Shown here: one piece after another, positions 1-64,000 of the stretch
Position numbering within the stretch: position 1 is the stretch's first letter
Layout: each line of letters starts with the position of its first letter
Assembly (NCBI GenBank): GCA_964615235.1
Contig: CAZTMK010000007.1
Coordinates: 22,630-86,629 of the forward strand
Length of the DNA: 64,000 nt
Source: an uncultured Thermoplasmatales archaeon
GTDB taxonomy: Archaea > Thermoplasmatota > E2 > DHVEG-1
Direction: 5' to 3'
Made by a program: the position numbers and the translations under genes
The notes under the pieces: model-generated
What the model saw: the letters and a program-made list of their open reading frames with translations, nothing else
Told to the model about the DNA's origin: nothing
Databases searched by the model: none

Positions 1-2859
1 ATTGACAATGAATCCTCATTTAGTAATATGACAAGCTGGATTAACAAAGCCTCTCCATATACTTTCACTCTCCCAGCAGGCGGAGATGGCATTAGAACTG
101 TTTATCTAAGGGTAAAAGACGATGCAGGAAATACAAAAACAACATCAGATACAATTACTCTTGATACCCAACCACCAAGTGATTTATCAATTTCAATTAA
201 CAATAATGCGTCTTATACAAACAGTACAAATGTCAGTTTATCCCTTTATGCAAGTGGAGGACCGACAAAGATGTATCTGCGAAATGGAACGGGTACATGG
301 CTTGAATATGATTATGATACTTCCATATATTGGAATCTTGTAGACAGTGATGGATCCAGAACTGTTTACTTTAAAGCAGCAGATGCCGCGGGCAATAATG
401 CTACTGCAGTTTCTGCATCCATTACTCTTGATACTACTCCCCCCTCTGCTGTAACACTTGTATCGCCATCGGCGGGGGCAACATTAAGTACACAATCCCC
501 TAGTTTTAATTGGACAAATACAAATCCGTCAGGAACTAAAAATTTCTACATAGAGATATTACAATCCGGAGTTGTCAAACAAAGTAGTTATGCAAATTCA
601 ACAACAACATCATATACTGCAGAAACTCTGGCTCCAGGTTCATATCAATGGCGCGTAACTGTTTACGATATGGCGAATAATTCTGCCACAACAAGTCAAC
701 GTTCGTTTACAATTTCAATATCTGGTCTGGCAATACCCTCTCCAACCTATCCTACAATTGGTGCACAAGTTAATTCCAGTGCGCCAAATATGATAAGATT
801 AAGATGGTCTCAGGTTTCTGGACAGGGTACAATATATTACGACTACAAGCATGGCAATTCATCTTCAAATTTAACTAATACTGGATCTACGACGAGCCTT
901 TATGCTGATATTTTAAGTGCCACATACTCGCATGGGGATCAGGTTTACTGGTCTGTTAGGGCTAGAAATACTAGTAATACTTCTTCTTATTCAACTGTGA
1001 GGTCATTTTTTGTTGATACAGAAGCACCAATTCTAAATTCGATTTTTATCAAAAGTAATGATACTTATACATCAACTAAGTCTGTGACTCTAACCCTTAG
1101 TGCAACTGGTGCGACATGGATGATGCTAAGTGAAAACTCAGATTTCAGTGGTGCAAGCTGGACGAGTTACAAAAGCTCGTCATCATTTACACTTTCTTCT
1201 GGAGATGGTACAAAAACAGTTTATTTCAAGGCAAAGGACAGTGCGGTGGGTGACCAAGGCTCGACAAGTTATGCAAATGTAAATTCCACTGCAAAAAGCG
1301 ATTCAATCGTACTTGATACTACCTCACCCTCCATAACAAGTCCGTTTCCATCTAGCTCAACAACTGAAACAAAACCGGAAATTAGTGCAAGTTACTCTGA
1401 CGCAGGTTCTGGAATAGATACATCAACTGTCTCAATATCTGTAGATGGAGTTGATCAAACATACAATGCAACGATTTCTATTGATGAAGTTTCATATATT
1501 CCATCCACCTCTTTAGGTACAGGAACTCATACAGTTAATGTTTCTGTTTCAGATGATCTATTGCATATTGGATATCTTGAATGGACCTTTACTATATCAA
1601 CTGGCGATGGTGGAGATGATGATGACGATGAAGAAGATCAAGGAGGTATGTTGCCACCTCCAACTAGTCCAGCAATTTCAATTTCTGAAATTAAACATAC
1701 ACCAACAACTGTGACAAGTTCTGTTGAAGTGAATTTTTCAGCAACTATAACTGCAACAAACGGAGTTTACAGAGCTCGTCTTTACTATAGTTACGAAGAG
1801 ACTTCAAAAAATGTTAAAATGAGCAATTCAAGTAATTCTTATTATGCAATAGTTGGTCCTTTTCCGGGCGGGGTAAAAGTTACTTATTGGATTCATGTTA
1901 CTGATAACAATGCATCTTATCTTGATTCGGATAAGTATAGTTTTACAGTTGTAGATACTTCAAAACCAAGTATATCTATTGTCTCACCAATTGGCGGGTC
2001 ATCTGTAACCGATAGGACACCAACGATTCAGGCGACCTTTAGTGATTCTGGGGGAATAGATTCTGATAGTATTTTGCTAACTGTAGATTCTGTGGATGTA
2101 ACCGCTCTATCTACAATTACATCATCATCAATTACTTATACGCCCGCAATCGAAATGACATTAGGTACACACACAGTAACTCTAGAATTATCTGATGTTG
2201 CAGGAAATACTCAAACAAAATCTTGGTCATTTTCAATAGTTCAAGAAGTAATCGGAATAACTGAAGTAATCGATGAATTGATATCTGGAACTCCCGAGAC
2301 AATAAATTTAACACAGCTCAATACAGCTCTTGATAGTATATCTGTTACAACCACAAAAAACCTTCAAAATGTTGCAGTTACTGTTCAAACATTATCTGAA
2401 ATTCCACAAGGAATAACACCACCGCCAAAGGAAGTATATCTTTATTTGGATTTGGAGATAAGTTCAGAAGAATCGGATTTATCATCTGTTAAATTATCTT
2501 TCAAAGTTGAACAATCATGGCTTAGTCAACATAATATTGACAAAGATAGCATTATTCTTTTAAGATATCATAACAACAGCTGGCAGGAACTTGCTACATC
2601 AAAGATAAATGAAGATGCAACATATGTTTATTACGAGGCAGAAACACAGGGATTATCAACATTTGCAATTGCTGGTAGTATAAAAATTACGCAAGACACG
2701 GGATTTCCATGGATTTTTGTAATAATTGGAATTGTTGTAGCTGCAATTGTTGTTCTTTTCTTCCTATTTAAAATGGGGTTTTTGTACATAGAAGATAAAC
2801 ACCAAAATAATAAAGACAATTTCAAAATAAAAAATAATAAGCAAAAGGGAAAAAAGTAA
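1..2859 (+). CDS. Large cell-surface protein, N-terminally truncated by the window edge. Tandem Ig-like domains, an acidic D/E linker, and a C-terminal TM anchor with a Lys-rich tail.
   Basis: The reading frame is open from base 1 and the first Met at 28 has no signal peptide, so the gene continues upstream. The junction motif '...AGN...ITLDTTPPS' recurs five or more times. There are many N-x-S/T sequons. A GDGGDDDDDEEDQGG linker is present. The C-terminus is a hydrophobic helix followed by KNNKQKGKK. Confidence 0.75.
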   Translation: MDNESSFSNMTSWINKASPYTFTLPAGGDGIRTVYLRVKDDAGNTKTTSDTITLDTQPPSDLSISINNNASYTNSTNVSLSLYASGGPTKMYLRNGTGTWLEYDYDTSIYWNLVDSDGSRTVYFKAADAAGNNATAVSASITLDTTPPSAVTLVSPSAGATLSTQSPSFNWTNTNPSGTKNFYIEILQSGVVKQSSYANSTTTSYTAETLAPGSYQWRVTVYDMANNSATTSQRSFTISISGLAIPSPTYPTIGAQVNSSAPNMIRLRWSQVSGQGTIYYDYKHGNSSSNLTNTGSTTSLYADILSATYSHGDQVYWSVRARNTSNTSSYSTVRSFFVDTEAPILNSIFIKSNDTYTSTKSVTLTLSATGATWMMLSENSDFSGASWTSYKSSSSFTLSSGDGTKTVYFKAKDSAVGDQGSTSYANVNSTAKSDSIVLDTTSPSITSPFPSSSTTETKPEISASYSDAGSGIDTSTVSISVDGVDQTYNATISIDEVSYIPSTSLGTGTHTVNVSVSDDLLHIGYLEWTFTISTGDGGDDDDDEEDQGGMLPPPTSPAISISEIKHTPTTVTSSVEVNFSATITATNGVYRARLYYSYEETSKNVKMSNSSNSYYAIVGPFPGGVKVTYWIHVTDNNASYLDSDKYSFTVVDTSKPSISIVSPIGGSSVTDRTPTIQATFSDSGGIDSDSILLTVDSVDVTALSTITSSSITYTPAIEMTLGTHTVTLELSDVAGNTQTKSWSFSIVQEVIGITEVIDELISGTPETINLTQLNTALDSISVTTTKNLQNVAVTVQTLSEIPQGITPPPKEVYLYLDLEISSEESDLSSVKLSFKVEQSWLSQHNIDKDSIILLRYHNNSWQELATSKINEDATYVYYEAETQGLSTFAIAGSIKITQDTGFPWIFVIIGIVVAAIVVLFFLFKMGFLYIEDKHQNNKDNFKIKNNKQKGKK

Positions 2860-2882
2860 TTTCCTTTTTTCTTTATTTTTTG
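2860..2882 (+). terminator. Oligo-T tract immediately after the surface-protein stop codon, a candidate archaeal intrinsic terminator.
   Basis: The sequence tttccttttttctttatttttt starts one base after the TAA stop. Confidence 0.35.
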
Positions 2883-3250
2883 GTAATATATGTTAAACAA
2901 AACTTATAAGAATAGAAGGAAGAAAATCATTTCTAAGGTGATTTTCGATTCTTCGCTTAAAAATTCTTGTTTACTTTCTTGGTCTAGGTTTTCTTGTTGC
3001 AAATAGTATTGTGTTATACATTACTTTTCTATGGGCTTATTTTTTTAATGATTTCGTCTTTTCTGCAAGTATAAACAAATTTGGTGAGGCCCATATTGAG
3101 CTCATAATACTACCATTGACTATTATAATTGGTATTTATGCAAGTTACAAAATGCTGAAATCAATGGTAGAGAAAGCGCAAATTCCTGCTTGATAGGACT
3201 TTTTGTAAATAAAATTTTATATACTGTTTATTTCTTAGCTAAAAGATGGT

Positions 3251-3256
3251 AGGAGG
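3251..3256 (+). promoter_or_regulatory. Shine-Dalgarno-like motif AGGAGG 9 nt upstream of the ATG at 3265.
   Basis: aggagg is seen directly. Similar GGAGG/AAGGAG motifs lie upstream of the starts at 13344 and 59021. Confidence 0.5.
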
Positions 3257-3264
3257 TTAGAATT

Positions 3265-3768
3265 ATGCAGGATTTTAATTTGGAATTAGTTGAAATTGAT
3301 AAACCAAATGACATGAATTTTATTCTCGGGCAAACCCATTTTATTAAATCTGTTGAAGATTTGTACGAGGCAATGGTAAATTCAGTTCCTACTGCAAAAT
3401 TTGGAATTGCATTTTGTGAAGCAAGCGGTGCGTGCAAGATTAGAGTTGAAGGAAATGATAATGAACTTAAAAAAATCGCCCAAAGAAATGCAAATTTAAT
3501 TGGTGCAGGCCACTCGTTTATTATCTTTATGAAGGACTGTTTTCCCCTAAATGTTTTGAATGCAATAAAAAATGTTCCTGAAGTGTGTAGTATTTTTTGT
3601 GCAACGGCAAATCCGACAAGAGTGGTAATTGCCCAATCCAAGATGGATAATGAAATTGGAAGAGGTATTTTGGGAGTAATTGATGGTTTCAAGCCAAAAG
3701 GTGTGGAAGATAAAGGGGAAATTAACTGGAGGAAAAATTTCCTAAGGGATATTGGTTACAAACGTTAA
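3265..3768 (+). CDS. Small conserved cytosolic protein that resembles the adenosine-specific-kinase family (PF04008-like).
   Basis: 167 aa. Conserved blocks GQTHFIKSVEDLYEAM, GIAFCEASG, GAGHSFIIFMKD and RGILGVIDG match my memory of the PF04008 family. Not verified by search. Confidence 0.4.
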   Translation: MQDFNLELVEIDKPNDMNFILGQTHFIKSVEDLYEAMVNSVPTAKFGIAFCEASGACKIRVEGNDNELKKIAQRNANLIGAGHSFIIFMKDCFPLNVLNAIKNVPEVCSIFCATANPTRVVIAQSKMDNEIGRGILGVIDGFKPKGVEDKGEINWRKNFLRDIGYKR

Positions 3769-4403
3769 AATCCGTACTTACCAACTAAAGGAACAAAGGA
3801 ACATCCACCGAGATCCTTTCTTTTAATGTTTCCTTTTTCTTTCTCAATTAAAATCAAATTGGAAAACATTCTTCCGACAGGAATCAGCATTTTTCCTCCG
3901 TCGATTAACTGATCAATCAAAGGTTGAGGAACATCCGGGGAGGCACAAGTTACATAAATTCTGTCGTATGGAGAGTATTCCTCTAGACCTAATGAACCGT
4001 CGCCTACTTTAACTATTACATTTTTAATTTTTATTTTTTTAAGATTATTTTTTGCAAATTCTGCTAAATTGCTAAATCTTTCAACGGTGTAAACGCAACC
4101 TTTTTTTCCCACTAATTCTGATACAATGGCTGAATGATAACCTGAGCCTGCACCTATCTCCAAAATTTTCTGATCTTTCTTAATATCTAGCCCCTCACAC
4201 ATAATTGCTACCATATGTGGTGCAGAAATTGTTTGACCATTTCCAATTTCTAAAGGCGTGTCTGCATAAGCCAAACGTTTTACACTTTCTGTTACAAAAT
4301 TTTCTCTGGGAATTTTTAAAAATGCCTTTTCAACAGATTTACTTTTAATGCGCCCTTCTCGTTTGAGTAACTCTACTAATTGCTTTCTTTTTTCCTCAAA
4401 CAT
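3765..4403 (-). CDS. pcm: Protein-L-isoaspartate O-methyltransferase.
   Basis: The QTISAPHMVA and LEIGAGSGY motifs, the 212-aa length and the overall PIMT architecture. Confidence 0.85.
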   Translation of the reverse strand: MFEEKRKQLVELLKREGRIKSKSVEKAFLKIPRENFVTESVKRLAYADTPLEIGNGQTISAPHMVAIMCEGLDIKKDQKILEIGAGSGYHSAIVSELVGKKGCVYTVERFSNLAEFAKNNLKKIKIKNVIVKVGDGSLGLEEYSPYDRIYVTCASPDVPQPLIDQLIDGGKMLIPVGRMFSNLILIEKEKGNIKRKDLGGCSFVPLVGKYGF

Positions 4404-4583
4404 ATAAATCTATAATATAATGAATATTGGTATATAGTTGTACATTTCTTGTATTTTTCCATTGAAAATGTATAAAATTGAATTTTTACCCTAGGGTGAT
4501 CATAATATTGTAAGACGACGTACATAAAAGTTCTGAAGATCAAAAGGTAAAAATCAGACGATAAAAAGGATGTTTAAAAAACC

Positions 4584-5153
4584 TCATTTCTTTTCTGATT
4601 TTTGTAACCCTATCCATCTAGGAGTTCTTTTAATGTATTCCTCATAATCTTTTCCGTAATGTCGTAAAGTTATTGCTTCTTCATAAGGAGACAAATAAGC
4701 CGAGATGAAGATAAACAAGACTGTTATCAGTAGATAAACCCAAGAAATAGAAGCAATAGCTATACCAAAATAGAGCAAAAACCAACCAATAAACATAGGA
4801 TTTCTTGAATAACGATAAATACCTTTAGTAACAGGTTTATTCATTGGAGTAGTGGCAAAATTTATCATTGTTATGGCAATCAAAACCAATCCAACTAAGT
4901 AAACAATCAATCCTACAGAAAACCAAATTGTTCCGAGTTTTAATGGCATAAAAATACTATAAATAAAGGATCCAAACATAGTTATAACCAGTAGATTTGA
5001 AAGAATTTTATCCCTCCTTTTTGATGGTGGGGCAGCTCCAGGCATCCTTTTAGAAAATAGAAATTTGACACCACAAATCCAAAAAACGATTAACGGGATT
5101 ATTAAAATCCAAGCATTCCATAAACCCAACTGGAAATCTGGTACAAGGGACAT
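4584..5153 (-). CDS. Membrane methyltransferase of the ICMT/PEMT-like family (isoprenylcysteine carboxyl methyltransferase-like).
   Basis: Four to five TM helices. TKGIYRYSRNPMF followed by a C-terminal EE...YG.DYEEY...P motif typical of ICMT/PEMT/NnrU-like enzymes. A paralog lies at 48864..49331. Confidence 0.55.
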   Translation of the reverse strand: MSLVPDFQLGLWNAWILIIPLIVFWICGVKFLFSKRMPGAAPPSKRRDKILSNLLVITMFGSFIYSIFMPLKLGTIWFSVGLIVYLVGLVLIAITMINFATTPMNKPVTKGIYRYSRNPMFIGWFLLYFGIAIASISWVYLLITVLFIFISAYLSPYEEAITLRHYGKDYEEYIKRTPRWIGLQKSEKK

Positions 5154-5321
5154 TTTCCAACCTCATTTTAAAATATGCAAGAGATATAAAGAGTTTCTTA
5201 AAAAAAACTCTTTAAGTCAATCAACATGATGTGATATAATATCTTTATTGATTGTTTTATTACAAAAAGAAACATTTAAGATTGAGATAATCATTAAATG
5301 TCTATAATTGGGAGAGGCAAT

Positions 5322-6104
5322 ATGAAAAATAAAATAGTTGTAATTGGAATCTGTTTTATTTTACTATCCATTGGATTTAGTGGATGTAATGAAAATGATT
5401 CAGAGATTATTGCAGAAGGAACATATAATTATGTTACTGTTGCTGTGTATGCAACGATAGAAATTACAAACGATGAATACGAGAAAATGACTCCTAATGT
5501 TACTATAAATGTTAATGGTCCAAAATCAACTAATAGTTTTCAATATTACCCTGGTGGCGGATTAACGTTTTGTGAATCCATCGTATTACATGAAAATGAA
5601 AACATTGTGCTTACCGGAATCCACTCTGATGAATTAGGTACCTTTTCTGATGGGGCAACATTGACTTTTGAACATGCAAGTCAAAAAGGACGGAGAAATT
5701 CATACTCTTGGAAAGCTACATTACGTATTACAGTACCGGGCGGTACACCAATTTCTGCCGAGTTACCATTAAACGTTACTGTTACAGCTGATGTTTATGT
5801 TTACCATCTCTATTGGAATAGTAGTAAATCGAATTATGATACTGTAACCAATATAGCAAACACGATAAGAATTGACATGATACCTTCAAATGGTGAAACT
5901 TTGACATTTTATAGAAATACAGTTGATGGATACGCATATGTACAAGCTGATTTTGTATTGGAGCGGGAAGAAAGTATTGCAGTGGAAGCAACCCATCAAG
6001 GCACAGGGGAATCTGATTTGAGGACATTTACTCATGATGGGACAAATATAGGCTATTTTGGACCGAAACTAAATATATATATCTACGAGAGTCAACCCTC
6101 GTAA
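5322..6104 (+). CDS. Secreted/lipoprotein-like hypothetical protein.
   Basis: GGGAGAGG Shine-Dalgarno before the ATG at 5322. The N-terminus MKNKIVVIGICFILLSIGFSGC is lipobox-like. No recognisable domain. The ORF track offers an earlier start at 5298. Confidence 0.5.
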   Translation: MKNKIVVIGICFILLSIGFSGCNENDSEIIAEGTYNYVTVAVYATIEITNDEYEKMTPNVTINVNGPKSTNSFQYYPGGGLTFCESIVLHENENIVLTGIHSDELGTFSDGATLTFEHASQKGRRNSYSWKATLRITVPGGTPISAELPLNVTVTADVYVYHLYWNSSKSNYDTVTNIANTIRIDMIPSNGETLTFYRNTVDGYAYVQADFVLEREESIAVEATHQGTGESDLRTFTHDGTNIGYFGPKLNIYIYESQPS

Positions 6105-6270
6105 ATGGATGGAGGAAAAATATGCCTAAGAAATTAATCTCCTCAACCAGTCATACTTTGGAGATATTATGATCGATATCTCCAATATTTGTCTCTTTTT
6201 TTAATTTTTTTATCATTTTTTAAAATTATTTTGTAGTTTTGTTTTTATAGTTAAAATCATTTTACTGCCA

Positions 6271-7215
6271 TTGCTTATGAAGAAAAAAGCAATTGTGGCC
6301 CTTGGCGGAAATGCGTTAATTAAAGAAGGCCAAGATGGAAATATTTATGATCAATTTCAAAATACCAGGCAAGTTTCTGCCTCTCTTGTAAAGATGATTA
6401 AAGATGGCTGGAATATTGTTGTAACTCATGGAAACGCCCCCCAGGTAGGAGCGATCCTGCTTCAAAATAATGTTGCTAGGGACGTTACCCCTCCTATGCC
6501 ATTAGGTATTTGTGTTGCGGAAAGCCAGGGTATGATTGGTTACATGATTCAACAATGTTTGGCAAATATTCTAAAAAAGACAGGAGTAAATCGCCCCGTT
6601 GTTGCGTTAATTACTCAAGCATTGGTGGATCAGAATGATCCTGCATTGAATAATCCCACCAAACCCATAGGTCCTTTTTATTCAGAACAAGAGGCAGAAC
6701 TACTTAAAAAAGATGGATATCAAGTTACAAAGCAGCACCGCGGGTGGCGCATTGTTGTTCCTTCTCCTGACCCAAAAGCTATTGTTGAAGGAGAAATTAT
6801 CAAAAAATTACTTGATGATGATGTAGTAGTAATTGCTTTAGGTGGAGGAGGAATGCCTGTTTTCGAGCAAGAAGGCTTGGGTCTAAATGGAATTGAGGCA
6901 GTAATTGATAAGGATCTTGCTTCAGAGCGTTTAGCAGAAGCAATAGATGCTGAATTATTTATGATTTTGACAAATGTTGAAAAGGTCTATCTAAACTACG
7001 ACACGCCAGATCAAAAGGCACTTGATAAAATAACATTGAACGAATTGAAAAAATATTATCAGGAAAACCATTTCCCGCCTGGAAGTATGGGTCCAAAGGT
7101 TTTAGCTGCAATTCGTTTTTTGGAAAGTGGTGGCAAAAAAGTAATAATTTCTCATGTTGAAAAAGGCTATGAAGCTTTGATGGGAAAAACTGGAACCCAC
7201 ATCTCTTTAAATTGA
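6271..7215 (+). CDS. arcC: Carbamate kinase.
   Basis: The KAIVALGGNAL, VVTHGNAPQVG and VIALGGGGMPV signatures. 314 aa. The first codon may be TTG at 6271 or the ATG at 6277. Confidence 0.85.
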   Translation: MLMKKKAIVALGGNALIKEGQDGNIYDQFQNTRQVSASLVKMIKDGWNIVVTHGNAPQVGAILLQNNVARDVTPPMPLGICVAESQGMIGYMIQQCLANILKKTGVNRPVVALITQALVDQNDPALNNPTKPIGPFYSEQEAELLKKDGYQVTKQHRGWRIVVPSPDPKAIVEGEIIKKLLDDDVVVIALGGGGMPVFEQEGLGLNGIEAVIDKDLASERLAEAIDAELFMILTNVEKVYLNYDTPDQKALDKITLNELKKYYQENHFPPGSMGPKVLAAIRFLESGGKKVIISHVEKGYEALMGKTGTHISLN

Positions 7216-7259
7216 ACAGTGTTTTTAATAAACCCCCGTTTATATCGGTGTTTTGACCC

Positions 7260-8375
7260 ATGGACACGGAATCCATAGAAAAACAAATCAAGGATATTGA
7301 AGATGAAATTTTTAATACCCAGAAAAATAAGGCTACAGAACACCATATTGGAAAATTGAAGGCAAAACTAGCACGTCTAAGAGCAGAAGTTGAAAGAAGA
7401 AAAAGCGCTGGAGGAAAAGGAAAAGGTTTTGCTGTAAAAAAAACTGGGGATGCCACTGTTGGACTAATTGGTTTCCCAAGTATTGGTAAAAGCACACTTA
7501 TCAATCAACTAACAGGGGCAAAAAGCCGGGTTGCTGCTTACGAATTTACTACTCTTGAAACGATTCCTGGTATGATGCGACACAATGGTGCAAACATACA
7601 AATCCTTGATTTACCTGGACTTATTTCAGGTGCAACTTACGGTAAAGGAAGAGGAAAGGAAATTTTGTCTGCTGTAAGAAGCGTCGATTTGATTCTTTTT
7701 ATGATTGATGCTCAGCATGACGACCATTTGGAGTTAATGGAGCACGAGCTTCATAGTGCAGGTATTAGATTGAATCAGTCAAAACCAGATGTTGTTATCA
7801 AGAGAACAAGCCAAGGGGGTCTAAACATCAATACAACAACAAAACTTACTCATCTTGACGAGGAATTGATTAAATCTATTTCATCAGAATACATAGTAAA
7901 TGCAGATATTGTTATTCGTGAGGATATAACTGAAGATCAGTTGATCGATGTTTTCATGCAGAATCGGGTATATGTTCCCGCAATTGTTGTTATTAATAAA
8001 ATCGATCTGATTACAGATGAAGAACTGAAAGAAAAAAGAAAAAATATTGAAGAAAAAGGTTGGAAAGTTGTTTCCATATCTGCTAAAGACAATATGGGTC
8101 TTGAAGTTTTGAGAGATGAAATTTTTTCAGCTTTGCAACTCATCAGAGTATATATGAAACCAGTCGGAAAAAAGCCTGATTATAATGAACCTTTAATTTT
8201 GAAAAGAGGGCAAAAAATTGAGGATGCATGTCGAAAACTTCATCGTGATTTTAAAAGAAAATTCAGGTTTGCGCACATTTGGGGAAAGTCGGCAAAGTAT
8301 CCTGGTCAAAAAGTGGGATTGGATCATGTTTTGGATGACAGGGATGTCTTAAGTATAATTATTACTCGTCAATAA
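7260..8375 (+). CDS. DRG-family (developmentally regulated) GTP-binding protein, Obg-like GTPase with a C-terminal TGS domain.
   Basis: A DRG-type N-terminal coiled region, the G1 motif GFPSIGKSTL, G3 DLPGL, G4 NKID and a TGS-like C-terminus. Confidence 0.85.
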   Translation: MDTESIEKQIKDIEDEIFNTQKNKATEHHIGKLKAKLARLRAEVERRKSAGGKGKGFAVKKTGDATVGLIGFPSIGKSTLINQLTGAKSRVAAYEFTTLETIPGMMRHNGANIQILDLPGLISGATYGKGRGKEILSAVRSVDLILFMIDAQHDDHLELMEHELHSAGIRLNQSKPDVVIKRTSQGGLNINTTTKLTHLDEELIKSISSEYIVNADIVIREDITEDQLIDVFMQNRVYVPAIVVINKIDLITDEELKEKRKNIEEKGWKVVSISAKDNMGLEVLRDEIFSALQLIRVYMKPVGKKPDYNEPLILKRGQKIEDACRKLHRDFKRKFRFAHIWGKSAKYPGQKVGLDHVLDDRDVLSIIITRQ

Positions 8376-8403
8376 TCTAAATTGAACACAATTATCTGAA
8401 AAA

Positions 8404-9360
8404 TTAATCCAATTTTTTTATCATCTCTTGAACATTTTTTACAATGTGTTTTTCATTTAAACCGTATTTTTCCAAAAGATCCTTTGGCGATCCACTTTCA
8501 CAAAATCTGTCCCTTACACCCATCCTCTTAAACTTCACATTTACATTATTTTCAGCCAGAGTTTCTGCAACTGCACTTCCCAATCCACCAATTACAGAAT
8601 GCTCTTCAGCAGTAATTATACAACCTGTTTCTTTAGCACATTTTAGTACAAGTTTTTCATCCAGGGGTTTGATAGTATGCATATCAATAACCCTAGATTT
8701 AATTCCATTCTTTTTCAGTTCCTTATGTGCATCAATTGCAGAGTCTACCATTGTTCCACATGCAATAATTGTAGCATCTTCACCATCCTCTGCAACCGTT
8801 CCTTTTCCGATTTGTATGGTTTCTACAATATCTCTAGAATAGAGAACAGGTGCATCCGCTCTACCAACTCTGGCATACATCGGACCTTTTTTAGCCGCCA
8901 TGAGTTCAACTATTTTTGAGGTTTGAGTAGAATCACTTGGGGCAAGAACGGTCATATTGGGAAGAACTCTCATAAGTGCTAAATCTTCAATCATCTGATG
9001 ACTTGCACCATCCTTTCCAACGCTGATGCCACCGTGTGTTGCAAAAATCTTTACATTTGCCTTAGAATACGCCAAATCCATACGAATCTGGTCATAAACC
9101 CTTCCAGTGGCAAACACGGCAAATGTGCTTGCAAATGCAATTTTACCACAAGATGCAAGTCCAGCAGCGGTTGATATCATATTTGCTTCAGCAATGCCCA
9201 TTTCAAAAAATCTTTCAGGATATTCTTTTGCAAACATTATTGTCTTTGTTGATTTTGATAAATCTGCGTCTAAAACAACTAAATTAGGATAAATTTTACC
9301 AAGTTTAACAAGGGTTTCTCCATAAGCAGTTCTGGGGTTTGCCATCAGCTTTGTGCTCAA
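8404..9360 (-). CDS. tktB: Transketolase, C-terminal (pyrimidine-binding plus C-terminal domain) subunit.
   Basis: Archaeal-style split transketolase. The stop overlaps the start of the upstream N-terminal subunit (9357..9360). Confidence 0.85.
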   Translation of the reverse strand: MSTKLMANPRTAYGETLVKLGKIYPNLVVLDADLSKSTKTIMFAKEYPERFFEMGIAEANMISTAAGLASCGKIAFASTFAVFATGRVYDQIRMDLAYSKANVKIFATHGGISVGKDGASHQMIEDLALMRVLPNMTVLAPSDSTQTSKIVELMAAKKGPMYARVGRADAPVLYSRDIVETIQIGKGTVAEDGEDATIIACGTMVDSAIDAHKELKKNGIKSRVIDMHTIKPLDEKLVLKCAKETGCIITAEEHSVIGGLGSAVAETLAENNVNVKFKRMGVRDRFCESGSPKDLLEKYGLNEKHIVKNVQEMIKKLD

Positions 9361-10211
9361 GAGCCCCCCTCCAGTTTTTTCCTAAGAATTTCGAGTTCCT
9401 CGGTTGCCATTTTGTATTCCATCTCGTTTGGAGGAACCCCATGGAAATCAACATTGTTTTCCATAAAAGAAACACCTTTTCCCTTTATGGTATTTAGAAT
9501 TATTAGAGTTGGTTGTCTATTGTGTTTTTCCGCCTCCTGCAATGCGCCAAGAATTTGGGTTATGTCGTGTCCATTGATTTCAATTACGTGCCAACCAAAA
9601 GCAGTCCATCTGTCACTAACGGATTCAAGTCTCATAACATCTTCTGTGTTACCATCAATTTGAAGAAAGTTTCTATCAAGAAGGGCAGTTAAATTATCAA
9701 GTTTGTAATGTGATGCAGAAGAAGCAGCCTCCCATATTTGACCCTCATCAGTTTCCCCGTCACCAACCATTACATAGACACGATAGGATTTTTGGTCAAG
9801 TTTGCCAGCCAGAGCAACTCCAGTTGCAAAGGAAAGACCATGTCCAAGAGAACCAGTGGATGCTTCAATTCCTGGAACACAAGTGCAAACCGGATGTCCT
9901 TGTAATTTGCAGTTAATCTCTCTTAAATTATTTAAATCTGAAATTGGAAAATATCCGGATTCAGCAAGGACTGCATAAAGCGCTGGTGCTGCATGACCTT
10001 TGCTTAAAACAAAGCGATCTCTATTGGGATCACAGGGTTTTTTTGGATTGTGGTTCATGTGACCAAAGTAAAGTGCAACTAGTGCATCGACAGCAGATAA
10101 AGACCCGCCAGGATGGCCAGATTTTGCCCTGTATAACATTTCAATTACATGTTTTCTGATAGTGACTGTCATCAATTCAAGTTTTTTGATCGTCGCTTGA
10201 TTGAGATCCAT
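9357..10211 (-). CDS. tktA: Transketolase, N-terminal (TPP-binding) subunit.
   Basis: SGHPGGSLSA, GSLGHGLS and GDGE..EG motifs of the transketolase PP domain. Confidence 0.85.
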   Translation of the reverse strand: MDLNQATIKKLELMTVTIRKHVIEMLYRAKSGHPGGSLSAVDALVALYFGHMNHNPKKPCDPNRDRFVLSKGHAAPALYAVLAESGYFPISDLNNLREINCKLQGHPVCTCVPGIEASTGSLGHGLSFATGVALAGKLDQKSYRVYVMVGDGETDEGQIWEAASSASHYKLDNLTALLDRNFLQIDGNTEDVMRLESVSDRWTAFGWHVIEINGHDITQILGALQEAEKHNRQPTLIILNTIKGKGVSFMENNVDFHGVPPNEMEYKMATEELEILRKKLEGGS

Positions 10212-10499
10212 TGAACCCCCCCTTGACGTGAAAAAAAGGGCTATGCGGGTGTTTGAATATAGTTTGTGTCTAAAAACTTTTTGTAAATTTTAATTTTCAT
10301 TGAATAACTATAAAAATATCCTTTTAAACTGGTTTGCTTCTAGTTCTTAAAATAAATATATTAAATCTACGATAATTAATTTTTTAAGAATTTCAAAGTG
10401 TATAAAAATTAAAAATAATTTGAAAAAACGATAATTTAACCTTAAGATTGCAATCGATAGATTTTAATGCATCTTTTCTAATAATTGGTTTGAAATAAA

Positions 10500-11831
10500 A
10501 TGGTACTTGATGATTTGAGCACGTCCCTGCGTGGAACGTTGAAAAAAATTGCTAATGCTGTTTACATCGATTCAAAATTGATCAAAGAAATTGTAAGAGA
10601 TATCCAAAGGGCACTTCTTCAAGCAGATGTCAATGTAAAGCTAGTCTTACAGCTATCAAAAAAAATTGAAAAGCGGGCACTCGAGGAAAAACCACCCGCC
10701 GGAATGAGTAATCGTGAACACGTAATTAGAATAGTTTATGATGAACTTGTTGGTATTCTGGGAGATTCAAGAGACTTACCAATTAGAAAACAGATAATAA
10801 TGATGGTTGGTCTTTACGGTCAGGGAAAAACTACAACCTGCGGTAAACTTGCAACATATTTTAAAAAGAAAGGTCTTCGACCGGCATTTATTGCAGGAGA
10901 CGTTCATAGACCGGCTGCATACGAGCAACTAAAACAGATTGCAAAACAGGTCGATGTCCCAATTTATGGAGATAAGACAGAGAAAAACGCTGTAAAGGTT
11001 GTTAAAGAAGGTTTGGCAAAACTAAAAAGAAACAACGATGTAATTATTGTTGACACATCAGGTAGACATAAACTTGAAGATGATTTAATAAAGGAAATGA
11101 TGGACATTTTTAAGGCTACAAAACCTGATGAAAAATTGCTTGTGATGGATGCAGCAGTGGGCCAACAAGCCGGACCACAGGCTAAAGCCTTTAACGATGC
11201 AGTAGACATTACAGGTATTGTACTTACAAAGTTGGATGGTACCGCAAAAGGTGGTGGTGCGTTAAGTGCTGCAGCCGAAGTAGGAGCTCCAATTGTTTTT
11301 ATCGGTACTGGGGAACATGCAAGTGATTTCGAAACATTTGACCCCTCAAGATTTATATCCCGGCTTCTTGGGATGGGAGATATAAAAACCCTTCTTGAGA
11401 AGGCAGAGGAAAGTCTTAAAGGAAAGGATGTTGAAAAAACAGCAAGGCGATTAATGTCAGGTAAATTTACCCTTTATGATATGGCTGAACAAATGGATAT
11501 GATTTCTGGCATGGGTCCTTTATCAAAAATTGCAGATATGTTGCCCTTCGGTGTTTCGGGGAAAATGAAAGATGTTGATATGAATGATACACAAAATAAA
11601 CTGAAGAAATTCCGAATAATAATGAACTCCATGACGGAAGATGAAATGAATGATCCTAACATAGTAAAATCCTCTCGAATAAAAAGAATTGCGAGAGGTG
11701 CCGGTGTTGAAAACCGAAATGTAAAGGAATTGCTTAAGTACTATAACATGACAAAGAAAATGATGAAAGGACTTTCGGGAAATCGTAAGATGAGAAAGAA
11801 TCTGATGAAACAACTTCAATTTGGAACGTAG
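10500..11831 (+). CDS. ffh: Signal recognition particle protein SRP54.
   Basis: The N domain, the G domain GLYGQGKTTT and DTSGRH motifs, and a Met-rich M domain at the C-terminus. Confidence 0.9.
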   Translation: MVLDDLSTSLRGTLKKIANAVYIDSKLIKEIVRDIQRALLQADVNVKLVLQLSKKIEKRALEEKPPAGMSNREHVIRIVYDELVGILGDSRDLPIRKQIIMMVGLYGQGKTTTCGKLATYFKKKGLRPAFIAGDVHRPAAYEQLKQIAKQVDVPIYGDKTEKNAVKVVKEGLAKLKRNNDVIIVDTSGRHKLEDDLIKEMMDIFKATKPDEKLLVMDAAVGQQAGPQAKAFNDAVDITGIVLTKLDGTAKGGGALSAAAEVGAPIVFIGTGEHASDFETFDPSRFISRLLGMGDIKTLLEKAEESLKGKDVEKTARRLMSGKFTLYDMAEQMDMISGMGPLSKIADMLPFGVSGKMKDVDMNDTQNKLKKFRIIMNSMTEDEMNDPNIVKSSRIKRIARGAGVENRNVKELLKYYNMTKKMMKGLSGNRKMRKNLMKQLQFGT

Positions 11832-11848
11832 GGATTTTTCCATATAGC

Positions 11849-13186
11849 ATGCTTTTTAAAAATTTTGAAAAATTGGTAAAAAACGGGGCAACTCCAGTTA
11901 TAAGGAAAAGAAGAGAGGATGTTCTCAGGCTCTTAACTGCTGCAATAGATGCAGTAAATCCTTATATGCTTGTAAAATCAGTAATTAACGACAATAAGAT
12001 ATTTTTAAAAGATACTATTTTTGATTTAAGCAGATATGATAATATTTTTGTAATAGGTTTTGGAAAGGCTAGTATTAAAATGTCCCAAGCAATCTGCGAT
12101 TGCATTGATGTTGCTGGCGGCATAGTAATAACAAATAAAGAAAATGTGCAAGTAAATCACAATAAAGTGGAAACAATTCTCGGAAGTCACCCCATTGCAA
12201 ATATGAATTGTGTTAGGGGAACAGATAAAATTCTTAATCTTGTTAAAAATTGTAAAAAAGACGACTTATTAATTGCATTGATATCTGGAGGCGGCTCTTC
12301 TTTACTTTGTAAACCAAAAATAACATTAAAGGCATATCAGCAAACTTGTGATTTATTGTTAAAATCAGGGGCAAATATAAATGAAATAAATATCGTTAGA
12401 AAACATTTATCCGATGTAAAAGGTGGACAACTTGCTAAAGCTGCTAATTGCCAGATTATTTCCCTTATAGTATCTGATATTGTTGGAGATCCGGTGGAAT
12501 CAATTGCATCTGGCCCAACCCACCCTGATTCTAGTACCTATTCTGATGCATATAATGTGCTTGATAAATACAAATTGACTAACAAGATTCCAGCTGAGGC
12601 ACTGAATATAATAAAAGATGGGATTAATGGCGTTCTGCAAGATACGCCAAAAAAAGAAGATACCAGTTTTGAAAAAGTCTCTAACAGTATAATAGGTACA
12701 AATAGTATTGCCTGTGAGGCAGCTAGGTTAAAGGCAGAAAAATTGGGTTATTTTCCTCGTATTTTAACAACTTCACTTACAGGGGAAGCAAAAGATATGG
12801 GTAACTATATTATCAATTCCAGCAAAATTTTTGAGGATAATTGTAAGTATAATGTAATTATTGTTGGTGGCGAAACAACTGTAAAAGTGGAAGGTAGCGG
12901 AGTGGGTGGTCGTAACCAGGAACTTTTATTGGGAGTTATAAAACGTTTGAATGGGAAAGAAGCAGTTTTTTCATCATTTGCAACAGATGGGATAGATGGA
13001 AATAGTGATGCGGCTGGTGCAATTGTGGACGGGCACTCTTACGCAAAGGCTTTGGAAAAAAATCTTAATTTAGAGAAATTTCTCTTACAAAATAATTCTT
13101 ATAATTTTTTTAAAAAACTTGATGATTTGCTTTTCACTGGAGATACTGGAACAAACGTAATGGATTTACAAATCATAATTCGATAA
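11849..13186 (+). CDS. Glycerate kinase of the MOFRL family (glycerate 2-kinase / hydroxypyruvate reductase-like).
   Basis: 445 aa. GFGKAS and the IISGGGSSLL motif. The overall MOFRL/DUF4147 layout. Confidence 0.6.
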   Translation: MLFKNFEKLVKNGATPVIRKRREDVLRLLTAAIDAVNPYMLVKSVINDNKIFLKDTIFDLSRYDNIFVIGFGKASIKMSQAICDCIDVAGGIVITNKENVQVNHNKVETILGSHPIANMNCVRGTDKILNLVKNCKKDDLLIALISGGGSSLLCKPKITLKAYQQTCDLLLKSGANINEINIVRKHLSDVKGGQLAKAANCQIISLIVSDIVGDPVESIASGPTHPDSSTYSDAYNVLDKYKLTNKIPAEALNIIKDGINGVLQDTPKKEDTSFEKVSNSIIGTNSIACEAARLKAEKLGYFPRILTTSLTGEAKDMGNYIINSSKIFEDNCKYNVIIVGGETTVKVEGSGVGGRNQELLLGVIKRLNGKEAVFSSFATDGIDGNSDAAGAIVDGHSYAKALEKNLNLEKFLLQNNSYNFFKKLDDLLFTGDTGTNVMDLQIIIR

Positions 13187-13331
13187 ATTTTTTAAATCCA
13201 AAATTTTCATTTCAAATCAAATATCAAAAATAAATAATATAATTTCTTATTCCTATTCTTGATTCCTTATAAAAACCCAAAAATATTTAAATTATCGCTC
13301 TATAAATTGGTTTGAATTCTGTAAAGGATAT

Positions 13332-13337
13332 AAGGAG
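13332..13337 (+). promoter_or_regulatory. Shine-Dalgarno-like AAGGAG 6 nt before the ATG at 13344.
   Basis: Seen directly. Confidence 0.5.
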
Positions 13338-13343
13338 ATAGGT

Positions 13344-16300
13344 ATGGGAAGAAATAAATTATTAAACAATTTATTTTTGTTCACGGTCTTTTTTATTACA
13401 ATTAGTTCTACTTTTGCTTTTTTAACAATAACTTCAACATCCTCTTCACTTGAACCAATGGATGAGGGCGATGGATTTTACCTTGTTGATACTTTTGAAG
13501 AGGCAGAAAATGTTTTGCTTACCAATTGCGAGATTTCAAACGGCAACATAATGCTTAAAACTGATGGAGGGGGAGTTGGGAAAAATTATGATTATTATGC
13601 AAGGTCATCGACCTCCAATAGCAAGGCCTATTACAATACTATATATAGTTCATTAATTTTCAATACTCTTTTTTCACCAAAATTACTAACTTTTTTTGAA
13701 AAGGAATTTGATGAAGATTTTGATTATCCTAAGATTGCGAGAATAGACGGAAATACATTTCCCTTTGCAGGACAACAGCAGCAGGATTCCAGATATAAAC
13801 GCATTCATCATTTCAGATTTTACATAGATGAAGAAACCAAAAAATATGCATCAAGAATAGATATTTTCTGGCGTGGTTACGCAAAAAACGATAGCGAATT
13901 GTCAATATATGTTTGGCAACCAGTTAATCAAATTATTAATTTTGGGGTGTGGGAAAAAGTAGCAAGCACAAAATCTGGTAGTACGTTTCTTAATTTAACA
14001 TATACTCAAATACTGGATTTATTTATTGGTAGCGACAACTATGTTGATTTCTGTATAGTGGCCGAGCCCGAACCAATGCAGAAATGCAATCTTTTTACTG
14101 ACTATGTTAATGTAACAGTATATCGTAGCGGTTATCCGTCTGAAGGAGAAGCAATATCATCAGTTGTTCGTCCCACAAATATAGAATCATGGGAACTTCT
14201 TACTTGGGAAGATAATGAAAAGGCGGGAACATCTGTTAGATATTATCTTTATAAAGTAAATCAAACAGGAGTCAAATCTCTTGTGGAAGAAACATATTTA
14301 CCGAGTAACAAAAACGGTTTTACTTCTGGCACCCCTATTATACTTAGCAAAATTCCAAAAAATTATTCGCTGCAGATTAAGGCGGTCTTGACGACAAATA
14401 ATGCTTCAAATTCCCCTGAGATTTCATCTTGGGCAATAACCTGGCAAAAAGATTTTTACTCTTGGAGTGACAGCTTTAATTCTTCTCTTCGATTGGTGGA
14501 AGGATCTATAGCTAATGTTGACGTGCGAGACGGTAATGCAAGTCTTATTCCTCTGTTCAACGACTGGGAAATGTTTGGAAAAAATTCTAATAATAACAGA
14601 ATTTCAGATGGTGCAGGTCCTACGCAATATTCGACTTATTGGTACTCGTTTGTTGGTGCTGGTAGAGGCCACAGAAATGGAGTGGTGAAACAAGGAGTAT
14701 TTTACATACCTTCAAGTAACGGAAGAACCATTTATTCATTTGATGCCGATAAAAAAACTGGCGCCCTTCAGGCAAATAATCACGATTACAAAAAAACATA
14801 TACTTTGCCAGGTGGTTTGATTGTAAATACATCCCTTGCCGTTACTGACGAACTGGTCATTGTGGTAACTGATACGCCAGGAACTGAGAATAAAATTATC
14901 GCCCTAAATAAAAATGACCTATCCAATCAAAAATGGATTTATTCAGACCCAGATCATGAAAACATTCGCTTTGCTTCTCCCCCTGTTATTCACAATAATA
15001 AAATTTATGTTACCTCATATGGCAGGAGCAAAAAACTTATTGTACTTAGCAGCTATGGAACGCGAGTGTGGGAAAAAACCCTACCAGGCGATTGCGTATC
15101 AAGTCCTGCGATATATTCCAATAAGATAATTGTTGGATGTAATTCAGAAAATGAAAATAATTTTATTGCATATGATATGAATGGAAACCAACTTTGGGAA
15201 CAAACGGTTGGTCCGGTTGGAAAAGCTTCGCCCGTGATTTATGACGACAAAATCTTTGTTACAGTAAAAGATCCTGTGCCATTAACTAACCTAGCTTACA
15301 CAAAATTATATGCTCTAGATCTTGCTGATGGTAAAACATTATGGAATTTTACATTAACATCAGCAAAGAAATTTAATCTTCCCAATGCGGATGATATCGC
15401 TGCCTCTTGCACTCCTGTTGCATATGATGATTTAATTTATGTTCCTTCACCTGATTGCAAACTTTATGCATTGAATATTTTAGATGGATCAGTATCAGAT
15501 CTATGGGAAAAAAACCCGTATAATCTTTATGATAGTTTGGTTCCACCTACGAAAGGACAAACCTCCTCGGTGGCCTATGCTGATGGAATACTATATATAG
15601 GTTCATCTTCGGGAGCGATTTATGCAATTGATGCATCTGATGGCTCACTTGTTTGGAAAAAATCAACTTACAATAGTAATCCTGTTTTATCTTCTCCAAT
15701 TGTAGTAGACGGATTGATTTATTATACTGATGAAGATGGAAGTTTATATTGTGCGGGTAAACCAATAGGATCAGCAGGTACACAAATTCAGGGGACTGTT
15801 ATTTCCATTCCTATTAAATTGCCGACACCAACATCCGATTATGCGTGGGATAGATTCTACGTTAATTATTCTCTGGGTGGGGGTAAGATTACTTTATCAA
15901 TACTAGATAAACAAGGAAAAACAATTAGAAGTGGTTTATACGATGATTATGACATCTCCAAATATGCTAAAAATTATGACACATTAAAACTGCGGGCTGA
16001 CTTTACCGGTAATGTTACTTATCAACCTAGATTATATGATTGGACGGTTACATTTGTAGAATCTAGTGATGTTTCCACAAAAACCATTTTTGATTCTGGA
16101 AGTTTGGTATCAACCGGTACTTTCCCTAACATCAGTTATTCAATTGATGTTAAAAACGAATATTTCGGTTTGATAAACACTTCTGCAGAATACAATCTAC
16201 AATTTCAAAATAAATCAAATCCTGTCCTACAGGAATTAGGCTGGACATCAGCCAATATAACAGGCTTAAACGGGTCAAAATTAACTGGAAAAATTACGGC

Positions 16301-17834
16301 CGATATTAAAAAACAAAAATTTAGTACTAATATCACCCTTATAAATATACGTTTTAGGATAACTGATATTTCAGGCATTATAACTGCTTCCGAATGGTAT
16401 CAAATTGGTCAATCTTATGACAACAAACTTCCAATATTTTATCCGAATACTTTCACACCTGCGGATGGATGGATTACATCAAATACTCCTACGTGTACAA
16501 TTAAAGTAAGAGATTATTATGATGCACAGAATGTAACGGGGCTGAATGTTAAATCTGCAAAAGCAACAATTACTTATGAAGAAAATTCGGTGGAAAAAAC
16601 TAATACTTTTAATGCTAGTTGTACTGGAATTAACGGGACAAAAAGCCAGCAGACAATATCAATTGATATCTCAAAATTGTCAATAAAAGATGATATAGAC
16701 GAACTAATAAATATTAAATTTTGTATTGAAGATATGGCAGGAAATTCAAATTGTTCACCTGTTATACCATTTAGTGGAGATACTGAAAAACCTTATTCAT
16801 ACATTTCAAATTCAGCAGATATCGATGACAACATCAACACTACGCCAGTTGTTGTTAAGGCAGTTGCTAACGATAATCTGAGTGGAATACAAAGTGTGAC
16901 TCTTTACTTCCGTATATCATCCACCAGTCAGTGGGTTGTTTTTGGAGTTGATTCTACATCTCCATATCAGTGGGAATTTTCTAGATCAAGCGGTCCTTTC
17001 CAGCTATGTACAGTTGCTAAAGATAAAGCCGGTAATATTCAAGACTATCCTACTACTGCACCCGTTTCCTTTTTATTTGATCCGGTTAAACCCTCTCAAC
17101 CAAATTATGTAACAGGTAAGGATTATGCATTTGATGAAGTTCCTTCATTTGATGATATTAAATTTGAAGATGACTACAAACTTGATAAGGTTGAATATAA
17201 ATCGGATATAATTTCAGATAGTGCTTGGATTGTTATTGGAGACAATATCAATAGTAAAAGTTACACACCCGAATGGAGTTTAACTGAAGATGATTGGGAT
17301 GCAATGGTTGAAGGAGAAATCTATCACATATTTTTCAGATTGACAGATACCTTGAATAATCAATACGTTTCAACTTCCTCTGATGCAATGAAGATTAAAA
17401 AGGATTTATCTACTCCCATTGTTGAAGATTATAATCCTGATCTTTCTGATTTTTCAAATTGGCGTTGGGACAACAAGTACAAAATAACTGTTAAAATTGT
17501 GGATGAAAGTAAAATATCTAATATTAAACTCTTTTATAGTTACTCCTCTGATAACGAAACATGGAGTAACTGGACCCAATATGGAATAGATACAAATTCT
17601 CCTTTCTCCTGGGATTTTACAGCAAGCGAGGGTAGCGGATTTTACAGATTTAAAACGTTGGTAAAAGAATCCAGCGGTTTAGAAAAAGAATCTAGTGTTA
17701 AATATGCAAGTGTCACAAACATTTCAATGTTTTTATTAATACTCATGGTGATGATAGCAGTCATTTTGATAGTAGTAACGGCACTAGTAGTTGTTTCTCG
17801 ACCAGGAAGAAAGGCTAAGAAGAACCAAAAATAA
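13344..17834 (+). CDS. Giant (1496 aa) secreted surface protein. It has a signal peptide, a PQQ-type beta-propeller region, Ig-like 'AGN' domains, and a C-terminal TM anchor with a basic tail.
   Basis: N-terminal signal/TM. BamB/PQQ-like repeats (IYVTSYGRSK..., ILYIGSSSGAIYAIDASDGSLVWK..., LIYYTDEDGSLYC). C-terminal domains contain CIEDMAGNSN...SGDTEKP and AKDKAGNIQ...PVKPSQP. The last ~40 aa are a hydrophobic helix followed by RPGRKAKKNQK. Confidence 0.8.
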   Translation: MGRNKLLNNLFLFTVFFITISSTFAFLTITSTSSSLEPMDEGDGFYLVDTFEEAENVLLTNCEISNGNIMLKTDGGGVGKNYDYYARSSTSNSKAYYNTIYSSLIFNTLFSPKLLTFFEKEFDEDFDYPKIARIDGNTFPFAGQQQQDSRYKRIHHFRFYIDEETKKYASRIDIFWRGYAKNDSELSIYVWQPVNQIINFGVWEKVASTKSGSTFLNLTYTQILDLFIGSDNYVDFCIVAEPEPMQKCNLFTDYVNVTVYRSGYPSEGEAISSVVRPTNIESWELLTWEDNEKAGTSVRYYLYKVNQTGVKSLVEETYLPSNKNGFTSGTPIILSKIPKNYSLQIKAVLTTNNASNSPEISSWAITWQKDFYSWSDSFNSSLRLVEGSIANVDVRDGNASLIPLFNDWEMFGKNSNNNRISDGAGPTQYSTYWYSFVGAGRGHRNGVVKQGVFYIPSSNGRTIYSFDADKKTGALQANNHDYKKTYTLPGGLIVNTSLAVTDELVIVVTDTPGTENKIIALNKNDLSNQKWIYSDPDHENIRFASPPVIHNNKIYVTSYGRSKKLIVLSSYGTRVWEKTLPGDCVSSPAIYSNKIIVGCNSENENNFIAYDMNGNQLWEQTVGPVGKASPVIYDDKIFVTVKDPVPLTNLAYTKLYALDLADGKTLWNFTLTSAKKFNLPNADDIAASCTPVAYDDLIYVPSPDCKLYALNILDGSVSDLWEKNPYNLYDSLVPPTKGQTSSVAYADGILYIGSSSGAIYAIDASDGSLVWKKSTYNSNPVLSSPIVVDGLIYYTDEDGSLYCAGKPIGSAGTQIQGTVISIPIKLPTPTSDYAWDRFYVNYSLGGGKITLSILDKQGKTIRSGLYDDYDISKYAKNYDTLKLRADFTGNVTYQPRLYDWTVTFVESSDVSTKTIFDSGSLVSTGTFPNISYSIDVKNEYFGLINTSAEYNLQFQNKSNPVLQELGWTSANITGLNGSKLTGKITADIKKQKFSTNITLINIRFRITDISGIITASEWYQIGQSYDNKLPIFYPNTFTPADGWITSNTPTCTIKVRDYYDAQNVTGLNVKSAKATITYEENSVEKTNTFNASCTGINGTKSQQTISIDISKLSIKDDIDELINIKFCIEDMAGNSNCSPVIPFSGDTEKPYSYISNSADIDDNINTTPVVVKAVANDNLSGIQSVTLYFRISSTSQWVVFGVDSTSPYQWEFSRSSGPFQLCTVAKDKAGNIQDYPTTAPVSFLFDPVKPSQPNYVTGKDYAFDEVPSFDDIKFEDDYKLDKVEYKSDIISDSAWIVIGDNINSKSYTPEWSLTEDDWDAMVEGEIYHIFFRLTDTLNNQYVSTSSDAMKIKKDLSTPIVEDYNPDLSDFSNWRWDNKYKITVKIVDESKISNIKLFYSYSSDNETWSNWTQYGIDTNSPFSWDFTASEGSGFYRFKTLVKESSGLEKESSVKYASVTNISMFLLILMVMIAVILIVVTALVVVSRPGRKAKKNQK

Positions 17835-17854
17835 TTAACGTTGGTTTCATTCTT

Positions 17855-18829
17855 TTATGGTTGTTCAAAATTAACGTCAATTGAAAGAATTTTTTCCTTT
17901 AATTCGCTGAGCCCTTCTTCTGTTTTACAGGAAATTTTCAAATTGGAAGATTCTGTTTTTAAAATATCGCTTTTTGTTTCAACTACAATAATTTCTGCGA
18001 ATTTAAACATTTTTTTAACTTCGGATAATAGACTCAATTGATCATCCAATTTATAGCCACATGTTTCGCTTGGATCCAATAAAAAAATAATTACATTTGC
18101 AAGGTGTTTTAAGGCAGATATCGCCTGTCGTTCTATTTTATTTCTCTCAAAAAAAGACCGATCTAATAGACCCGGTGTGTCAATGATTTGGTAAGTATGA
18201 GTAATGTATCTTTCCTGTTTTTTTATATGGCCAACATAAATTTCTTTTGTGGTAAATGGATATTGGGCAACTTCAGGTTTTGCCGCGGATAAACATCTAA
18301 GAAGAGATGATTTTCCAACATTAGGATAACCTGCAATTACAATTGTAGGAATATCATTTATGTGGGGAAACTTTTTCAAAATCATTTGTGCTTTTGCCAT
18401 TAGCTCCAATTCGTTAGAAATTTGTTTTACTACGCTGGTTAAACGACCGTAAATTTCCTGTTGTTTCTTTTGTAAAAAATCATAATTGCTGTTTTTTCTC
18501 ATGGCCTTGCGCTGTTTACTGTAGATATTATTGCAAGTTTTATATGCCCAATTCACTGCACCAAGAGCTTTCTTTAAAGAATTAACATCAATTTTTATAT
18601 CTATTAAATCTTGATAGAAAGGCGGCAGGTTTTCTATCGACGGAAATTTTTTAACATAGTTTTCTAGGGTGGAAATTAATGAGTTTGCAAACGACTCTGT
18701 TTTGGCAATAATAGTTTTCTTTCTTCTAAAATCAGCATTTCTATCGACAATCTGTACCTTATGTGATTTTGCCAAAGAACGTTTGATTATACTTTGAGCA
18801 TCAAGAACAATTGGTAGATTACGAAACAT
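17855..18829 (-). CDS. NOG1-family GTPase (archaeal nucleolar-GTP-binding-protein-1 homolog).
   Basis: The NOG1 N-terminal block FPSIENLPPFYQDLIDIKIDVNSLKKALGAVNWA, followed by GYPNVGKSSLL (G1), DTPGLLD (G3) and TKSD (G4). Confidence 0.8.
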   Translation of the reverse strand: MFRNLPIVLDAQSIIKRSLAKSHKVQIVDRNADFRRKKTIIAKTESFANSLISTLENYVKKFPSIENLPPFYQDLIDIKIDVNSLKKALGAVNWAYKTCNNIYSKQRKAMRKNSNYDFLQKKQQEIYGRLTSVVKQISNELELMAKAQMILKKFPHINDIPTIVIAGYPNVGKSSLLRCLSAAKPEVAQYPFTTKEIYVGHIKKQERYITHTYQIIDTPGLLDRSFFERNKIERQAISALKHLANVIIFLLDPSETCGYKLDDQLSLLSEVKKMFKFAEIIVVETKSDILKTESSNLKISCKTEEGLSELKEKILSIDVNFEQP

Positions 18830-18947
18830 GGCTATTGAATAGCTTTATCTGAAAGCTGTAAATTAAACTACCTATGAAGGTAATTTTTATTCAACAGCCA
18901 TTTTCGTAATAGGTTTCAAATTTGGTTACGGTGGCATAATTTGCTTT

Positions 18948-19355
18948 TTACCATTCCCATTTTACGTTTTTTGCAAATCCCATGATTTGAGACGGGTCAT
19001 AAGTCGGATCAATAAAACCCCAGAAAAAATCTGCTTCTAAGTGTATTGTTTCATTGGTATCAAACATAGTTGTTAGTAAAATCCATGGGATCGGGGCAAG
19101 CATAAATTGATTTGGGCCGTCAAGGGTTACATTTATATCAGTAAGAATTCCCGTGTAAAGTTCATCACTTGGTAAACCCTCAGCATTTTTAGTGTCTATC
19201 ATTAGAATACATAAACCTGCAGACCCATGATGCATTGATTTAATGGTTTTTTCAATATTATTTGTTTTAGTAGATAGAGCATTTACGCAGCATACTGAAA
19301 AGACAAAAGCACCGACAATACAAAATATCAATACTTTTTTCATTTTACTATTCAT
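18948..19355 (-). CDS. Small secreted hypothetical protein.
   Basis: N-terminal signal peptide MKKVLIFCIVGAFVFSVCCVNA. No recognisable domain. Confidence 0.45.
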   Translation of the reverse strand: MNSKMKKVLIFCIVGAFVFSVCCVNALSTKTNNIEKTIKSMHHGSAGLCILMIDTKNAEGLPSDELYTGILTDINVTLDGPNQFMLAPIPWILLTTMFDTNETIHLEADFFWGFIDPTYDPSQIMGFAKNVKWEW

Positions 19356-19507
19356 TTTTCATTCCTCCTTTACTATTCTTATTTCTATAAGTTATCATGA
19401 ATATAATAAAGTTTCTTAGTAAAATTTGTACATAATAGAAAATAGACCAGGTTAAATTTGTATTTTGCACAAATTTTAAAGTTTGATATTAGTTTACTAC
19501 AAAATTA

Positions 19508-20164
19508 TCAGTATTGAATGATATAGTCTTTACCTTTTTGTGTATAATCCTCAGCAAAGTTAAATACATCTTGAAAATAGTCATAAATTTTTCGTAATAT
19601 CGGGATTCCACTCTTGTAAAGATCGATCGAACTTATGTTTAACTTGTCCATAATGATTGATGGAATTATTATTCTTGAACCAACATACAGAAGATCATAC
19701 GAACTTGCATCTATACTTGTTATGCGATCTCCTACTACTGGATTTCCAATCAGGTCTTTAGGAATTTTCCAACTAATTATATTACCTATCTTTTTGGCCC
19801 GGCCATAAATGTTGTAATATTCGGAGTGACTATTATTATAGACCATAAGTTCACAAAATGGTATAAGAAGAAAATTCTTCGCAAATGTTAACTGATAGGA
19901 TTTGTTATTAATTTCAAAATTAACGTAAAATGCTTGTGATATTCTGAAAATTTTGTAATTTGCTAATTTCATATTTACATAGAGATATTCTGGTTCATAG
20001 GGATTTTCAAAAAACCAAACTGATTTGATGTCGATAGTACCAAGACATTCTCCTGTTTCATCCTCGATTTCTGGATTTTTCTCGCTACCGGCTTCCACAC
20101 ACAAGGATAAAGGACTCGAGATTAAAATCAGCATCAAGGTTATTCCAATTAGTTTTCTTTTCAT
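19508..20164 (-). CDS. Secreted hypothetical protein.
   Basis: Signal peptide MKRKLIGITLMLILISSPLSLCVEA. The start overlaps the stop of the upstream gene (20161..20164). Confidence 0.45.
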   Translation of the reverse strand: MKRKLIGITLMLILISSPLSLCVEAGSEKNPEIEDETGECLGTIDIKSVWFFENPYEPEYLYVNMKLANYKIFRISQAFYVNFEINNKSYQLTFAKNFLLIPFCELMVYNNSHSEYYNIYGRAKKIGNIISWKIPKDLIGNPVVGDRITSIDASSYDLLYVGSRIIIPSIIMDKLNISSIDLYKSGIPILRKIYDYFQDVFNFAEDYTQKGKDYIIQY

Positions 20165-21324
20165 AGTTTCTCCTCCACGATTGGAATATCATAAGGTTCT
20201 TTGGCTGGATGCCAGTCAAAGTTTAAATAATAAGTAAAAACAGGATCACCACCCCATATGCTGTGGAATGCAGAGGGAATTTTGTAGGGGGCTGTTGTTT
20301 GATCATCATAAAAATTTCTATCCCACGTGTTTTTTCCAATGGTATTTATACCATTTAGACCAAACAATGTCAATGTCAGGACTCTTCTAAAAATATTAAA
20401 AAAATCCTCATAAATCAAAATGTTTTTACCATTATTGATAAAATTATTTTCAGTAATTTTATTATTCGTTGAGATGAATGACTCTATACCAATTTCATTA
20501 TTTTCAATCTGATTATTTGAAATTGTGGAGTAGTATGCACCGTTCAAATCAATTCCGATTTTGTTATTTGTTATGATGTTACCTTTGATTTTATTTTGAA
20601 CAACACCTGTAGAAATTCCATAAAGACAATTAGATACAACGTTGTTTTCAACATTGTTTTTTCGATCACCTATTCCAATTCCATAAAAGGAAAAAGAACC
20701 ATTAAGAATATTATCCCTAACAATGTTTTCAATTCCACCTGCCACAATGCCTCCAGTAAAATTGCCTTTAATCAAGTTTCTACAAATATTGTTATATCCC
20801 TTTTCAAAGTCAAAAAGGTTAAATATCGTTATTGTTGATATTTCGGGCACAATCCTAATTCCATAGTGCGGTCTACTATCCTCAGCCCCTTCGTTTAATA
20901 TAATATTATCAGAGATAGTGGTATATTCTGACCTGGCATATAGTGCGTAAAGACTTTGATTGGCATTTCTAATTGTGAAATTACCGAAAGTTACATGATT
21001 TTCAGTAATATTCACAAATCCCGAATTATTTCTGATTTCAGTTTCCTTTTTTCCATCAAGAATTGTCGTGTTTTTGTCCTGGCCAATTATTTTAATTGAT
21101 TTGTCAATGTCAACAAACTCATAATAGACACCAGGCATGACAATAATTGTATCTCCATTACTCGCATTGTCAATTGCATCCTGAATAATTGTGTAATCAG
21201 CAGTTCCGTCATCATCAACATAAATTATTGTTGAGCCTTCATTTACCTCTGAAGAGACTGAATGGGGAAATATCGTAGTTACAAGAAGCGTACAAACCAA
21301 AAAACCAATAATTTTTCCTTTCAT
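20161..21324 (-). CDS. Secreted right-handed parallel beta-helix repeat protein (NosD/pectin-lyase-like).
   Basis: Repeated N-N-x-I-x-x-N beta-helix rungs (NNQIENNEIGIESFISTNNKITENNFINNGKNI). The preferred start, MKGKIIGFLVCTLL..., gives a clean signal peptide. The ORF track extends to 21369. Confidence 0.6.
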   Translation of the reverse strand: MKGKIIGFLVCTLLVTTIFPHSVSSEVNEGSTIIYVDDDGTADYTIIQDAIDNASNGDTIIVMPGVYYEFVDIDKSIKIIGQDKNTTILDGKKETEIRNNSGFVNITENHVTFGNFTIRNANQSLYALYARSEYTTISDNIILNEGAEDSRPHYGIRIVPEISTITIFNLFDFEKGYNNICRNLIKGNFTGGIVAGGIENIVRDNILNGSFSFYGIGIGDRKNNVENNVVSNCLYGISTGVVQNKIKGNIITNNKIGIDLNGAYYSTISNNQIENNEIGIESFISTNNKITENNFINNGKNILIYEDFFNIFRRVLTLTLFGLNGINTIGKNTWDRNFYDDQTTAPYKIPSAFHSIWGGDPVFTYYLNFDWHPAKEPYDIPIVEEKL

Positions 21325-21591
21325 TTTATTTCCCCCAATATCTTTTAGCAATTCCTCCAAATAAATCAAACTCTTTCTATTATAAAAGCTTTATTGAGAA
21401 AATGTGGTTCAAAATAGGATTTAATAACTAAAAAACTAGGAAATTGAACAATTAATTGTCAAATTATGATACAAAAGCAGGTAATAAAGGATAAAAAACC
21501 ATCGCATCGTCAAACGTTATTTTTCATACGTAAATCCTTTAAAATACTGATATATATGTTTCACTAAAAATAAGTAAGTTGGTAAAAAACA

Positions 21592-21816
21592 ATGGATGAG
21601 GGATATATCTATTCAAATAAATTTCGAAAGGCAATTTTTGATGAAGTTGCCTCTGGAGAAACAAATATTAATCGTATTGCTAAAAAACATCATATAATTC
21701 TGACCGTTGCCAAAAAGGTTGCCGAAGAACTTGTAAACAACAATTACTTAGATAAAGAAGGGGAAGGCTATAATCTGTCAAAAGAGGGAGAAAAACTCGC
21801 TGAGCAGATTAGATGA
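21592..21816 (+). CDS. Small winged-helix DNA-binding protein.
   Basis: 74 aa with an HTH-like core NINRIAKKHHIILTVAKKVAEEL. Its stop overlaps the downstream start. Confidence 0.4.
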   Translation: MDEGYIYSNKFRKAIFDEVASGETNINRIAKKHHIILTVAKKVAEELVNNNYLDKEGEGYNLSKEGEKLAEQIR

Positions 21817-22502
21817 TTATTGGGAGTTCTAATATGAAACCGTATCTCTTACAAATGTTGAAAGAGTTAGCTTTGCTTGGTGCTATAGAAAATAGAGTAG
21901 AAATTTCATCTCTTGAACTAGCAAAACAACTTAATACAAGTCAGCAAACAGGTTCGAGATATCTTCTTGAACTTGATAAACAAGACATGATAACCAGGGA
22001 GATGGGCATTAAAAAACAACTTATTCAAATTACTGAAAAAGGAGAAGAAGCCCTACAGGACGAATACATGCGGTACAGAAGTATTTTTGAGTTAACCGAT
22101 CGAGTAAGTCTCGTTGGGAAGGTTGTATCAGGTATGGGCGAGGGAAGATACTACACTGCTCAGGATGGATATGCAAATCAATTTATGGAAAAGCTTGGAA
22201 TTTCAGCATTTCCTGGAACATTAAATGTTGAAATCAAACACATTGATAAAAACAAAATACGTTTAATAAAAAAACATACCGGCATTTTAATAGATTCCTT
22301 TGAATCAAACAATAGAACATTCGGAGCAGTTCAATGTTTTCCTGCCAAAATTAACAATCTTGCCGGTGCTATTGTTCTGCCTGCAAGAAGTCATTATTCA
22401 AATATTTTGGAATTTATCTCAAAATATTACTTGAGGGAGAAGCTTAAACTAAAAGATGACGATGAAGTAAATATCATAATTTTTTTAAACAAAGATAAGT
22501 AA
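21813..22502 (+). CDS. ribK: CTP-dependent riboflavin kinase (archaeal RibK) with an N-terminal HTH domain.
   Basis: GxGEGRYY, PGTLNV and the C-terminal KLKDDDEVNII match the archaeal MJ0056-type RibK. The N-terminal ~80 aa form a wHTH domain, as in Methanosarcina and Thermoplasma RibK proteins. Confidence 0.75.
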   Translation: MIIGSSNMKPYLLQMLKELALLGAIENRVEISSLELAKQLNTSQQTGSRYLLELDKQDMITREMGIKKQLIQITEKGEEALQDEYMRYRSIFELTDRVSLVGKVVSGMGEGRYYTAQDGYANQFMEKLGISAFPGTLNVEIKHIDKNKIRLIKKHTGILIDSFESNNRTFGAVQCFPAKINNLAGAIVLPARSHYSNILEFISKYYLREKLKLKDDDEVNIIIFLNKDK

Positions 22503-22508
22503 GGCGTT

Positions 22509-24224
22509 ATGAAAAATAAATTTGTGGCTGATATTTTATACCAAATCGCGGATTTGCTTGATATAAAAGGAGAAATTTTTTTTAAAACCAGGGCCTATAG
22601 GATGGCTGCACAAACTATAGAAGTTCTTGACGAAGATATTGAAACTGTATTAAAGGAAGGTAGACTTGAATCTATTCAAGGTGTTGGAGAAGCACTGGCA
22701 AAAAAAATTAAAGAAATTGTAGAAACCGGAAAACTTGAATATTTTGAAAGATTAAAAAAGGAAATTCCTGAGGGATTGCTTGAACTATTAGAATTGCCCG
22801 GTTTGGGCCCAAAAAAGGTGGCAGCACTTTATAAGAATCTAGGTATAACCACGGTAGATTCTCTTAGAACAGCTTGCATCCAGGGCAAACTTAGAGATTT
22901 GGATGGATTCGGAGAAATAACTGAGAGAAATATACTTAGGGGAATTCAATTAAAAGAAAAAACGAGCGGTCGCGTACTTCTAAATGTGGCCTATCAAGAT
23001 GGAAACAAGTATCATGATTACATAAAAAAGTGTTCAGAAGTTAACAAGTCTGCTCTTGCAGGAAGTTTCCGCAGGAAAAAAGAAACAATTGGTGATCTTG
23101 ACATTCTTGTTTCTTCTGAAAATCCTGACGAGGTAATGGATCATTTCGTAAATTATCCAGATGTTTCAAGAGTTTTGATGAAAGGACCGACGAAAAGTAG
23201 CGTTCTTCTCTTGGATGGTTTACAGGTAGATTTGCGGGTTGTAAAAAAGGAAAGTTACGGGGCGGCCTTGCAATATTTTACAGGTTCAAAGGAACATAAT
23301 GTTAAAATGCGCAGCATTGCAATAAAAAAAGGCTTCAGATTAAATGAATATGGTTTGTTTGAAAAAGATGCAGAGAAATACGTTGCTGGTCGTATAGAAA
23401 AAGATGTATATTCTGCCCTTGGCCTAGAGTATATAGAGCCAGAGTTGCGGGAAAACATGGGTGAAATTGAGGCAGCATCCGAAGGGAAATTACCACATCT
23501 TGTAGAATACAAGGATATCTTGGGAGACTTACATATTCATTCAATTTACAGTGATGGATCAGACTCTATAGAAACTATTGCAACTCATGCCAAAAAATTA
23601 GGTTACAAATATGTTGGTATTGCAGATCATTCTCAGTCCTTGAAGGTTGCTGGGGGACTTTCTGAAGAAAGTTTAATTAAAAAGCAAAATGAAATTCAGC
23701 AGATTAACAAAAAACTAGAGGGCATTACAGTACTTTTCGGCACAGAATGTGATATTAAAACAGATGGAAATTTGGACTATCCTGACTCAGTGCTGGCTAA
23801 ATTTGATTTTGTGATTGTTGGAGTGCATACTGCTTTGAAAATGGATGCAAAACAGATGGAAAAAAGAATTCTATCCGGAATTGAAAATGAACACGCAAAT
23901 ATATTGGCTCATCCAACTGGAAGATTGATTGGCAGGCGTGAACCATTTAAAATTGATATAGAAAATCTAATTGATGCTGCGAAAAAAACAAACACATTTT
24001 TAGAAATAAATTCGTTTCCAGATAGACTGGATTTAAATAATGTACATGCTAAACTAGCAAAAGAAAAGAAAGTAAAATGTGTTATAGGAACAGATGCTCA
24101 TAGCATTGCTAATATGACCTATATGGAATTTGGGGTAGCAACGGCAAGAAGAGGTTGGCAGGAAAAAAGCGATATTTTAAACACTTATGGCTTAAAGGAA
24201 TTCGAGAAAATGCTGGGTAAATGA
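22509..24224 (+). CDS. polX: DNA polymerase X family protein (pol-beta-like core plus C-terminal PHP phosphoesterase domain).
   Basis: HhH motifs, the nucleotidyltransferase motif GSFRRKKETIGDLDILV, and the PHP motifs HIHSIYSDGSDS, GIADHS and GTDAH. Confidence 0.85.
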   Translation: MKNKFVADILYQIADLLDIKGEIFFKTRAYRMAAQTIEVLDEDIETVLKEGRLESIQGVGEALAKKIKEIVETGKLEYFERLKKEIPEGLLELLELPGLGPKKVAALYKNLGITTVDSLRTACIQGKLRDLDGFGEITERNILRGIQLKEKTSGRVLLNVAYQDGNKYHDYIKKCSEVNKSALAGSFRRKKETIGDLDILVSSENPDEVMDHFVNYPDVSRVLMKGPTKSSVLLLDGLQVDLRVVKKESYGAALQYFTGSKEHNVKMRSIAIKKGFRLNEYGLFEKDAEKYVAGRIEKDVYSALGLEYIEPELRENMGEIEAASEGKLPHLVEYKDILGDLHIHSIYSDGSDSIETIATHAKKLGYKYVGIADHSQSLKVAGGLSEESLIKKQNEIQQINKKLEGITVLFGTECDIKTDGNLDYPDSVLAKFDFVIVGVHTALKMDAKQMEKRILSGIENEHANILAHPTGRLIGRREPFKIDIENLIDAAKKTNTFLEINSFPDRLDLNNVHAKLAKEKKVKCVIGTDAHSIANMTYMEFGVATARRGWQEKSDILNTYGLKEFEKMLGK

Positions 24225-26213
<1,989 letters not shown>

Positions 26214-26222
26214 AGGAATAAT

Positions 26223-26432
26223 ATGCCAGAATGTAGAGTTGAAGAAAACAAATCCAATTGCAATTGTACCTATCCATGCAGCAAAAAAGGCATGTGTTGC
26301 AAGTGCATTTATTCCCATAGAATTGCTGGTGAATTACCTGCTTGTTATTTCCCTGATGATGTTGAAAGGACGTATGATAGAACTATTGAAAATTTTATTA
26401 AAATCTATCAGTCTAGAGGAAGATGGTGGTAA
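26223..26432 (+). CDS. Small cysteine-rich protein (10 Cys in 69 aa).
   Basis: [46 protein letters not shown]. It resembles a conserved small Cys-rich family seen in anaerobes. The assignment is tentative. Confidence 0.4.
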
Positions 26433-26477
26433 AAAACCTACCTAATTTTTATATATGAATGGTTACATCCGTGCACG

Positions 26478-26900
26478 ATGACTGAAAGTAAGGAGAGAAT
26501 TATTCCGATTATTGCGATTTGCGCGCTTTTAATAGGATCTTTTTCCTCGATTTATGTTTACGGGCTAAATTCCAATTATGAATCTAATGAAGATGTCATA
26601 GTAATTAACGGTGAGGAATATTTACTAGAATATCTTTTTTCAAGTATTATCATAAGAAATTTAGATTCTGTTAACGCATCAGGCATTGCCTTGGATAATA
26701 TTATTACTTCAATAAACGTTAATTGCCCCTCCTGCAATTCCTATAAAATTATTGGCAAAGACAGTTATTCTCAGACAGTTACTTGGGAAAATATGCAGAA
26801 CGGTGTTTTGACTAGTGAATTAAAAGTTGTTTTTTCCGATTTACCAAAGGCATTTAATGTTAAAGATGTAGTAGAAATTGAGGTGATACATAATGGATAA
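26478..26900 (+). CDS. Hypothetical membrane-anchored protein.
   Basis: N-terminal TM (IIPIIAICALLIGSFSSIYVYG). No recognisable domain. Confidence 0.4.
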   Translation: MTESKERIIPIIAICALLIGSFSSIYVYGLNSNYESNEDVIVINGEEYLLEYLFSSIIIRNLDSVNASGIALDNIITSINVNCPSCNSYKIIGKDSYSQTVTWENMQNGVLTSELKVVFSDLPKAFNVKDVVEIEVIHNG

Positions 26901-27540
26901 AATGAAATTGATTGCAGGAATAATAGTATTTGGATCAATTTGGGGATTTGCAGAATGCATAATCGGTCCAAAATTATCTGACGTTGGATTACCATCTGGA
27001 GCATTAATGACTAGTCTCTTTGCAATTGGTTTAATGGTCACAAGCAGGATGTTTTACAAGCAGAGAGGTATGCAGCTTGGAATGGGTCTTGTTGCAGGAA
27101 TCTTACGACTTTTTAATCCGTTTGGAGGTTGCGTTGTTTGCTCTGCAATTGCTATAGCTGCAGAAGGACTTTTGTTTGAACTTGTCTGGTACAAAATGTC
27201 ACTTGACTTAAAGGATTTACAAACTAATACAATGAAGGTAAGCATGGGAATAATTTCTTCATATGTTATTTACGTCGGGGGCTACATTACAACACAGATA
27301 CTAACTCCACTTGTATCCACATCGGGTTTCTTCTTGGAAAATTTATTGGGGTTCATACCACAAATATTATCAAGAGGACTTCTTGCTGGAATTATCGGTG
27401 CAGTTACAGTTCCATCGGTTTTACTTCTTAAAGATATAAATATTGAAATCTTAAAAGATAAGCTGTATTATCCTACGGTTGGTGCGGTTTCTTTGTTTTG
27501 TTGGATTTTTGTGGTTGTAAATTGGTTTATTTTTGTTTAG
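26893..27540 (+). CDS. Polytopic membrane protein, possibly a transporter substrate-binding component. Function unknown.
   Basis: About six predicted TM helices. It overlaps the upstream ORF by 8 nt. Confidence 0.45.
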   Translation: MDKMKLIAGIIVFGSIWGFAECIIGPKLSDVGLPSGALMTSLFAIGLMVTSRMFYKQRGMQLGMGLVAGILRLFNPFGGCVVCSAIAIAAEGLLFELVWYKMSLDLKDLQTNTMKVSMGIISSYVIYVGGYITTQILTPLVSTSGFFLENLLGFIPQILSRGLLAGIIGAVTVPSVLLLKDINIEILKDKLYYPTVGAVSLFCWIFVVVNWFIFV

Positions 27541-27551
27541 GAGAATTTTTG

Positions 27552-28001
27552 ATGGATAAACCTAAAACCGTAAAAATTTTAAAATTTCATGCTGAAAAAT
27601 GTAAGGGATGTTTTGAATGCGAAAAAGCATGTTCAAAGGTTCATTTTAAAACAGATGAAGGCAGGGAGAAATCTGCAATTAGAATAATTAAGCAAAACGG
27701 GAAATTTAAGATGCATGTTTGCGATCAAAGAGGCTTATGTATTGACATGTGTCCTGTCGGGGCATTGACAAGAAGAAAAAATGGGGTAGTTTGGCTTGAT
27801 AAAGAAACTTGTATAGGTTGTCAGGCGTGTGTGGGATTTTGCCCGATAGGTGCAATGAGAAAATCCGATGCAAGAATTGAGCCTTTTAAGTGTATTTCAT
27901 GTGGTGCTTGTGTTAGGGCATGTCCCGAAAAGGCCTTGGAACTGGTGGAAGTCAAAATTGATCATATCAAAGATGTAGTTTACCATAAATTGGGGGCATA
28001 A
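27552..28001 (+). CDS. 4Fe-4S multi-cluster ferredoxin, the electron-transfer subunit of the adjacent AOR.
   Basis: AGGAG Shine-Dalgarno before the ATG at 27552. Four Cys clusters (CKGCFECEKAC, CDQRGLCIDMCP, CIGCQACVGFCP, CISCGACVRACP). The stop abuts the AOR start. Confidence 0.75.
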   Translation: MDKPKTVKILKFHAEKCKGCFECEKACSKVHFKTDEGREKSAIRIIKQNGKFKMHVCDQRGLCIDMCPVGALTRRKNGVVWLDKETCIGCQACVGFCPIGAMRKSDARIEPFKCISCGACVRACPEKALELVEVKIDHIKDVVYHKLGA

Positions 28002-28003
28002 AA

Positions 28004-30328
28004 TTGGCTGAAGGACAAATTCCCATAGAAGAATACGAAACAGGAAACACAAAACACAAGTGGGATTTGAAAAAAATAAAATCAGCACACAAGATTATTT
28101 CAGAATATAAATTTAAAAAATCTGAAATCCAGAAAGGATTTGCAAATAGAACTCTTTATGTTAATCTATCTACCGGAGAAATCAAGGAAAAAAAAGTAAC
28201 AGAAGATATGAAAAAGAAATTTACCGGCGGTCGGGGATTTGGTTTAAAACTAATGTGGGATTCAATAAAACCCACGACAAGATGGGATAGTCCAGAAAAC
28301 GAGTTAATTATTACTACTGGTCCTTTATGCGGTGTTACTCAATATGCGGGCTCCGGAAAGTCATTGTGTTTAACAGTTTCACCTTCAACTGATATAATTT
28401 GTGATAGCAATGTTGGAGGCTTTTTTGGCCCTTATCTAAAGTTTGCAGGTTTTGATGCAATTGAGATTCAGGGTAAGGCAAAGCAAGACGTAATAATTCT
28501 TGTTGATGGCGAGGAAGGAAAAATTACTATTGAAACGGCACCATTGGAAGAAACTAATTCACATTTGATTGCCGAACAATTAACACATTTGTACGCCTCT
28601 GAAAACACAGATAAATCTAGGCAAAAAGTATCAGTTGTTTCTGCAGGAACTGCAGCAGAACACAGTTACTGGGGTTGTATGAATTTTTCATTTTTTGACA
28701 TTCGCAGAAAGGTTCCAAGAATTAAACAAGCTGGTAGAGGAGGTTTAGGAACTGTTTTACGTGATAAGAAAATCAAGGCAATTGTTGCAAAAGTGGAAAA
28801 GTTTGACGGCGTTTCAAACAATCCTGCTGATCCTGCAAAACTTGTGGAAGTTGGAACTAAACTTCATAGAGAGATTAGAGACCTTGATAAGTATCAGTGT
28901 AACATGAGGGCGGTTGGTACAGTCCATCTTGTTGAGATTATGGATCAATATGATTTGTTGCCAACTGAGAATTATCGTTTCGGAAGCTTTCCCAAAGCAT
29001 CTAAGATTTATTCGCCTGAATTCTATAGATATTTTACAAAAATAATACCTGATGGGTGCTGGCATGGATGCACAATGGCATGTGCAAAAACTGTCGATGG
29101 ATTTACTGTTATGACTGGGCCTTACAAGGGAGAAAGAGTCACAGTAGATGGACCTGAATACGAAACCTGTGGGTGCGGTGCAAACATGAGTCTTTGGGAT
29201 CCAAAATGGATTTTGGAGTTTAACTTCTATTGTGACACGTATGGGCTTGATACAATATCTACAGGAACTTCAATTGCATTTTACATGGAAATGTACGAAT
29301 ATGGAATTTTAAACAAGGAACGATGTGATGGACTCGAGCTTTGTTTTGGAAACGGTGAGGCAGCACTGGAATTTATTCACAGAATAGCTAAGGGAGATAA
29401 GGGAGAGTTTGTAAAAGTTGCTGCAAAAGGCATAAGAAGAGTAAAGGATTGGCTAATCGAGAAGGGATGGGGAGATCCTCAGCTCATTGATGATTGTGGA
29501 ATGGAAAGTAAGGGTTTGGAGTATTCTGAATATGTAACAAAAGAATCCCTAGCAATGCAAGGAGGATATGGACTTACGTTGAAAGGTCCGCAACATGACG
29601 AAGCATGGTTGATTTTCATGGATATGGTTAACAATCAGATTCCAACTTTTAAAGACAAGGCAGAAGCCCTTCATTACTTTCCAATGTGGCGAACTTGGTT
29701 TGGATTGAACGGCCTATGTAAACTTCCTTGGAATGACGTTGAACCCGAAAATAACGCAGAGACAGACGAACCTGCAAAAGTTCCAGAGCATGTACAAAAT
29801 TATGTGGATTATCAAAATGCTGTGACAGGTTGGAAGGTAAACAAAGAAGAGCTTATTTTACAAAGCGAACGTTGTTATAATTGGCAAAGAGCAATGAACG
29901 TTTGGCTAGGTCGTGGTAGACGAAAGGATGATTGGATTCCTTACAGATCAATGGGTCCTGTTACTGAAATGGAGTATATTTCAAGAAGGGATAGGTATGA
30001 TAAACAACTTGTGGAAAAACTTGATCTTGCCGGAGAAGAAGTCGAAAAAATGCCTGTAGCCGAAAAAATAAAACTTTTGTACAATTATCGCCAGGATCAA
30101 TATCAAAAACTTGCCGATGCGGTGTATTTCCGGAGAGGCTGGACCCATAACGGCGTTCCTACCCCACAGAAAATGAAAAAGTTGGGATTTGATGATCCAA
30201 AAATATTAAAAATGTTACAAAAGGCAATTGATGAAGATGAAAAAGCCGGGCTCAATGTTTGGGGCGGAAAATACAAAAAAGGCGAGAAAGCACCGACTAC
30301 GGATCCCAGATATTGGGAAAAATGGTAA
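28004..30328 (+). CDS. Aldehyde:ferredoxin oxidoreductase family tungsto/molybdopterin enzyme, a long 774-aa form.
   Basis: The AOR N-terminal domain (RTLYVNLSTGEIKEKKVTEDMKKKFTGGRGFGL), a central DGPEYETCGCG block, and the overall AOR layout, with ~45-aa N-terminal and ~90-aa C-terminal extensions. The start appears to be TTG at 28004. Confidence 0.75.
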   Translation: MAEGQIPIEEYETGNTKHKWDLKKIKSAHKIISEYKFKKSEIQKGFANRTLYVNLSTGEIKEKKVTEDMKKKFTGGRGFGLKLMWDSIKPTTRWDSPENELIITTGPLCGVTQYAGSGKSLCLTVSPSTDIICDSNVGGFFGPYLKFAGFDAIEIQGKAKQDVIILVDGEEGKITIETAPLEETNSHLIAEQLTHLYASENTDKSRQKVSVVSAGTAAEHSYWGCMNFSFFDIRRKVPRIKQAGRGGLGTVLRDKKIKAIVAKVEKFDGVSNNPADPAKLVEVGTKLHREIRDLDKYQCNMRAVGTVHLVEIMDQYDLLPTENYRFGSFPKASKIYSPEFYRYFTKIIPDGCWHGCTMACAKTVDGFTVMTGPYKGERVTVDGPEYETCGCGANMSLWDPKWILEFNFYCDTYGLDTISTGTSIAFYMEMYEYGILNKERCDGLELCFGNGEAALEFIHRIAKGDKGEFVKVAAKGIRRVKDWLIEKGWGDPQLIDDCGMESKGLEYSEYVTKESLAMQGGYGLTLKGPQHDEAWLIFMDMVNNQIPTFKDKAEALHYFPMWRTWFGLNGLCKLPWNDVEPENNAETDEPAKVPEHVQNYVDYQNAVTGWKVNKEELILQSERCYNWQRAMNVWLGRGRRKDDWIPYRSMGPVTEMEYISRRDRYDKQLVEKLDLAGEEVEKMPVAEKIKLLYNYRQDQYQKLADAVYFRRGWTHNGVPTPQKMKKLGFDDPKILKMLQKAIDEDEKAGLNVWGGKYKKGEKAPTTDPRYWEKW

Positions 30329-30336
30329 TAAGTTAC

Positions 30337-30933
30337 ATGAATAAATCAATGTTTGATAAAATTAGGATAAAATTAAAAAGTTCTAGTGTTGGGATAGCAG
30401 GCATCGGTGGACTTGGATCAAATGTTGCAATTGCTTTAACAAGGGCAGGTGTTGGCCGACTTGTCTTAGTTGATTTTGATTTTGTTGAAAAAAAAAATCT
30501 AGATAGACAATACTTTTTTCTTGATCAAGTTGGTAAACTAAAAACAACTGCAATCAAAGAAAACATTAAAAAAATAAATCCCGAAACAATCGTTGAAACC
30601 CACGAAATTAGACTTGAAAAAGGAACGATGGAAAAGCCATTTAGAAATGTCGACGTAATTATCGAGGCATTGGATAGTGCAGAAATAAAAACTTTATTTA
30701 TTGAAGAAATCCTTGAAAAACTCCCAGATAAACCAATAATTGCAGCTTCGGGAATCACGGGTTACGGTCACTGTGAAAGATTTAATACAAAATGCTTAGG
30801 CAACCTCTACATGTGCTATGATGAGGAGGCGAAATCCAGCGATGAGGATATTCTTTTTGCACCAAGAGTTGCAATAGCAGCCAACTGGGAGGCGAATCTG
30901 GCCTTAGAGCTTTTATTGGGGAAAGACCAATGA
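30337..30933 (+). CDS. E1-like adenylyltransferase of the ThiF/MoeB/UbaA family (short form).
   Basis: Gly-rich nucleotide loop VGIAGIGGLGSNVAIALTRAGVGRLVLVDFDFVEKKNLDRQ. The ORF track start 30259 overlaps the AOR gene. The ATG at 30337 is the likely start. Confidence 0.7.
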   Translation: MNKSMFDKIRIKLKSSSVGIAGIGGLGSNVAIALTRAGVGRLVLVDFDFVEKKNLDRQYFFLDQVGKLKTTAIKENIKKINPETIVETHEIRLEKGTMEKPFRNVDVIIEALDSAEIKTLFIEEILEKLPDKPIIAASGITGYGHCERFNTKCLGNLYMCYDEEAKSSDEDILFAPRVAIAANWEANLALELLLGKDQ

Positions 30934-31130
30934 GCATCACAGTAAATAAAAGGACAGTTGACTGGCTAGAAAATGAGACAGTGACCCAGCTTCTGAAACG
31001 TATGAAATATACTTTCCCTCTGATAATTGTAAAAATCGATAAAAAAATAATACCAAGAAAAGATCATAATAGCTACATTATTCCCAATGGATCTGAAGTT
31101 GATGTTATTCATATGATAAGTGGAGGCTAG
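30930..31130 (+). CDS. ThiS/MoaD/SAMP-like beta-grasp sulfur-carrier or ubiquitin-like protein ending in Gly-Gly.
   Basis: 66 aa. The C-terminus is ...VIHMISGG followed by a stop. The ATG overlaps the E1 stop (ATGA). Confidence 0.7.
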   Translation: MSITVNKRTVDWLENETVTQLLKRMKYTFPLIIVKIDKKIIPRKDHNSYIIPNGSEVDVIHMISGG

Positions 31131-31141
31131 TGATTTTATTT

Positions 31142-32059
31142 TTAACCTATTACACTGCCCAATACCGCTAATATGGAGAAACTTATTGCAAAAAGTAGAT
31201 ATGTAAAGTACATCAGAGACCATGCTTTGGTATTTTCAAATAAAGCACTTCGAGTCTTGTCTTTTACCATGGAGTAGAATATTAGATAACCAGGTATTGC
31301 AAATAAAGTAAGTATCATAAAATGCGGTTCAAGTATTCCAACGCTAATTACTAAAGGAACAAAGGTAAATGGAATAAATAGGAATGGAAGGGCCATAAAG
31401 GCTGCTTTTTTTATCCCGTATGTATTTACCAAAGTTTTGGTGCCAGTGCTTTTATCTGCATCTTTGTCCGTTATATCTTTTGTAATTGTTCCACCAATTA
31501 AAAACAACATTGCCATACTTCCTATGATAATGGGTAGGGGCTCAAACAAATTGCCAAAAAGACTCCAAGAAGCAAAAATTCCCAATAATCCTCTCGGAAT
31601 TGCTACCCATAGCTGATTTAGAAATAATTGATCTTTCATTCTGGGCGGTAGAGAATAAGATATTGTAAAGATTGCAATTGATAGCACCAAAATAAAAAAC
31701 ATTGCATTTATAAAAAATGCAAGACTCAAAGCAAGTGTGTATAACATATATGAAATGGCTGTAGCTTTTTTAACTGATATTACTCCTCTAGGAATGGGCC
31801 TGTAAGGTTTTGAAATTCTATCTGTTGCTAAATCAGTTGCTTGATTTAGAATGTTTGATGCTGCATTAAGTATAGATATGCAGAATCCAGAAGGTAAAAT
31901 CATTCTGAAAAATACATCGGCAAAAACCCCGGAGGCTTTATTATAAAAAAAACTTGCAATCATAATACTTATTGATACGATAAATGGAGTTAGTAAAGTA
32001 AATGGACGAAGCAGATCAATATAACCTTTTAATCTATTATTAAAATCCAATTTTTTCAA
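31142..32059 (-). CDS. UbiA-family membrane prenyltransferase.
   Basis: The NQATDLATDRISKPYRPIP Asp-rich motif and ~8 TM helices. Confidence 0.7.
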   Translation of the reverse strand: MKKLDFNNRLKGYIDLLRPFTLLTPFIVSISIMIASFFYNKASGVFADVFFRMILPSGFCISILNAASNILNQATDLATDRISKPYRPIPRGVISVKKATAISYMLYTLALSLAFFINAMFFILVLSIAIFTISYSLPPRMKDQLFLNQLWVAIPRGLLGIFASWSLFGNLFEPLPIIIGSMAMLFLIGGTITKDITDKDADKSTGTKTLVNTYGIKKAAFMALPFLFIPFTFVPLVISVGILEPHFMILTLFAIPGYLIFYSMVKDKTRSALFENTKAWSLMYFTYLLFAISFSILAVLGSVIG

Positions 32060-32201
32060 CGTCTCATCACTTACAAAAAATTTCTAAATTATTGTTTATA
32101 AGCATTGTTTAACACACGTTACCAGAATTGTTAATAAAGTGCTGCTGCGGGTAGAATATTAAAGCATTAACGCGTTTACAAAATGTCTTAAGGAGTTAAA
32201 A

Positions 32202-32756
32202 ATGGTATCATTTAGAGGTTTTATTGCAATTGAGATCGAACCATTTTCAATTCTAAAAAACTTCCAACAGGACATAAAAAAAACTGGAGCTAATGTTAAA
32301 CTTGTTGAGCCGGAAAACATCCATATTACTCTAAAGTTTCTAGGTGATACCCTGGAAGAACAAATTGATGATATTTATGAAATTATTTCATCAACTGTTG
32401 CTGAGATAAAACCATTTGAAATAACTATGAAGGGGACTGGCGTTTTTCCTAACGAATCATATCTAAAAGTTATCTGGGTAGGAATAAGTCCAGTGGATAC
32501 AATTGCTTCAATTTCAAAAACTTTAGATGAAAAACTGACTATTTTGGGATTTAAGAAAGAGAAGAAAAATTTTTCACCGCATTTAACAATAGGGCGCGTA
32601 AGAAGTGCCAAAAACAAAAATGAATTGATAAAAGTAATTGAAAAATACAAGGAAACCACTTTTAAAACTTTCCAAGTATCTTCGATAAAACTGAAAAAAA
32701 GTCAACTAACACCTCAAGGTCCAATTTATTCAAATTTAAAAGAAGTATTTTTGTGA
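32202..32756 (+). CDS. thpR: RNA 2',3'-cyclic phosphodiesterase (2H family, LigT/ThpR).
   Basis: Two H-x-T/S-x motifs (HITLKFLG and HLTIGRV). 184 aa. Confidence 0.8.
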   Translation: MVSFRGFIAIEIEPFSILKNFQQDIKKTGANVKLVEPENIHITLKFLGDTLEEQIDDIYEIISSTVAEIKPFEITMKGTGVFPNESYLKVIWVGISPVDTIASISKTLDEKLTILGFKKEKKNFSPHLTIGRVRSAKNKNELIKVIEKYKETTFKTFQVSSIKLKKSQLTPQGPIYSNLKEVFL

Positions 32757-32774
32757 AAATAAAGAGATGATCCG

Positions 32775-33581
32775 ATGGTTGATACGTGGATTATAGCCTT
32801 AGGTGGTATTAATCTTGCACTTTTTGTGTTAAGTATTTTATTTATTGTTCCAAGAGATTTTTATAAAATCAAGATATCTAATTTAATGCACTACGCCTTT
32901 CAACACATAAATTATATTGTAATAATTTTGGCGGTAGTGATATTTCATCTTATTGAAGTAAATATATTAGATCCAATAATTGACAACTGGATCAATTTTG
33001 ACTTTGCAACAGTTTTAGATAATTTTGAGGGAGGAATTGTATCTGGTTTTTCTAATCTTTGGAATCCTGCACTTGTAACTTTTTTTGTATTTATCTATAT
33101 TGGAGTATATCCTTTTACACTATGGTTTTCGCCTCTTTATTTTGTTGTTACAAATAATGTAAAATCAATGAAAACTCTTTCTTATGGTCTCTTTTCTATC
33201 TACTTAATTGCTCTTCCTTTCTATTTGTTTATACCCGTAACAAACGTCTACAAATATTATCAGTTAGATTCTTCATTAAATAATGTATTACCTTCTGTTG
33301 AAACCTTTTTTTATAGCTTGACAACTCAAAATAATTGTTTTCCTTCCCTTCATACTGCAATGACCATTCTTATTGCATGGTGTGCTTACCTTACTGGAAA
33401 TAAAAAATTTTCATATTTTACAATATTTTGTGCAATTGCTGTAATAATCTCAGTTTTATATCTCTGTATTCATTGGATTACTGATGTTATTGCAGGAGCT
33501 GCTATTACAATAGTAGTAATTGTTTTATTGAATAGAACAATCAGGAATAATGTAACAAATGATTTCGATACAGCAAATTGA
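32775..33581 (+). CDS. PAP2-superfamily membrane phosphatase.
   Basis: PSLHTA and IHWITDVIAG motifs (PSGH / SR...H...D signature) in a polytopic membrane protein. Confidence 0.6.
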   Translation: MVDTWIIALGGINLALFVLSILFIVPRDFYKIKISNLMHYAFQHINYIVIILAVVIFHLIEVNILDPIIDNWINFDFATVLDNFEGGIVSGFSNLWNPALVTFFVFIYIGVYPFTLWFSPLYFVVTNNVKSMKTLSYGLFSIYLIALPFYLFIPVTNVYKYYQLDSSLNNVLPSVETFFYSLTTQNNCFPSLHTAMTILIAWCAYLTGNKKFSYFTIFCAIAVIISVLYLCIHWITDVIAGAAITIVVIVLLNRTIRNNVTNDFDTAN

Positions 33582-34926
33582 ACAAAAAGTAACTGAAAAG
33601 ATAATTCCATCGGAGGAAGATAAAAAATTATTGCAGAATGTAGTTAACAAACTTTTGGAAATCGTAAATAAGGAACTGCATTCAAAAAATCTTCCTGCCT
33701 CTACAGAGATAGTAGGTTCTATTGCAAAAGATACATTTCTGAGAAATAATTTAGATATTGATCTTTTTTTGGTTTTTCCGACAAGCTTTTCAAAGGAAAA
33801 TATCGGAAAAATTGCTTTAAATATTGGTAGAAAACTTCTTGATGACACAGAGGGGTGCTATGCAGAACATCCATACATAAGGGGTTATTTTCAAAATTTT
33901 AAGGTTGAGATTGTTCCTTGCTATAGAATTGAGAATGCATCACAAAAACTATCGGCTGTTGATCGAACCCCCTTGCATACAAGCTATATAAAAAAACATC
34001 TTCAAGAATATCAAAAAGATCAGGTACGAATATTAAAACAATTCTTGAAAGGAATTGGCTGCTACGGTGCAGAGGCAGAAATCGAGGGTTTTTCGGGATA
34101 TCTTTGTGAAATTCTAATATTAAAATTTCAAACTTTTCAAAAACTAATAAAGACTGCCAAGGATTGGAAACCTGGATTGAAATTATCATTAAACAATATC
34201 CAATCCCCGGATTTTGACACACCGCTTACCTTCATAGATCCAGTGGACAAAGAGCGAAATGTCGCTTCAGCAGTATCAATCGATAAATTTAATCTATTTG
34301 TTAGGGCAAGTAATGAATTCTTAAATAAACCAAAAATTACTTACTTTTTTCCAAATGAACCCAAGTTGTGGTCATTAGAAAAAATACAATCATTTATTCT
34401 GAATCAAGATTTTCTTTATGTTGGAATAATTTTTTCAAAACCAGACATTATTGCCGAAAACCTTCATCCTCAAATCAGGAAGGGAATGCGTTCTATTGCT
34501 TTTTCTTGTGAAAGTTATGGTTTTAAAATTTTAGATAAACAATATAATGTTGATGAAAAAAACAAAAAAGTTTACATAATTTTAAAGACCCCAAAATCCC
34601 CCCTTTCAGAAAAATATCCCCACATGGGTCCACCCGTTGAATTTGAAAAAAACGCCTTGGATTTTAAAAAAAAATGGGCTGATAATGAGAACACAATTAA
34701 ACCCCCATATGAAAAAAATGGTCGACTGTATGTTGATGTAAAGCGAAGATATACAAATATAAAAGATTTTTTGGTTGAGAATATATTTGAACTAAGCATG
34801 GGAAAAGATATAGATAAAAAAATACAAAATCGTTATGAAGTAGTTGATTCAAAAAAACTTGTTGTAAAAGACTTACAAGAGTTTTGGACGCGATACTTAG
34901 ATGGAAGAATGCCTTGGGAATGGTAG
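33559..34926 (+). CDS. cca: CCA-adding tRNA nucleotidyltransferase, archaeal class I.
   Basis: GSIAKDTFLRNNLDIDLFLVFP nucleotidyltransferase motif. The archaeal CCA head/neck/body layout. 455 aa. Confidence 0.8.
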   Translation: MISIQQIEQKVTEKIIPSEEDKKLLQNVVNKLLEIVNKELHSKNLPASTEIVGSIAKDTFLRNNLDIDLFLVFPTSFSKENIGKIALNIGRKLLDDTEGCYAEHPYIRGYFQNFKVEIVPCYRIENASQKLSAVDRTPLHTSYIKKHLQEYQKDQVRILKQFLKGIGCYGAEAEIEGFSGYLCEILILKFQTFQKLIKTAKDWKPGLKLSLNNIQSPDFDTPLTFIDPVDKERNVASAVSIDKFNLFVRASNEFLNKPKITYFFPNEPKLWSLEKIQSFILNQDFLYVGIIFSKPDIIAENLHPQIRKGMRSIAFSCESYGFKILDKQYNVDEKNKKVYIILKTPKSPLSEKYPHMGPPVEFEKNALDFKKKWADNENTIKPPYEKNGRLYVDVKRRYTNIKDFLVENIFELSMGKDIDKKIQNRYEVVDSKKLVVKDLQEFWTRYLDGRMPWEW

Positions 34927-34970
34927 GGTCCATCTTTTTATATTATCAAATTATTTTATTAAATGTTTAT

Positions 34971-35744
34971 ATGAAAACGTTGGGGATATTTACCAAGGAT
35001 TTCTCGCTTTATCATGATTTAATTAAAACACTGAGAAGACGCAAGATTCCCTATGTATCCTTGGTTTCCAAAGATAATATCCCAAGAAGAATCGGTGTTA
35101 TTTTGACTTCACATAGTGAATTACATGATATAAAATCAACAAAAACCATAGCAGCAGATGTTTATGATTCAATTGAACACGCCATTGATTTGGCCGTTCA
35201 AATGTTGATTGGCAAGGAATTATACTCAAAAATTTTTGTGGGAATTGATCCAGGTGAAAATCCTGGGATTGCGGTTGTTGGCGATGGTGTAATATTACAA
35301 AAAATAACTGTTGAATCACCTGAGAAAGTCTCAGCAAAGGTAAAGCGATTTCTGAAAGAATATCCATCAAATGAATCAATTATTCGCATAGGACATGGCT
35401 CTGTTATTACAAGAAATAGAATAATTAATTCACTTATTCCACTTGAAGTACCAATAGAAATTGTTGACGAAACAAAGACAACATCTGCAAGGCAGGTTAG
35501 TAGATCTGAAAAAGATGGTATTGCCGCTGCGTCAATTGCTCTTCTCTCTGGTGGTAAAATCCAGCGTCGTCTCCCTCTTAACCCAACAAAAGGGGATATC
35601 AAAAAGGTACAGGAACAAAGCAGGACACTAACGGACGGTCGATTCACAATATCTGAAAAAACAGCATTAAAAGTATTAAAAGGAGAAATCAGTCTAGTAG
35701 ATGGTATAAACTCTGAAAAGAAAGAAAATAAACATGTTTTTTGA
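34971..35744 (+). CDS. RNase H-fold (RuvC/YqgF-like) domain protein, COG2433-like predicted nuclease.
   Basis: VGIDPGENPGIAVVGDGVIL resembles the RuvC/YqgF catalytic start. The ORF track start 34884 overlaps cca. The ATG at 34971 is preferred. Confidence 0.4.
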   Translation: MKTLGIFTKDFSLYHDLIKTLRRRKIPYVSLVSKDNIPRRIGVILTSHSELHDIKSTKTIAADVYDSIEHAIDLAVQMLIGKELYSKIFVGIDPGENPGIAVVGDGVILQKITVESPEKVSAKVKRFLKEYPSNESIIRIGHGSVITRNRIINSLIPLEVPIEIVDETKTTSARQVSRSEKDGIAAASIALLSGGKIQRRLPLNPTKGDIKKVQEQSRTLTDGRFTISEKTALKVLKGEISLVDGINSEKKENKHVF

Positions 35745-35921
35745 AATTTAAATAACTGTGTTTTTTCTATTTTCATATGGTAAAATTTACAATCTAAATT
35801 CCTTTTTGAGAATTTAAAGTAAACTGTTTTTCCAGATGCCCAATCCGATAAATCAACTTAAGATATCAAAAATGACCCAAACGTTTATGAGTCCTCTACA
35901 TATGTTTGGTAGGTAACAGTG

Positions 35922-37472
35922 ATGAGGGTCAAACGAGCTCTTATTAGCGTGTCAGATAAAGCAGGAGTTACAAATTTTGCACATAAATTATCCAAACTTG
36001 GAGTAGAGATAATTTCAACAGGCGGAACAGCTAGAGAGTTATCTAAAGAAAGTATCCCATTAATTGAAATTTCTGAATTAACCGGTTTTCCTGAAATGCT
36101 TGACGGTCGTGTGAAGACTCTTCACCCGGTTGTTCATGCTGGAATTCTAGCAAGAAGAGAAGAAAAAAAACATATGGAATCTCTTATCAAGCTGAATATA
36201 AAAACAATTGATTTAGTAGCCTGTACCCTTTATCCTTTTGAAGATACAATTAAAAAACCAAAAGTAAACATCGAAGATGTTATTGAAAATATTGACATTG
36301 GCGGTCCAACATTAATTAGAGCTGCCGCAAAAAACTACACTGATGTAATAGTAATAACAAAAAAAGAACAATATGATGAAGTAATTGATTCTTTAAACTC
36401 ACAAGGCGATGTTGATATTAAAACGCGTAAAAAATATGCAATTGAGGCCTTTTCGCACACTGCACAATACGATACTATCATCTCAACATACTTAAGAAAT
36501 CTTTGGACTGAAGATATTCTGCCCGATGAAAATACTATTACAATGCGAAAAATGCAAGATATGAGATATGGAGAAAACCCTCATCAGAAGGCTGCCTTCT
36601 ATAAAATTTTACCACCTGTTTCCGAACCTTGTCTTACAAATGTTGTTCAGCTCCAAGGAAAAGAGCTTTCTTATAATAATATTTTAGATAGCGATTGTGC
36701 AATTGAATGCATTAAGGAATTTAAAGATCCATCTTGTGTGATTATAAAACATGCCACGCCCTGTGGTATCGCTAGTGCAACAACATTACTTAAAGCTTGG
36801 AAAGAAGCATATGCAACTGATACTTACTCTCCATTTGGTGGTATTGTATCATTCAACAAAAGGGTTGATGCAGTTATAGCCGAAGAACTTTCAAAACTTT
36901 TTTTAGAAGTTATAATTGCCCCTGACTTTAGCAAAGATGCCACTTCAATTTTTAATAAAAAGAAAAATCTAAGAATACTAAAATTAAAAGATCTTGACAA
37001 AACTAACCAGAGATCAGGCCTAGTATATAGAACCGTTGTGGGTGGAGTTCTAGTACAGGAAAGAGACACTTACTTAACAAGTCAAAAAGAATGGAAAATT
37101 GTTACAAAAAAGAAACCTTCTAAAGAAGAACTTAAATCAATGGAATTTGCAGTTAAGTGTGTTAAGCATGTAAAATCCAACTCTGTTGTTTTTGTTAAAA
37201 ATACAAGAACAGTTGCAATCGGTGGTGGGCAAACTGCAAGAGTGGATGCAGTATGGATTGCCACAAATAAGGGCAAGGAAAATATTAAAGGTTCAATTAT
37301 GGCAAGTGATGCCTTTTTCCCTTTTAGAGATGCTGTAGATGTTGCAGCAAAATCTGGTGTTAAGGCAATAATTCAACCAGGTGGCTCTATACGTGACAAA
37401 GAAGTAATCGAAGCTTCTGATGAGCACGGTATATCAATGGTATTTTCGGGTCAAAGATATTTTAGACACTGA
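35922..37472 (+). CDS. purH: Bifunctional AICAR transformylase / IMP cyclohydrolase.
   Basis: The MGS-like N-terminus ALISVSDKAGV...STGGTA and the AICARFT domain. About 516 aa. Confidence 0.9.
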   Translation: MRVKRALISVSDKAGVTNFAHKLSKLGVEIISTGGTARELSKESIPLIEISELTGFPEMLDGRVKTLHPVVHAGILARREEKKHMESLIKLNIKTIDLVACTLYPFEDTIKKPKVNIEDVIENIDIGGPTLIRAAAKNYTDVIVITKKEQYDEVIDSLNSQGDVDIKTRKKYAIEAFSHTAQYDTIISTYLRNLWTEDILPDENTITMRKMQDMRYGENPHQKAAFYKILPPVSEPCLTNVVQLQGKELSYNNILDSDCAIECIKEFKDPSCVIIKHATPCGIASATTLLKAWKEAYATDTYSPFGGIVSFNKRVDAVIAEELSKLFLEVIIAPDFSKDATSIFNKKKNLRILKLKDLDKTNQRSGLVYRTVVGGVLVQERDTYLTSQKEWKIVTKKKPSKEELKSMEFAVKCVKHVKSNSVVFVKNTRTVAIGGGQTARVDAVWIATNKGKENIKGSIMASDAFFPFRDAVDVAAKSGVKAIIQPGGSIRDKEVIEASDEHGISMVFSGQRYFRH

Positions 37473-37534
37473 TGTAATTTTCAAATTTTTTTACTCCTAA
37501 ATATTCATTAAAGGTTAACTTATTTCCTAGTAAA

Positions 37535-39382
37535 ATGCAATTTAAAATTATCAATCGGGATGGTCCGGCCAGAACTGGAATATTATCATTTAAAGAAAAC
37601 GATATTAAAACTCCAAATATTTTTTTCCTTCATTCATCTAAATTAAAAACTCCAGACTCTGCAGATATTTTGATTACTCCTTACAAGGATAATATAATCA
37701 GGCCTTCTATAAAGATAGTAGATGCATTGTTTTCAGATTTTGAAAGACCTAAAGACGAGTTGATTTTTTATAATAAACTATTTTATCCAAAGGATTCATC
37801 AAAAGAGCTGCTTTTAATTAATGTTGAAGATCAAAAATCAATTAATTCTTCTATATGTGTAATACCTGGCAATCCTGAAATTGTAGATAAAACTGTTAAA
37901 AAAAATCCAGCATTGATTTACATTCTAGGAAATGCATTGCAATTGTATAATCAGCAGTCACAATTTGTAAATTTTTTAGTAAAACTTAGGGAATCAATTG
38001 GATTTGAAAAAATAATTATTTTGCCTGCAATTGGAAAACCTGAGAATTTTGCACTTTTTGCATATATGGGCGTTGACTTTTTCGATTCGATTTCTGCTTT
38101 AACCGCTGCTCGTAAAAAGATGCTATTGTTTTCAACTGGGGAGTATCCGATAGATACACTACCAGAAAACCCCTGTAATTGTGCTGTCTGCAAATATTAC
38201 AAAGACAATCCTTCAAATATGAGTTATGAACAGATACTAAAACATAATTACAATGCAATTAATTCTGAAATAAAAAATGTTAGAAATGCAATAACTTGTG
38301 GTAGATTAAGAGAGCTAGTTGAAATTCGAATAAGGTCAAACCCGCAATTAACTGCGATTTTGAAAATTTTTGAAAATAACTATTTTTCTTTTTTGGAAAA
38401 AAGAACACCAATTGTAAGAAAAAGTACGCTAGTAGCAACATCCAATGAATCTTTAAAAAGACCTGAAGTGGTTAGATTTCAAAATAGATTAATTTCAAGA
38501 TACACAAAACCGCTAAGTGCCAAGATTTTACTTTTGCTTCCATGCTCAGCAAAAAAACCATACTCTTTTTCAAGGTCTCATAAGCTGTTTCGAAAACAAA
38601 TTGAAGGATTAAGTAACCCGGATATTCTGCATGAAATTATTATTACATCCCCGATTGGAATTGTACCAAGAGAATTAGAGTTAACCTATCCGGCATCAAT
38701 GTATGATATATCAGTTACTGGAATTTGGTCTGAAGATGAAAAAAAGATGATAGCCCAACTTTTAAAAGATTATCTTAAGATAAACGATTATAAAAAAATT
38801 ATTCTACATCTTCCATCCTCAATTGCAGATTTTTTGTCTCCAATTATACCTGATGCAATTTTAACAACTGTTGATTCAAGTCCAACATCATCATATTCAT
38901 TGGAAAGATTGCATGAAGTATTAAAGGAAAATACTAATAGATTTGAAAAAGTTAAACCAGATTTGAGAAAAAGAGAAAACGTATTGTCTTTAGCATCATA
39001 TCAATTTGGCAGAGAAATAGCTAAGCAGTTACTTGAAAATACTAGAATAATTGGGCGATATCCTTATTTAAAAATCTTTCATAAAGGTACTCAATTAGGA
39101 ATGGTTACATTGGAAAGGGGACTAATTTCCCTAACAATTGAAGGTGCAGAAATTCTTGGACAGAATGAGAAATACTGGATTGATATTTATGATGATTTTA
39201 CATTAAAAGGATCCGTTTTTGCACCTGGCGTAAAGGATGCAGATGAAAAAATAAGAGTCGGTGATGAAGTAATTATTAGAAAAAATAAATCACTTTGTGG
39301 TGTTGGTGTTGCCCAAATGACGGGTTCTGAGATGATAGAACTAAAGTACGGCGAAGCAGTAAAAATGCGCCACAGACTGTAA
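37535..39382 (+). CDS. arcS: Archaeosine synthase (ArcS), built from a TGT-like N-domain, a catalytic DUF5591-like domain and a C-terminal PUA.
   Basis: The published ArcS signature PC-x3-KPY-x2-S-x2-H is present as LPCSAKKPYSFSRSH. There is a Zn motif CNCAVCKYY. The C-terminal PUA domain is (GVKDADEKIRVGDEVII...GVGVAQMTGSEM). Confidence 0.7.
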   Translation: MQFKIINRDGPARTGILSFKENDIKTPNIFFLHSSKLKTPDSADILITPYKDNIIRPSIKIVDALFSDFERPKDELIFYNKLFYPKDSSKELLLINVEDQKSINSSICVIPGNPEIVDKTVKKNPALIYILGNALQLYNQQSQFVNFLVKLRESIGFEKIIILPAIGKPENFALFAYMGVDFFDSISALTAARKKMLLFSTGEYPIDTLPENPCNCAVCKYYKDNPSNMSYEQILKHNYNAINSEIKNVRNAITCGRLRELVEIRIRSNPQLTAILKIFENNYFSFLEKRTPIVRKSTLVATSNESLKRPEVVRFQNRLISRYTKPLSAKILLLLPCSAKKPYSFSRSHKLFRKQIEGLSNPDILHEIIITSPIGIVPRELELTYPASMYDISVTGIWSEDEKKMIAQLLKDYLKINDYKKIILHLPSSIADFLSPIIPDAILTTVDSSPTSSYSLERLHEVLKENTNRFEKVKPDLRKRENVLSLASYQFGREIAKQLLENTRIIGRYPYLKIFHKGTQLGMVTLERGLISLTIEGAEILGQNEKYWIDIYDDFTLKGSVFAPGVKDADEKIRVGDEVIIRKNKSLCGVGVAQMTGSEMIELKYGEAVKMRHRL

Positions 39383-39384
39383 TT

Positions 39385-39786
39385 TTACTCATATTTGTTT
39401 TCTTCAAATTCCAATGCCAATGAGTTAATACAGTATCTTAGACCCGTTGGAGGGGGGCCATCATTGAATAAGTGACCCAGATGGCCACCACAAATTCGGC
39501 AGATAACTTCTGTACGCTGCATGCCTAAACTTTTGTCAGTTTGTGTTTCAATATTTTCCTCAAATGCCGAGAAAAAACTTGGCCATCCAGTGCCTGAATT
39601 AAACTTTGATTTAGAAGAAAATAATGCAGTTTTACAACCAGCACAAATGTAAATACCAGGTTTTTTGTAATTTACATACTTACCAGTAAAAGGAGGCTCG
39701 GTTCCTTTTTCCCTAAGGATATGAAAAACTTTGGGGAGAAGTCGGTTCCTCCATTCGTTTTCACTTAAGTTAATTTTTTTCGTCAT
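39385..39786 (-). CDS. msrB: Peptide-methionine (R)-S-oxide reductase.
   Basis: CAGCKTALF...GWPSF...RTEVICRICGGHLGHLFNDGP. Confidence 0.9.
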   Translation of the reverse strand: MTKKINLSENEWRNRLLPKVFHILREKGTEPPFTGKYVNYKKPGIYICAGCKTALFSSKSKFNSGTGWPSFFSAFEENIETQTDKSLGMQRTEVICRICGGHLGHLFNDGPPPTGLRYCINSLALEFEENKYE

Positions 39787-39794
39787 TATTAATT

Positions 39795-40589
39795 TTAAAC
39801 ATACATGGAGGAGGGTGTTTTGGGAAGTCCTGGTGCTGTGGGTTTAGACTGCTCTAAAAATTTTCTAATATTTGCCTCGATTTTCTTAGCCTCTTTATAA
39901 AGAGGTTCAGGATCTATTTTAATTCCAGGTAATATGATATCTAATTTCTTTACTAAATTTGCAGCCGAACGAGAATCGGGATATGCCTCATGAGCTTCTG
40001 ATAAGAGACAAATCACATTCCTTTTTTCTAAAACACCTTTATAAAGTAGTACCCCTGTAACTCCTGTAATCATTCCCTCTGTGGTCTGGTCAATATTGTA
40101 TTTATCAAGAAATTTTTTCATTTCTGATGTGCTTCCTATTCCATGGACTACGAATTCCTTCTTTTTCAAATCTCCAAGAGCATGGGTTCCTTCCAATGCA
40201 GTGATGATTTTGACCTTTTTTTTATCAGCCCATTCTAGTATTTTTTCTGCAAGTGGCTGAATTATTTCCCATGGCGGCATAAATTCGGATATTATTACAA
40301 CGATTTGTTCGCATGATCCATCAGGACCACAGTTTTTGTTTCCTGTATATATTCTAACTGGTGGCGATGCTTTTGATTTATGAATTATTGCGGTAGGCGA
40401 AAAATATCTAGAAACAATAGATCCAATTTCTTTTAAATTCAAAGAGTCGATAATGTAGTTACCTGCAATTGAGCTAATCATTCCAACCGTTGGAAAAGCA
40501 ACAAGAACCATTGATTCAGATAAATCCATTTTTTTATATTCAAGAATTTTAATTTCTTCCATATTTTCAAATATGATATCATTTATCAC
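39795..40589 (-). CDS. PAC2-family protein (archaeal proteasome-assembly-chaperone-like).
   Basis: LVAFPTVGMISSIAGNYIID at the N-terminus and the overall PAC2 (PF09754-like) pattern. Assigned from memory. Confidence 0.5.
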   Translation of the reverse strand: MINDIIFENMEEIKILEYKKMDLSESMVLVAFPTVGMISSIAGNYIIDSLNLKEIGSIVSRYFSPTAIIHKSKASPPVRIYTGNKNCGPDGSCEQIVVIISEFMPPWEIIQPLAEKILEWADKKKVKIITALEGTHALGDLKKKEFVVHGIGSTSEMKKFLDKYNIDQTTEGMITGVTGVLLYKGVLEKRNVICLLSEAHEAYPDSRSAANLVKKLDIILPGIKIDPEPLYKEAKKIEANIRKFLEQSKPTAPGLPKTPSSMYV

Positions 40590-40694
40590 TACTTAAAAAT
40601 TATTTTTAGGAATTAAGACATTCAAATATAAAAACATTAATATTGCGTTTTAAGTTAGGTTGATAATTAATATATATTAACGTGGGGAGTTTAA

Positions 40695-41087
40695 ATGGGC
40701 AATACCGACGTTGTAGAATTGGATAAAATGCGTTGGAAAGAGATTGTCAAAAATGGGGATAAACCTGCAATGGTAATGTTTTATAGTCCCACATGTGTGC
40801 ATTGTAAGGCAATGGAGCCACATTTTAACAAATATGCTGAAGAATTAAAAAACAAAATCGTTTTTGCAAGGTTAAATATAATCGACAACCAAGAAATTGT
40901 TGCAAGATACGGAATAATGGGAACCCCAACTTTTAAATTGTTTTGCGGGGGTCACCCAATTCAAGAACTTGTGGGAGAGATTTATCCTAGCTTATTAAAA
41001 AAGACTATTGATGACTTGTTTAATTATGGACATCATTGCGTAAAAACAACAACTTGGTTTAAACCTGGAATTACTGGTTATGCATAA
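40695..41087 (+). CDS. Thioredoxin-like protein with an atypical CVHC active site.
   Basis: MVMFYSPTCVHCKAMEP. Thioredoxin fold length of 130 aa. Confidence 0.65.
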   Translation: MGNTDVVELDKMRWKEIVKNGDKPAMVMFYSPTCVHCKAMEPHFNKYAEELKNKIVFARLNIIDNQEIVARYGIMGTPTFKLFCGGHPIQELVGEIYPSLLKKTIDDLFNYGHHCVKTTTWFKPGITGYA

Positions 41088-41670
41088 TTTAGATTTTGAG
41101 GTTCTTATGGAATTAATTGAAGTTATTAATAAAAGGAGGGCATATCGTTCACTTGATAAAACTCAGATATCTGAGGAACTTATCAATTATCTTGCAGAAA
41201 GTGCAAGGTTATCAGCATCTTGCTTTAACAATCAACCTTGGAGATATGTCTTTGTTTATGATTCAAAGGTTCTTAAGGAGATGCATAATGTATTATCATC
41301 AGGTAATGAGTGGGCAAAAAGGGCATCAATGATTGTTGCAGTATGTAGTAAGAAGGAAGATGATTGCTTGATAAAAGATCGGGAATATTATTTATTTGAT
41401 ACAGGAATGGCCTCTGCTTTTTTAATTCTAAGGGCAACTGAACTTGGGCTAGTTGCACACCCAATTGCAGGGTATAGTCCAAAAAAAACACGAGAAATTC
41501 TAAACATCCCAGAGGAAATGGATGTAATAACATTGGTAATTGTTGGCAAACACTCTGACAAGATTTATCCAGAGCTTTCGGCAAAACAAATCCAAACAGA
41601 AAAAAAAAGACCTGAGCGTAAAAAAATCAAAGAATTTGTATATATGAATAAATGGAAGGGAAATAACTGA
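41080..41670 (+). CDS. Nitroreductase-family flavoprotein.
   Basis: RRAYRSLDK...CFNNQPWRYVFV N-terminal nitroreductase signature. It overlaps the thioredoxin gene by 8 nt. Confidence 0.7.
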   Translation: MHNLDFEVLMELIEVINKRRAYRSLDKTQISEELINYLAESARLSASCFNNQPWRYVFVYDSKVLKEMHNVLSSGNEWAKRASMIVAVCSKKEDDCLIKDREYYLFDTGMASAFLILRATELGLVAHPIAGYSPKKTREILNIPEEMDVITLVIVGKHSDKIYPELSAKQIQTEKKRPERKKIKEFVYMNKWKGNN

Positions 41671-41951
41671 TGAGAATTGAGAAGGTGAAGGGTAAAAACA
41701 AGGGAAAAATTATGTTGTATGCGCTTAGTACATGCGTATGGTGTAAAAAAACAAGAAAATTTTTAGATGGACTTGGAGTTGAATATAATTACGTATATGT
41801 TGATCAATTAGAGGAAGATGATAGGAATAAAACAATTGAAGAAATAGAAAAGTGGAATCCAAGATGTTCTTTTCCGACCTTGGTTTTTAATGATGAAAAA
41901 TGTGTTGTTGGATATAAAGAAGACGAAATAAAAGAGGCATTAAAAATATGA
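41670..41951 (+). CDS. Glutaredoxin-like CxxC protein.
   Basis: [19 protein letters not shown]. 93 aa. Confidence 0.65.
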
Positions 41952-42457
41952 GTTTTGAACCTTCGTATGGAGAAATCGATAAGCTTTACAATAAACTTGA
42001 TAGAGAGGCTGAGGCATCTGGATATCACCTAAATCCCGATAAAGATTTTACAAAGGAACTTGTTAAAAGCCTTATAATTAATGAAAAACGTTACGGGTAC
42101 TGGGCCTGCCCCTGCAGATTAGCTTCAGGAGATAAACAAGAAGATCTTGATATAATATGTCCATGTGATTATAGAGATGCAGATGTTGATGAATACGGTG
42201 CTTGCTATTGTGCTCTGTATGTTTCCAGAGAGATAAAGGAAGGAAATAAAACTCCCGAATCTATTCCCGAACGACGACCACCAAGGGAAAAGAGATCCCA
42301 GATAAATAAAAACAAAACTTCGTCTTTTGTTTCTGGATCTTTAAAAAAGCCTGTTTGGAGATGCAGAGTTTGCGGTTATCTATGTGCTAGGGATGAACCT
42401 CCCGGAGTTTGCCCGATATGTAAGGCAAAAAAAGAGAGATTTGAAAGATTTCTATAG
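41948..42457 (+). CDS. Ferredoxin:thioredoxin/disulfide reductase catalytic subunit fused to a C-terminal rubredoxin-like domain (FDR type).
   Basis: The FTR catalytic motif CPC...CPC...CYC ([10 protein letters not shown]...IICPCDYRD...GACYCALYV) plus a rubredoxin-like CRVCGY...CPICKA tail. The same architecture is described for the Methanosarcina ferredoxin:disulfide reductase. Confidence 0.75.
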
Positions 42458-42460
42458 AGT

Positions 42461-42646
42461 TTATCCTCCCCTAAAATCATCGCATGCGTCTTCGTTTTCC
42501 ATTGGGCGAGCATGTTCAGCATGTGCAGGTTGAAGACACGGTTCTAATGGAAATTCTTTCATCGGTTTTCCACAACAATCGGGAATTGAAGCTTTTTCTG
42601 TGGTGATTATTTTTCCGCATTCCTCGCATTTATAACTTTTTTTCAT
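42461..42646 (-). CDS. Small zinc-ribbon protein (rubredoxin/desulforedoxin-like Cys pairs).
   Basis: 61 aa. CEECGK...DCCGKP. It is convergent with the FDR gene. Confidence 0.4.
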   Translation of the reverse strand: MKKSYKCEECGKIITTEKASIPDCCGKPMKEFPLEPCLQPAHAEHARPMENEDACDDFRGG

Positions 42647-42962
42647 TAAGTCATGACAGGAATTTGTAATATTTTATTTTTTCCACAAAAAAAATGAATT
42701 TTCTATGTTTCAGGTATTGTATATTTGTATATTAGATAAGAATTTGGCAACTTTTACCCTTTTAAAGATAAACGAATAATTTCAAAATTATTCTAATGGC
42801 CATATTTATAAAAAGATTTAAATATTTATAAGACAAATATTATTGTAATCTGAGTATGTTAATACTTTGAAGGACAAAAATCAATAAAATAATTGATACA
42901 ATAAAATAAAAAATATAGATTAAAAATCTCTTATAAACTGGCTTAAACTTAGAGGGAAGAAA

Positions 42963-43046
42963 ATGTCAAGACATCTAATATTTGCAGGAATAACTTCTAT
43001 AATATTAATTTTAATTATAATGTTTTTATCAACTTCAATGTTTTAA
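42963..43046 (+). CDS. Candidate 27-aa hydrophobic mini-protein.
   Basis: MSRHLIFAGITSIILILIIMFLSTSMF. It is preceded by the SD-like AGAGGGAAG, 7 nt upstream. It lies in an ~800-bp non-coding gap. Confidence 0.25.
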   Translation: MSRHLIFAGITSIILILIIMFLSTSMF

Positions 43047-43211
43047 TAAAATTTGAAAAATTTATTGAGAAAAGCTTGAGTTGTATTCTAACCCTTATTT
43101 GCTCGCTCTCAAATGCGATTTTTTAAAAAAACATAAATTTTTATAAACATTAATTATAATACGTAATCAATAAAGTTTCAATTGTAAAAAATTGGCAAAT
43201 GATGGGGTAGC

Positions 43212-43307
43212 ATGATAAGTATATTAGTTAGAATAATGATATTGGGCATAGGTTTTGTAATCTTGAGTTGGCTTTTTAGAAAAAATTATCTTCATTCTGA
43301 TAGTTGA
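43212..43307 (+). CDS. Candidate 31-aa hydrophobic mini-protein.
   Basis: MISILVRIMILGIGFVILSWLFRKNYLHSDS. A GGGG run sits 6 nt upstream. Same intergenic gap. Confidence 0.2.
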   Translation: MISILVRIMILGIGFVILSWLFRKNYLHSDS

Positions 43308-43458
43308 TGCCTATTTAGAAATTATTTGAATATAATAAGGGTTTTTTTAAAATTGCAATGAAAATTTTTTAAAATGCTTTCTTCTATCCGTCTTTTAATA
43401 TTGCACAAAAAATTGTAATAAATTGAAAGTAATAATGTGTATTGTTGGGGTAAGGATA

Positions 43459-43968
43459 ATGACACCAAAAATTGATAAAACGAGTTTTGTAGCAAGTTCT
43501 GCAGTCATAATTGGAAATGTAAAAATTGGCAAAAATTGTGGAATATTTCCCAATGCTGTAATAAGAGGTGATAAAAATGAAATCAATATTGACGATGGAT
43601 CCAACGTCCAAGACTGTGCAGTTATCCATACTGACTCTGAACACAAGGTAAACATTGGGAAAAACGTATCAATTGGACACGGTGCCATAGTGCATGGGGC
43701 AACCATTCACGACAATGTTATTGTCGGGATGCATGCAACTATCATGAACGGTGCAATTGTTGAAAGAGGATCAATAATAGGCGCAAGTTCCCTTGTTACA
43801 GCTAACAAAAAAATTCCAACCCATAGTCTAGTAACAGGAGTTCCAGGAACGGTTATCAAACAGGATAAAAATTACGAAGAGATGTGTATTAAAAATGCGG
43901 AGGAATATCATAAATTAACAGATCAACATTTACATAATAAGCACGCTTATTATAAAAAAACAAATTAA
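43459..43968 (+). CDS. Gamma-class carbonic anhydrase / hexapeptide-repeat (LbH) protein.
   Basis: AAGGATA SD before MTPKIDK. Left-handed beta-helix hexapeptide repeats. HTD...H...H metal ligands typical of the gamma-CA/PaaY family. Confidence 0.75.
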   Translation: MTPKIDKTSFVASSAVIIGNVKIGKNCGIFPNAVIRGDKNEINIDDGSNVQDCAVIHTDSEHKVNIGKNVSIGHGAIVHGATIHDNVIVGMHATIMNGAIVERGSIIGASSLVTANKKIPTHSLVTGVPGTVIKQDKNYEEMCIKNAEEYHKLTDQHLHNKHAYYKKTN

Positions 43969-43976
43969 CAATTTTG

Positions 43977-44462
43977 TTACTTATTTTTCTTTAACTTTTT
44001 TCTCGTATATTCAAGTAAACCTCCGGCTTTACTAATAGCCAAAATTTCTTTTGGAAGCTTTGGGAAAGAAAATTTTTTTTCACTTATGCTAATTTTTCCT
44101 CTTTCTAAATCAAGTGAAATGTCATCACCATCTGAATACGCCTTTACTGCTTCAGGACATTCGATTAGCGTTAAACCCTGATTGATAGATGATCTATAAA
44201 AAATACGGGCGTAACTTTCAGCAATAACGGCTTTTATTCCAACTGCTTTTAGACCCACTACCGGCTGTTCTCGTGAACTTCCACAACCAAAGTTTTTGCC
44301 AGCCAGAATAATGTCCCCCTCTTTTACTGCATTGGCAAATGAAGGATCAAGATCTTCTAGTAAATGAGGTTTGATTTCACTTGGGGTACTGCATGTGTAT
44401 GTATATTTTCCAGGAAATAGCATATCAGTGTTTATGTTATCACCATATCTCCATACCTTCAT
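43977..44462 (-). CDS. leuD: 3-isopropylmalate/homoaconitate dehydratase small subunit (LeuD-like).
   Basis: The aconitase swivel-domain small subunit. It overlaps the start of the large subunit. Confidence 0.8.
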
Positions 44463-45727
44463 TTTTTCATCTCCCTTCTTGGATCGGTTATTTTTCCATG
44501 GATTGCCGATACAGCAACTGTAGCAGGACTGGCAAGATAAATTTCTGCATCCTTACAACCCATTCTTCCCTTAAAATTACGATTTGCCGTACTTAAACAT
44601 CTTTCACCGGGTGCAAGTACTCCTTGATGAGCTCCAAGACATGGCCCGCATCCAGGAGGTAAAATAATTCCACCTGCTTTGACGATAGTATCAATAATTT
44701 TATTTTTTAGCGCCTCTTCTAAAATTTGTTTTGAGGCAGGTAATATAAGAAGTCTTACATCTGGATGGACAGTTTTACCTCTTAGTAAATTGGCAGTTAT
44801 CTGAAGATCAGAAATACGTCCGTTCGTACAAGTTCCAATAAAGCACTGTTGGATTTCAAGACCCTCAATTTCTGAGACAGGTTTTACATTATCAACGGTG
44901 TGCGGACAAGCAATTTGTGGTGATATTTTTGAAAGATCATAACTAAGTTCTTTTTCATATTCTGCATTGATATCAGGATAAACTGCATTGTAAGTAGATG
45001 GATCAACCTTAAGGAAATTAAGATATTTTCTTGTTACATCATCAACCATAAAAACAGCGTTTTTTGCTCCCATTTCAACTCCCATGTTGGTAATTGTGAA
45101 ACGATCTTCCACTGAAAACTGTTCAACATCTCCATGAAATTCCACAGAGCAATAGTTCGCACCAGATGCAGAGATATTACCAATAATGTATAGGATTAGA
45201 TCTTTAGAGTATACTCCTTCCTCTAGTTTTCCATTTAATTCCATTTTAATTGTTTGAGGAACTTTAAGCCAAGTTTCACCAGTCAACATCAACGCAGCTG
45301 ACTCAGTTCTATCAATACCTGAAGAAAAAGCTCCTATTGCACCATATGAGCATGTATGGGAGTCACTACCTAAAAGAAGTTTACCTGGCAGTGCAAGCCC
45401 TTTCTCAACTACAATTTGATGACAAATCCCGTTGCCAACATCAAAAAAATGTTTGGTTTTGTGTTTTTTTACAAAATCTCGTATGTTTTTATGATTCATT
45501 GCTGTTTTTTCAGATGCAGCAGGGATTACATGATCTAAAACAATTATCGGAAGTTCTCTTGAAAAAATTCCATACTCATCCAACTCTTTTGATATCTTTT
45601 GAATTATTGCAGCGGTATTGTCATGCGTGAGTAAATGATCTGGACGGACTGTAACAATTTCACCGGGTATCACCCTTTTTTTATTTGCGTATTTTGCCAG
45701 TACTTTTTCTGCAAATGTCATTACCAT
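44459..45727 (-). CDS. leuC: 3-isopropylmalate/homoaconitate dehydratase large subunit (LeuC-like).
   Basis: The aconitase-family Fe-S ligand region (GTCTNGR, PGCGPCLG). 422 aa, the archaeal short form. Confidence 0.8.
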   Translation of the reverse strand: MVMTFAEKVLAKYANKKRVIPGEIVTVRPDHLLTHDNTAAIIQKISKELDEYGIFSRELPIIVLDHVIPAASEKTAMNHKNIRDFVKKHKTKHFFDVGNGICHQIVVEKGLALPGKLLLGSDSHTCSYGAIGAFSSGIDRTESAALMLTGETWLKVPQTIKMELNGKLEEGVYSKDLILYIIGNISASGANYCSVEFHGDVEQFSVEDRFTITNMGVEMGAKNAVFMVDDVTRKYLNFLKVDPSTYNAVYPDINAEYEKELSYDLSKISPQIACPHTVDNVKPVSEIEGLEIQQCFIGTCTNGRISDLQITANLLRGKTVHPDVRLLILPASKQILEEALKNKIIDTIVKAGGIILPPGCGPCLGAHQGVLAPGERCLSTANRNFKGRMGCKDAEIYLASPATVAVSAIHGKITDPRREMKK

Positions 45728-45890
45728 AATTTTTCCCCTTTGTAGATTAATTTAGATTTTAGAGTTTGCAAATATTATTGAGATTCATTAATTTTTTCAA
45801 ATTCTTGTCATTGTATCAATTCGTTAAAAACACAAGAAAAATATAAGTCTTAGAATTTGTATATTGTAAATGTAGGTTTAGGATGGAGAG

Positions 45891-46739
45891 ATGGCTCACA
45901 AACATTTTTTCATAAATAAGAATGCTGTTGCAGGAGTAATTGAGGCTTTGTTACTTGTTGCGTTGGTATCAGTTGTTCTGTCAACAATCCAACTCATATA
46001 TATTCCACAAACTATGGAGCAAAGAGAAGCAGATCACATGGATGAAGTTGAAAATCAATTTTCATTTTTAAAATCGGTTATTGATTTACAATCAATGGTC
46101 AGTGAAAACGTTCCAATTTCATCACCAATTACACTTGGCAGTGATGAGCTTCCATATTTTGTAACCGCAAGAGCTTTTGGTCAATTGGATGTAATTGATG
46201 AGAGTAGAACAGATTCCAAGATTACCTCTGATTTTCTTATAGGCGTCCCTCTTACGTCTATATGCTACGAGGCGTTTAATTCATATTATATTGATCAATT
46301 ATATGTATTGGAGGGTGGTAGTGTCATAGTGAAACAACCTGATGGAGAAACGGTGATAATTGAACCATCGATAAAATTTGAAAATAGAAGTAGTGAAATA
46401 AGGATTTATTATAGTCTTCCTATGTTAAAAAGTGTGGAAGGTAAGAACTCAAACAGCGGTTATAAAAATCGATTCATTAGGACTAATTATTCAAGTAAAA
46501 CAACATATGCTGGTGCAACGACTTTTGTTAGAATTTATACTGATTATCTTGACGCTTGGAATAATTCATTAAATAAAATGCTTGAGGGGGAAATTAAAAA
46601 TGGCTATATTATTGTTAGAAAATATCCTCTAAACTCTCCACAGTATGTTAGCATTACACCCGGTACAAAAAATCTTTATTTGGAATTAACTGTGAATAAT
46701 ATTGGGGCTCAGATTGGTCCAGGTTATATATTTACCTGA
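45891..46739 (+). CDS. Type-IV-pilin-like / class III signal-peptide protein (archaeal pilin or FlaF/FlaG-like surface-structure protein).
   Basis: N-terminus MAHKHFFINKNA|VAGVIEALLLVALVSVVLSTIQL: a basic stretch, a putative prepilin-peptidase site after K-N-A, then a ~22-aa hydrophobic helix with Glu at +6. GGAG Shine-Dalgarno upstream. The rest of the 282 aa is non-hydrophobic and beta-rich. Confidence 0.5.
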   Translation: MAHKHFFINKNAVAGVIEALLLVALVSVVLSTIQLIYIPQTMEQREADHMDEVENQFSFLKSVIDLQSMVSENVPISSPITLGSDELPYFVTARAFGQLDVIDESRTDSKITSDFLIGVPLTSICYEAFNSYYIDQLYVLEGGSVIVKQPDGETVIIEPSIKFENRSSEIRIYYSLPMLKSVEGKNSNSGYKNRFIRTNYSSKTTYAGATTFVRIYTDYLDAWNNSLNKMLEGEIKNGYIIVRKYPLNSPQYVSITPGTKNLYLELTVNNIGAQIGPGYIFT

Positions 46740-46869
46740 TAAAATTTCCAGGATAATGAGTTTGTGTTTCCAATAAGTAAGCTTTTTATTGAAGATGGAT
46801 ATATAACTCTCGGAATGGTCTGATTGGAATAATTAAATCTTACAATACTAATAATTTGAGCGATATATC

Positions 46870-47655
46870 ATGAGCGATATTCAATTTGTTGGAAATCTTG
46901 AAAGGGTACAAAAAGATCCAATTTTAAAAACCCACATTGCTGGATTTGACTCGTTATTCGAAGCAGGGGGAATCCCTCGTGGAAACACTGTATTGGTGGC
47001 GGGAGGTCCGGGTACCGGTAAAAGTATAATATGCCGACAAATTTGTTTTAATCTTATTTCTAAGGGTAAAAACTGCATGTATGTTAGTTTTGAAGAAAAT
47101 GCAGACAGGATTGAAATGAGTATGGATAAATTTGGATGGGATGTGAGGAAATATATTGAAAACAATCAGTTTTTAATTCAACAAATTAATCCTTTGGATA
47201 TTTTAAGAATGAAGTTTGGCTCTCTAGGAGGTTCAGGATCCGCAACCGAGGTTTCAAGCCGAATAAAACCTTTAGTTATTCCAAAGGATTTTTATCCAGA
47301 GGTTATAGTTGTGGATTCTTTAACAGCAATTATTTCCGTATCTGTTACAAAGGATAAGAATTATAGGGTTTATCTTCAGCAACTGTTTGATTTTTTTGAG
47401 GAGTCGGGGGCCACATCCTTTCTAATTACCGAAACAGATCCGGTTCCTAGTAGATTCAGTGAATCAGGCATTGAGGAATTCTTAGCTGATGGAATCATTG
47501 TTTTGTATAATTTGAAAAACAAAAACGGTAGAGAAAGTGCAATTGAAGTCTTGAAGATGAGGAATATGAAGCACGAAAAACGAGTGGTTTCTATGCAAAT
47601 AACAGAGGACGGTATTGAGATATTTCCCGATAGAACTGTAGATTTTTCACAATAA
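46870..47655 (+). CDS. Single-domain KaiC/RadA-superfamily ATPase (FlaH/ArlH-like).
   Basis: GFDSLFEAGGIPRGNTVLVAGGPGTGKSIICRQ Walker A in the characteristic KaiC context. Walker B VIVVDSL. 261 aa. Confidence 0.75.
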   Translation: MSDIQFVGNLERVQKDPILKTHIAGFDSLFEAGGIPRGNTVLVAGGPGTGKSIICRQICFNLISKGKNCMYVSFEENADRIEMSMDKFGWDVRKYIENNQFLIQQINPLDILRMKFGSLGGSGSATEVSSRIKPLVIPKDFYPEVIVVDSLTAIISVSVTKDKNYRVYLQQLFDFFEESGATSFLITETDPVPSRFSESGIEEFLADGIIVLYNLKNKNGRESAIEVLKMRNMKHEKRVVSMQITEDGIEIFPDRTVDFSQ

Positions 47656-47659
47656 ATTT

Positions 47660-47887
47660 TTATAAAAATTTGAAAGGCTCTGCATGTTGACTAAGTCTTT
47701 TTGCACCATATCTCATAATGTTATTTTCAATTTGTTTTATTTGAATTCTGTTTAGACCTGTACGTTTCAAAATTAGTTTATCGTCTTCGTCGAAGATACG
47801 GATTGTGCCATCATCTGGGCATAAGATGGCTTTGATTATTCTTCCAAATTGGAGCCATATCCAGATGCTGACATTTTGTTGGGACAA
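47660..47887 (-). CDS. Small hypothetical protein (75 aa) lying between the two KaiC-like genes on the opposite strand.
   Basis: An ORF with no recognisable motif. It may be non-coding. Confidence 0.2.
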   Translation of the reverse strand: MSQQNVSIWIWLQFGRIIKAILCPDDGTIRIFDEDDKLILKRTGLNRIQIKQIENNIMRYGAKRLSQHAEPFKFL

Positions 47888-48079
47888 TTAATCACCTAGC
47901 AATTTTATATGTATTATTTTTATTTTTATAAGTATATAAATATTTCTTTTAACCTCCAGAAAACTATATTAAGCATAAGTGAAAGACAAAAAGAAAGACT
48001 TAAAAATTGTAATTTTTTAGCAATTTAAGATACCTAAAAAATAAAGGATAAAATAATATAATAGCAATGTTATTTCATA

Positions 48080-48850
48080 ATGGGAATGGATGTGGCTGAG
48101 GAAATGTTCTATCGGCAAGATCAAATTGATGATAGGGTTAAAACAGGTTTGGAAGGTCTAGATTCTCTCGTTCAAGGTGGTTTTCCAAAGAGATCGATTA
48201 ATTTGGTTTCTGGCCCACCTGGAAGTGGAAAAAGCATATTTTGTTTCCAATTTCTCTACGAGGGATTAAAAAATAACGAGAAAGGACTTTATCTCACTTT
48301 AGATAAGAAAGTCGATGGTATAATTAATCAAGCCAAAAAAATTGGGTTTGATTTTACTTCTGCTATTGAAAATAAATTGGTTAAATTTCAATATTTGAAC
48401 ATAAATAAAAAAATGATATACGAAAACATGACTAATGAAATTCTTTCGGGTAGCTATTCTAGGGTTATTCTCGACTCGATTTCACCTTTGGCTGAAATGC
48501 CAATTTTTATTAAAAATACAGACAACATCCCTGACATTAGTATAATTAATTCTGCCAGTGGTGAATCATCTAAGTCCGAATTACCTATAAGAAGACTACA
48601 TTTAAGATATATTTTTGATGCTCTGGAGACATCTGAAACAACTTCCATTGTAACCTCTGAATTGCCATTAGGATCTACTATACTTTCACGTGATGGCATT
48701 TCGGAATTTCTTGCAGATTCGGTAATTCTTCTAAATTTTGATCCCACTATGGATAGAAGAAAAATATCAGTAATGAAGATGAGAAATACCAAGCACACCC
48801 TTAAACCTCAAGAGATAGAAATTGGAATCGGCGGTCTGCGTATTTTATGA
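48080..48850 (+). CDS. Second single-domain KaiC/RadA-superfamily ATPase (FlaH/ArlH-like).
   Basis: GLEGLDSLVQGGFPKRSINLVSGPPGSGKSIFCFQ Walker A, Walker B VILDSIS. 256 aa. It is diverged from the first copy. Confidence 0.75.
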   Translation: MGMDVAEEMFYRQDQIDDRVKTGLEGLDSLVQGGFPKRSINLVSGPPGSGKSIFCFQFLYEGLKNNEKGLYLTLDKKVDGIINQAKKIGFDFTSAIENKLVKFQYLNINKKMIYENMTNEILSGSYSRVILDSISPLAEMPIFIKNTDNIPDISIINSASGESSKSELPIRRLHLRYIFDALETSETTSIVTSELPLGSTILSRDGISEFLADSVILLNFDPTMDRRKISVMKMRNTKHTLKPQEIEIGIGGLRIL

Positions 48851-48863
48851 TTGGTCGAGTCAG

Positions 48864-49331
48864 ATGTTTCATTATCGACCTCCAAAAAAACTAAGGGCAC
48901 TATTTATTGTGCATTATGCACCCCTGTTGCTTATCATTTTGATTGGTCCGCTAACTGCTTTTTATGGAGTATGGGAGATACCTTTTCATCGTTTAGCAAC
49001 CATTCTTTCCGGTTTGACAATTTTTATTATTGGTACTTTCATTTATTTTAAATGGGAGATTTTTTGGACAAAGACTTATCGTGGGCAACTTGTAACTGGC
49101 GGGATTTTTCAATATATTAGACATCCACACTATGCTTCAATTATAATTGTTGGGTTTGGACTTGCACTATTTTTTTTTTCACTTGCCGCTCTGTTAATAG
49201 CTGTAGTTGCATTGCCAGTAATGATGTGGAGTATTTTTGATGAGGAAAAACTTCTGATAAAAAAATACGGAGAAGAATACAAGAAATTTATGAAGGATGT
49301 ACCTTGGAGAATAATTCCAAAGATCTTTTGA
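48864..49331 (+). CDS. Membrane methyltransferase of the ICMT/PEMT-like family, a paralog of the gene at 4584..5153.
   Basis: LVTGGIFQYIRHPHYAS plus EE.L...YGEEY..Y...VP. The ATG at 48864 avoids overlap with the KaiC-like gene. The ORF track start is 48822. Confidence 0.55.
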   Translation: MFHYRPPKKLRALFIVHYAPLLLIILIGPLTAFYGVWEIPFHRLATILSGLTIFIIGTFIYFKWEIFWTKTYRGQLVTGGIFQYIRHPHYASIIIVGFGLALFFFSLAALLIAVVALPVMMWSIFDEEKLLIKKYGEEYKKFMKDVPWRIIPKIF

Positions 49332-49342
49332 GTAAATTAGTT

Positions 49343-50278
49343 TTAAATTTCATTTTTGTACCATTCAGTTATATCATTAACTGTTGAATCAAGATCATGG
49401 ATTGGATTATAACCCAATTTTTTTCTTGCCTTCTCGCAACTTATTTGGCGAGTGGTCCCTAATGATTTAACTCGAAATTTTGTAAGGTTCGGTGGTTTGG
49501 CAAGAAGTTCAGAAATAGTTGCATAGAGATAGGCGATAAAATAAGGAATATGTTTGTCTGGAGGGGGAATATTAAGTTTTTCAGAAATTGTTGTTAATAA
49601 GCCCTTTATTGAACAAGTGAAACTTACTACATTGAAAATATCTCCAATGTGGTCTTTTTCAAAAGCTAAACGAAGGCATTGAGCAACGTCCATGGGATGT
49701 GCAATGGAAATTAACTGCTCACCAGAACCGATGTAACTAATTTCATTTGAAGCAATTTTTGATATTATTAATTTTGTAGCATGGGAGTTAGGTCCAATTA
49801 CTAGCGGCGGTCGAATAATTGATACAATAGTTTCCTCGGCCAGACATAAGACAGTTTCACCATCCAACTTTGATTGGTGATAATGATTAAGGGGGTTGAG
49901 AGGACTATTTTCAGTTATTCTTTCTGAGATGTTTGGAAATCCATATACACCTGCTGAACTGGTATACACAATTCTTTTGATCCCATTTTTTTGGCAAAGT
50001 TGTAATATATTTTTTGTTCCCCGAACATTTACATTTTGAAAATCTTTTCTTTTACCCCAATCCATTGCAAGAGCGGCATTATGAAATACACCGTCAATAT
50101 CTACAAAAGCATCAAACAAAGTTTCTTTTTTTGTAATATCTCCCACTACAATATCTGCTCCCTGAATCGAAAAATCAGGGTTTCTTGTGAGAGCTACAAC
50201 CTTATAATTGTGTGACAATAATTCATTTATAATATTTTTACCAATAAATCCACTAGCACCAGTTACTAGAACACGCAT
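49343..50278 (-). CDS. NAD-dependent epimerase/dehydratase (extended SDR).
   Basis: MRVLVTGASGFIGKNII Rossmann motif, the YxxxK region, and 311 aa. Confidence 0.75.
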   Translation of the reverse strand: MRVLVTGASGFIGKNIINELLSHNYKVVALTRNPDFSIQGADIVVGDITKKETLFDAFVDIDGVFHNAALAMDWGKRKDFQNVNVRGTKNILQLCQKNGIKRIVYTSSAGVYGFPNISERITENSPLNPLNHYHQSKLDGETVLCLAEETIVSIIRPPLVIGPNSHATKLIISKIASNEISYIGSGEQLISIAHPMDVAQCLRLAFEKDHIGDIFNVVSFTCSIKGLLTTISEKLNIPPPDKHIPYFIAYLYATISELLAKPPNLTKFRVKSLGTTRQISCEKARKKLGYNPIHDLDSTVNDITEWYKNEI

Positions 50279-50417
50279 GTTATAGTAAATATTATGAGGT
50301 AATATTTAACAAATTTGATTTTTGTTATAAACATCATTTTTTTTGAATATCGATCAAGAAAAAGGATAACTATTTAACAATATTTCTACTATCTGGAGAA
50401 AATTATCAAGATTTAGT

Positions 50418-50945
50418 GTGAAAATAATGAACTCAGATAAACAGACTTTGACAATTTCCAGATCTCGTAACTATTTGATATATCTGATCATTTTTATGGG
50501 CCTTGTTGCCATAATGGATCAATATCTTTCAAGTGTGAAGATGACTGCACTGCCTTATATTTGTCAAACTTATAATATTTCAACGGCCGACTTTGAATGG
50601 TGGGAAGGTTGGTACTTAATTCCAACTTTTTTCATTTTTTTGCTTAATGGATTAAATGATATAATAGGAAGAAAATTGTCGATTCTTATATTAATTCTTA
50701 TGATGGGTTTTTCTTCTATTGCAATTGTACTTTATACTTCAACATTTCATTTGTTTATGTTTTTTTATGCTATTATGACTTTTACTACTGTGTCAAATAT
50801 GTGGAGCATTCCCATTAGTGAGGAATCACCTGCACAAAAAAGATCAGTAATAAAAAAAATACAAGTGGCATCAACCAGGCTATCAAAAGACCTAACTCCA
50901 TTTATTTCACCTCAATATGTAATTGCCTCCCCTTTGGCGAATTAG
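50418..50945 (+). CDS. MFS-transporter-like N-terminal fragment (4 TM helices), probably a truncated remnant.
   Basis: TM1-TM4 with the MFS loop motif GLNDIIGRK between TM2 and TM3. The ORF ends after 175 aa, against the 12 TM expected. Confidence 0.35.
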   Translation: MKIMNSDKQTLTISRSRNYLIYLIIFMGLVAIMDQYLSSVKMTALPYICQTYNISTADFEWWEGWYLIPTFFIFLLNGLNDIIGRKLSILILILMMGFSSIAIVLYTSTFHLFMFFYAIMTFTTVSNMWSIPISEESPAQKRSVIKKIQVASTRLSKDLTPFISPQYVIASPLAN

Positions 50946-50976
50946 TGTAGCTTTTTATCACTTTTAAAATTATTTA

Positions 50977-51669
50977 TTAAAGTTTTTTTGCCGATGTAAC
51001 CTCGCCATCTTTTGATTTCATCGAGAACAATATCGGATAAACAATATCACTTGTACAACAAGGAATCCATACTGCTAAGAAAAGAAATACAAATATTCCG
51101 ATCATTTGTAAAAATGTTATCGTTGAACCTATCGCAGTTATTATGTGAAAAAGCGATGCCCATGTACTTATTAAAACATGTCCTGCATGTGGTAACTTTG
51201 TTACACCTCTCCAATAACCTAAAAGTATTCCAATAATTGCGGGGATATTTGTGCGAAGGGGTGCTTCAATAAATCCGATATGTGCTTCTGGGTTATCAAG
51301 TCCCAGAATTGTTTCACCCATAAAAGGAATAATGGAATCACTAATTGTTGCGATGCCTACTGATCCGGTATAGCCAATTATTAATGCAAGCCATAAGTTT
51401 TTTTTGTTATATTTTATGAAAAGTGTTGTAGTAACAATCGCACTAAAAAACACATGAGTGGGATGAAGAATATAAAATATATCTTCCGAAATTGGTGAAA
51501 CATAATCAAGAAAATTTCCGTATATAATTATTATCATGATGGCAATGCCAGTAAGTGCACCAAATATTGTGAAAGGAGCATGATTTTTCATTTCATGTAC
51601 TAGTCTTGTAAGAATTTTCCCCATGAGTATCGATATTTTGTTAAGATTTATAAAATTTATTAATAACAT
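50977..51669 (-). CDS. Polytopic membrane protein of unknown function (possible metal transporter, given the adjacent nikR).
   Basis: About six TM helices with His-rich segments (ILHPTHVFF, LPHAGHVLIS). No secure family assignment. Confidence 0.4.
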   Translation of the reverse strand: MLLINFINLNKISILMGKILTRLVHEMKNHAPFTIFGALTGIAIMIIIIYGNFLDYVSPISEDIFYILHPTHVFFSAIVTTTLFIKYNKKNLWLALIIGYTGSVGIATISDSIIPFMGETILGLDNPEAHIGFIEAPLRTNIPAIIGILLGYWRGVTKLPHAGHVLISTWASLFHIITAIGSTITFLQMIGIFVFLFLAVWIPCCTSDIVYPILFSMKSKDGEVTSAKKL

Positions 51670-51710
51670 TTATGTAAATTTTTTAAATAAGTTATTAATA
51701 TTGTTGATTA

Positions 51711-52091
51711 ATGGTAGTTGTAAGTATCTCTCTTAATGAAAATATTTTGAATGAAATCGATAGAATGGAAAAGGAACTAGGGTATTCTGGCAGATCTGAA
51801 GTCATTAGAGCCGGCGCTCGATATTTAATTTCAGAATTTAAAGATAGAGAAAAAATTTCCGGTCAAATCAACGCAATACTTCTTTTGATTCATTCTTCAG
51901 ATTCAGAGGATGTTGTTTCTGAGATTAAACATAATTTTGAGGATGTCACTATTACACAGATACACAGCCATCTAAGAAATAAATGTCTTGAAATTTTTAT
52001 ATTGGAAGGTGATGCTGAAAAGATAAAAGAGATGGTTAGACTTTTTCAAACTAGCAGAAAAATGGACAATGTAAAATTAATTATTGCTTAA
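51711..52091 (+). CDS. nikR: Nickel-responsive transcriptional regulator NikR (ribbon-helix-helix plus ACT-like metal-binding domain).
   Basis: N-terminal RHH VVSISLNENILNEIDRMEKELGYSGRSEVIRAGARYL. The C-terminal domain carries H..H...C ligands (HSHLRNKC). Confidence 0.7.
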   Translation: MVVVSISLNENILNEIDRMEKELGYSGRSEVIRAGARYLISEFKDREKISGQINAILLLIHSSDSEDVVSEIKHNFEDVTITQIHSHLRNKCLEIFILEGDAEKIKEMVRLFQTSRKMDNVKLIIA

Positions 52092-52183
52092 TATGTCTTA
52101 AAATGCTAATTTGTGATTAATTATCAATTTGTTATTTTTACTAAATATCTTTATATTTTATTAAATCAAAAAATACCTTTTTA

Positions 52184-52351
52184 ATGATTGAAGTTCTGTT
52201 TGGATTATTCTTGATATTTGCTGTTGGTTTTCTAGGCGTATCCCTTCTGTATATTGTTGCGTTCATGTATGTGATGATGAGAGTAACGAAATATTACAAA
52301 TTATACGGAAAATATGGATATCGGCATTATAATCATCCAAGATATCAGTAA
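52184..52351 (+). CDS. Candidate 55-aa small membrane protein (one TM helix followed by a Tyr/Lys-rich tail).
   Basis: MIEVLFGLFLIFAVGFLGVSLLYIVAFMYVMMRVTKYYKLYGKYGYRHYNHPRYQ. No clear SD, and it is shorter than the ORF-track cutoff. Confidence 0.2.
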   Translation: MIEVLFGLFLIFAVGFLGVSLLYIVAFMYVMMRVTKYYKLYGKYGYRHYNHPRYQ

Positions 52352-52370
52352 GTATTTTGAAAATAGTCAT

Positions 52371-54653
52371 TTATTTTTTCAATATTGGAATTCCTTGATT
52401 ACTGAATCCATTATTTGGCTCATAAGGATTAAATGCAGGATCTCCTAAAAGAATACGAACATAGTAAGTTGGAAGTTCCTTATCCACCAATTTTTCTTGT
52501 CTAAGTGCTTCGCCAATGCTCAAATCATCCATAATTAAATGATTTTCTAGTGTAGCAAGTCCTGCCTCTCTACCAGTTTCCCTTGTTGCACCTATAAACG
52601 AATTACAGCCTGCGTGTAGCATTGTTGCCCCGATATTCATCCTTGGTGGGATTCCATCAATTCTTCCCATAAGACATGCCGATGTGAGAAAAATGCTAGG
52701 CTTTGAAAAAATCCAATTTTGTACATGGGCAATATCTATTGCCTTACTTAAATAATCAAAGCCATACCAAGATGGGGTATACCAATACCAATCTCCATGA
52801 CCTAAGTATTCAATATAATTTGAGCCAGTATAAGCATCTAAAAATTCTGTTATTTGCCGCCCGTTTCTGAAATCGCCAAAAACTCTTGGTTTAAACCCAA
52901 ATTTAGTAATTTCAATTGCATAAGGAATTTGATGAAAGATGCCGCCCGTTTCTCCGAATCCTTCTCCAAATATGAAACTGAATCTGTTATGCCAGTCATT
53001 TGAACTAGCTGGCTGATTGCAAATATCTTCATAAAACAAAGTTCTGTCGATTAATAAAGAAACATCCTGAACATCCCATCCGATGATTCTACCTACAGAT
53101 AAAGACCAATTGAGAGAATATGGATTATCTGAAGCAAGACCTTTTTCATAAAGAGTTGCCTGAGATGGTCCATAGTAATACATGGGAATCATGTTAGCAT
53201 CACCTAGTATTGCAAGCCATGCTGATCCTTCAAGGTATCCATCTAACAAATCGAAATTTTCCATCAATGCTAGGCTTTTTGTTAGTTCTGACAGTGTTAA
53301 ATTTACCTTTTCGTTGTTATGTAGATGTAGTTTTTCATTATAAGAAGGTCCTGAACCGGTTCCTTGGGCTTCATTGTAATAATCGTCTGATGTAAGTGCA
53401 AAATCTTCCTCGGCAATTATTAACCCGCCATGGGCGGCAGTTAAGTATGGGGCTAAAATTGAAAGGTTTGGAACAATAGGGTTATGTGGCTTATCTAAAA
53501 ATGACCTAGATATAGATATATCATAGTCGACGTCTGCAACTGATAGACCTCGTTGGGAAAAATATCCCCCTTTGATTCCGTGGTAAATTTTTACTTCCAA
53601 ATTATAATTTCCGGATAGATTGCAGGATAATGTTTCAAGATAAGTTTTACCGATGTCATAGCCGAGACTAGATGAATATGAAACAATGTTTTCATTAGGA
53701 TCAAACAGATAAGCTGTTATTATTGGAACAACATCTTTGAAAATTGAATTTCGCGTTTTTGTGATGTTTATGTAAATTTGAATTCGCTCTATTTCGTTTG
53801 AAACTGGGATTGAATATGATTTCTTGGGGTTACCTGCTAACTGAATTTCCCTGCTTCCAAGGGTTAATTTTACATTTGAGAATCTATCCTTAATAAGAGT
53901 TACATTCCTTGAAATAACAAAGTGTGGTACAACATCATATGGGTTTGTAATAGTTAGATAGTTGATTTTGCCAAAATTATTTTTAATTGCAGCTAGAATA
54001 GTATTTTGAATACTGTCCTTATTTATTAATTCAGTAATGGATATATCTGAAAGATTTACACTGATATTTCCTATAACATAGGCAGTAGATACATTCAATT
54101 GCTTGCACAGACTTTGTATTTCGTTTTCATTTTGATCAAAAATTAGGATTGGAATATTTAGGTAACTTGCAAGGGGACTAGCAATTAATCCGAGTTTGTA
54201 AGATTCATCTCCGTCATAAGGGAGGATCAGAACTGTATCGGTATATCTGAATGTCTGTTTTGCTAACTCTATTGAAACTTCAGGTGGATAGCCCAATATT
54301 TCATTTTTATTAAAATCAGTTGAAATTTTTTCCCCAAGAACCAAAAGTGATTTATTATTATCATCCAGATAATTACTCAAAAATAAAATCTGATGGTCTG
54401 TTAAAAATCCTTTATTTTGGACGATTAATGGACATAGCCCAGTAAGATTTTCATCAAAATCGTACCAACATGCCAAACTGCTACCAATTATGGCATAAAA
54501 TGGATCACCATCTGGAACAATCACAGCATTTGGATGAAAATTCCTATTGCTTTCAAATCCAAATTCTTCATAATTTTTTTCCCCCTCAATTGAATAAATA
54601 AAAATTGATGAAAAAAATAGAAAAAACAATAATAAGGTTGAAATTTTCTTCAT
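52371..54653 (-). CDS. Secreted clan CD cysteine peptidase, gingipain (C25)-like.
   Basis: Signal peptide. A His-Gly ... Ala-Cys catalytic dyad arrangement (YLGHGDWYW ... FLTSACLMGRIDG) spaced ~40 aa apart, as in C25/C11 peptidases. 760 aa with C-terminal beta-rich domains. Confidence 0.5.
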   Translation of the reverse strand: MKKISTLLLFFLFFSSIFIYSIEGEKNYEEFGFESNRNFHPNAVIVPDGDPFYAIIGSSLACWYDFDENLTGLCPLIVQNKGFLTDHQILFLSNYLDDNNKSLLVLGEKISTDFNKNEILGYPPEVSIELAKQTFRYTDTVLILPYDGDESYKLGLIASPLASYLNIPILIFDQNENEIQSLCKQLNVSTAYVIGNISVNLSDISITELINKDSIQNTILAAIKNNFGKINYLTITNPYDVVPHFVISRNVTLIKDRFSNVKLTLGSREIQLAGNPKKSYSIPVSNEIERIQIYINITKTRNSIFKDVVPIITAYLFDPNENIVSYSSSLGYDIGKTYLETLSCNLSGNYNLEVKIYHGIKGGYFSQRGLSVADVDYDISISRSFLDKPHNPIVPNLSILAPYLTAAHGGLIIAEEDFALTSDDYYNEAQGTGSGPSYNEKLHLHNNEKVNLTLSELTKSLALMENFDLLDGYLEGSAWLAILGDANMIPMYYYGPSQATLYEKGLASDNPYSLNWSLSVGRIIGWDVQDVSLLIDRTLFYEDICNQPASSNDWHNRFSFIFGEGFGETGGIFHQIPYAIEITKFGFKPRVFGDFRNGRQITEFLDAYTGSNYIEYLGHGDWYWYTPSWYGFDYLSKAIDIAHVQNWIFSKPSIFLTSACLMGRIDGIPPRMNIGATMLHAGCNSFIGATRETGREAGLATLENHLIMDDLSIGEALRQEKLVDKELPTYYVRILLGDPAFNPYEPNNGFSNQGIPILKK

Positions 54654-54736
54654 TAATTATTTTATAAATACTTGCATATTAAAACATTTTCTTTTGGCTT
54701 TCTATTCTTCTGGTCTAGTTTTATACAAGCCCTGAT

Positions 54737-55495
54737 CTATTTTACGATCTTTTTAATAATATTTTTAAATCTCGTTGTACTTATGTAGTGATCCACTAAA
54801 ATTTTCCCGTCATTAATTAGCGTAAAGACACCATAAATAGAGGGTGCATTTTGAGCCTCTTTTGCAGTTTTCAATTCTTCATAAATTAATTTCAAGCCTA
54901 GCTCTTTTGCAACTTCCTTTATTTCATTGATAGATCTAGCTACCCAGGGACATTGGTTTGAGTATACGACATTTAGTCCTTTGTAATCTTTTAGTCTTTT
55001 TTCAAAATCTTTAAATGTTGGTTTTGGGCCATCTTTCAAGGTTTTAACCATCAGTTCATAAGAAGGTTTTGCCGAAGCAACTGATTTAAATCCGTTTTTT
55101 AAAAATAGGTCCTTGCCAGCCATAAATGGCCCTTCACTTGTTATTACGGCAACACCTAATTTATCTTCATTTTCTGCATCTTTGATGCATTCTTTTACTA
55201 AAAGTGAACCGTAACCCTTCTCTTTGTTTTTGTTAGGGGAAATCCAAATACAATGAATAAATAAGTAATCCTTTGCGTCTATTGCTCTCCAAGCATACTC
55301 CCCAGCTACATATTCAATAAAACCAATGCACTTGTTATTTTGGTAAAGCAACTTAATTTTCAGACCTTCAGAAAAACGATCTTGTGACCATTTAAGTTTT
55401 ATTTGATATCCTTCGTTTTTTGGATTCAGAAAACATTTTGGCGGATATTTGGAGATATTTTCCTTATCAACATCGATTATTTCTATTTCTTCCAC
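54737..55495 (-). CDS. GNAT N-acetyltransferase fused to a YoaP-like C-terminal domain.
   Basis: GNAT motif region (CIGFIEYV...KGYGSLLV) and a C-terminal YSNQCPW...GVFTLINDGKIL thioredoxin-like YoaP-type domain. Confidence 0.55.
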   Translation of the reverse strand: MEEIEIIDVDKENISKYPPKCFLNPKNEGYQIKLKWSQDRFSEGLKIKLLYQNNKCIGFIEYVAGEYAWRAIDAKDYLFIHCIWISPNKNKEKGYGSLLVKECIKDAENEDKLGVAVITSEGPFMAGKDLFLKNGFKSVASAKPSYELMVKTLKDGPKPTFKDFEKRLKDYKGLNVVYSNQCPWVARSINEIKEVAKELGLKLIYEELKTAKEAQNAPSIYGVFTLINDGKILVDHYISTTRFKNIIKKIVK

Positions 55496-55600
55496 CTAAA
55501 TTTCCTCCTTGCTAGAACTGAAGAAAGGAATATATATACCTATAATCTTTATATATCATATTGTTATGAAACATTTTTTTATCATCATTGAATATGGTTT

Positions 55601-56182
55601 TTGAAAAACATGACAAAAATGGGGAAAACAGAAAAATGGTTCATGAACCAACCTGAGCATAGTCAAAATGTTGCAAACAGAGCAGAAAGGCTTTTGCAAC
55701 ACATAGATTTTAAAGAGGGAGACAAATTCCTGGAGATTGGCTGTGGTAATGGATCTGCTTGTAAACAGATAGCAAAAGACCACAAATTTAATGTTATTGG
55801 TGTTGATGTTGATCCCGATCAAATTAAAAATGCAAAAAAGGACATTGAAAAATTAAATAACATCAAATTTTTTGTTGCCGATGCTACAAATTTAGATTTC
55901 AATGAAAATGAATTTGATATAATATATTCTTCTGGGGTTTTACACCATATAAATAATTGGGATATGGTACTTAAAGAGATAAATCGTATTTTAAAACCCA
56001 AAGGATACTATATATTTACAGATATTGCATATTCCAGATTCACAACAAATCTATTTAAAAATAGGCTAAAAAATTTAGGTTTCTATACTGTTGATGATAT
56101 TGTAGATTTTTTGAAAAATCAAGGTTTTGATTTAGTTGAGAAAGAAAATCCAGAAGGTTTTTTATTAAAAGACATAATTTAA
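55601..56182 (+). CDS. Class I SAM-dependent methyltransferase.
   Basis: Motif I LEIGCGNGSAC, motif II IGVDVD, and motif III region IIYSSGVLHH. Confidence 0.8.
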   Translation: MKNMTKMGKTEKWFMNQPEHSQNVANRAERLLQHIDFKEGDKFLEIGCGNGSACKQIAKDHKFNVIGVDVDPDQIKNAKKDIEKLNNIKFFVADATNLDFNENEFDIIYSSGVLHHINNWDMVLKEINRILKPKGYYIFTDIAYSRFTTNLFKNRLKNLGFYTVDDIVDFLKNQGFDLVEKENPEGFLLKDII

Positions 56183-56311
56183 TCTTTAAAAAAGATTAAG
56201 TAATATTGCTTTTAGTATATATGAAGATATATCTAAAATAATATTTTTCATCTTTTCCTTTTTAAATTAACTGTAGAAGTCTTTAAAAAATAAGTCTGTT
56301 TTCAAGATTTA

Positions 56312-57346
56312 ATGGTCAATGAATCATTTGGTAGTGATAATCACTCAGGTGTTCATCCAGAAATTCTAAAAGCGATGGAAAAAGTGAATGTGGGATTTTC
56401 GATTGCTTATGGTGATGATGAATATACTAAACGCGCTATTGAAAAATTTTATGAACATTTTGGTCGTGACATCGATGTTTACTTTTTGTATAACGGAACT
56501 GCGACAAATATTCTTGGTTTGAAAGCAGTTGTTGATTCTTTTAATTCAATTATTTGTGCGGAAACCGCTCATCTAAATGTTCATGAGTGCTGCGGTCCTG
56601 AGAAATTTATTGGTTGTAAACTTACTACTATAAAAACAGATGATGGAAAACTGTCTGTAGAAAAAATAAAGCCTTATCTTACTGGATTTGGAGATCCTCA
56701 TGTTGCACAACCAAAGGTTATTTCTATTACAGAGCCAACAGAGCTTGGAACTCTTTATTCTGTAAAAGAAATCAAAAACCTTGCAGATTTTGCTCATAAA
56801 AACAAAATGCTACTCCACATCGACGGTGCAAGACTGAGCAATGCAGCAGCTGCCTTAAATATTGGCTTCAAGGAAATTACCAAAGATGTTGGTGTAGATC
56901 TGCTATCCTTTGGTGGCACAAAAAATGGAATGATGTTTGGTGAAGCTGTTGTCTTCTTTGATAAAAAATTATCCAAAAATTTTGAATATATTAGAAAACA
57001 AGGAATGCAGTTGGCATCTAAAATGCGCTATATTTCCGCGCAATTCGAGGCTTTTTTATCAGATGATCTATGGTTAAAAAATGCAAAGCATGCAAATGAT
57101 ATGGCCCAATTATTATATGATAAACTAAAGAAAATACCCAAAATTAAAGTAACACAAAAAGTGGAGGGCAATGCAGTTTTTGTAATGATTCCAAAAAAAT
57201 ATATTCCACCTATTAAGAGTAAGTATTTCTTTCATGTTTTTGATGAAATAAAATCTATTGCTAGGTTTATGTGTTCTTATAATACAACTAGGAATGATGT
57301 GATTGACCTTTCAGAAACAATTAGAAAAACCGTCGAGAAAAAATAA
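56312..57346 (+). CDS. ltaE: Threonine aldolase family PLP enzyme (beta-eliminating lyase fold).
   Basis: N-terminal FGSDNHSGVHPEIL and the internal PLP-Lys region FGGTKNG. 344 aa. Confidence 0.65.
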   Translation: MVNESFGSDNHSGVHPEILKAMEKVNVGFSIAYGDDEYTKRAIEKFYEHFGRDIDVYFLYNGTATNILGLKAVVDSFNSIICAETAHLNVHECCGPEKFIGCKLTTIKTDDGKLSVEKIKPYLTGFGDPHVAQPKVISITEPTELGTLYSVKEIKNLADFAHKNKMLLHIDGARLSNAAAALNIGFKEITKDVGVDLLSFGGTKNGMMFGEAVVFFDKKLSKNFEYIRKQGMQLASKMRYISAQFEAFLSDDLWLKNAKHANDMAQLLYDKLKKIPKIKVTQKVEGNAVFVMIPKKYIPPIKSKYFFHVFDEIKSIARFMCSYNTTRNDVIDLSETIRKTVEKK

Positions 57347-57355
57347 AATTAATTT

Positions 57356-58027
57356 TTACTTTTTTTGTAAAAAGTATTCCAATGATTTAAGACATTTAGC
57401 GGCGTCCTTTTGCTCAACTAAAATGATAAAATCTCTTGGGGTATCTAAAACTGTTAATAGATTTATATTATCCCATGCAAGAATTCTGAATATGTTATAA
57501 AAGAAACCCGGGTTGTACAGGTAGGTTTCTCGATTTAATAATGAAAAAGAAACAAGATTTTCAAGGGTATATAGTATATTTTCCGATTCAAATAAATTTA
57601 ATATTTTATCCTTATATCTTTGATTTGTAATAATGCCATTCAAATAATTTCCTTGAATAATGTTTAATATATCCCCCTCTCTAAAATTTACCAAATCATA
57701 TATCTTGAGAAGTTTGTTTTTAATAGATGGCACACTTCTTACAATAATATAGGTAATATTTGTTTTCATGTCGATTTCTGTAAAATATTCAAATGATGTT
57801 TTATTAGAAGTTTTTTCAAGTTTCTCTTTATATCTTCTTAGTGCCATTATAATTGAACTATTGCTAACAGTTTCACCCATCTCCTTTTCGATTTCCTTTT
57901 TTAATTTTGATGCTAATAAAGAATTAGACACAATCCCTTGGTTAATTGCCTCCTGGAGAAATATTCTCTCATCAACCAATTTTTTAACTACATGACTAAT
58001 AGTTACCATAATAACGAATTTTCCCAC
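57356..58027 (-). CDS. Putative regulator with an N-terminal HTH-like segment and two ACT-like (small-ligand-binding) domains.
   Basis: The VVKKLVDERIFLQEAINQGIVSNSLLASKL helix-rich N-terminus. The C-terminal ...GFFYNIFRILAWDNINLLTVLDTPRDFIILVEQKDAAKCLKSLEYFL has an ACT-type pattern. Assignment from pattern only. Confidence 0.35.
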   Translation of the reverse strand: MGKFVIMVTISHVVKKLVDERIFLQEAINQGIVSNSLLASKLKKEIEKEMGETVSNSSIIMALRRYKEKLEKTSNKTSFEYFTEIDMKTNITYIIVRSVPSIKNKLLKIYDLVNFREGDILNIIQGNYLNGIITNQRYKDKILNLFESENILYTLENLVSFSLLNRETYLYNPGFFYNIFRILAWDNINLLTVLDTPRDFIILVEQKDAAKCLKSLEYFLQKK

Positions 58028-58264
58028 TTGTTTTTGTAAACTCTAAATTCATATTATATCTAATAACCTTTTCGTTTTAACAAAATAATTAAAATTTTGT
58101 TATTCTGATAACGTAAATTATTTATCATTAAAGTAGCAAATAAATAATTTGAGGTGAAGGTAATATGTGAAAGTCAAATGGTCAAATAAATTGAGGCTGT
58201 AATTTTAAATAAATAATTTAAGTGGTGGAAAAAAGAAAAAAGTATGGATTGAAATGATTGAAAG

Positions 58265-58888
58265 GTGGTAAAGATGGAAAAATTTTTTCATAATAATAAA
58301 TTAATTTTTGTAATGACTGTCATAGTTACTTTATTAATTATAGCCCCTTCTGCTATTCCATTAAAACTTAATAAAAAAGAATATGAAATAAAAAGTTTGG
58401 AAAATTTTGACAATACAAATTCTGAAACAATAGATGTTGGCCAGATTGCAGTAGAATGGCAGGGTTTATTCGGACAAATTATGATAAATGACGGTCTTAA
58501 AAAATATTTAGAAGTAAATAAGACATTATTTGGGGAAAAAGTATATTTTGAATTTCGAGTGGAATACAGGGGGGAATTTATTGGTGGATGGTTTCCGGGA
58601 ATTACAAGAGTTTTATATTTTTCAATGGTGTGCAAATTAGATGATGGGAAAGTGGTGAGTGATAATAATCAGGTACATCTAACTGATAAAGGTCCCGATG
58701 AAATGACAGTTATTGTTAAATGTGATTTCGATTCAGAAAAAAATGAAACTAGGATAATTGAATGTTGCATCTGGATAACCGCACGTATTGAGATCTTCAA
58801 ATTATTAAGAGATGTTCCATGGTTTATAATTCCTGTTGGCAGATGGTCTAAATACTGTACTATTAAAGTTGATATATATCATATGTAG
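58265..58888 (+). CDS. Secreted/membrane-anchored hypothetical protein.
   Basis: N-terminal hydrophobic segment LIFVMTVIVTLLIIAPSA. No known domain. Confidence 0.45.
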   Translation: MVKMEKFFHNNKLIFVMTVIVTLLIIAPSAIPLKLNKKEYEIKSLENFDNTNSETIDVGQIAVEWQGLFGQIMINDGLKKYLEVNKTLFGEKVYFEFRVEYRGEFIGGWFPGITRVLYFSMVCKLDDGKVVSDNNQVHLTDKGPDEMTVIVKCDFDSEKNETRIIECCIWITARIEIFKLLRDVPWFIIPVGRWSKYCTIKVDIYHM

Positions 58889-59009
58889 CAATATATTAAT
58901 AAGAAAATAATTGCTTTCGTTTATCTCATAAAATGTGTAAAATCTGGTCATTACTAAGTGAAATTTCTGTTTGAGGAAGATTGTGGTTTCAAGATATGAA
59001 TTAAAATTT

Positions 59010-59015
59010 GGAGGA
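59010..59015 (+). promoter_or_regulatory. Shine-Dalgarno-like GGAGGA 6 nt before the ATG at 59021.
   Basis: Seen directly. Confidence 0.5.
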
Positions 59016-59020
59016 AGAAA

Positions 59021-60718
59021 ATGAAAAAAAGTAATGAAATTTATATTATGATAATAACTTTGATAGTTGTATTAATAGTAATTATTTCAAGTTTGTATGT
59101 ATATTTTGGGTATTTTACAGACGAAGAGAAAGCTGAAACAGAACCTGTTGAAACAATTGGCAATGAAATTGACCCGTTAACAAATCAAGCAGTTTTTTTC
59201 CACATTCATAGGATTAGAAAAAAGGGAATAATAAATAAGCTATATAATGCCGGGTCACCTCTTGACTATTCCCCAAGAAAAACTAGCGGTGGATCGGATA
59301 TAACTCACAAATTGGAAGGATTAAGACCTGGTTTTGGTTGGGATGAAAAGCCAATTTTTAACTATATTTGCATACTGGATGGTTACATCCATACTGGGGA
59401 TGTCGATTTTAAATGCTGGGATACGGGTTATATAAATCATTGTTTTTTCAGAAATGTTGAAGAAAATCTTTCTACGGTTGATGTTGAATTCAAAATAATT
59501 GAAGTAAACTATAATAAATTGAAAGATACAAGGAACACAAAAGAAGTTGAAAACTTCAAATTTATTTATGATTTTAGAGACGGTACTTGGAACGGGGAAG
59601 ATTCCTTTAATGATACTGACGGTTATGGTCACATAAATACTACAGATTATGAATTATGGTTTAAAATCGGTCAAACAGATTTTGATGATGATGGTATACC
59701 CTGGAGAGTAGAAAAATTGTTACTCGGTACTAATCCAATGATTGATGATTCAAAGCTAGATCCAGATGAAGATGGGATACCTACTGCCTGGGAATGGAGA
59801 TGGGGATATGATCCATTTACCAAAGATAATCATAGTGTCCTAGATCCTGATAATGATGGCCTGGAAAACATCGAGGAATGGTTAATGTCTAAATGGCAAG
59901 CAAATCCATTCCAACCCGAGATGTATATCGAGGTTGATTGGATGGAGAAATCTCCATTTAAACTTTTTGAGATAGAAATTACATCAGGAATAATTTTCAA
60001 ATCTTTAAAAAGACCCAGGATTGTTAAGTCTCGTCTAGACGGTTGGGAACATATTTTATATGAAGAATCTCAACAAATGATAATTGAACGTTTTAATGAA
60101 CATGGTATAACCGTTCATTTCGATGATGGGTGTATGGGCGGTGGTGGAGATGTATTGCCATTTGCTAAAGCAAATTATGAAACGGCCGATCGAATATATT
60201 TAGAACATGCTTTAAGAAATCAAGATAATGGTTTAGTTTCAGAATTCTATTACAATAACTTTGCAGATGAACGTAAAGGAATATTTCGCTATTGCGTTAT
60301 TGCTCATGGGGGAGGTTGGTGTCACCCTCAAGATATTGGGCACGGATATGATTATTTAGTTGTTCCTACAGGAAAAGAATTTAACAAGAATTCAATGGGT
60401 TGTGCTTGGACCCAAAGAACAAGGAGAATAGCTCTAGCTTGCGGTGTATTTCACGAACTTGGTCATTCGTGCGGTCTACATGGTTTTGATGGAATAGACA
60501 ATTGCACAGCTAAAGCAGGAAATCCACCTGATTATCCTTGGTGGGACTATGTGAGTGTTATGAACTATGATTACTATATGCAGCGATATTTTGATTACTC
60601 TCATGGACAAAATGGAGGTAAATACGATCAAGATGACTGGGAAATAGTTGATGTTTCTCATTTCCAAGGCCCCTCTGAATATATGGAAGGCGTTGGAGCC
60701 GGAGTTGTATTTGAATAA
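59021..60718 (+). CDS. Secreted zinc metalloprotease (HEXXH) with thrombospondin-type-3-like Ca-binding Asp-rich repeats.
   Basis: N-terminal TM/signal. DxDxDG-type repeats (FDDDGIPW, DPDEDGIPTAW, DPDNDGLENIEEW). The zincin motif VFHELGHSCGLHG. A Cys-rich C-terminal region. Confidence 0.55.
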   Translation: MKKSNEIYIMIITLIVVLIVIISSLYVYFGYFTDEEKAETEPVETIGNEIDPLTNQAVFFHIHRIRKKGIINKLYNAGSPLDYSPRKTSGGSDITHKLEGLRPGFGWDEKPIFNYICILDGYIHTGDVDFKCWDTGYINHCFFRNVEENLSTVDVEFKIIEVNYNKLKDTRNTKEVENFKFIYDFRDGTWNGEDSFNDTDGYGHINTTDYELWFKIGQTDFDDDGIPWRVEKLLLGTNPMIDDSKLDPDEDGIPTAWEWRWGYDPFTKDNHSVLDPDNDGLENIEEWLMSKWQANPFQPEMYIEVDWMEKSPFKLFEIEITSGIIFKSLKRPRIVKSRLDGWEHILYEESQQMIIERFNEHGITVHFDDGCMGGGGDVLPFAKANYETADRIYLEHALRNQDNGLVSEFYYNNFADERKGIFRYCVIAHGGGWCHPQDIGHGYDYLVVPTGKEFNKNSMGCAWTQRTRRIALACGVFHELGHSCGLHGFDGIDNCTAKAGNPPDYPWWDYVSVMNYDYYMQRYFDYSHGQNGGKYDQDDWEIVDVSHFQGPSEYMEGVGAGVVFE

Positions 60719-60983
60719 AAAGTAATACAATGTGAAGTTCAGGTTTATTCTTCTAGTTATATAGATTGTATCGGGTTATTCTTGCTGAAACTGCAGATGG
60801 CTACACGTTGGAATATAAGATTACAAATGCAGATAATCTTAAACTTAGAAATGCTCTCAGAGTCAAGGCATATTCTTATTGGGGTGAACCGACAACAGAT
60901 GAAATTATATTTTGGAAAATTATTTGAAAATCTTTCGTCATGGTTAAATAAGTAAATCGTCTTGCTCTTTAAGTGAAGAAATT

Positions 60984-61931
60984 ATGAAGATTCAATTGAT
61001 ATTAGTGGTATTTTTGGTAATTTTAATTGTACTTAGCGGCTGTGTTAAAATTGTTGATCCGCTCCCAGATAGACACAGTAAAATTCCAGCTGATGCTGTA
61101 AAGATGACACCAGAAAACGATTCATTTCCTCCACAGCTTCATTCAGAAGAATATGAATTTCCAATTCCAATGTCAGGTCCAATTAACACTGCCGGTGCGG
61201 AAGATTCACCATTTTTCCCATGTTGTGATAATGACACATTTTATTTTTTCTTTACACCTGCTGTAAGGGTACCTGTTGAAGAGCAATTGACCGATGAAGT
61301 AACAGGAATTTATGTTACACATAAAGTCGATGGGGGGTGGGACGAACCTACAAGAGTGCTTTTACAGGGCCGTGATAAGCTTGCACTTGATGGATGTCCT
61401 TTCATCTTAAATAATACAATGTGGTTTTGTACGGCAAGGGAAGGGTACACAGGAATACACTGGTTTACTGCTGAATATAAGAACGGTAAATGGACCAACT
61501 GGAAAGAATCGGATTTTGATCCAGAATTCGATGTCGGGGAATTGCACTTTACAATAGATGGAACAGAACTTTACTATCATTCCAATAGATCTGGCGGAAA
61601 AGGGGGGCGTGACATTTGGATGTTAAAAAAAGTTGATGGTGAATGGCAGGATCCTGTAAACGTTGAAGCAGTTAATTCTGAGGAAGACGAGGCTATGCCC
61701 TACTTAACTCCAGATGGCGAGGAATTGTGGTTTAACAGAAGGTATCTGGGAACTCCGGCTGTTTACAGGTCACGGAAATTGAATGGGTCTTGGCAGGAAC
61801 CAGAATTGATAATTTCACAGTTTGCAGGTGAGCCAACACTTGATAGTAACGGAAATATATATTTTATTCACCACTTTTATAAAGACGGTGAAATGATAGA
61901 AGCAGATGTTTATGTTGCCTACAAGAAATAG
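60984..61931 (+). CDS. Lipoprotein with PD40/TolB-like (WD40-like) beta-propeller repeats.
   Basis: Lipobox-like LIVLSGC. The PD40 repeat signatures TIDGTELYYHSNRSGGKGGRDIWM and LTPDGEELWFNRRYLG. Confidence 0.6.
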   Translation: MKIQLILVVFLVILIVLSGCVKIVDPLPDRHSKIPADAVKMTPENDSFPPQLHSEEYEFPIPMSGPINTAGAEDSPFFPCCDNDTFYFFFTPAVRVPVEEQLTDEVTGIYVTHKVDGGWDEPTRVLLQGRDKLALDGCPFILNNTMWFCTAREGYTGIHWFTAEYKNGKWTNWKESDFDPEFDVGELHFTIDGTELYYHSNRSGGKGGRDIWMLKKVDGEWQDPVNVEAVNSEEDEAMPYLTPDGEELWFNRRYLGTPAVYRSRKLNGSWQEPELIISQFAGEPTLDSNGNIYFIHHFYKDGEMIEADVYVAYKK

Positions 61932-62021
61932 ATTTTAAGGTTTTAACGATAATTTCGTCTTAAAAATCTTATTTTTAATTTCATAATAAAATATAAAAAT
62001 TAATTAAATTATATTATAGCA

Positions 62022-63404
62022 ATGGGTTATTTAAGAAATATCCAATTTATTGCTGTTTCCTTTTTTGCACTCGTTTTAATTACTCAAACAATAAGTGCTT
62101 CAAATTGTTGGATTAGAGATGAATCTGGAAGGACAGTTATCCTTCATGGGCTAAATATATCCAATGCTTCAAAAAGAACTGATAATCAGATTTCATGGCA
62201 TACATGCACTGATTACGAAAGGATGAGTAGAGATTGGGGTTTTAATTGTATTCGCATGCTTATTTTTTGGTCTGCGATAGAACCAGAACCTGGTATATAC
62301 AATGAAAGTTACTTAGATTTGGTAGAAGAAAGAGTAAACTGGGCTGAAGATTTTGGATTGTATGTTATTTTAGATATGCATCAAGATGTATACAGTTCAA
62401 AGTTTGGTGGGAACGGAGCCCCCCTTTGGGCTGTGTGGGACGATAATATTTCATACAAATCTGTGGAACCATGGTGGTTTAATTATATTCAACCTGCTGT
62501 AATACGTGCTTTTAAAAATTTTTGGACAGAAGAATACCTTCAAAACCATTTTAAAGATGCATGGACCAATGTAGCAGATCGATTTTCTAATAGTTCAACA
62601 GTAATTGGTTATGAAATACTTAATGAGCCTTTTTTTGGTTCTTTTTTGCCATGGGTATTTGAAAAAATATATCTTAAAAATTTTTGCTTGGATGTAATTA
62701 ATTCGATAAGATCTGTTGATACAAATCATTACATTTTTTACGAACCAGAGATAATGACCAGTGCAGGATTTAGATCTTTTCTAGACAATCTAAACTGCGA
62801 AAAATTAGTTTATAGTCCACATTTTTACCAAACAACGGTTCATGAGGGTTTTCCATATTTTGGTTTTCCGTTTTTTATAAAAAGAACTTTGGAACTAAGA
62901 AATTCTGAAGCAGAATCAGCAAATGTTCCATGGTTACTGGGGGAATTTGGCGTTTCAAAGGATCTTTCTGGAATGGATAATTATCTTACCGATATTTTGA
63001 AAGTATTAAATTCCCATCTTTCTAGTTGGACTTATTGGTCTTATGATTATGATTCCCAAAATGAGGTTGGAATAATAGACAATTTTGGAGGAGAGAATCC
63101 ACAGTTAAATTATCTGGTTTATCCCTATCCTCAAAAAATTGCAGGAGATCCTGTTAGTTTTAGCTATGATTATGAGGGCAGAGTTTTTGCTTTGGAATTT
63201 AAAAGTAATAAAAGTGTTTGCGGTCCAACAGAAATTTATATCGGGCAGAGTCGAATTTATCCAAATGGATTTATTTTGGATTGCTCCGATCCAACATCCT
63301 CTTGGGAATATTCAGAAAATAATGATAAAATACTGGTTGTGACAAACTCAACTAACAATATTGTCAAAATAGATATTAGACCAAGTACTCAAGAGCTAAG
63401 GTAA
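62022..63404 (+). CDS. Secreted glycoside hydrolase family 5 enzyme.
   Basis: Signal peptide. GFNCIRMLIFWSAIEP and LDMHQD. Catalytic acid/base in IGYEILNEP and nucleophile in LLGEFG. This is the GH5 (beta/alpha)8 fold. Confidence 0.8.
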   Translation: MGYLRNIQFIAVSFFALVLITQTISASNCWIRDESGRTVILHGLNISNASKRTDNQISWHTCTDYERMSRDWGFNCIRMLIFWSAIEPEPGIYNESYLDLVEERVNWAEDFGLYVILDMHQDVYSSKFGGNGAPLWAVWDDNISYKSVEPWWFNYIQPAVIRAFKNFWTEEYLQNHFKDAWTNVADRFSNSSTVIGYEILNEPFFGSFLPWVFEKIYLKNFCLDVINSIRSVDTNHYIFYEPEIMTSAGFRSFLDNLNCEKLVYSPHFYQTTVHEGFPYFGFPFFIKRTLELRNSEAESANVPWLLGEFGVSKDLSGMDNYLTDILKVLNSHLSSWTYWSYDYDSQNEVGIIDNFGGENPQLNYLVYPYPQKIAGDPVSFSYDYEGRVFALEFKSNKSVCGPTEIYIGQSRIYPNGFILDCSDPTSSWEYSENNDKILVVTNSTNNIVKIDIRPSTQELR

Positions 63405-63494
63405 ACACGTTAATGCTAATAACAAAAATTTATCAAATAAAGATTTTATATACTAATAAATGTATAATAGTATAGATTACGGGGGCAATCTGAA

Positions 63495-64000
63495 ATGAAA
63501 AAATTCTTACCGATAATGTTAGTTGGTGTCTTAGTTATAAGTGGATTTGGGACACTTGCAATAAATGCTAAAGATACAGATTCTGTTAATTTTGAAAATA
63601 TTTTGCAGAATGTAGAAACCGACTTTTCTAGCTTAAAAATTGTAGATTTTGATAAGGACAGTGTTGAGGTATTTCTTGGAGAAGATGAACTCTATTTAAT
63701 GAATCCCGGTCAACCAATGATTCCAAGAATTATAAAATCATTTGAACTCCCGTTTGGAGCATACAATATAAAAGTTAAGGCAGTACCTTCAGAAATTGTA
63801 GATATAAAGATTTCAAAAGAAATTAGATATTCACCTGCACCGTTGCCACTTTCTTTAGATTTAGATACTAATATAGAATTGAAAAAAGATGAAACCGTTT
63901 ATCAAAGCAATGATTATTACCCAGATGATTGGTATGGTTTTTTCGTAGGATGCGGGCTTAACGGCAATGCTGAAAGGGTAACACATCTTACAGTCAATCT
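63495..64000 (+). CDS. Secreted hypothetical protein, C-terminally truncated by the window edge.
   Basis: Signal peptide MKKFLPIMLVGVLVISGFGTLAINA. The ORF runs to the end of the window. Confidence 0.5.
   Translation, partial: MKKFLPIMLVGVLVISGFGTLAINAKDTDSVNFENILQNVETDFSSLKIVDFDKDSVEVFLGEDELYLMNPGQPMIPRIIKSFELPFGAYNIKVKAVPSEIVDIKISKEIRYSPAPLPLSLDLDTNIELKKDETVYQSNDYYPDDWYGFFVGCGLNGNAERVTHLTVN

Follow-up and report, generated by a model that had tools for sequence, protein, structure and literature searches.

The window, i.e., the whole analysed stretch of 64,000 nt, contains a compact group of co-oriented genes whose coordinates are listed in Table 1. The four genes from the ferredoxin to the ubiquitin-like protein are real and lie at the positions given by the first-pass annotation, as confirmed by the ORF map and Pfam, and reading of the sequence likewise verified the ATGA overlap (30930-30933) described there between the E1 gene and the ubiquitin-like gene. 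The gap between AOR and E1 amounts to 8 nt, that between E1 and WorX to -4 nt, and the two genes further upstream, p140 and mem215, overlap by 8 nt (ORF map). This arrangement is an operon in which the genes of a ferredoxin-linked AOR, presumably a tungsten enzyme, are followed by those of an E1 and a small sulfur-carrier protein. Its end is marked by a T-run, which judged by its letters may be an archaeal terminator; the UbiA gene next to it is oriented convergently to the operon (ORF map).

Table 1. Features of the AOR operon (positions refer to the window).
Feature	Position	Strand	Remarks
p140	26478..26900	+	first of two upstream co-oriented genes
mem215	26893..27540	+	second of two upstream co-oriented genes
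Ferredoxin, WorS/AorA-type polyferredoxin small subunit	27552..28001	+	ATG to TAA, 149 aa; Pfam Fer4 families
AOR (WorL), tungstopterin subunit (predicted)	28004..30328	+	TTG to TAA, 774 aa; AFOR_N + AFOR_C
Short E1-like adenylyltransferase, ThiF family 2	30337..30933	+	198 aa; Pfam ThiF
ThiS-like beta-grasp sulfur carrier (WorX)	30930..31130	+	ATG to TAG, 66 aa; PF02597 (ThiS)
T-run TTTTATTTTT	31134..31143	+	directly 3' of last gene; read from sequence

A ribosome-binding site (GGAG) precedes the ATG of the ferredoxin gene. The protein contains four Fe-S motifs, yet only 15 Cys residues: in motif 2 (C57-x5-C63-x3-C67P) the second Cys is replaced by R60, which leaves three. Full-length similarity was found to WorS (9mqx_E, 9e-15), AorA (8c0z_C, 4.5e-13) and the Fe-S subunit of WOR5 (6x6u_B, 2.6e-8). 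With an adjacent small subunit of four [4Fe-4S] motifs encoded 2 nt upstream of the AOR, the locus has the structure of a Class II tungsten-containing oxidoreductase (WOR). All 11 archaeal loci with full flanks, and 12 of the 35 bacterial ones, have the ferredoxin gene next to the AOR.

For the AOR gene, TTG 28004 is the first canonical start past an in-frame stop at 27986 and has the sequence GGGGG 7 nt upstream; a non-ATG start is required, because the first Met falls inside AFOR_N. Pfam places AFOR_N at residues 49-263 (PF02730, E 1.2e-51) and AFOR_C at residues 282-728 (PF01314, E 2.1e-89), and 1AOR (2e-55) is among the sequence matches in the PDB. An alignment of Cys ligands and active-site residues, as had been proposed earlier, revealed that catalytic and cluster residues are retained: T306, E387, Y510 and H531 align with T243, E313, Y427 and H448 of PfAOR, and the cluster ligands C352, C356, C360 and C572 are present, with the motif spacing CX3CX3C instead of CX2CX3C. 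In the AF2 model (pTM 0.86) every top Foldseek match is an AOR-family structure, with TMt values of 0.71-0.83 for 1B25, 9G7J, 9MQX, 1AOR, 8C0Z, 4Z3W and 6X1O, and the model suggests that the extra segments are additions onto a normal AOR fold.

Compared with the AOR of P. furiosus the protein is longer by ~169 residues, composed of ~45 N-terminal, ~45 C-terminal and ~80 residues in internal insertions, the largest of which spans roughly residues 655-700. The N- and C-terminal extensions described in the first-pass annotation thus exist with ~45 residues at each end, but roughly half of the additional residues are internal; and the 774 aa are real, whereas the label "unusually long" was overstated, since the long form is the hallmark of a large, known group, WOR clade 7. 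A frame error as origin of the extensions was ruled out, because the form of 773-775 aa is conserved in more than 100 protein clusters from Thermoplasmata MAGs (82-91% identity, 100% coverage). Bacterial members of the clade have about 718 aa. The assignment of the AOR to clade 7, which is widespread and uncharacterised, is probable and follows the scheme of Schut 2021 / Putumbaka 2026 through the CladeID labels of homologues rather than through a tree: a 773-aa homologue from SG8-5 (LSSH01000039, locus L015), 72% identical, and a 774-aa homologue from SM1-50 both carry CladeID 7, as do entries of Thermotalea and Geosporobacter, species which also carry long-form AOR homologues.

The WorL plus WorS architecture is shared with the Class II enzymes WOR5/ASOR of P. 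furiosus and GOR of C. bescii, and the similarity extends from the small subunit (E 2.6e-8 to 6x6u_B) to the fold of the large one (TMt about 0.76). These enzymes belong to clades 40 and 20, however, and lack the clade-specific insertions and the CX3CX3C cluster motif of the window protein. AorABCDE of Aromatoleum aromaticum (PMC6365974, PMC10413684) likewise combines a four-motif Fe-S small subunit (AorA, E 4.5e-13) with an AOR large subunit, and its operon contains small beta-grasp maturation genes, the products of which are absent from the purified enzyme. In contrast to AorABCDE, the window operon encodes no FAD subunit (AorC), so that NAD coupling is not expected, and its large subunit is about 160 aa longer; A. 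aromaticum in turn possesses two MoaD-like genes but lacks an E1.

Translation of the E1 most likely begins at ATG 30337, as the N-termini of homologues and a separate gene call agree on this position; a second candidate, ATG 30322, would overlap with the stop codon of the AOR. The gene ends with TGA (30931-30933). The enzyme belongs to ThiF family 2, as it scores 224.5 with NF006395 (cut-off 159) and 196.7 with TIGR02354 (cut-off 152.2), and remains below the cut-offs of the MoeB models TIGR02355 (78.1 vs 376.55) and NF004281 (87.3 vs 266). The motifs GxGGLGS, NLxRQ and EAxDxAxxK are conserved. A CxxC zinc site is absent from the window E1 and was present in only one of 33 relatives, and the only semi-conserved Cys, C160, occurs in 25 of the 33 family members and is missing in eight; two archaeal members contain no Cys at all. 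Retained adenylation motifs without a zinc site or an invariant Cys fit an E1 which only adenylates its carrier, as MoeB would do. Three relatives of the same family (L118, L155 and L150) are part of genuine thiF-thiS-thiG-thiH operons.

WorX, which ends with ...MISGG, reaches 44.8 with the ThiS model TIGR01683 (cut-off 37.45), and all 55 AOR-linked homologues (55/55) share a conserved core of 65-67 aa and a C-terminal GG. A MoaE partner, which would characterize a MoaD, was found neither in the scanned window ORFs nor in the top 25 neighbour families by frequency; it may be encoded at another site of the genome.

Two readings of the gene pair had been offered initially, a MoaD/MoeB-type sulfur relay for the AOR cofactor and a SAMP/UbaA-type system, of which only the former is favoured, by recurrent linkage and the missing thiamine context described below. 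That the pair conjugates the 66-aa protein to targets or thiolates tRNA, comparable to SAMP-UbaA of Haloferax volcanii, is most improbable. Both systems consist of an archaeal beta-grasp protein that ends in GG and an enzyme of the E1 type, and in the PDB WorX weakly resembles SAMP2 (5lda_B, E 0.12); archaeal ubiquitin-like proteins are moreover functionally versatile (PMC2948915). The sulfur relay to a tungsten cofactor is preferred because the E1 family lacks the zinc site and an invariant Cys and the window enzyme, with 198 aa, scores far below the UbaA model (NF047750, 70.8 vs cut-off 450). Furthermore, no JAMM protein, E2 or PP-loop ATPase was seen among the recurrent neighbours, and the same pair is found beside AORs in bacteria.

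Genomic linkage was analysed in 11 archaeal and 35 bacterial AOR loci with full flanks. ThiF and ThiS genes are located immediately downstream of the AOR in seven of the 11 archaeal loci, and in the bacterial loci a ThiS-like gene was detected within 3 kb in 29/35 and an E1 in 14/35. Archaea and numerous bacterial phyla thus show this linkage, with gene orders and strands that vary by lineage. An independent, E1-anchored metagenome sample comprised 50 assessable loci, 39 of which had an AOR-family gene within 5 kb and six thiG/thiH; most of ThiF family 2 in the sampled loci is linked to AOR rather than to thiamine genes. The linked AORs include clades with only 33-42% identity to the window AOR, and all E1s with at least 53% identity and a usable upstream flank (11/11) follow an AOR. 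The linkage is not obligatory, as three archaeal loci (L004, L005, L013) carry no E1/WorX pair within 8 kb of the AOR.

These data also bear on the name which automatic annotation would give to the pair, ThiF/ThiS of the bacterial type, involved in forming the thiazole part of thiamine. E1 and WorX do pass the NCBIfam "equivalog" cut-offs for thiamine ThiF/ThiS (NF006395, TIGR02354, TIGR01683), the family includes the thiamine operons mentioned above, and the two roles cannot be told apart by sequence alone. The first-pass annotation had regarded an alignment with ThiS together with nearby thiG/thiH as evidence for thiamine synthesis, and half of this was found: the 66-aa protein aligns as ThiS and the E1 as ThiF family 2, but thiG, thiH, thiO, thiC and thiE occur neither in the scanned window ORFs nor as recurrent neighbours (11 archaeal and 29 bacterial loci). 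The window E1 is placed in a Thermoplasmata clade whose members are all AOR-linked, whereas the thiG/thiH-linked E1s form a separate, single bacterial subclade with about 44-47% identity to it. Archaea lack orthologues of ThiG and ThiF and use another route to thiazole (PMC1779556). A thiamine function is thus very unlikely.

It is also rather improbable that the adjacency is inherited gene order, with the pair acting as a general-purpose sulfur carrier for the cell and no dedicated link to the AOR. At one locus (L002) the pair lies 3.6 kb from the AOR behind three unrelated genes on the opposite strand, and there, as in Thermoplasmata in general, it has kept its synteny with UbiA and LigT. 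The three archaeal loci without a nearby pair and the varied contexts of archaeal ThiS-family genes (PMC2948915) point in the same direction. Shared ancestry of gene order cannot, however, explain a linkage which recurs in unrelated bacterial phyla, in other orders and strands and with other AOR clades, and the gaps in the window are as short as 8 and -4 nt.

We therefore favour, with a probability of roughly 0.6, a Class II WOR operon with a dedicated E1/WorX sulfur relay to the pterin cofactor of its enzyme. The host would be a sediment Thermoplasmata archaeon (MBG-D / Thermoprofundales-like). WorS and the 774-aa WorL of clade 7 would together constitute the enzyme and convert aldehydes into acids at a tungsto-bis-pyranopterin site, with electrons passing from the [4Fe-4S] cluster of WorL via the WorS clusters to ferredoxin. 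E1 and WorX would be an accessory pair rather than enzyme subunits: the short E1 would adenylate the C-terminal Gly-Gly of WorX at the expense of ATP, a persulfide donor encoded elsewhere would convert the adenylate into a thiocarboxylate, and the sulfur would be passed on to the pyranopterin that is made for this AOR. It would most likely be used for dithiolene formation with a MoaE-type partner and less likely as sulfur ligand at the tungsten. The scanned parts of the window contained no MoaE, MoaA, MoeA, tungstate transporter or sulfurtransferase.

The proposed adenylation and thiocarboxylate formation, for which no E1 thioester is needed, correspond to MoaD-MoeB of E. coli. Unlike that system, the window E1 is far from the MoeB cut-offs and has no CxxC zinc site, and the carrier scores as ThiS and not as MoaD-specific family, with no moaE nearby. 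Judged by the curated HMM cut-offs, E1 and carrier belong to the same family as the bacterial ThiS-ThiF family 2 (TIGR02354) of the thiazole pathway, with the differences in gene context and subclade given above.

The pair might also serve the AOR at a step other than dithiolene synthesis, by providing the tungsten with a labile sulfur ligand or repairing sulfur-depleted cofactor, and would then not need MoaE. Sulfide reportedly activates AOR-family enzymes of P. furiosus, and this hints at a labile sulfur bound at their metal site. The linkage evidence is shared by both explanations, and moaE was not seen among the recurrent neighbours. Nevertheless, we know of no system in which a ThiS/MoaD-type thiocarboxylate supplies a terminal metal sulfido ligand, and we regard this variant as unlikely. 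The occasional presence of MoaE/MoaA in such neighbourhoods (PMC1779556) points to dithiolene synthesis.

The locus represents a fresh example of an arrangement that is known from comparative genomics. A gene neighbourhood named "tungsten cofactor biosynthesis", which comprises MoaD, AOR, MoeB and a 4Fe-4S ferredoxin, was defined by Iyer, Burroughs and Aravind 2006 (PMC1779556), Makarova 2010 (PMC2948915) noted archaeal ThiS-family genes associated with AOR, and Putumbaka 2026 (PMC13328260) found WorX and thiF next to WORs and included Class I and Class II enzymes in clade 7. The genes aorD and aorE (PMC6365974) are also in line with a predicted maturation role, and in this literature the role of WorX and E1 is a prediction. 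CsWOR87 of Cetobacterium somerae (PMC13328260) and the neighbourhood of Iyer et al. share with the window an AOR-family large subunit, an adjacent ThiS-like GG protein, a ThiF-type E1, a 4Fe-4S ferredoxin in the neighbourhood and the same predicted role for the pterin cofactor. They differ in that the window host is an archaeon and its enzyme a Class II form (with WorS) of clade 7, and the Thermoplasmata version adds two membrane-associated genes upstream.

New is that these upstream genes, p140 and mem215, appear to belong to the operon in Thermoplasmata. p140 consists of an N-terminal TM helix, which anchors it in the membrane, and a ~100-aa domain resembling, as a possible distant relative, the molybdopterin-binding domain of oxidoreductases. 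PF00174 (Oxidored_molyb) is matched by five of 14 family members or paralogues (best E 5.4e-6), and the window copy itself gave no match. The gene is kept upstream of ferredoxin and AOR in Thermoplasmata loci and is probably the first of the operon there. mem215 is a membrane protein of seven helices with an invariant GSxWGxxE, an invariant C83 and a nearly invariant C80 (CxxC). Its fold resembles an S component of ECF transporters, with their six or seven helices; no Pfam or NCBIfam match assigns it to a known S-component family, neither an ABC ATPase nor EcfT was found nearby in the scanned window ORFs or archaeal neighbourhoods, and it could be a solitary S component. A tentative and rather doubtful extension is that the Thermoplasmata unit forms a six-gene module p140-mem215-Fd-AOR-E1-WorX, in which p140 and mem215 are an undescribed uptake or capture system for the predicted tungstoenzyme. 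Such a system could take up tungstate or thiotungstate in sulfidic sediment, or else a precursor of the pterin, and the Thermoplasmata-specific tails of the AOR (residues 1-18 and 743-774) might serve to attach the enzyme to p140/mem215.

The four genes that the first-pass annotation had placed at positions 27552-31130 were borne out by the ORF map and the raw sequence as co-oriented and closely spaced reading frames. The proposed ATGA overlap of the E1 gene with the gene of the ubiquitin-like protein was found as well, the stop codon TGA at 30931-30933 lying over the start codon ATG at 30930. Only 2 nt separate the ferredoxin gene from the AOR gene. The AOR frame is open only from 27989, with the preceding in-frame stop at 27986, and a non-ATG start is required because the first methionine falls within the AFOR_N domain. 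For the E1, ATG 30337 is the most likely start, matching the N-termini of homologues and a separate gene prediction for this contig; starting from the in-frame alternative, ATG 30322, the E1 gene would overlap the AOR stop codon.

Features of the AOR locus and of the two genes upstream of it (window positions)
Feature	Position	Strand	Description
p140	26478-26900	+	overlaps mem215 by 8 nt
mem215	26893-27540	+	ends 11 nt before the ferredoxin gene
Ferredoxin	27552-28001	+	ATG start, GGAG before it; 149 aa; Pfam Fer4 families
AOR	28004-30328	+	TTG start, GGGGG 7 nt upstream; 774 aa; Pfam AFOR_N and AFOR_C
E1	30337-30933	+	ATG start; 198 aa; stop TGA 30931-30933; Pfam ThiF
WorX (ubiquitin-like)	30930-31130	+	ATG start; 66 aa; C-terminus ...MISGG; Pfam ThiS
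T-run	31134-31143		3' of the WorX gene, followed by a convergent UbiA gene

The ferredoxin shows full-length similarity to solved small subunits of AOR enzymes, namely WorS (9mqx_E, E = 9e-15), AorA (8c0z_C, E = 4.5e-13) and WOR5-S (6x6u_B, E = 2.6e-8). Each of the 11 archaeal loci with full flanks has this gene next to that of the AOR, as do 12 of the 35 bacterial loci. By the published definition (WorL together with WorS) the enzyme belongs to Class II. The ferredoxin contains 15 instead of 16 Cys residues, since the second Cys of motif 2 (residues 57-67) is Arg60, so that one of the clusters may be of the 3Fe type or have a ligand other than Cys. Arg60 is also present in close relatives; many homologues, including more distant ones with all 16 Cys, keep motif 2. 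Some close relatives drop a Cys of motif 1 instead.

The AOR had been described as unusually long. Its 774 aa were confirmed, but this length is not unusual, as the long form is the norm for the published WOR clade 7. More than 100 database clusters match the enzyme with 82-91% identity and full coverage, and their named members are Thermoplasmata or Thermoplasmatales MAGs. Because a length of 773-775 aa is kept in all these clusters, a frame error as its source was ruled out; the long form also occurs in cultured Clostridia. In a wider survey, combining a search of a library of 50%-identity representatives with a species-level genome scan, long-form copies 67-85% identical to the window's AOR were found in Thermoplasmata and copies of about 715-725 aa with 55-62% identity in Bacteroidales, Clostridia, Cloacimonadota, Anaerolineae, Acidobacteriota and others. 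Cultured carriers of the long form include Alkaliphilus transvaalensis, Geosporobacter, Acidaminobacter and Thermotalea. Four relevant entries are listed under CladeID 7 in the supplement of Putumbaka et al. (2026; PMC13328260): a 773-aa protein of "Proteinoplasmatales archaeon SG8-5" (72% identical; its contig is our locus L015), a 774-aa protein of Thermoplasmatales SM1-50 and the entries of Thermotalea and Geosporobacter.

Alignment with canonical AORs of 605-650 aa shows where the extra residues lie: about 45 extend the N-terminus, others form several internal insertions, of which that at about 655-700 is the largest, and the rest make up a C-terminal tail (about 735-774). Since homologues from bacteria align to residues 19-742, only residues 1-18 and 743-774 are specific for Thermoplasmata. 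An AlphaFold model, based on an MSA of database homologues to which the search of a bacterial relative was added for diversity, reached a pLDDT of 78 and a pTM of 0.86. At residues 22-36 a confident helix and strand join the N-domain; residues 655-711 form a helical insertion, and a C-terminal helix at 732-747 leads into coil. Foldseek searches of the PDB libraries returned AOR-family structures (TMt 0.71-0.83) and no separate known fold for the extensions, non-AOR matches being noise. In the model, the extra segments thus decorate a normal AOR fold and form no recognisable separate domain.

Alignment of the ligands, as proposed in the first-pass annotation, revealed all four cluster Cys residues (C352, C356, C360, C572) and the active-site residues T306, E387, Y510 and H531, which correspond to T243, E313, Y427 and H448 of the P. 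furiosus AOR and are all kept. Because the first Cys lies one residue away from its usual place, the motif reads CX3CX3C instead of the canonical CX2CX3C. This shift is common to nearly all aligned long-form homologues and two relatives of 640-650 aa; one long-form homologue lacks the first cluster Cys. Assignments to the YdhV-type (Class V) AORs (PRK09849: 105.9 vs. 868, with a match in the N-domain only) and to GAPOR (22.9 vs. 1300) were rejected.

The E1 scored above the cut-offs of the NCBIfam models NF006395 "ThiS adenylyltransferase ThiF" (224.5, cut-off 159) and TIGR02354 for ThiF family 2 (196.7, cut-off 152.2) and far under those of the MoeB, MoeZ and UbaA models. A sequence search of the PDB yielded no close solved structure for it. 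Across 33 AOR-linked E1s the glycine-rich loop and the motifs NLxRQ and EAxDxAxxK are kept and a CxxC Zn site is absent. Among the Cys residues only C160 is semi-conserved, and eight of these enzymes have Val or Ile in its place; two archaeal members are free of Cys. Such features are consistent with an adenylyltransferase that would not need a thioester. A SAMP/UbaA-type conjugation pair, the second reading offered initially, is therefore not supported, given the UbaA score of 70.8 against a cut-off of 450, the missing Zn site and the replacement of C160. SAMP-type conjugation or tRNA thiolation, with which the GG ending of the ubiquitin-like protein could be reconciled, is the least probable function for the pair. 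All 55 AOR-linked ThiS-like proteins end in GG and have a conserved core of 65-67 aa. The 66-aa protein itself matches TIGR01683 (ThiS) with a score of 44.8 (cut-off 37.45), and its nearest solved sequences are, weakly, ThiS proteins.

The genomic context of the pair was examined from both sides. In the AOR-anchored sample, for which the locus search was run with the tighter alignment A2, alignment A1 being too diverse, the ThiF-ThiS pair lies directly downstream of the AOR gene in seven of the 11 archaeal loci with full flanks. In a relative's locus, L002, it is located 3.6 kb away behind three unrelated genes, and in three others (L004, L005, L013) it was absent within 8 kb of the AOR. The genes intervening in L002 (12353-15896) encode a 550-aa protein, a TrmB-like regulator and an FAD/NAD oxidoreductase, and the pair keeps its UbiA-LigT neighbours. 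Among the 35 bacterial AOR loci, a ThiS-like gene occurs within 3 kb in 29 and is joined by an E1 gene in 14; in Bacteroidales the pair is often upstream of the AOR gene and divergent. That this proximity reflects inherited gene order, the pair having no dedicated role, seems improbable.

The E1-anchored sample comprised metagenome loci, 50 of which were counted as having enough flank or a positive match. An AOR-family gene is present within 5 kb in 39 of them, including AORs only 33-42% identical to that of the window, and thiG/thiH in six (Pfam-confirmed for L118, L155 and L150); five loci contain neither. Based on these counts the thiamine name "ThiF family 2" appears misleading for most sampled E1s. 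The ThiS match of the 66-aa protein, which had been named as one sign of a thiamine role, was found, but thiG/thiH, the other sign, were not detected nearby in the scanned ORFs. E1s at least 53% identical to the window's enzyme follow an AOR gene in all 11 cases with usable upstream flank. In a neighbour-joining tree the window's E1 is placed inside an all-AOR-linked Thermoplasmata clade and the E1s linked to thiG/thiH are grouped apart, in a single bacterial subclade. No recurrent thiamine genes were seen in a Pfam survey of the neighbours in 11 archaeal and 29 bacterial loci. Thiamine thiazole synthesis is thus a very improbable task of the pair. Neighbours in bacterial loci include pyridine nucleotide-disulfide oxidoreductases and radical-SAM proteins, as noted too by Iyer et al. 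(PMC1779556). A gene for a pyrimidine/purine nucleoside phosphorylase (Ppnp, 93 aa) repeatedly adjoins the bacterial long-form AOR gene or the E1/ThiS pair, accounting for nine of 129 scanned neighbour ORFs, in Bacteroidales (e.g., L055:10232-10513, L117:4990-5271). Within the window, the scanned ORFs include no thi, moa, moe or tungstate-transport genes; this holds for the scanned ORFs only, because about a dozen, mostly those encoding secreted or membrane proteins and those at 54.7-63.4 kb, were left out of the Pfam scan.

In the best-supported model, to which we assign a probability of about 0.6, the locus encodes a tungsten aldehyde oxidoreductase of Class II together with a sulfur relay dedicated to it. 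The E1 would adenylate WorX, a WorX thiocarboxylate would form after adenylation, and its sulfur would pass to the pyranopterin cofactor. Tungsten as the metal, the substrate and the destination of the sulfur are what we infer, and it is rather unlikely that the pair serves the AOR at a different sulfur-requiring step. The sulfur-transfer reading of the first-pass annotation is hence favoured, and as a prediction it was already in the literature. Iyer, Burroughs and Aravind (2006; PMC1779556) listed MoaD, AOR, MoeB, MoaE, MoeA, a pyridine disulfide oxidoreductase and a 4Fe-4S ferredoxin together under the heading "tungsten cofactor biosynthesis"; in their proposal, it is the AOR-linked carrier that produces molybdopterin for this cofactor. 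Makarova and Koonin (2010; PMC2948915) reported archaeal ThiS-family genes associated with AOR and archaeal ThiS without thiamine context. The ThiS-like gene was named WorX by Putumbaka et al. (2026; PMC13328260), and Arndt et al. (2019; PMC6365974) regarded aorD and aorE as putative maturation factors, which were missing from the purified enzyme. None of these four studies contains experiments on the role of WorX or the E1. For Thermoprofundales, a role of AOR in providing reduced ferredoxin has been discussed.

The locus is a further archaeal Class II example of the already described AOR/WorX/E1 system. AOR-family tungstoenzymes are common in anaerobes, gut bacteria among them, and the supply of their tungsten cofactor is little understood; for a dedicated maturation step, the foremost candidate is the recurrent ThiS-like/E1 pair. 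As most sampled ThiF family 2 E1s adjoin AORs, the thiamine ThiF/ThiS annotation is probably wrong in many genomes.

The pair upstream, p140 and mem215, is previously undescribed. Both genes are kept upstream of the ferredoxin and AOR genes in Thermoplasmata loci, down to 33-41% identity, and are absent from the bacterial AOR loci examined. Mem215, a 215-aa membrane protein, has no match in Pfam or NCBIfam, and all of its 656 homologues are labelled "hypothetical". GSxWGxxE and C83 are invariant in all alignments and C80, the CxxC partner, nearly so; the predicted fold matches S components of ECF transporters. In p140 a signal-anchor helix precedes a domain of about 100 aa. Five of 14 relatives weakly match the molybdopterin-binding domain PF00174 (best E 5.4e-6), and the SM1-50 counterpart has the same label in UniProt; the window's p140 has no Pfam match even at E = 1, and its profile found nothing meaningful among PDB sequences. 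Speculatively, the two proteins may serve the tungstoenzyme as a module for uptake or capture. They offer a new target for studies of how sediment archaea acquire tungsten or pterin.

A few kb upstream of the p140-mem215-ferredoxin-AOR series, several relatives carry genes for MobB, an EamA transporter and a further molybdopterin-binding-domain-like protein of about 200 aa (L002:5111-7269; SM1-50 neighbourhood, supplement of PMC13328260). The corresponding stretch of the window holds LigA and a DUF6485 gene. The latter (26223-26432, between LigA and p140) encodes a Cys-rich protein of 69 aa and has the same place in the relatives' loci L004 and L008. At 22509-26213 this NAD-dependent, bacterial-type LigA lies next to a family-X DNA polymerase that has a PHP domain, in an otherwise archaeal-looking genome, which encodes an archaeal CCA-adding enzyme, an archaeosine tRNA-guanine transglycosylase and NOG1. 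A redox cluster at 40695-42457 comprises a thioredoxin, a nitroreductase-family protein, a glutaredoxin-like protein and the catalytic subunit of a ferredoxin:thioredoxin reductase, fused to a rubredoxin-like domain. Three very large proteins rich in Ser, Thr and Asn, with signal or anchor segments (28-2859, 13344-17834, 52371-54653), are probably surface proteins.

What the first reader, a model, noticed from the sequence alone, without database searches (positions are those of the whole stretch)
40695..42646. Four-gene thiol-redox operon: thioredoxin(CVHC)-nitroreductase-glutaredoxin-like-FTR/rubredoxin fusion
Four consecutive genes overlap or abut at 41080/41087, 41670 and 41948/41951. The first is a thioredoxin-fold protein with the non-canonical CVHC active site. 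The second is a nitroreductase-family flavoprotein. The third is a glutaredoxin-like CxxC protein. The fourth is a ferredoxin:disulfide reductase, the FTR catalytic CPC..CPC..CYC core fused to a rubredoxin domain. A convergent 61-aa Zn-ribbon gene follows. This looks like a self-contained ferredoxin-driven disulfide-reduction pathway with its own client redoxins. The FDR architecture is known from Methanosarcina. Fusing it into an operon with a nitroreductase and an atypical CVHC thioredoxin is not a standard described arrangement.
Basis: partly seen in the sequence, partly recalled or inferred. Interest (0 to 1): 0.5.

Follow-up and report, generated by a model that had tools for sequence, protein, structure and literature searches.

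The report
Ferredoxin-driven disulfide reductase operon, archaeal
This is a real, tightly packed operon encoding a ferredoxin-powered disulfide reductase and its glutaredoxin-like partner, a pair already characterised in Methanosarcina, here joined by an unusual thioredoxin and a flavin nitroreductase in one archaeal lineage, so it is mostly ordinary.

Summary
Four co-directional genes sit at 40695-42457, followed by a convergent 61-aa gene.

The last two genes are orthologs of a solved and characterised Methanosarcina acetivorans pair. These are ferredoxin:disulfide reductase (FDR, PDB 4tpu, E=1e-75) and the glutaredoxin-like methanoredoxin (MRX, PDB 5cax, E=7e-32). FDR is reported to reduce MRX. 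Grx-FDR adjacency occurs in 79 of 80 genome loci across archaea and bacteria, and a natural Grx-FTR fusion exists (7pwe).

The nitroreductase belongs to the subfamily fused to a peroxiredoxin in Thermotoga maritima (4eo3). It precedes Grx-FDR in several phyla.

The thioredoxin belongs to a ~130-aa family typified by M. mazei 3hz4 (MaTrx1-type). Its usual motif is CP[H/Y/F]C, and CVHC is a rare variant (2 of 91).

The full Trx-NTR-Grx-FDR order recurs only in a Thermoplasmatota subclade.

The "Zn-ribbon" is better described as a desulforedoxin-like six-Cys protein.

Verdict: a new member of a known system with a lineage-specific expansion. The roles of the nitroreductase, the thioredoxin and the small protein remain inferred. 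Interest is low to moderate.

The parts
40695..41087 (+). Atypical thioredoxin of 130 aa, of the MaTrx1/MmTrx5 type. Active site CVHC (C34, C37). It carries a second invariant Cys pair (C84, C115) and a C-terminal extension ending in ITGYA.
   Evidence: Pfam Thioredoxin 3e-23. Best PDB hit is 3hz4, an M. mazei Trx, at 4e-40 over residues 3-129. The AF2 model has pLDDT 79 and the canonical beta-alpha order. Foldseek top hit is 3hz4 with TM 0.84-0.93 and rmsd 1.3 A. Family motif census. Invariant columns.
41107..41670 (+). FMN nitroreductase-family protein of 187 aa. It would be 196 aa if the ATG at 41080 were used. It belongs to the subfamily of the Ntr domain of the T. maritima peroxiredoxin-nitroreductase hybrid.
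   Evidence: Pfam Nitroreductase 3e-17. PDB 4eo3 residues 144-321, 8e-46. Start-site evidence. C39 and C87 are invariant in 119 homologs and in 4eo3. More than 5900 homologs, about 70% identical across phyla.
41670..41951 (+). Glutaredoxin-like protein of 93 aa, an ortholog of methanoredoxin (MRX). Active site STCVWCKKT.
   Evidence: PDB 3nzn at 4e-32 and 5cax at 7e-32, with an identical STCVWCKKT motif. The STCxWC motif is 100% conserved in 65 orthologs. It lies directly upstream of FDR in 79/80 loci.
41948..42457 (+). Ferredoxin:disulfide reductase (FDR; NCBI name 'ferredoxin:glutaredoxin reductase'). It has an FTR catalytic-subunit-like [4Fe-4S]/disulfide domain fused to a C-terminal rubredoxin domain.
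   Evidence: PDB 4tpu at 1.4e-75 over residues 8-169, with all Cys aligned. Pfam FeThRed_B and RUBY_RBDX. All ten Cys and Y87 are at least 96% conserved over 75 orthologs. Source names.
42461..42646 (-). Convergent 61-aa six-Cys protein. It has an N-terminal desulforedoxin-like C-x2-C...CC domain and a conserved C-terminal tail (AE..R....CDD.R.G). Function unknown.
   Evidence: It is conserved in the same position in 8 related loci. The family has about 90 representatives with invariant C7, C10, C24, C25, C37, C55, E44 and R47. 23 of 60 members hit Pfam Desulfoferrod_N; the window protein scores 18.5 bits against a cut-off of 23. Foldseek top hits are desulforedoxin 1dxg and Dfx N-terminal domains, but at E=0.1.
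40590..40694 (.). 105-bp AT-rich divergent intergenic region between the PAC2 gene and the thioredoxin gene. It is the presumed promoter region. GGGGAG lies 4 nt before the ATG.
   Evidence: Sequence. It is 92% identical to the corresponding region of L002. No transcription data are available.

Best explanation
This is an operon for ferredoxin-dependent thiol/disulfide maintenance in an anaerobic, probably non-methanogenic, Thermoplasmatota archaeon.

Proposed electron path:
1. Reduced ferredoxin donates electrons one at a time. A possible source is the aldehyde:ferredoxin oxidoreductase encoded in the same window.
2. The electrons enter the rubredoxin Fe(Cys)4 centre of FDR.
3. They pass to the active-site [4Fe-4S] cluster, which together with the adjacent Cys56-Cys88 disulfide performs a two-electron disulfide reduction, as in plant FTR. 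A Tyr (CYC) replaces the FTR His.
4. The dedicated acceptor is the co-translated glutaredoxin-like methanoredoxin (CVWC).
5. Methanoredoxin then reduces oxidised protein disulfides or sulfenates, for example in peroxiredoxin- or Msr-type clients.

Three genes are lineage-specific additions to this core:
- The MaTrx1-type thioredoxin (CVHC) is proposed as a second redoxin, with a more oxidising potential, fed by the same reductase.
- The 4eo3-type FMN nitroreductase is proposed as a co-expressed NAD(P)H-dependent quinone/electrophile reductase of the same oxidative-stress response.
- The desulforedoxin-like protein is conserved in position but has no assigned role.

What is shown: gene identities, motifs, orthology to the characterised proteins, and conserved gene order.

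What is taken from the literature: FDR uses ferredoxin and reduces MRX.

What is inferred: the clients, the role of the thioredoxin, and the role of the nitroreductase.
For: Orthology:
- FDR matches 4tpu at 1.4e-75, with all 6+4 Cys and the CYC Tyr.
- Grx matches methanoredoxin 5cax and 3nzn at about 1e-32, with an identical active site.

Literature:
- FDR reduces a Trx (PMC6262447).
- NCBI names close homologs 'ferredoxin:glutaredoxin reductase'.

Coupling of Grx and FDR:
- Grx-FDR adjacency occurs in 79/80 genome loci from archaea and at least 10 bacterial phyla.
- PDB 7pwe is a natural Grx-FTR fusion in the same order as the genes.
- The stop and start codons overlap.

Stress context elsewhere:
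- Neighbours of Grx-FDR include peroxiredoxin, desulfoferrodoxin, rubrerythrin, ferritin, flavodiiron protein, hemerythrin, NifS/NifU/Rrf2 and 2-oxoacid:ferredoxin oxidoreductase.

Nitroreductase:
- NTR-Grx-FDR occurs in Thermoplasmatota, WOR-3, TA06 and another archaeal contig.
- Prx-NTR-Grx-FDR occurs in L008.
- The same NTR subfamily is fused to a peroxiredoxin in T. maritima.

Full order:
- Trx-NTR-Grx-FDR-(small protein) is kept in L002, L014, L062, L084/85 and L086, with Trx identity of 53-89%.

Ferredoxin source:
- An AFOR gene lies at 28004-30328.
Against: - No expression or biochemical data exist for this organism.
- In M. acetivorans the Trx reported as reduced by FDR is Trx5 (GCPKC-type). 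The window protein resembles MaTrx1/MmTrx5 (ACPYC-type), which lacks insulin reductase activity. The only held source, PMC6262447, is internally inconsistent on this point between its text and its Table 1.
- In Methanosarcina-like contigs this Trx type is a stand-alone gene.
- For the T. maritima hybrid, the nitroreductase and peroxiredoxin domains are reported to work independently, without exchanging electrons (PMC8395237). Adjacency may therefore mean co-regulation only.
- No peroxiredoxin, rubrerythrin or superoxide reductase is encoded in this 64-kb window.
- MsrB adjacency is kept only in the nearest relative.
Confidence: 0.75

Rival explanations
1. Only Grx-FDR is a functional unit, and the rest is a co-regulated stress regulon. 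The thioredoxin is reduced by some other reductase. The nitroreductase independently uses NAD(P)H to reduce quinones or nitro compounds. The small Cys-rich protein is unrelated. Clustering then reflects shared regulation, not a shared electron path. This overlaps with the best explanation for the core and differs on the added genes.
For: - The T. maritima Prx-NR domains function independently (PMC8395237).
- The Trx is the least stable member of the cluster. It is absent from L003, L005, L048 and L091, stand-alone in L082, L083, L088 and L089, and rearranged in L087.
- The NTR subfamily also occurs without Grx-FDR, next to OFOR in L090 and next to Prx/rubrerythrin/NrdD in L092.
Against: - The junctions are tight or overlapping, including the NTR-Grx junction, which also overlaps in L091 and L087.
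- Nitroreductase association with Grx-FDR recurs in at least 4 lineages and with two different nitroreductase subfamilies.
Confidence: 0.35
2. The nitroreductase-fold flavoprotein is an integral redox partner of the Grx-like protein. It could be an NAD(P)H-linked alternative reductase of the redoxin, or a thiol-dependent flavoenzyme that draws electrons from it. The operon would then have two inputs, or one dedicated output.
For: - The NTR stop overlaps the Grx start here and in L091.
- An NTR-Grx pair exists without an adjacent FDR in L087.
- The subfamily is about 70% identical across phyla, which is unusual for promiscuous xenobiotic reductases.
- Two Cys are invariant in 119 homologs and in T. 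maritima 4eo3. One of them lies in the SC(F/M)NNQPW segment, which in other nitroreductases lines the flavin site (the location is from general knowledge of NfsB-type enzymes).
- A second nitroreductase subfamily independently follows FDR in Methanosarcina.
Against: - No nitroreductase-fold enzyme is known to reduce protein disulfides.
- The T. maritima hybrid showed no electron exchange between its domains (PMC8395237).
- Most Grx-FDR loci (about 67/80) have no nitroreductase nearby.
Confidence: 0.12
3. The system delivers electrons to one specific enzyme rather than to general thiol repair. Candidates are an anaerobic ribonucleotide reductase, as reported for a Methanosarcina barkeri FDR/NrdH-like pair, or Fe-S cluster assembly.
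For: - A ferredoxin disulfide reductase is reported to deliver electrons to the M. barkeri class III RNR (Wei et al. 2015, listed in PMC6262447).
- NifS/NifU/Rrf2 genes lie just upstream of Grx-FDR in several bacterial loci.
- NrdD follows the NTR in L092.
Against: - No nrdD, NifS or NifU homolog lies in the window (for NifS/NifU; no NRDD-type ORF was noted near the operon).
- The neighbours of Grx-FDR vary widely between lineages, which fits a general-purpose reductant better.
Confidence: 0.08

Closest known systems
Methanosarcina acetivorans ferredoxin:disulfide reductase (FDR, MA1659; PDB 4tpu) with methanoredoxin (MRX, MA1658/AAM05066; PDB 5cax)
   Same: - Same two-domain FDR architecture, FTRc-like plus rubredoxin, with all Cys and the CYC Tyr conserved.
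- Same Grx-like partner, with an identical STCVWCKKT site.
- Same gene order, Grx then FDR.
- A nitroreductase-family gene is also adjacent in Methanosarcina loci.
   Different: - The host is a Thermoplasmatota-like archaeon with no sign of methanogenesis in the window. The coenzyme M-dependent activity described for MRX is therefore unlikely to apply.
- The nitroreductase is of a different subfamily (28% identity) and sits upstream rather than downstream.
- A MaTrx1-type thioredoxin and a desulforedoxin-like gene are added to the cluster.
Plant/cyanobacterial ferredoxin:thioredoxin reductase (FTR, catalytic plus variable subunit; e.g. PDB 7bzk, 2puk)
   Same: The catalytic-domain fold family is shared (PF02943), as is the CPC...CPC...CxC arrangement that ligates a [4Fe-4S] cluster next to a redox-active disulfide.
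   Different: - Similarity is weak (E=1.4e-3 to 7bzk).
- Tyr replaces the His of CHC.
- A rubredoxin domain is fused to the protein.
- No variable-subunit gene was seen next to it.
- The partner is a Grx-like protein, not an m/f-type thioredoxin.
Grx-FTR single-chain fusion, PDB 7pwe ('Ferredoxin-thioredoxin reductase subunit B', 196 aa)
   Same: It contains both window proteins as domains, in the same order. Residues 5-82 match the Grx-like protein (2e-15) and residues 87-191 match FDR residues 9-113 (1e-35).
   Different: It is one polypeptide and lacks the rubredoxin domain. No paper on it was found in the held library.
Thermotoga maritima peroxiredoxin-nitroreductase hybrid (PDB 4eo3)
   Same: The nitroreductase domain is the closest solved relative of the window nitroreductase (8e-46). 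Both invariant Cys are shared. Both are associated with thiol-peroxidase/redoxin systems.
   Different: The window protein stands alone and has no Prx domain. In T. maritima the Prx is regenerated by an NADH/TrxR/Grx-like system, not by an FDR (from memory of Couturier 2013; PMC8395237 confirms only that T. maritima TrxR oxidises NADH and reduces a Grx-like protein).
Methanosarcina mazei thioredoxin 3hz4 (MmTrx5, homolog of MaTrx1)
   Same: - Same length class and the same C-terminal extension.
- About 46% identity in the Foldseek alignment of the model to 3hz4, and E=4e-40 by sequence.
- Same extra Cys pair.
   Different: - The active site is CPYC there and CVHC here.
- The Methanosarcina-like genes are stand-alone rather than in an FDR operon.
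- The function of MaTrx1 is reported as unknown (PMC6262447).

Membership tests
FDR (ferredoxin:disulfide reductase, FTRc-like + rubredoxin) | FTR catalytic-subunit domain with six Cys in a CPC...CPC...CxC arrangement | tested here: met
   PF02943 at 6.8e-24. C54, C56, C71, C73, C86 and C88 align without gaps to 4tpu and are at least 97% conserved in 75 orthologs.
FDR (ferredoxin:disulfide reductase, FTRc-like + rubredoxin) | Tyr in place of the FTR active-site His (CYC rather than CHC) | tested here: met
   Y87 is present and 96% conserved. Its significance is taken from my recollection of Prakash et al. 2018, which is not in the held library.
FDR (ferredoxin:disulfide reductase, FTRc-like + rubredoxin) | C-terminal rubredoxin domain with a Cys4 site | tested here: met
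   PF21349 at 2.1e-14 over residues 137-166. C139, C142, C155 and C158 are at least 97% conserved.
FDR (ferredoxin:disulfide reductase, FTRc-like + rubredoxin) | Binds [4Fe-4S] and Fe(Cys)4, oxidises ferredoxin and reduces disulfides | not testable with these tools
   This needs purified protein, spectroscopy and activity assays.
Methanoredoxin (Grx-like partner of FDR) | Grx fold with a CxWC active site and close similarity to 5cax | tested here: met
   PF00462 at 1.7e-11. 5cax at 6.6e-32 with an identical STCVWCKKT motif.
Methanoredoxin (Grx-like partner of FDR) | Encoded directly upstream of FDR | tested here: met
   There is a 4-nt overlap with FDR. The same adjacency is found in 79/80 loci.
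Methanoredoxin (Grx-like partner of FDR) | [quoted passage not shown] | not testable with these tools
   This is a biochemical property (PMC7278568). The pair is widespread in non-methanogenic bacteria, so CoM dependence cannot be general.
Plant-type FTR heterodimer | CHC motif with the catalytic His | tested here: not met
   The motif is CYC. The match to chloroplast FTRc 7bzk is only E=1.4e-3.
Plant-type FTR heterodimer | Separate variable subunit | tested here: not met
   No additional subunit gene is present. All neighbouring ORFs are otherwise assigned.
MaTrx1/MmTrx5-type thioredoxin (3hz4 family) | Thioredoxin fold, about 130 aa, with a C-terminal extension and four invariant Cys | tested here: met
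   3hz4 at 4e-40. Foldseek TM 0.84-0.93. C34, C37, C84 and C115 are invariant in 38 aligned members.
MaTrx1/MmTrx5-type thioredoxin (3hz4 family) | Family active-site consensus C-P-[H/Y/F]-C | tested here: not met
   The window has CVHC. Census of 91 homologs: CPHC 35, CPYC 25, CPFC 9, CVHC 2. This is a variant of the first X residue. The His is kept.
Prx-associated nitroreductase (4eo3 Ntr-domain subfamily) | Nitroreductase fold with close similarity to 4eo3 residues 144-321 and the SC(F/M)NNQPW and DC motifs | tested here: met
   4eo3 at 7.7e-46. C39 and C87 are invariant.
Prx-associated nitroreductase (4eo3 Ntr-domain subfamily) | Fusion to a peroxiredoxin domain | tested here: not met
   The window protein stands alone at 187-196 aa. 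A Prx is a separate upstream gene in L008 and lies nearby in L092.
Desulforedoxin-type Fe(Cys)4 domain (61-aa protein) | C-x2-C ... C-C motif, the Dx fold and a Pfam PF06397 match | tested here: inconclusive
   The motif is present and invariant. The window protein scores 18.5 bits, below the 23-bit cut-off. 23 of 60 family members match, with a best E-value of 7e-7. The six best Foldseek hits are Dx or Dfx, but the best E-value is 0.1. Metal identity was not tested.

The most novel reading that the evidence does not exclude
The conserved 4eo3-type nitroreductase could be a dedicated flavoprotein partner of the FDR-methanoredoxin couple. It has two invariant Cys, is about 70% identical across phyla, and has its stop codon overlapping the Grx start codon. 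It might provide an NAD(P)H-linked second input, or act as a thiol-driven flavin reductase output. In the same reading, the MaTrx1-type thioredoxin and the six-Cys desulforedoxin-like protein are further specific components. That would define a five-protein ferredoxin/flavin thiol-redox module and give functions to three orphan families.
Probability: 0.15. Interest if true: 0.55.

Novelty: new member of a known kind. Interest (0 to 1): 0.27.

Why it matters
The finding extends the ferredoxin:disulfide reductase/methanoredoxin system to Thermoplasmatota. Until now it has been characterised only in Methanosarcina.

The near-universal Grx-FDR pairing across non-methanogenic archaea and bacteria indicates that direct ferredoxin-to-Grx electron flow is the conserved physiological mode, rather than coenzyme M.

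The lineage-specific operon gives concrete, testable candidates for three poorly understood families:
- the MaTrx1-type thioredoxins, whose function is reported as unknown
- the peroxiredoxin-associated nitroreductase subfamily
- a six-Cys desulforedoxin-like small protein

The gain is in annotation and hypotheses. It is not a new principle.

Tried and rejected
Literature:
- The primary papers could not be read because they are not held. These were Kumar 2015, Yenugudhati 2016, Prakash 2018, Wei 2015, Couturier 2013 and McCarver 2014.
- Statements about them therefore come from citing papers (PMC6262447, PMC7278568, PMC6491703, PMC8395237) or are marked as my recollection.
- Searches for '7PWE', for 'glutaredoxin reductase' with FTR, and for the four-gene combination found nothing relevant.

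Source genome:
- An exact look-up of the 196-aa nitroreductase found no contig.
- The cluster look-up shows only an unnamed 90,341-bp NCBI contig.

RNA and intergenic DNA:
- No Rfam family or tRNA was found anywhere in the window.
- The Trx/PAC2 intergenic region is 92% identical to L002, too close to reveal regulatory motifs.

Structure:
- Model coordinates are not exposed. The C84-C115 distance and the CxxC geometry of the thioredoxin could not be measured.

Rejected readings:
- Classical plant-type FTR was rejected, because the motif is CYC and there is no variable subunit.
- Generic Zn ribbon for the 61-aa protein was rejected, because the hits are desulforedoxin-like.
- A CoM-dependent role was rejected, because the pair is widespread in bacteria.
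- An RNR-specific role was rejected, because there is no nrdD nearby.

Not attempted: the sigma-70 promoter scan, which is not applicable to archaea.
Full report
**Observation**

- 40695-41087 (+, 130 aa)
- 41080-41670 (+, 196 aa)
- 41670-41951 (+, 93 aa)
- 41948-42457 (+, 169 aa)
- 42461-42646 (-, 61 aa)

The junctions were read directly:
- TGATG gives a 1-nt overlap between the nitroreductase stop and the Grx start.
- ATGA gives a 4-nt overlap between the Grx stop and the FDR start.
- The convergent stops of FDR and the 61-aa gene are 3 nt apart.

One correction applies. The 41080/41087 overlap depends on using the most upstream ATG. Most orthologous nitroreductases start at the Met encoded at 41107, which has GAGG 6 nt upstream. 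The Trx-nitroreductase junction is therefore more likely a 19-nt spacer.

Pfam confirms every domain call:
- Thioredoxin, 3e-23
- Nitroreductase, 3e-17
- Glutaredoxin, 2e-11
- FeThRed_B, 7e-24, plus a rubredoxin-like domain, 2e-14

**What the four proteins are**

*The 169-aa protein.*
- It matches PDB 4tpu, the Methanosarcina acetivorans FDR, at E=1.4e-75 over residues 8-169. The FTR-like part aligns without gaps.
- The six FTR-type Cys (C54, C56, C71, C73, C86, C88), the Tyr of CYC and the four rubredoxin Cys are at least 96% conserved over 75 orthologs.
- NCBI names close homologs 'ferredoxin:glutaredoxin reductase'.

*The 93-aa protein.*
- It matches the M. mazei and M. acetivorans Grx-like structures 3nzn and 5cax at about 1e-32.
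- Its STCVWCKKT active site is identical to theirs.
- I assign 5cax to methanoredoxin from memory; the PDB record says only 'Glutaredoxin'.
- The STCxWC motif is 100% conserved in 65 orthologs.

*The nitroreductase.*
- Its closest solved relative is the Ntr domain of the Thermotoga maritima peroxiredoxin-nitroreductase hybrid 4eo3, at 8e-46.

*The thioredoxin.*
- Its closest solved relative is the M. mazei thioredoxin 3hz4, at 4e-40 over 127 residues.
- An AF2 model built from 38 family members has pLDDT 79 and the canonical beta1-alpha1-beta2-alpha2-beta3-alpha3-beta4-beta5-alpha4 order.
- The model superposes on 3hz4 with TM 0.84-0.93 and rmsd 1.3 A.
The CxxC geometry could not be measured, because model coordinates are not exposed.

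**The CVHC motif in context**

Ninety-one homologs form a defined family of about 130 aa. Their CxxC motifs are distributed as follows:

| Motif | Count |
|---|---|
| CPHC | 35 |
| CPYC | 25 |
| CPFC | 9 |
| CAHC | 5 |
| CVHC | 2 |

CVHC is therefore a rare first-position variant of a family whose norm is already non-canonical.

The family also has two further invariant Cys (C84, C115), the cis-Pro loop (TPT), and a conserved C-terminal tail ending in ITGYA.

From general knowledge of CxxC dipeptides (Trx CGPC, Grx CPYC, PDI CGHC, DsbA CPHC), such motifs imply a more oxidising potential than canonical thioredoxin. That fits the report that the M. acetivorans homolog (MaTrx1) lacks insulin reductase activity and has unknown function (PMC6262447).

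**Comparative genomics**

A scan of one genome per species returned 80 loci encoding FDR relatives of 62-88% identity. tblastn with the window proteins gave these results:
- A Grx-like gene lies directly upstream of FDR in 79 of 80 loci. The loci span Thermoplasmatota, Methanosarcinaceae, WOR-3, TA06, Aminicenantes, Chloroflexi/Dehalococcoidia, Ignavibacteria, Spirochaetota, Zixibacteria, Acidobacteriota, Thermodesulfobacteriota and others.
- PDB 7pwe is a single chain that matches the Grx-like protein with residues 5-82 and FDR with residues 87-191. It is a natural fusion in gene order.
- The window-type nitroreductase lies directly upstream of Grx-FDR in L002, L003, L005, L014, L048 and L062 (Thermoplasmatota), L008 (WOR-3) and L010 (TA06).
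- It also lies 1.5 kb downstream of Grx-FDR in L035, and directly upstream, with overlapping junctions, in an unrelated 575-kb archaeal contig, L091.
- In L008 a peroxiredoxin gene precedes the nitroreductase. This mirrors the T. maritima fusion.
- In Methanosarcina loci (L016, L022, L058) a different nitroreductase subfamily directly follows FDR. It is 28% identical to the window protein, and its best PDB hits are 3e10 and 3m5k.
- The full Trx-NTR-Grx-FDR order, with the convergent small gene, recurs in L002, L014 and L062.
- It also recurs in loci found through the thioredoxin. L084/L085 have a DUF1122 gene inserted, and L086 has an extra nitroreductase upstream.
- In Methanosarcina-like contigs the thioredoxin is a stand-alone gene. 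In L087 it is rearranged relative to an NTR-Grx pair, with no FDR adjacent.

The second refutation condition, separation of the genes in close relatives, is therefore not met for the Thermoplasmatota subclade. The thioredoxin is nonetheless the least stable member of the cluster.

**Functional context elsewhere**

I clustered the neighbouring ORFs of all loci and scanned representatives against Pfam. Grx-FDR often sits among:
- oxidative-stress genes: peroxiredoxin, desulfoferrodoxin, rubrerythrin, ferritin-like protein, flavodiiron protein and hemerythrin
- Fe-S assembly genes: NifU and Rrf2 by Pfam; NifS judged by eye from the sequence
- 2-oxoacid:ferredoxin oxidoreductase

None of these is present elsewhere in this 64-kb window. 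The window does encode an aldehyde:ferredoxin oxidoreductase at 28004-30328, which is a plausible source of reduced ferredoxin.

**Literature**

- MRX used CoM-SH in the insulin assay (PMC7278568).
- An FDR reduces MaTrx5 (PMC6262447). According to that paper's text, MaTrx5 corresponds to the GCPKC-type MmTrx4, and the ACPYC-type MmTrx5 (the 3hz4 type) corresponds to MaTrx1. Its Table 1, however, puts 'FDR' on the MmTrx5/MaTrx1 row.
- I could not resolve this conflict, because the primary papers are not held.
- The T. maritima Prx-NR hybrid has an FMN-containing, NADH-dependent quinone/nitro-reductase domain. [quoted passage not shown]

**Mechanism**

Shown here or published for orthologs:
- an FTR-like [4Fe-4S]/disulfide active site
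- a rubredoxin domain
- a dedicated Grx-like acceptor

Inferred:
- Ferredoxin reduces the rubredoxin centre, which feeds the cluster-disulfide site.
- That site reduces the CVWC disulfide of the Grx-like protein.
- The Grx-like protein then reduces oxidised protein thiols.

The pair is conserved in many non-methanogenic bacteria, so coenzyme M cannot be the general reductant. Direct FDR-to-Grx transfer is the conserved mode; this too is inference.

The thioredoxin is proposed as a second client, and the nitroreductase as a co-expressed NAD(P)H-dependent detoxifying flavoenzyme. Both assignments carry low confidence.

**Points that keep a more novel reading open**

- The nitroreductase subfamily is very large, with more than 5900 hits at E<1e-20, and about 70% identical across phyla.
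- Two of its Cys are invariant in 119 homologs and in 4eo3. One lies in the SC(F/M)NNQPW segment.
- Its stop overlaps the Grx start here and in L091.
- An NTR-Grx pair occurs without an adjacent FDR in L087.

**The 61-aa gene**

- It is conserved, convergent, directly after FDR in eight related loci.
- A full HMMER scan found about 90 small representatives.
- C7, C10, C24, C25, C37, C55, E44 and R47 are invariant.
- 23 of 60 members hit Pfam Desulfoferrod_N, with a best E-value of 7e-7. The window protein itself scores below the cut-off.
- An AF2 model (pLDDT 78) has desulforedoxin 1dxg and desulfoferrodoxin N-terminal domains as its six best Foldseek hits. The best E-value is only 0.1.
- It is better described as a desulforedoxin-like six-Cys protein than as a generic Zn ribbon. 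Its function is unknown.

**Verdict**

- The Grx-FDR core is a known, widespread and biochemically characterised system.
- The association with a nitroreductase is recurrent.
- Only the inclusion of the MaTrx1-type thioredoxin and the small Dx-like gene is lineage-specific.

I rate this a new member of a known kind, with interest about 0.27.

Noticed in passing
window 42461-42646 (-); also L002, L005, L007, L014, L048, L062, L084, L086: The 61-aa 'Zn-ribbon' belongs to an uncharacterised family of about 60-70-aa proteins. The family has six invariant Cys, with a desulforedoxin-like C-x2-C...CC motif plus two more, and a conserved AE..R....CDD.R.G tail. It sits convergently after FDR in the Thermoplasmatota loci.
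   Followed up: yes
window 41107-41670 (+): The nitroreductase subfamily has two invariant Cys in 119 homologs and in T. maritima 4eo3. These are C39 in SCFNNQPW and C87 in the DC motif, numbered from the Met at 41107. It is about 70% identical across phyla, which is unusual for a generic nitroreductase. The likely true start is 41107, not 41080.
   Followed up: partly
L016:5585-6094, L022:1990-2499, L058:5837-6346: In Methanosarcina genomes a different nitroreductase subfamily lies directly downstream of Grx-FDR on the same strand. It is 28% identical to the window protein, and its best PDB hits are 3e10 and 3m5k. This looks like an independent association of nitroreductase-fold genes with FDR.
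   Followed up: partly
window 39385-39786 (-): An MsrB gene lies on the opposite strand upstream of the operon, beyond the PAC2 gene. It has two CxxC Zn motifs and the catalytic RYCINS Cys. It carries SGTGWPSF, with Thr where, from memory, 2-Cys MsrBs carry the resolving Cys. It would then be a 1-Cys MsrB, a type that typically depends on Grx-like reductants. The adjacency is kept only in the nearest relative, L002.
   Followed up: partly
window 39795-40589 (-); L002; L087:3132-3899: A PAC2 (proteasome assembly chaperone family) gene is divergently paired with the thioredoxin gene. The same divergent pair is found in L002 and in the more distant L087, whose Trx is 51% identical.
   Followed up: no
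window 42647-43422: This is a 775-bp AT-rich stretch with no ORF of 50 aa or more lying wholly within it. It has no Rfam or tRNA match. It holds two small hydrophobic ORFs: 42963-43046 (27 aa, preceded by GAGGGAAG) and 43212-43307 (31 aa).
   Followed up: no
window 22509-24224 and 24228-26213 (+): A PolX-type polymerase (Pol beta thumb plus PHP domains) is directly followed by an NAD-dependent, bacterial-type LigA DNA ligase, in what otherwise looks like an archaeal contig.
   Followed up: no
L004:1-669, L021:3354-4724: In other Thermoplasmatales MAGs a class-I pyridine-nucleotide-disulfide oxidoreductase directly precedes Grx-FDR, where the window has the nitroreductase. The same gene family also lies nearby on the opposite strand in L014 and L062.
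   Followed up: no
window 43423-43968 (+): A gamma-carbonic-anhydrase/PaaY-like hexapeptide-repeat protein is encoded here. The listed TTG start is probably too far upstream, and an ATG at about 43459 preceded by GGTAAGGA looks more likely.
   Followed up: no
one search hit list (P0006-P0034): A subgroup of FDR homologs is about 50 aa longer (211-220 aa) and carries a stronger match to Pfam DUF7130. Some members of the 61-aa protein family match the neighbouring Pfam entry DUF7129.
   Followed up: no

Follow-up and report, generated by a model that had tools for sequence, protein, structure and literature searches.

The window, a 64,000-nucleotide stretch of archaeal DNA, carries a five-gene cassette of uncultured Thermoplasmatota, which encodes a type-IV-pilin-like surface protein, two single-domain KaiC-family ATPases, a small conserved protein and a membrane methyltransferase. 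We hold, at roughly even odds, that this cassette is an accessory to type IV pili (T4P) for which the ATPase/platform operon is located at another place in the genome; in its best reading, it contributes to the pilus, from outside the pilus operon, a minor pilin and a switch built on KaiC. Few archaeal proteins have expanded as much, or are as poorly understood, as the KaiC-family ATPases, whose control of surface filaments is known in outline alone, through ArlH and CirA. The association of KaiC proteins with pili has already been published, and the cassette is a new version of it, not a new type of filament.

The unit consists of five genes in a fixed order: P282 (45891–46739, plus strand, 282 aa), KaiC-1 (46870–47655, plus strand, 261 aa), sm75 (47660–47887, minus strand, 75 aa), KaiC-2 (48080–48850, plus strand, 256 aa) and a PEMT/ICMT-type membrane methyltransferase. 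The ORF listing of the window agrees exactly with the coordinates of the initial annotation, which had described a pilin-like gene followed by two ATPase genes with a 75-aa minus-strand ORF between them. To this description we add the substituted catalytic site of KaiC-2, the status of the strongly conserved 75-aa ORF as a real gene, and the inclusion of the methyltransferase in the unit.

The further claims that the 64 kb contain no archaellin, FlaI or FlaJ partner and that the locus is not an archaellum both stand. A Pfam scan of 20 window ORFs, in blocks on the upstream and far-downstream sides and with all the largest ORFs included (outside the blocks, those of ~440 aa and more), found no T2SSE-type ATPase and no T2SSF/TadC/ArlJ-type platform. 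Likewise, tblastn of the whole window with the pilus ATPase, platform and pilin of the same lineage as queries gave no match, P282 is the only protein in the window with a convincing pilin- or archaellin-type N-terminus, and archaellum partners (ArlI, ArlJ, archaellin, ArlF/G) are absent from the locus. The ORFs at 21813–30933 have suitable sizes for a hidden pilus operon, but Pfam identifies them as riboflavin kinase, PolX, NAD-dependent ligase, ferredoxin, AOR and ThiF; among the remaining large ORFs, neither Pfam nor tblastn with the lineage's proteins found an ATPase or platform. Scans of the window for tRNAs and Rfam families returned no features, and a scan for bacterial-type promoters and terminators, a method ill-suited to archaea, gave no enrichment over shuffled sequences.

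P282 is type-IV-pilin-like, as was proposed initially, judging from its class-III-like junction, its predicted helix-plus-head structure and the presence of its paralogs in pilus operons. Its N-terminus, MAHKHFFINKNA followed by VAGVIEALLLVALVSVVLSTIQ, comprises the expected basic leader, the residues K-N-A and a hydrophobic segment that has Glu at +6. Among orthologs, the leader is short, basic and variable, and the junction between A and the following VAGVIEALL is near-invariant: position −1 is A or G in 70/70 sequences, and position +1 is V, L or I. The same junction, a polar residue and A before V, recurs in eight Pilin_N-type proteins of the lineage, with which hhalign places P282 in register (E 1e-4, probability 57%). 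P282 has the hallmarks of a class III pilin that are common to the lineage's real pilins, namely a basic leader, a small residue at −1 and a hydrophobic helix. Archaeal prepilins usually carry a charged residue at −2; in P282, this position is uncharged. A Pfam search with P282 gave no match to Pilin_N (PF07790) at E ≤ 1; in pilus operons of the lineage, neighboring proteins match this family. In the structural model, P282 is predicted to form a continuous helix (residues 10–70) and a beta-rich head, which corresponds to a pilin architecture. Residues 34–61 of the helix, which lie outside the membrane, are very strongly conserved, and the head carries four conserved N-glycosylation sequons. 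A comparison with solved structures retrieved no significant relative of the head, and the suggested FlaF/FlaG (ArlF/ArlG) beta-sandwich found no counterpart among the solved FlaF/FlaG structures.

The two ATPases are diverged single-domain members of the KaiC superfamily, again as first described. Against the Pfam KaiC family (PF06745, gathering score 26.6 bits), KaiC-1 scores 182.8 bits (E 8e-54, profile positions 2–229 of 231) and KaiC-2 138.4 bits (E 3e-40, positions 1–226 of 231); the two are 32% identical to each other. The label ‘FlaH/ArlH-like’, however, was too specific. The ArlH model NF052589, with an equivalog cut-off of 215 bits, yields 62.5 bits for KaiC-1 and 49.9 for KaiC-2, and both proteins fall far under the cut-offs of the FlaH models PRK06067 and PRK08533. 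The closest solved structure is KaiC 8zn5 (E 6e-44 for KaiC-1 and 3e-34 for KaiC-2), whereas FlaH 4wia is matched at E 1e-6 by KaiC-1 and not by KaiC-2 (E > 1e-5), and both resemble KaiC CI and PH0284/PH0186 much more than FlaH. A circadian KaiC was rejected as a candidate: each protein is a single domain of ~260 aa, scoring 94–122 (KaiC-1) and 61–107 bits (KaiC-2) against 546 for TIGR02655 and 408 for PRK09302.

The motifs of the pair are asymmetric. In KaiC-1, the Walker A (GGPGTGKS) and Walker B (VIVVDSLT) motifs are intact, and so is the catalytic Glu pair (SFEEN); about 70 of 76 orthologs retain its FEE motif. KaiC-2 likewise has intact Walker A (GPPGSGKS) and Walker B (RVILDSIS) motifs, but reads TLDKK at the Glu-Glu site (‘yltldkk’ aligned to KaiC ‘fvtfees’), where Asp-Lys replaces the Glu pair. 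This asymmetry holds across orthologs, with Walker A and B in both proteins, FEE in KaiC-1 and LDK[KQR] in all 65 KaiC-2 orthologs in which the motif is intact. By its motifs, KaiC-1 is a catalytically competent ATPase of the RecA/KaiC type, while KaiC-2 fails at the Glu pair, from which we infer that it has lost ATP hydrolysis.

The sm75 gene converges with KaiC-1 and diverges from KaiC-2. Its product, predicted to fold into four strands, a helix and one more strand, represents a new, small and lineage-restricted family. Fold comparison alone gave a likeness to the WGR domain, sequence comparison yielding no match; weak matches to LSM, MORN and WD40 were not significant, and a helix-turn-helix regulator was rejected, its best support being HTH_19 at E 0.06. 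The divergent spacer between sm75 and KaiC-2 contains a conserved non-coding element, TATATAAATATTTCT (47933–47947), which, read on the minus strand, resembles the combination of an archaeal BRE with a TATA box. With ≤2 mismatches, it occurs in 57 of 65 spacers (shuffles, mean 4), and its core positions are identical in 62–63 of 63 cases. In 1.22 Mb of loci, the core occurs 90 times, 65 of them in the sm75/KaiC-2 spacer and in constant orientation. The element is probably a promoter or operator. It was found upstream of neither P282 nor the sm75 paralog and therefore defines no shared regulon within the locus.

The fifth gene encodes a membrane methyltransferase of the PEMT/ICMT family on the plus strand, most likely at 48864–49331, 14 nt beyond the stop codon of KaiC-2; its longest ORF starts with TTG at 48822, but orthologs favor the ATG at 48864. 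In Pfam, it exceeds the cut-offs of both PEMT (PF04191; 44.9 bits vs 25) and ICMT (32.7 bits vs 24), whereas its 51 bits against the 160 required by the NCBIfam isoprenylcysteine methyltransferase model show that it is not an equivalog of that enzyme. In every complete cassette, it comes next after KaiC-2, the two genes being a median of 7 nt apart.

The complete five-gene chain occurs in the same order and orientation in 60 of 80 species-representative loci, and since gene order is kept to this extent, the arrangement is more than chance. P282 lies immediately upstream of KaiC-1 in every one of the 60 complete cassettes, at a median distance of 108 nt, while the flanks vary, with upstream neighbors from 7 clusters and downstream neighbors from 19. 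Complete chromosomes that bear the cassette include CP070712, CP070724, CP070798 and CP070836. The synteny of the pilin-like gene with the two ATPase genes is conserved away from arl/fla loci, so the outcome that the initial annotation had named as refuting it, ATPase paralogs scattered in relatives without such synteny, did not occur. Across loci, the cytoplasmic proteins are 60–75% identical and P282 40–50%. One species (L049) has a cassette without KaiC-2, so the KaiC-1/KaiC-2 pair is not strictly obligatory, and in a sister clade, a secreted beta-helix/PKD protein is encoded directly upstream of P282.

The connection to pili comes from paralogs. Five of the six P282 paralogs outside the cassette (L076, L084, L085, L087 and L088) are encoded with pilus machinery: their loci contain Pilin_N proteins together with a T2SSE ATPase, a T2SSF platform or both. 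The copy in the window is not so placed. L087 and L088 belong to the same genomes as the cassette loci L044 and L027. Related genomes, among them two that have the cassette, contain complete pilus operons with paralogs of both P282 and KaiC-1. The KaiC protein of the lineage's pilus operons is 42–47% identical to KaiC-1 and 24–30% to KaiC-2, and these operons contain no counterparts of KaiC-2, sm75 or the methyltransferase. An invariant AGVIEALL, with its Glu at +6, marks the cassette-linked P282 subfamily. Of the pilus-operon paralogs, the four most diverged read VVG(V/I)V(T/V)A and lack this Glu, which L076 keeps. Because paralogs of P282 and KaiC-1 sit in real T4P operons of relatives, the absence of partners in the window is not unusual. 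In Euryarchaeota and in Thermoplasmatales, pilin genes far from the machinery are normal (PMC4858521, PMC12448462), the distance in Thermoplasmatales amounting to ~500 kb (PMC12448462), and the clade-2 ATPase/TadC modules rely on pilins encoded elsewhere (PMC4858521). Furthermore, archaeal T4P loci have associated KaiC families, sometimes with small adaptor partners (PMC4858521).

As an accessory to such pili, the cassette might work as follows. P282 would be made with a class-III-type signal peptide, probably cut between A12 and V13 by the lineage's prepilin peptidase, and would probably be displayed at the surface of the cell, where it would serve as a glycosylated minor pilin; in the sister clade, it may cooperate with the beta-helix/PKD protein encoded upstream, after the manner of a tip or priming complex. 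KaiC-1, with its intact site, and KaiC-2, which would bind nucleotides despite the replaced Glu pair, are envisaged as a complex that serves as a cytoplasmic switch, driven by nucleotide state or phosphorylation, with sm75 as its putative partner or output. This switch would tune pilus assembly or expression, by analogy to ArlH, which acts on the archaellum motor ArlI, and to the KaiC-like CirA, which acts on the arl genes of Haloferax. Motility in Haloferax is under the control of both CirA and the hydrophobic N-terminal domains of pilins (PMC10983859). The methyltransferase would be co-transcribed with the KaiC genes. Since no part of a pilin remains in the cytoplasm once it is cleaved and mature, any coupling between P282 and the KaiC proteins must be indirect, and the adjacency of the genes could also mean co-regulation without mechanistic coupling. 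A regulatory KaiC pair, as first suggested, remains the leading idea.

A competing explanation, which we consider unlikely but worth taking seriously, is that KaiC-1, sm75, KaiC-2 and the methyltransferase form a general signaling cassette unrelated to pili, with P282 as a long-standing neighbor, for instance a duplication leftover. It would agree with the proposed role of archaeal KaiC-family ATPases as signaling hubs (in work cited within PMC10983859), with the lack of pilus-operon counterparts for KaiC-2, sm75 and the methyltransferase, and with the gap between P282 and KaiC-1, which makes separate transcripts possible. The differing evolutionary rates of P282 and the cytoplasmic proteins could be read in the same way, but an exposed protein is expected to evolve faster anyway. 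What speaks for the pilus accessory instead is that P282 has stayed next to KaiC-1 in all complete cassettes despite the turnover at both flanks, and that the paralogs of these two genes co-occur in pilus operons.

The features of P282 itself also leave room for a reading that we find rather doubtful, in which it is an uncleaved single-pass membrane scaffold or sensor, like PilN/PilO or ArlF/ArlG, that is read by the KaiC pair. The continuous helix with its conserved extramembrane residues and the missing Pilin_N match are consistent with such a role, as is the regulation of Haloferax motility by membrane pools of the hydrophobic domains of pilins (PMC10983859). Improbable still, in our view, is a self-contained membrane-spanning signaling device, in which the pool or assembly state of P282, with its invariant Glu, would be read by a KaiC split into an active and a pseudo-active protein, the signal would pass through a WGR-like sm75 that binds the spacer element, and the ICMT-type enzyme would modify P282 covalently; methylation of P282 would then be the archaeal counterpart of bacterial prepilin methylation.

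The initial annotation had also considered a reduced or novel surface filament. Whether taken as a self-contained filament or as an archaellum remnant with a duplicated FlaH, this reading is largely refuted, and we give it very little credence. It would explain the 64 kb without an ATPase or platform gene and the weak, sub-threshold matches to ArlH/FlaH models; these, however, reach just 62 and 50 of 215 bits for ArlH, and FlaH is a far poorer match than KaiC. No KaiC-family protein is known to build filaments, relatives with the cassette also have full pilus operons with paralogs of cassette genes, and detached pilins are, as outlined above, normal. Effectively refuted, finally, is the view of the ATPases as housekeeping RadA/RadB recombination paralogs or parts of anti-phage defense, which their RecA-superfamily membership and weak local P-loop matches to RadA/RadB models and PADLOC mad8/AbiO might suggest, but which conflicts with scores of 23 and 19 bits for RadB (TIGR02237, cut-off 172 bits), the restriction of the PADLOC matches to the P-loop, the lack of any defense-model match for P282, sm75 and the methyltransferase, and the fixed link to a pilin-like gene.

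Compared with known systems, the cassette resembles the KaiC proteins of T4P loci (arCOG01171/01174/01175, PMC4858521; a likeness, not an arCOG assignment) in that a single-domain KaiC lies next to a pilin-like gene. These proteins are predicted pilus regulators, at times with a small non-enzymatic partner gene (Makarova, Koonin and Albers 2016, PMC4858521), and in both cases, pilin sets may sit apart from the ATPase/TadC module. By contrast, the cassette has two KaiC proteins, one with a substituted catalytic site, and they adjoin a detached pilin-like gene, not a machinery operon. Its partner sm75 is a beta+alpha protein of no known family, neither KaiB-like nor DEATH-like, and the unit includes a PEMT/ICMT methyltransferase as a fixed member. 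With ArlH/FlaH, the cassette proteins share a single RecA/KaiC-type domain of ~230–260 aa, and an action on a type-IV-filament ATPase by nucleotide binding and autophosphorylation, as in ArlH/FlaH, is plausible for them by analogy, although they fail the equivalog model and lack the archaellum context. CirA of Haloferax volcanii is likewise a single-domain KaiC-like protein in a type-IV-filament context, without orthology being implied, and controls the expression of a filament system in a pathway that also uses the hydrophobic N-terminal domains of pilins (PMC10983859); it is, however, a single haloarchaeal gene next to the arl genes, with neither a catalytically altered paired paralog nor a pilin-like neighbor. 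Cyanobacterial KaiC also combines two domains of differing catalytic character, which in the cassette are separate polypeptides and not a CI-CII fusion; there is no KaiA or KaiB, and both cyanobacterial domains have Glu-Glu where KaiC-2 has Asp-Lys.

The cassette is a compact and strongly conserved arrangement of a pilin-like protein, an active and an altered KaiC, a small partner and a promoter-region element, and its reconstitution in vitro could show whether single-domain KaiC paralogs assemble into mixed rings and in what way they couple to T4P machinery. Its host lineage, uncultured Thermoplasmatota, is common in sediments, where particle adhesion is probably important. Beyond defining sm75 as a new small protein family, the cassette gives a context to the uncharacterized DUF7289 (PF23960), a family without assigned function, of which we found no mention in the literature searched. 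Like euryarchaeal minor pilins and DUF7289 proteins, P282 has ~280 aa, a class-III-like N-terminus and a beta-rich head, and like them, it is prone to duplication, inside or outside T2SSE/T2SSF operons; AGVIEALL and the Glu at +6 set its cassette subfamily apart. P282 itself scores 19.3 bits against PF23960, below the gathering cut-off of 27, but many of its orthologs, at 58–84% identity, have a precomputed match to this family, and among its paralogs, L087 reaches 38.1 bits and L088, L063 and L076 reach 23–25 bits.

The 282-aa pilin-like protein P282 (45891-46739, + strand), the single-domain ATPases KaiC-1 (46870-47655, +, 261 aa) and KaiC-2 (48080-48850, +, 256 aa) and the opposite-strand protein sm75 (47660-47887, -, 75 aa) lie exactly at the coordinates proposed in the initial annotation, as verified in an ORF listing. 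They are followed on the plus strand by a membrane methyltransferase of the PEMT/ICMT family, whose most likely start is the ATG at 48864, 14 nt past the KaiC-2 stop codon. The window is archaeal (G+C ~33%; encoding SRP54, an archaeal CCA-adding enzyme and arcTGT), and its nearest relatives are exclusively Thermoplasmatota MAGs. In a scan of GTDB species-representative genomes, we found 80 related loci, all in Thermoplasmatota, with P282 identities from 88% down to 35%. After mapping the window genes onto these loci, the order proved fixed: P282(+), KaiC-1(+), sm75(-), KaiC-2(+), methyltransferase(+). The complete chain is present in 60 of them, the others being cut off at contig ends or representing paralogues. 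The first sizeable upstream ORF falls into 7 clusters (including leuC, n=35 loci, and a beta-helix protein, n=16) and the first downstream one into 19; the cassette is thus kept intact amid changing surroundings, and the pilin-like gene and the ATPases are not the independently scattered paralogues they might have been. Median gaps are 108 nt between P282 and KaiC-1, 9.5 nt between the convergent KaiC-1 and sm75, 159 nt between the divergent sm75 and KaiC-2, and 7 nt before the methyltransferase. This scheme varies at some loci: L049 (5542-7202; one species) retains KaiC-1, sm75 and the methyltransferase, the latter two only ~230 nt apart, and looks like a natural loss of KaiC-2, while tandem duplications inside the cassette yield two P282 copies in L038 (3440-5224) and two sm75 copies in L077 (11845-12469).

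P282 opens with MAHKHFFINKNA|VAGVIEALLLVALVSVVLSTIQ, the N-terminus originally described. It has at least 619 homologues. A short, basic and variable leader precedes a near-invariant junction: position -1 is A in 66 of 70 sequences and G in the rest, followed by V-A-G-V-I-E-A-L-L, with Glu at +6 in 67 of 70. Archaeal prepilins usually carry a charged residue at -2; P282 departs from this rule with a polar, uncharged one. The same ‘polar-A|V-S/A-E/Q’ junction occurs in eight Pilin_N-type proteins of the lineage's own pilus operons, and a profile-profile comparison puts the two groups in register across the 46 N-terminal columns (E 1e-4, probability 57%). Against Pfam DUF7289, the window protein scores 19.3 bits (cut-off 27), many orthologues carry a precomputed match, and one pilus-operon paralogue clears the cut-off with 38.1 bits. 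P282 can be regarded as type-IV-pilin-like and as a probable member of the DUF7289 family.

KaiC-1 and KaiC-2, which share 32% identity, each comprise one full-length KaiC domain (Pfam PF06745, 182.8 and 138.4 bits). Their former designation as FlaH/ArlH-like does not hold: with the NCBIfam ArlH model, whose cut-off is 215 bits, the two proteins reach 62.5 and 49.9. The best solved-structure match for both is KaiC 8zn5 (E 6e-44 and 3e-34); next come PH0284 and PH0186, two single-domain proteins of Pyrococcus. FlaH (4wia) is matched by KaiC-1 with no better than E 1e-6 and is absent from the solved-structure matches of KaiC-2. On these profiles, both are KaiC-family ATPases, not ArlH/FlaH. Membership in RadB (23 and 19 bits, cut-off 172) and in the circadian KaiC equivalogs (61-122, cut-offs 408-546) was also rejected. 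The catalytic Glu-Glu of KaiC (‘fvTFEEs’) aligns with ‘yvSFEEn’ in KaiC-1, where FEE is kept in ~70 of 76 orthologues; in KaiC-2, this position is occupied by ‘ylTLDKk’, with LDK[KQR] in all 65 sequences with an intact motif. As both retain Walker A and Walker B across orthologues, KaiC-2 is a conserved paralogue with an altered catalytic site, which should bind nucleotide and has probably lost hydrolysis. Residues 107-127 of KaiC-1 form a Ser/Gly-rich loop, NPLDILRMKFGSxGGSGSATE, which is very strongly conserved among orthologues and may have a role in regulation or phosphorylation.

The reported absence of FlaI/FlaJ-type partners from the 64 kb is upheld: in 20 further ORFs compared with Pfam, among them all the largest, there was no T2SSE-type ATPase and no T2SSF/TadC/ArlJ-type platform, and tblastn with the pilus ATPase, platform and pilin of this lineage gave no match anywhere in the window. 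Apart from P282, no protein of the window has a convincing pilin-type N-terminus. Six loci have a diverged P282 paralogue but lack the KaiC pair, and 5 of the six are pilus loci. At L088, the DUF7289 paralogue is accompanied by a T2SSE ATPase (102.9 bits, with a weak match of PilB3 type at the C-terminus), a T2SSF platform and two Pilin_N proteins; L087 repeats this core and adds, on the opposite strand, a 289-aa KaiC; L084 has T2SSE and T2SSF, L085 T2SSF, and L076 T2SSF and a Pilin_N protein. Since L087 shares its assembly with cassette locus L044, and L088 with L027, cassette and complete pilus operon coexist in these genomes. With KaiC-1, the pilus-operon KaiC shares 42-47% identity, with KaiC-2 only 24-30%, so that both P282 and KaiC-1 have pilus-operon paralogues; in the simplest history, the cassette would have arisen from a pilus operon by duplication. 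In a sister clade of ~24 loci (L053:7547-9896; others are, e.g., L044, L046, L047 and L078), the gene of a secreted NosD/beta-helix and PKD protein of ~625 aa immediately precedes P282 in the same orientation, and L076 has the same beta-helix/P282-like pair inside its pilus locus, which suggests a pairing of minor pilin and adhesin. An sm75 paralogue is transcribed divergently from the sister-clade beta-helix gene; the layout of a small minus-strand gene facing a plus-strand operon therefore occurs twice.

We give roughly even odds (about 0.5) to the following reading. P282 would be exported, cut at A12|V13, glycosylated and used as a minor pilin, the pilus machine itself being encoded at another place in the genome. 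KaiC-1 and KaiC-2, probably with sm75, would form a nucleotide- or phosphorylation-driven cytoplasmic switch that adjusts how the pilus system is assembled or expressed. Elements of this have precedents: archaeal pilus loci have associated KaiC families, in some cases together with small adaptors, and the pilins that clade-2 ATPase/TadC modules use are encoded elsewhere (PMC4858521); in Thermoplasmatales, ~500 kb separate the pilin genes from the machinery (PMC12448462); Haloferax motility is regulated by the KaiC-like CirA and by pilin hydrophobic N-terminal domains (PMC10983859); and a preprint reports control of ArlI by ArlH via autophosphorylation. Once cleaved, a pilin retains nothing in the cytoplasm and can be coupled to the KaiC proteins only indirectly. 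Given the pilus-operon paralogues of P282 and KaiC-1, we consider a KaiC signalling cassette independent of pili unlikely, albeit the strongest competitor. Less probable still is P282 as an uncleaved, membrane-anchored scaffold or sensor. A reduced or novel filament, as suggested earlier, or an archaellum remnant is very improbable, since two related genomes pair the cassette with a complete pilus operon. Recombination or defence functions are the most far-fetched for a cassette that opens with a pilin-like gene.

sm75 is present in every complete cassette, with 20 invariant positions among 49 sequences and no family in Pfam or NCBIfam. Searched exhaustively with an HMM, 1.84 billion representative proteins yielded only 105 matches. 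Nearly all of these stand alone and are 55-100 aa long; in a few large proteins, the match is confined to a repeated hairpin. The divergent sm75/KaiC-2 spacer contains a near-invariant non-coding element, TATATAAATAT(T/A)T (47933-47947), ~50 nt from the sm75 start codon. With at most 2 mismatches, it is found in 57 of 65 spacers (mean in shuffles ~4), and 65 of the 90 occurrences of its core across 1.22 Mb of loci fall in this spacer, always in identical orientation, among species whose proteins are merely 40-70% identical. Its minus-strand reading resembles an archaeal BRE and TATA box; most simply, it is the putative promoter of sm75, or else an operator or a promoter active in both directions.

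KaiC-family ATPases adjoining archaeal pilin genes are a published theme. The fixed architecture appears undescribed in the searchable literature; a 2017 KaiC survey might cover part of it. What appears new is the combination of a detached DUF7289 pilin-like gene with a KaiC pair, one catalytic site intact and one substituted, a PEMT/ICMT methyltransferase, and a novel family of small proteins alongside an invariant element in the spacer.

Beyond the cassette, the metagenome contigs L001 and L002, with essentially identical cassettes (98-100% protein identity), diverge downstream of the epimerase, in the region that corresponds to 50418-50945 of the window: in L002, a full-length MFS transporter (416 aa) comes next, then a HisKA_7TM histidine kinase of 903 aa, whereas L001 and the window have only an MFS fragment (172-175 aa), then a membrane protein and NikR. 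This indicates a strain-level rearrangement with its breakpoint within the MFS gene. At 50977-52091, a multi-pass membrane protein of 230 aa, encoded divergently from a NikR-type regulator, contains the His-rich motifs HPTH and HAGH, matches no Pfam family and may be a transporter of nickel or another metal. Within this archaeal genome, 22509-26213 encodes a PolX-family polymerase (with PHP domain) and, behind it, an NAD-dependent DNA ligase of bacterial type. Finally, a gingipain-like Peptidase_C25 (52371-54653, -, 760 aa), a PQQ/beta-propeller protein (13344-17834, +, 1496 aa), a GH5 cellulase (62022-63404, +) and a 565-aa ORF without Pfam match (59021-60718, +) are consistent with a polymer-degrading sediment lifestyle.
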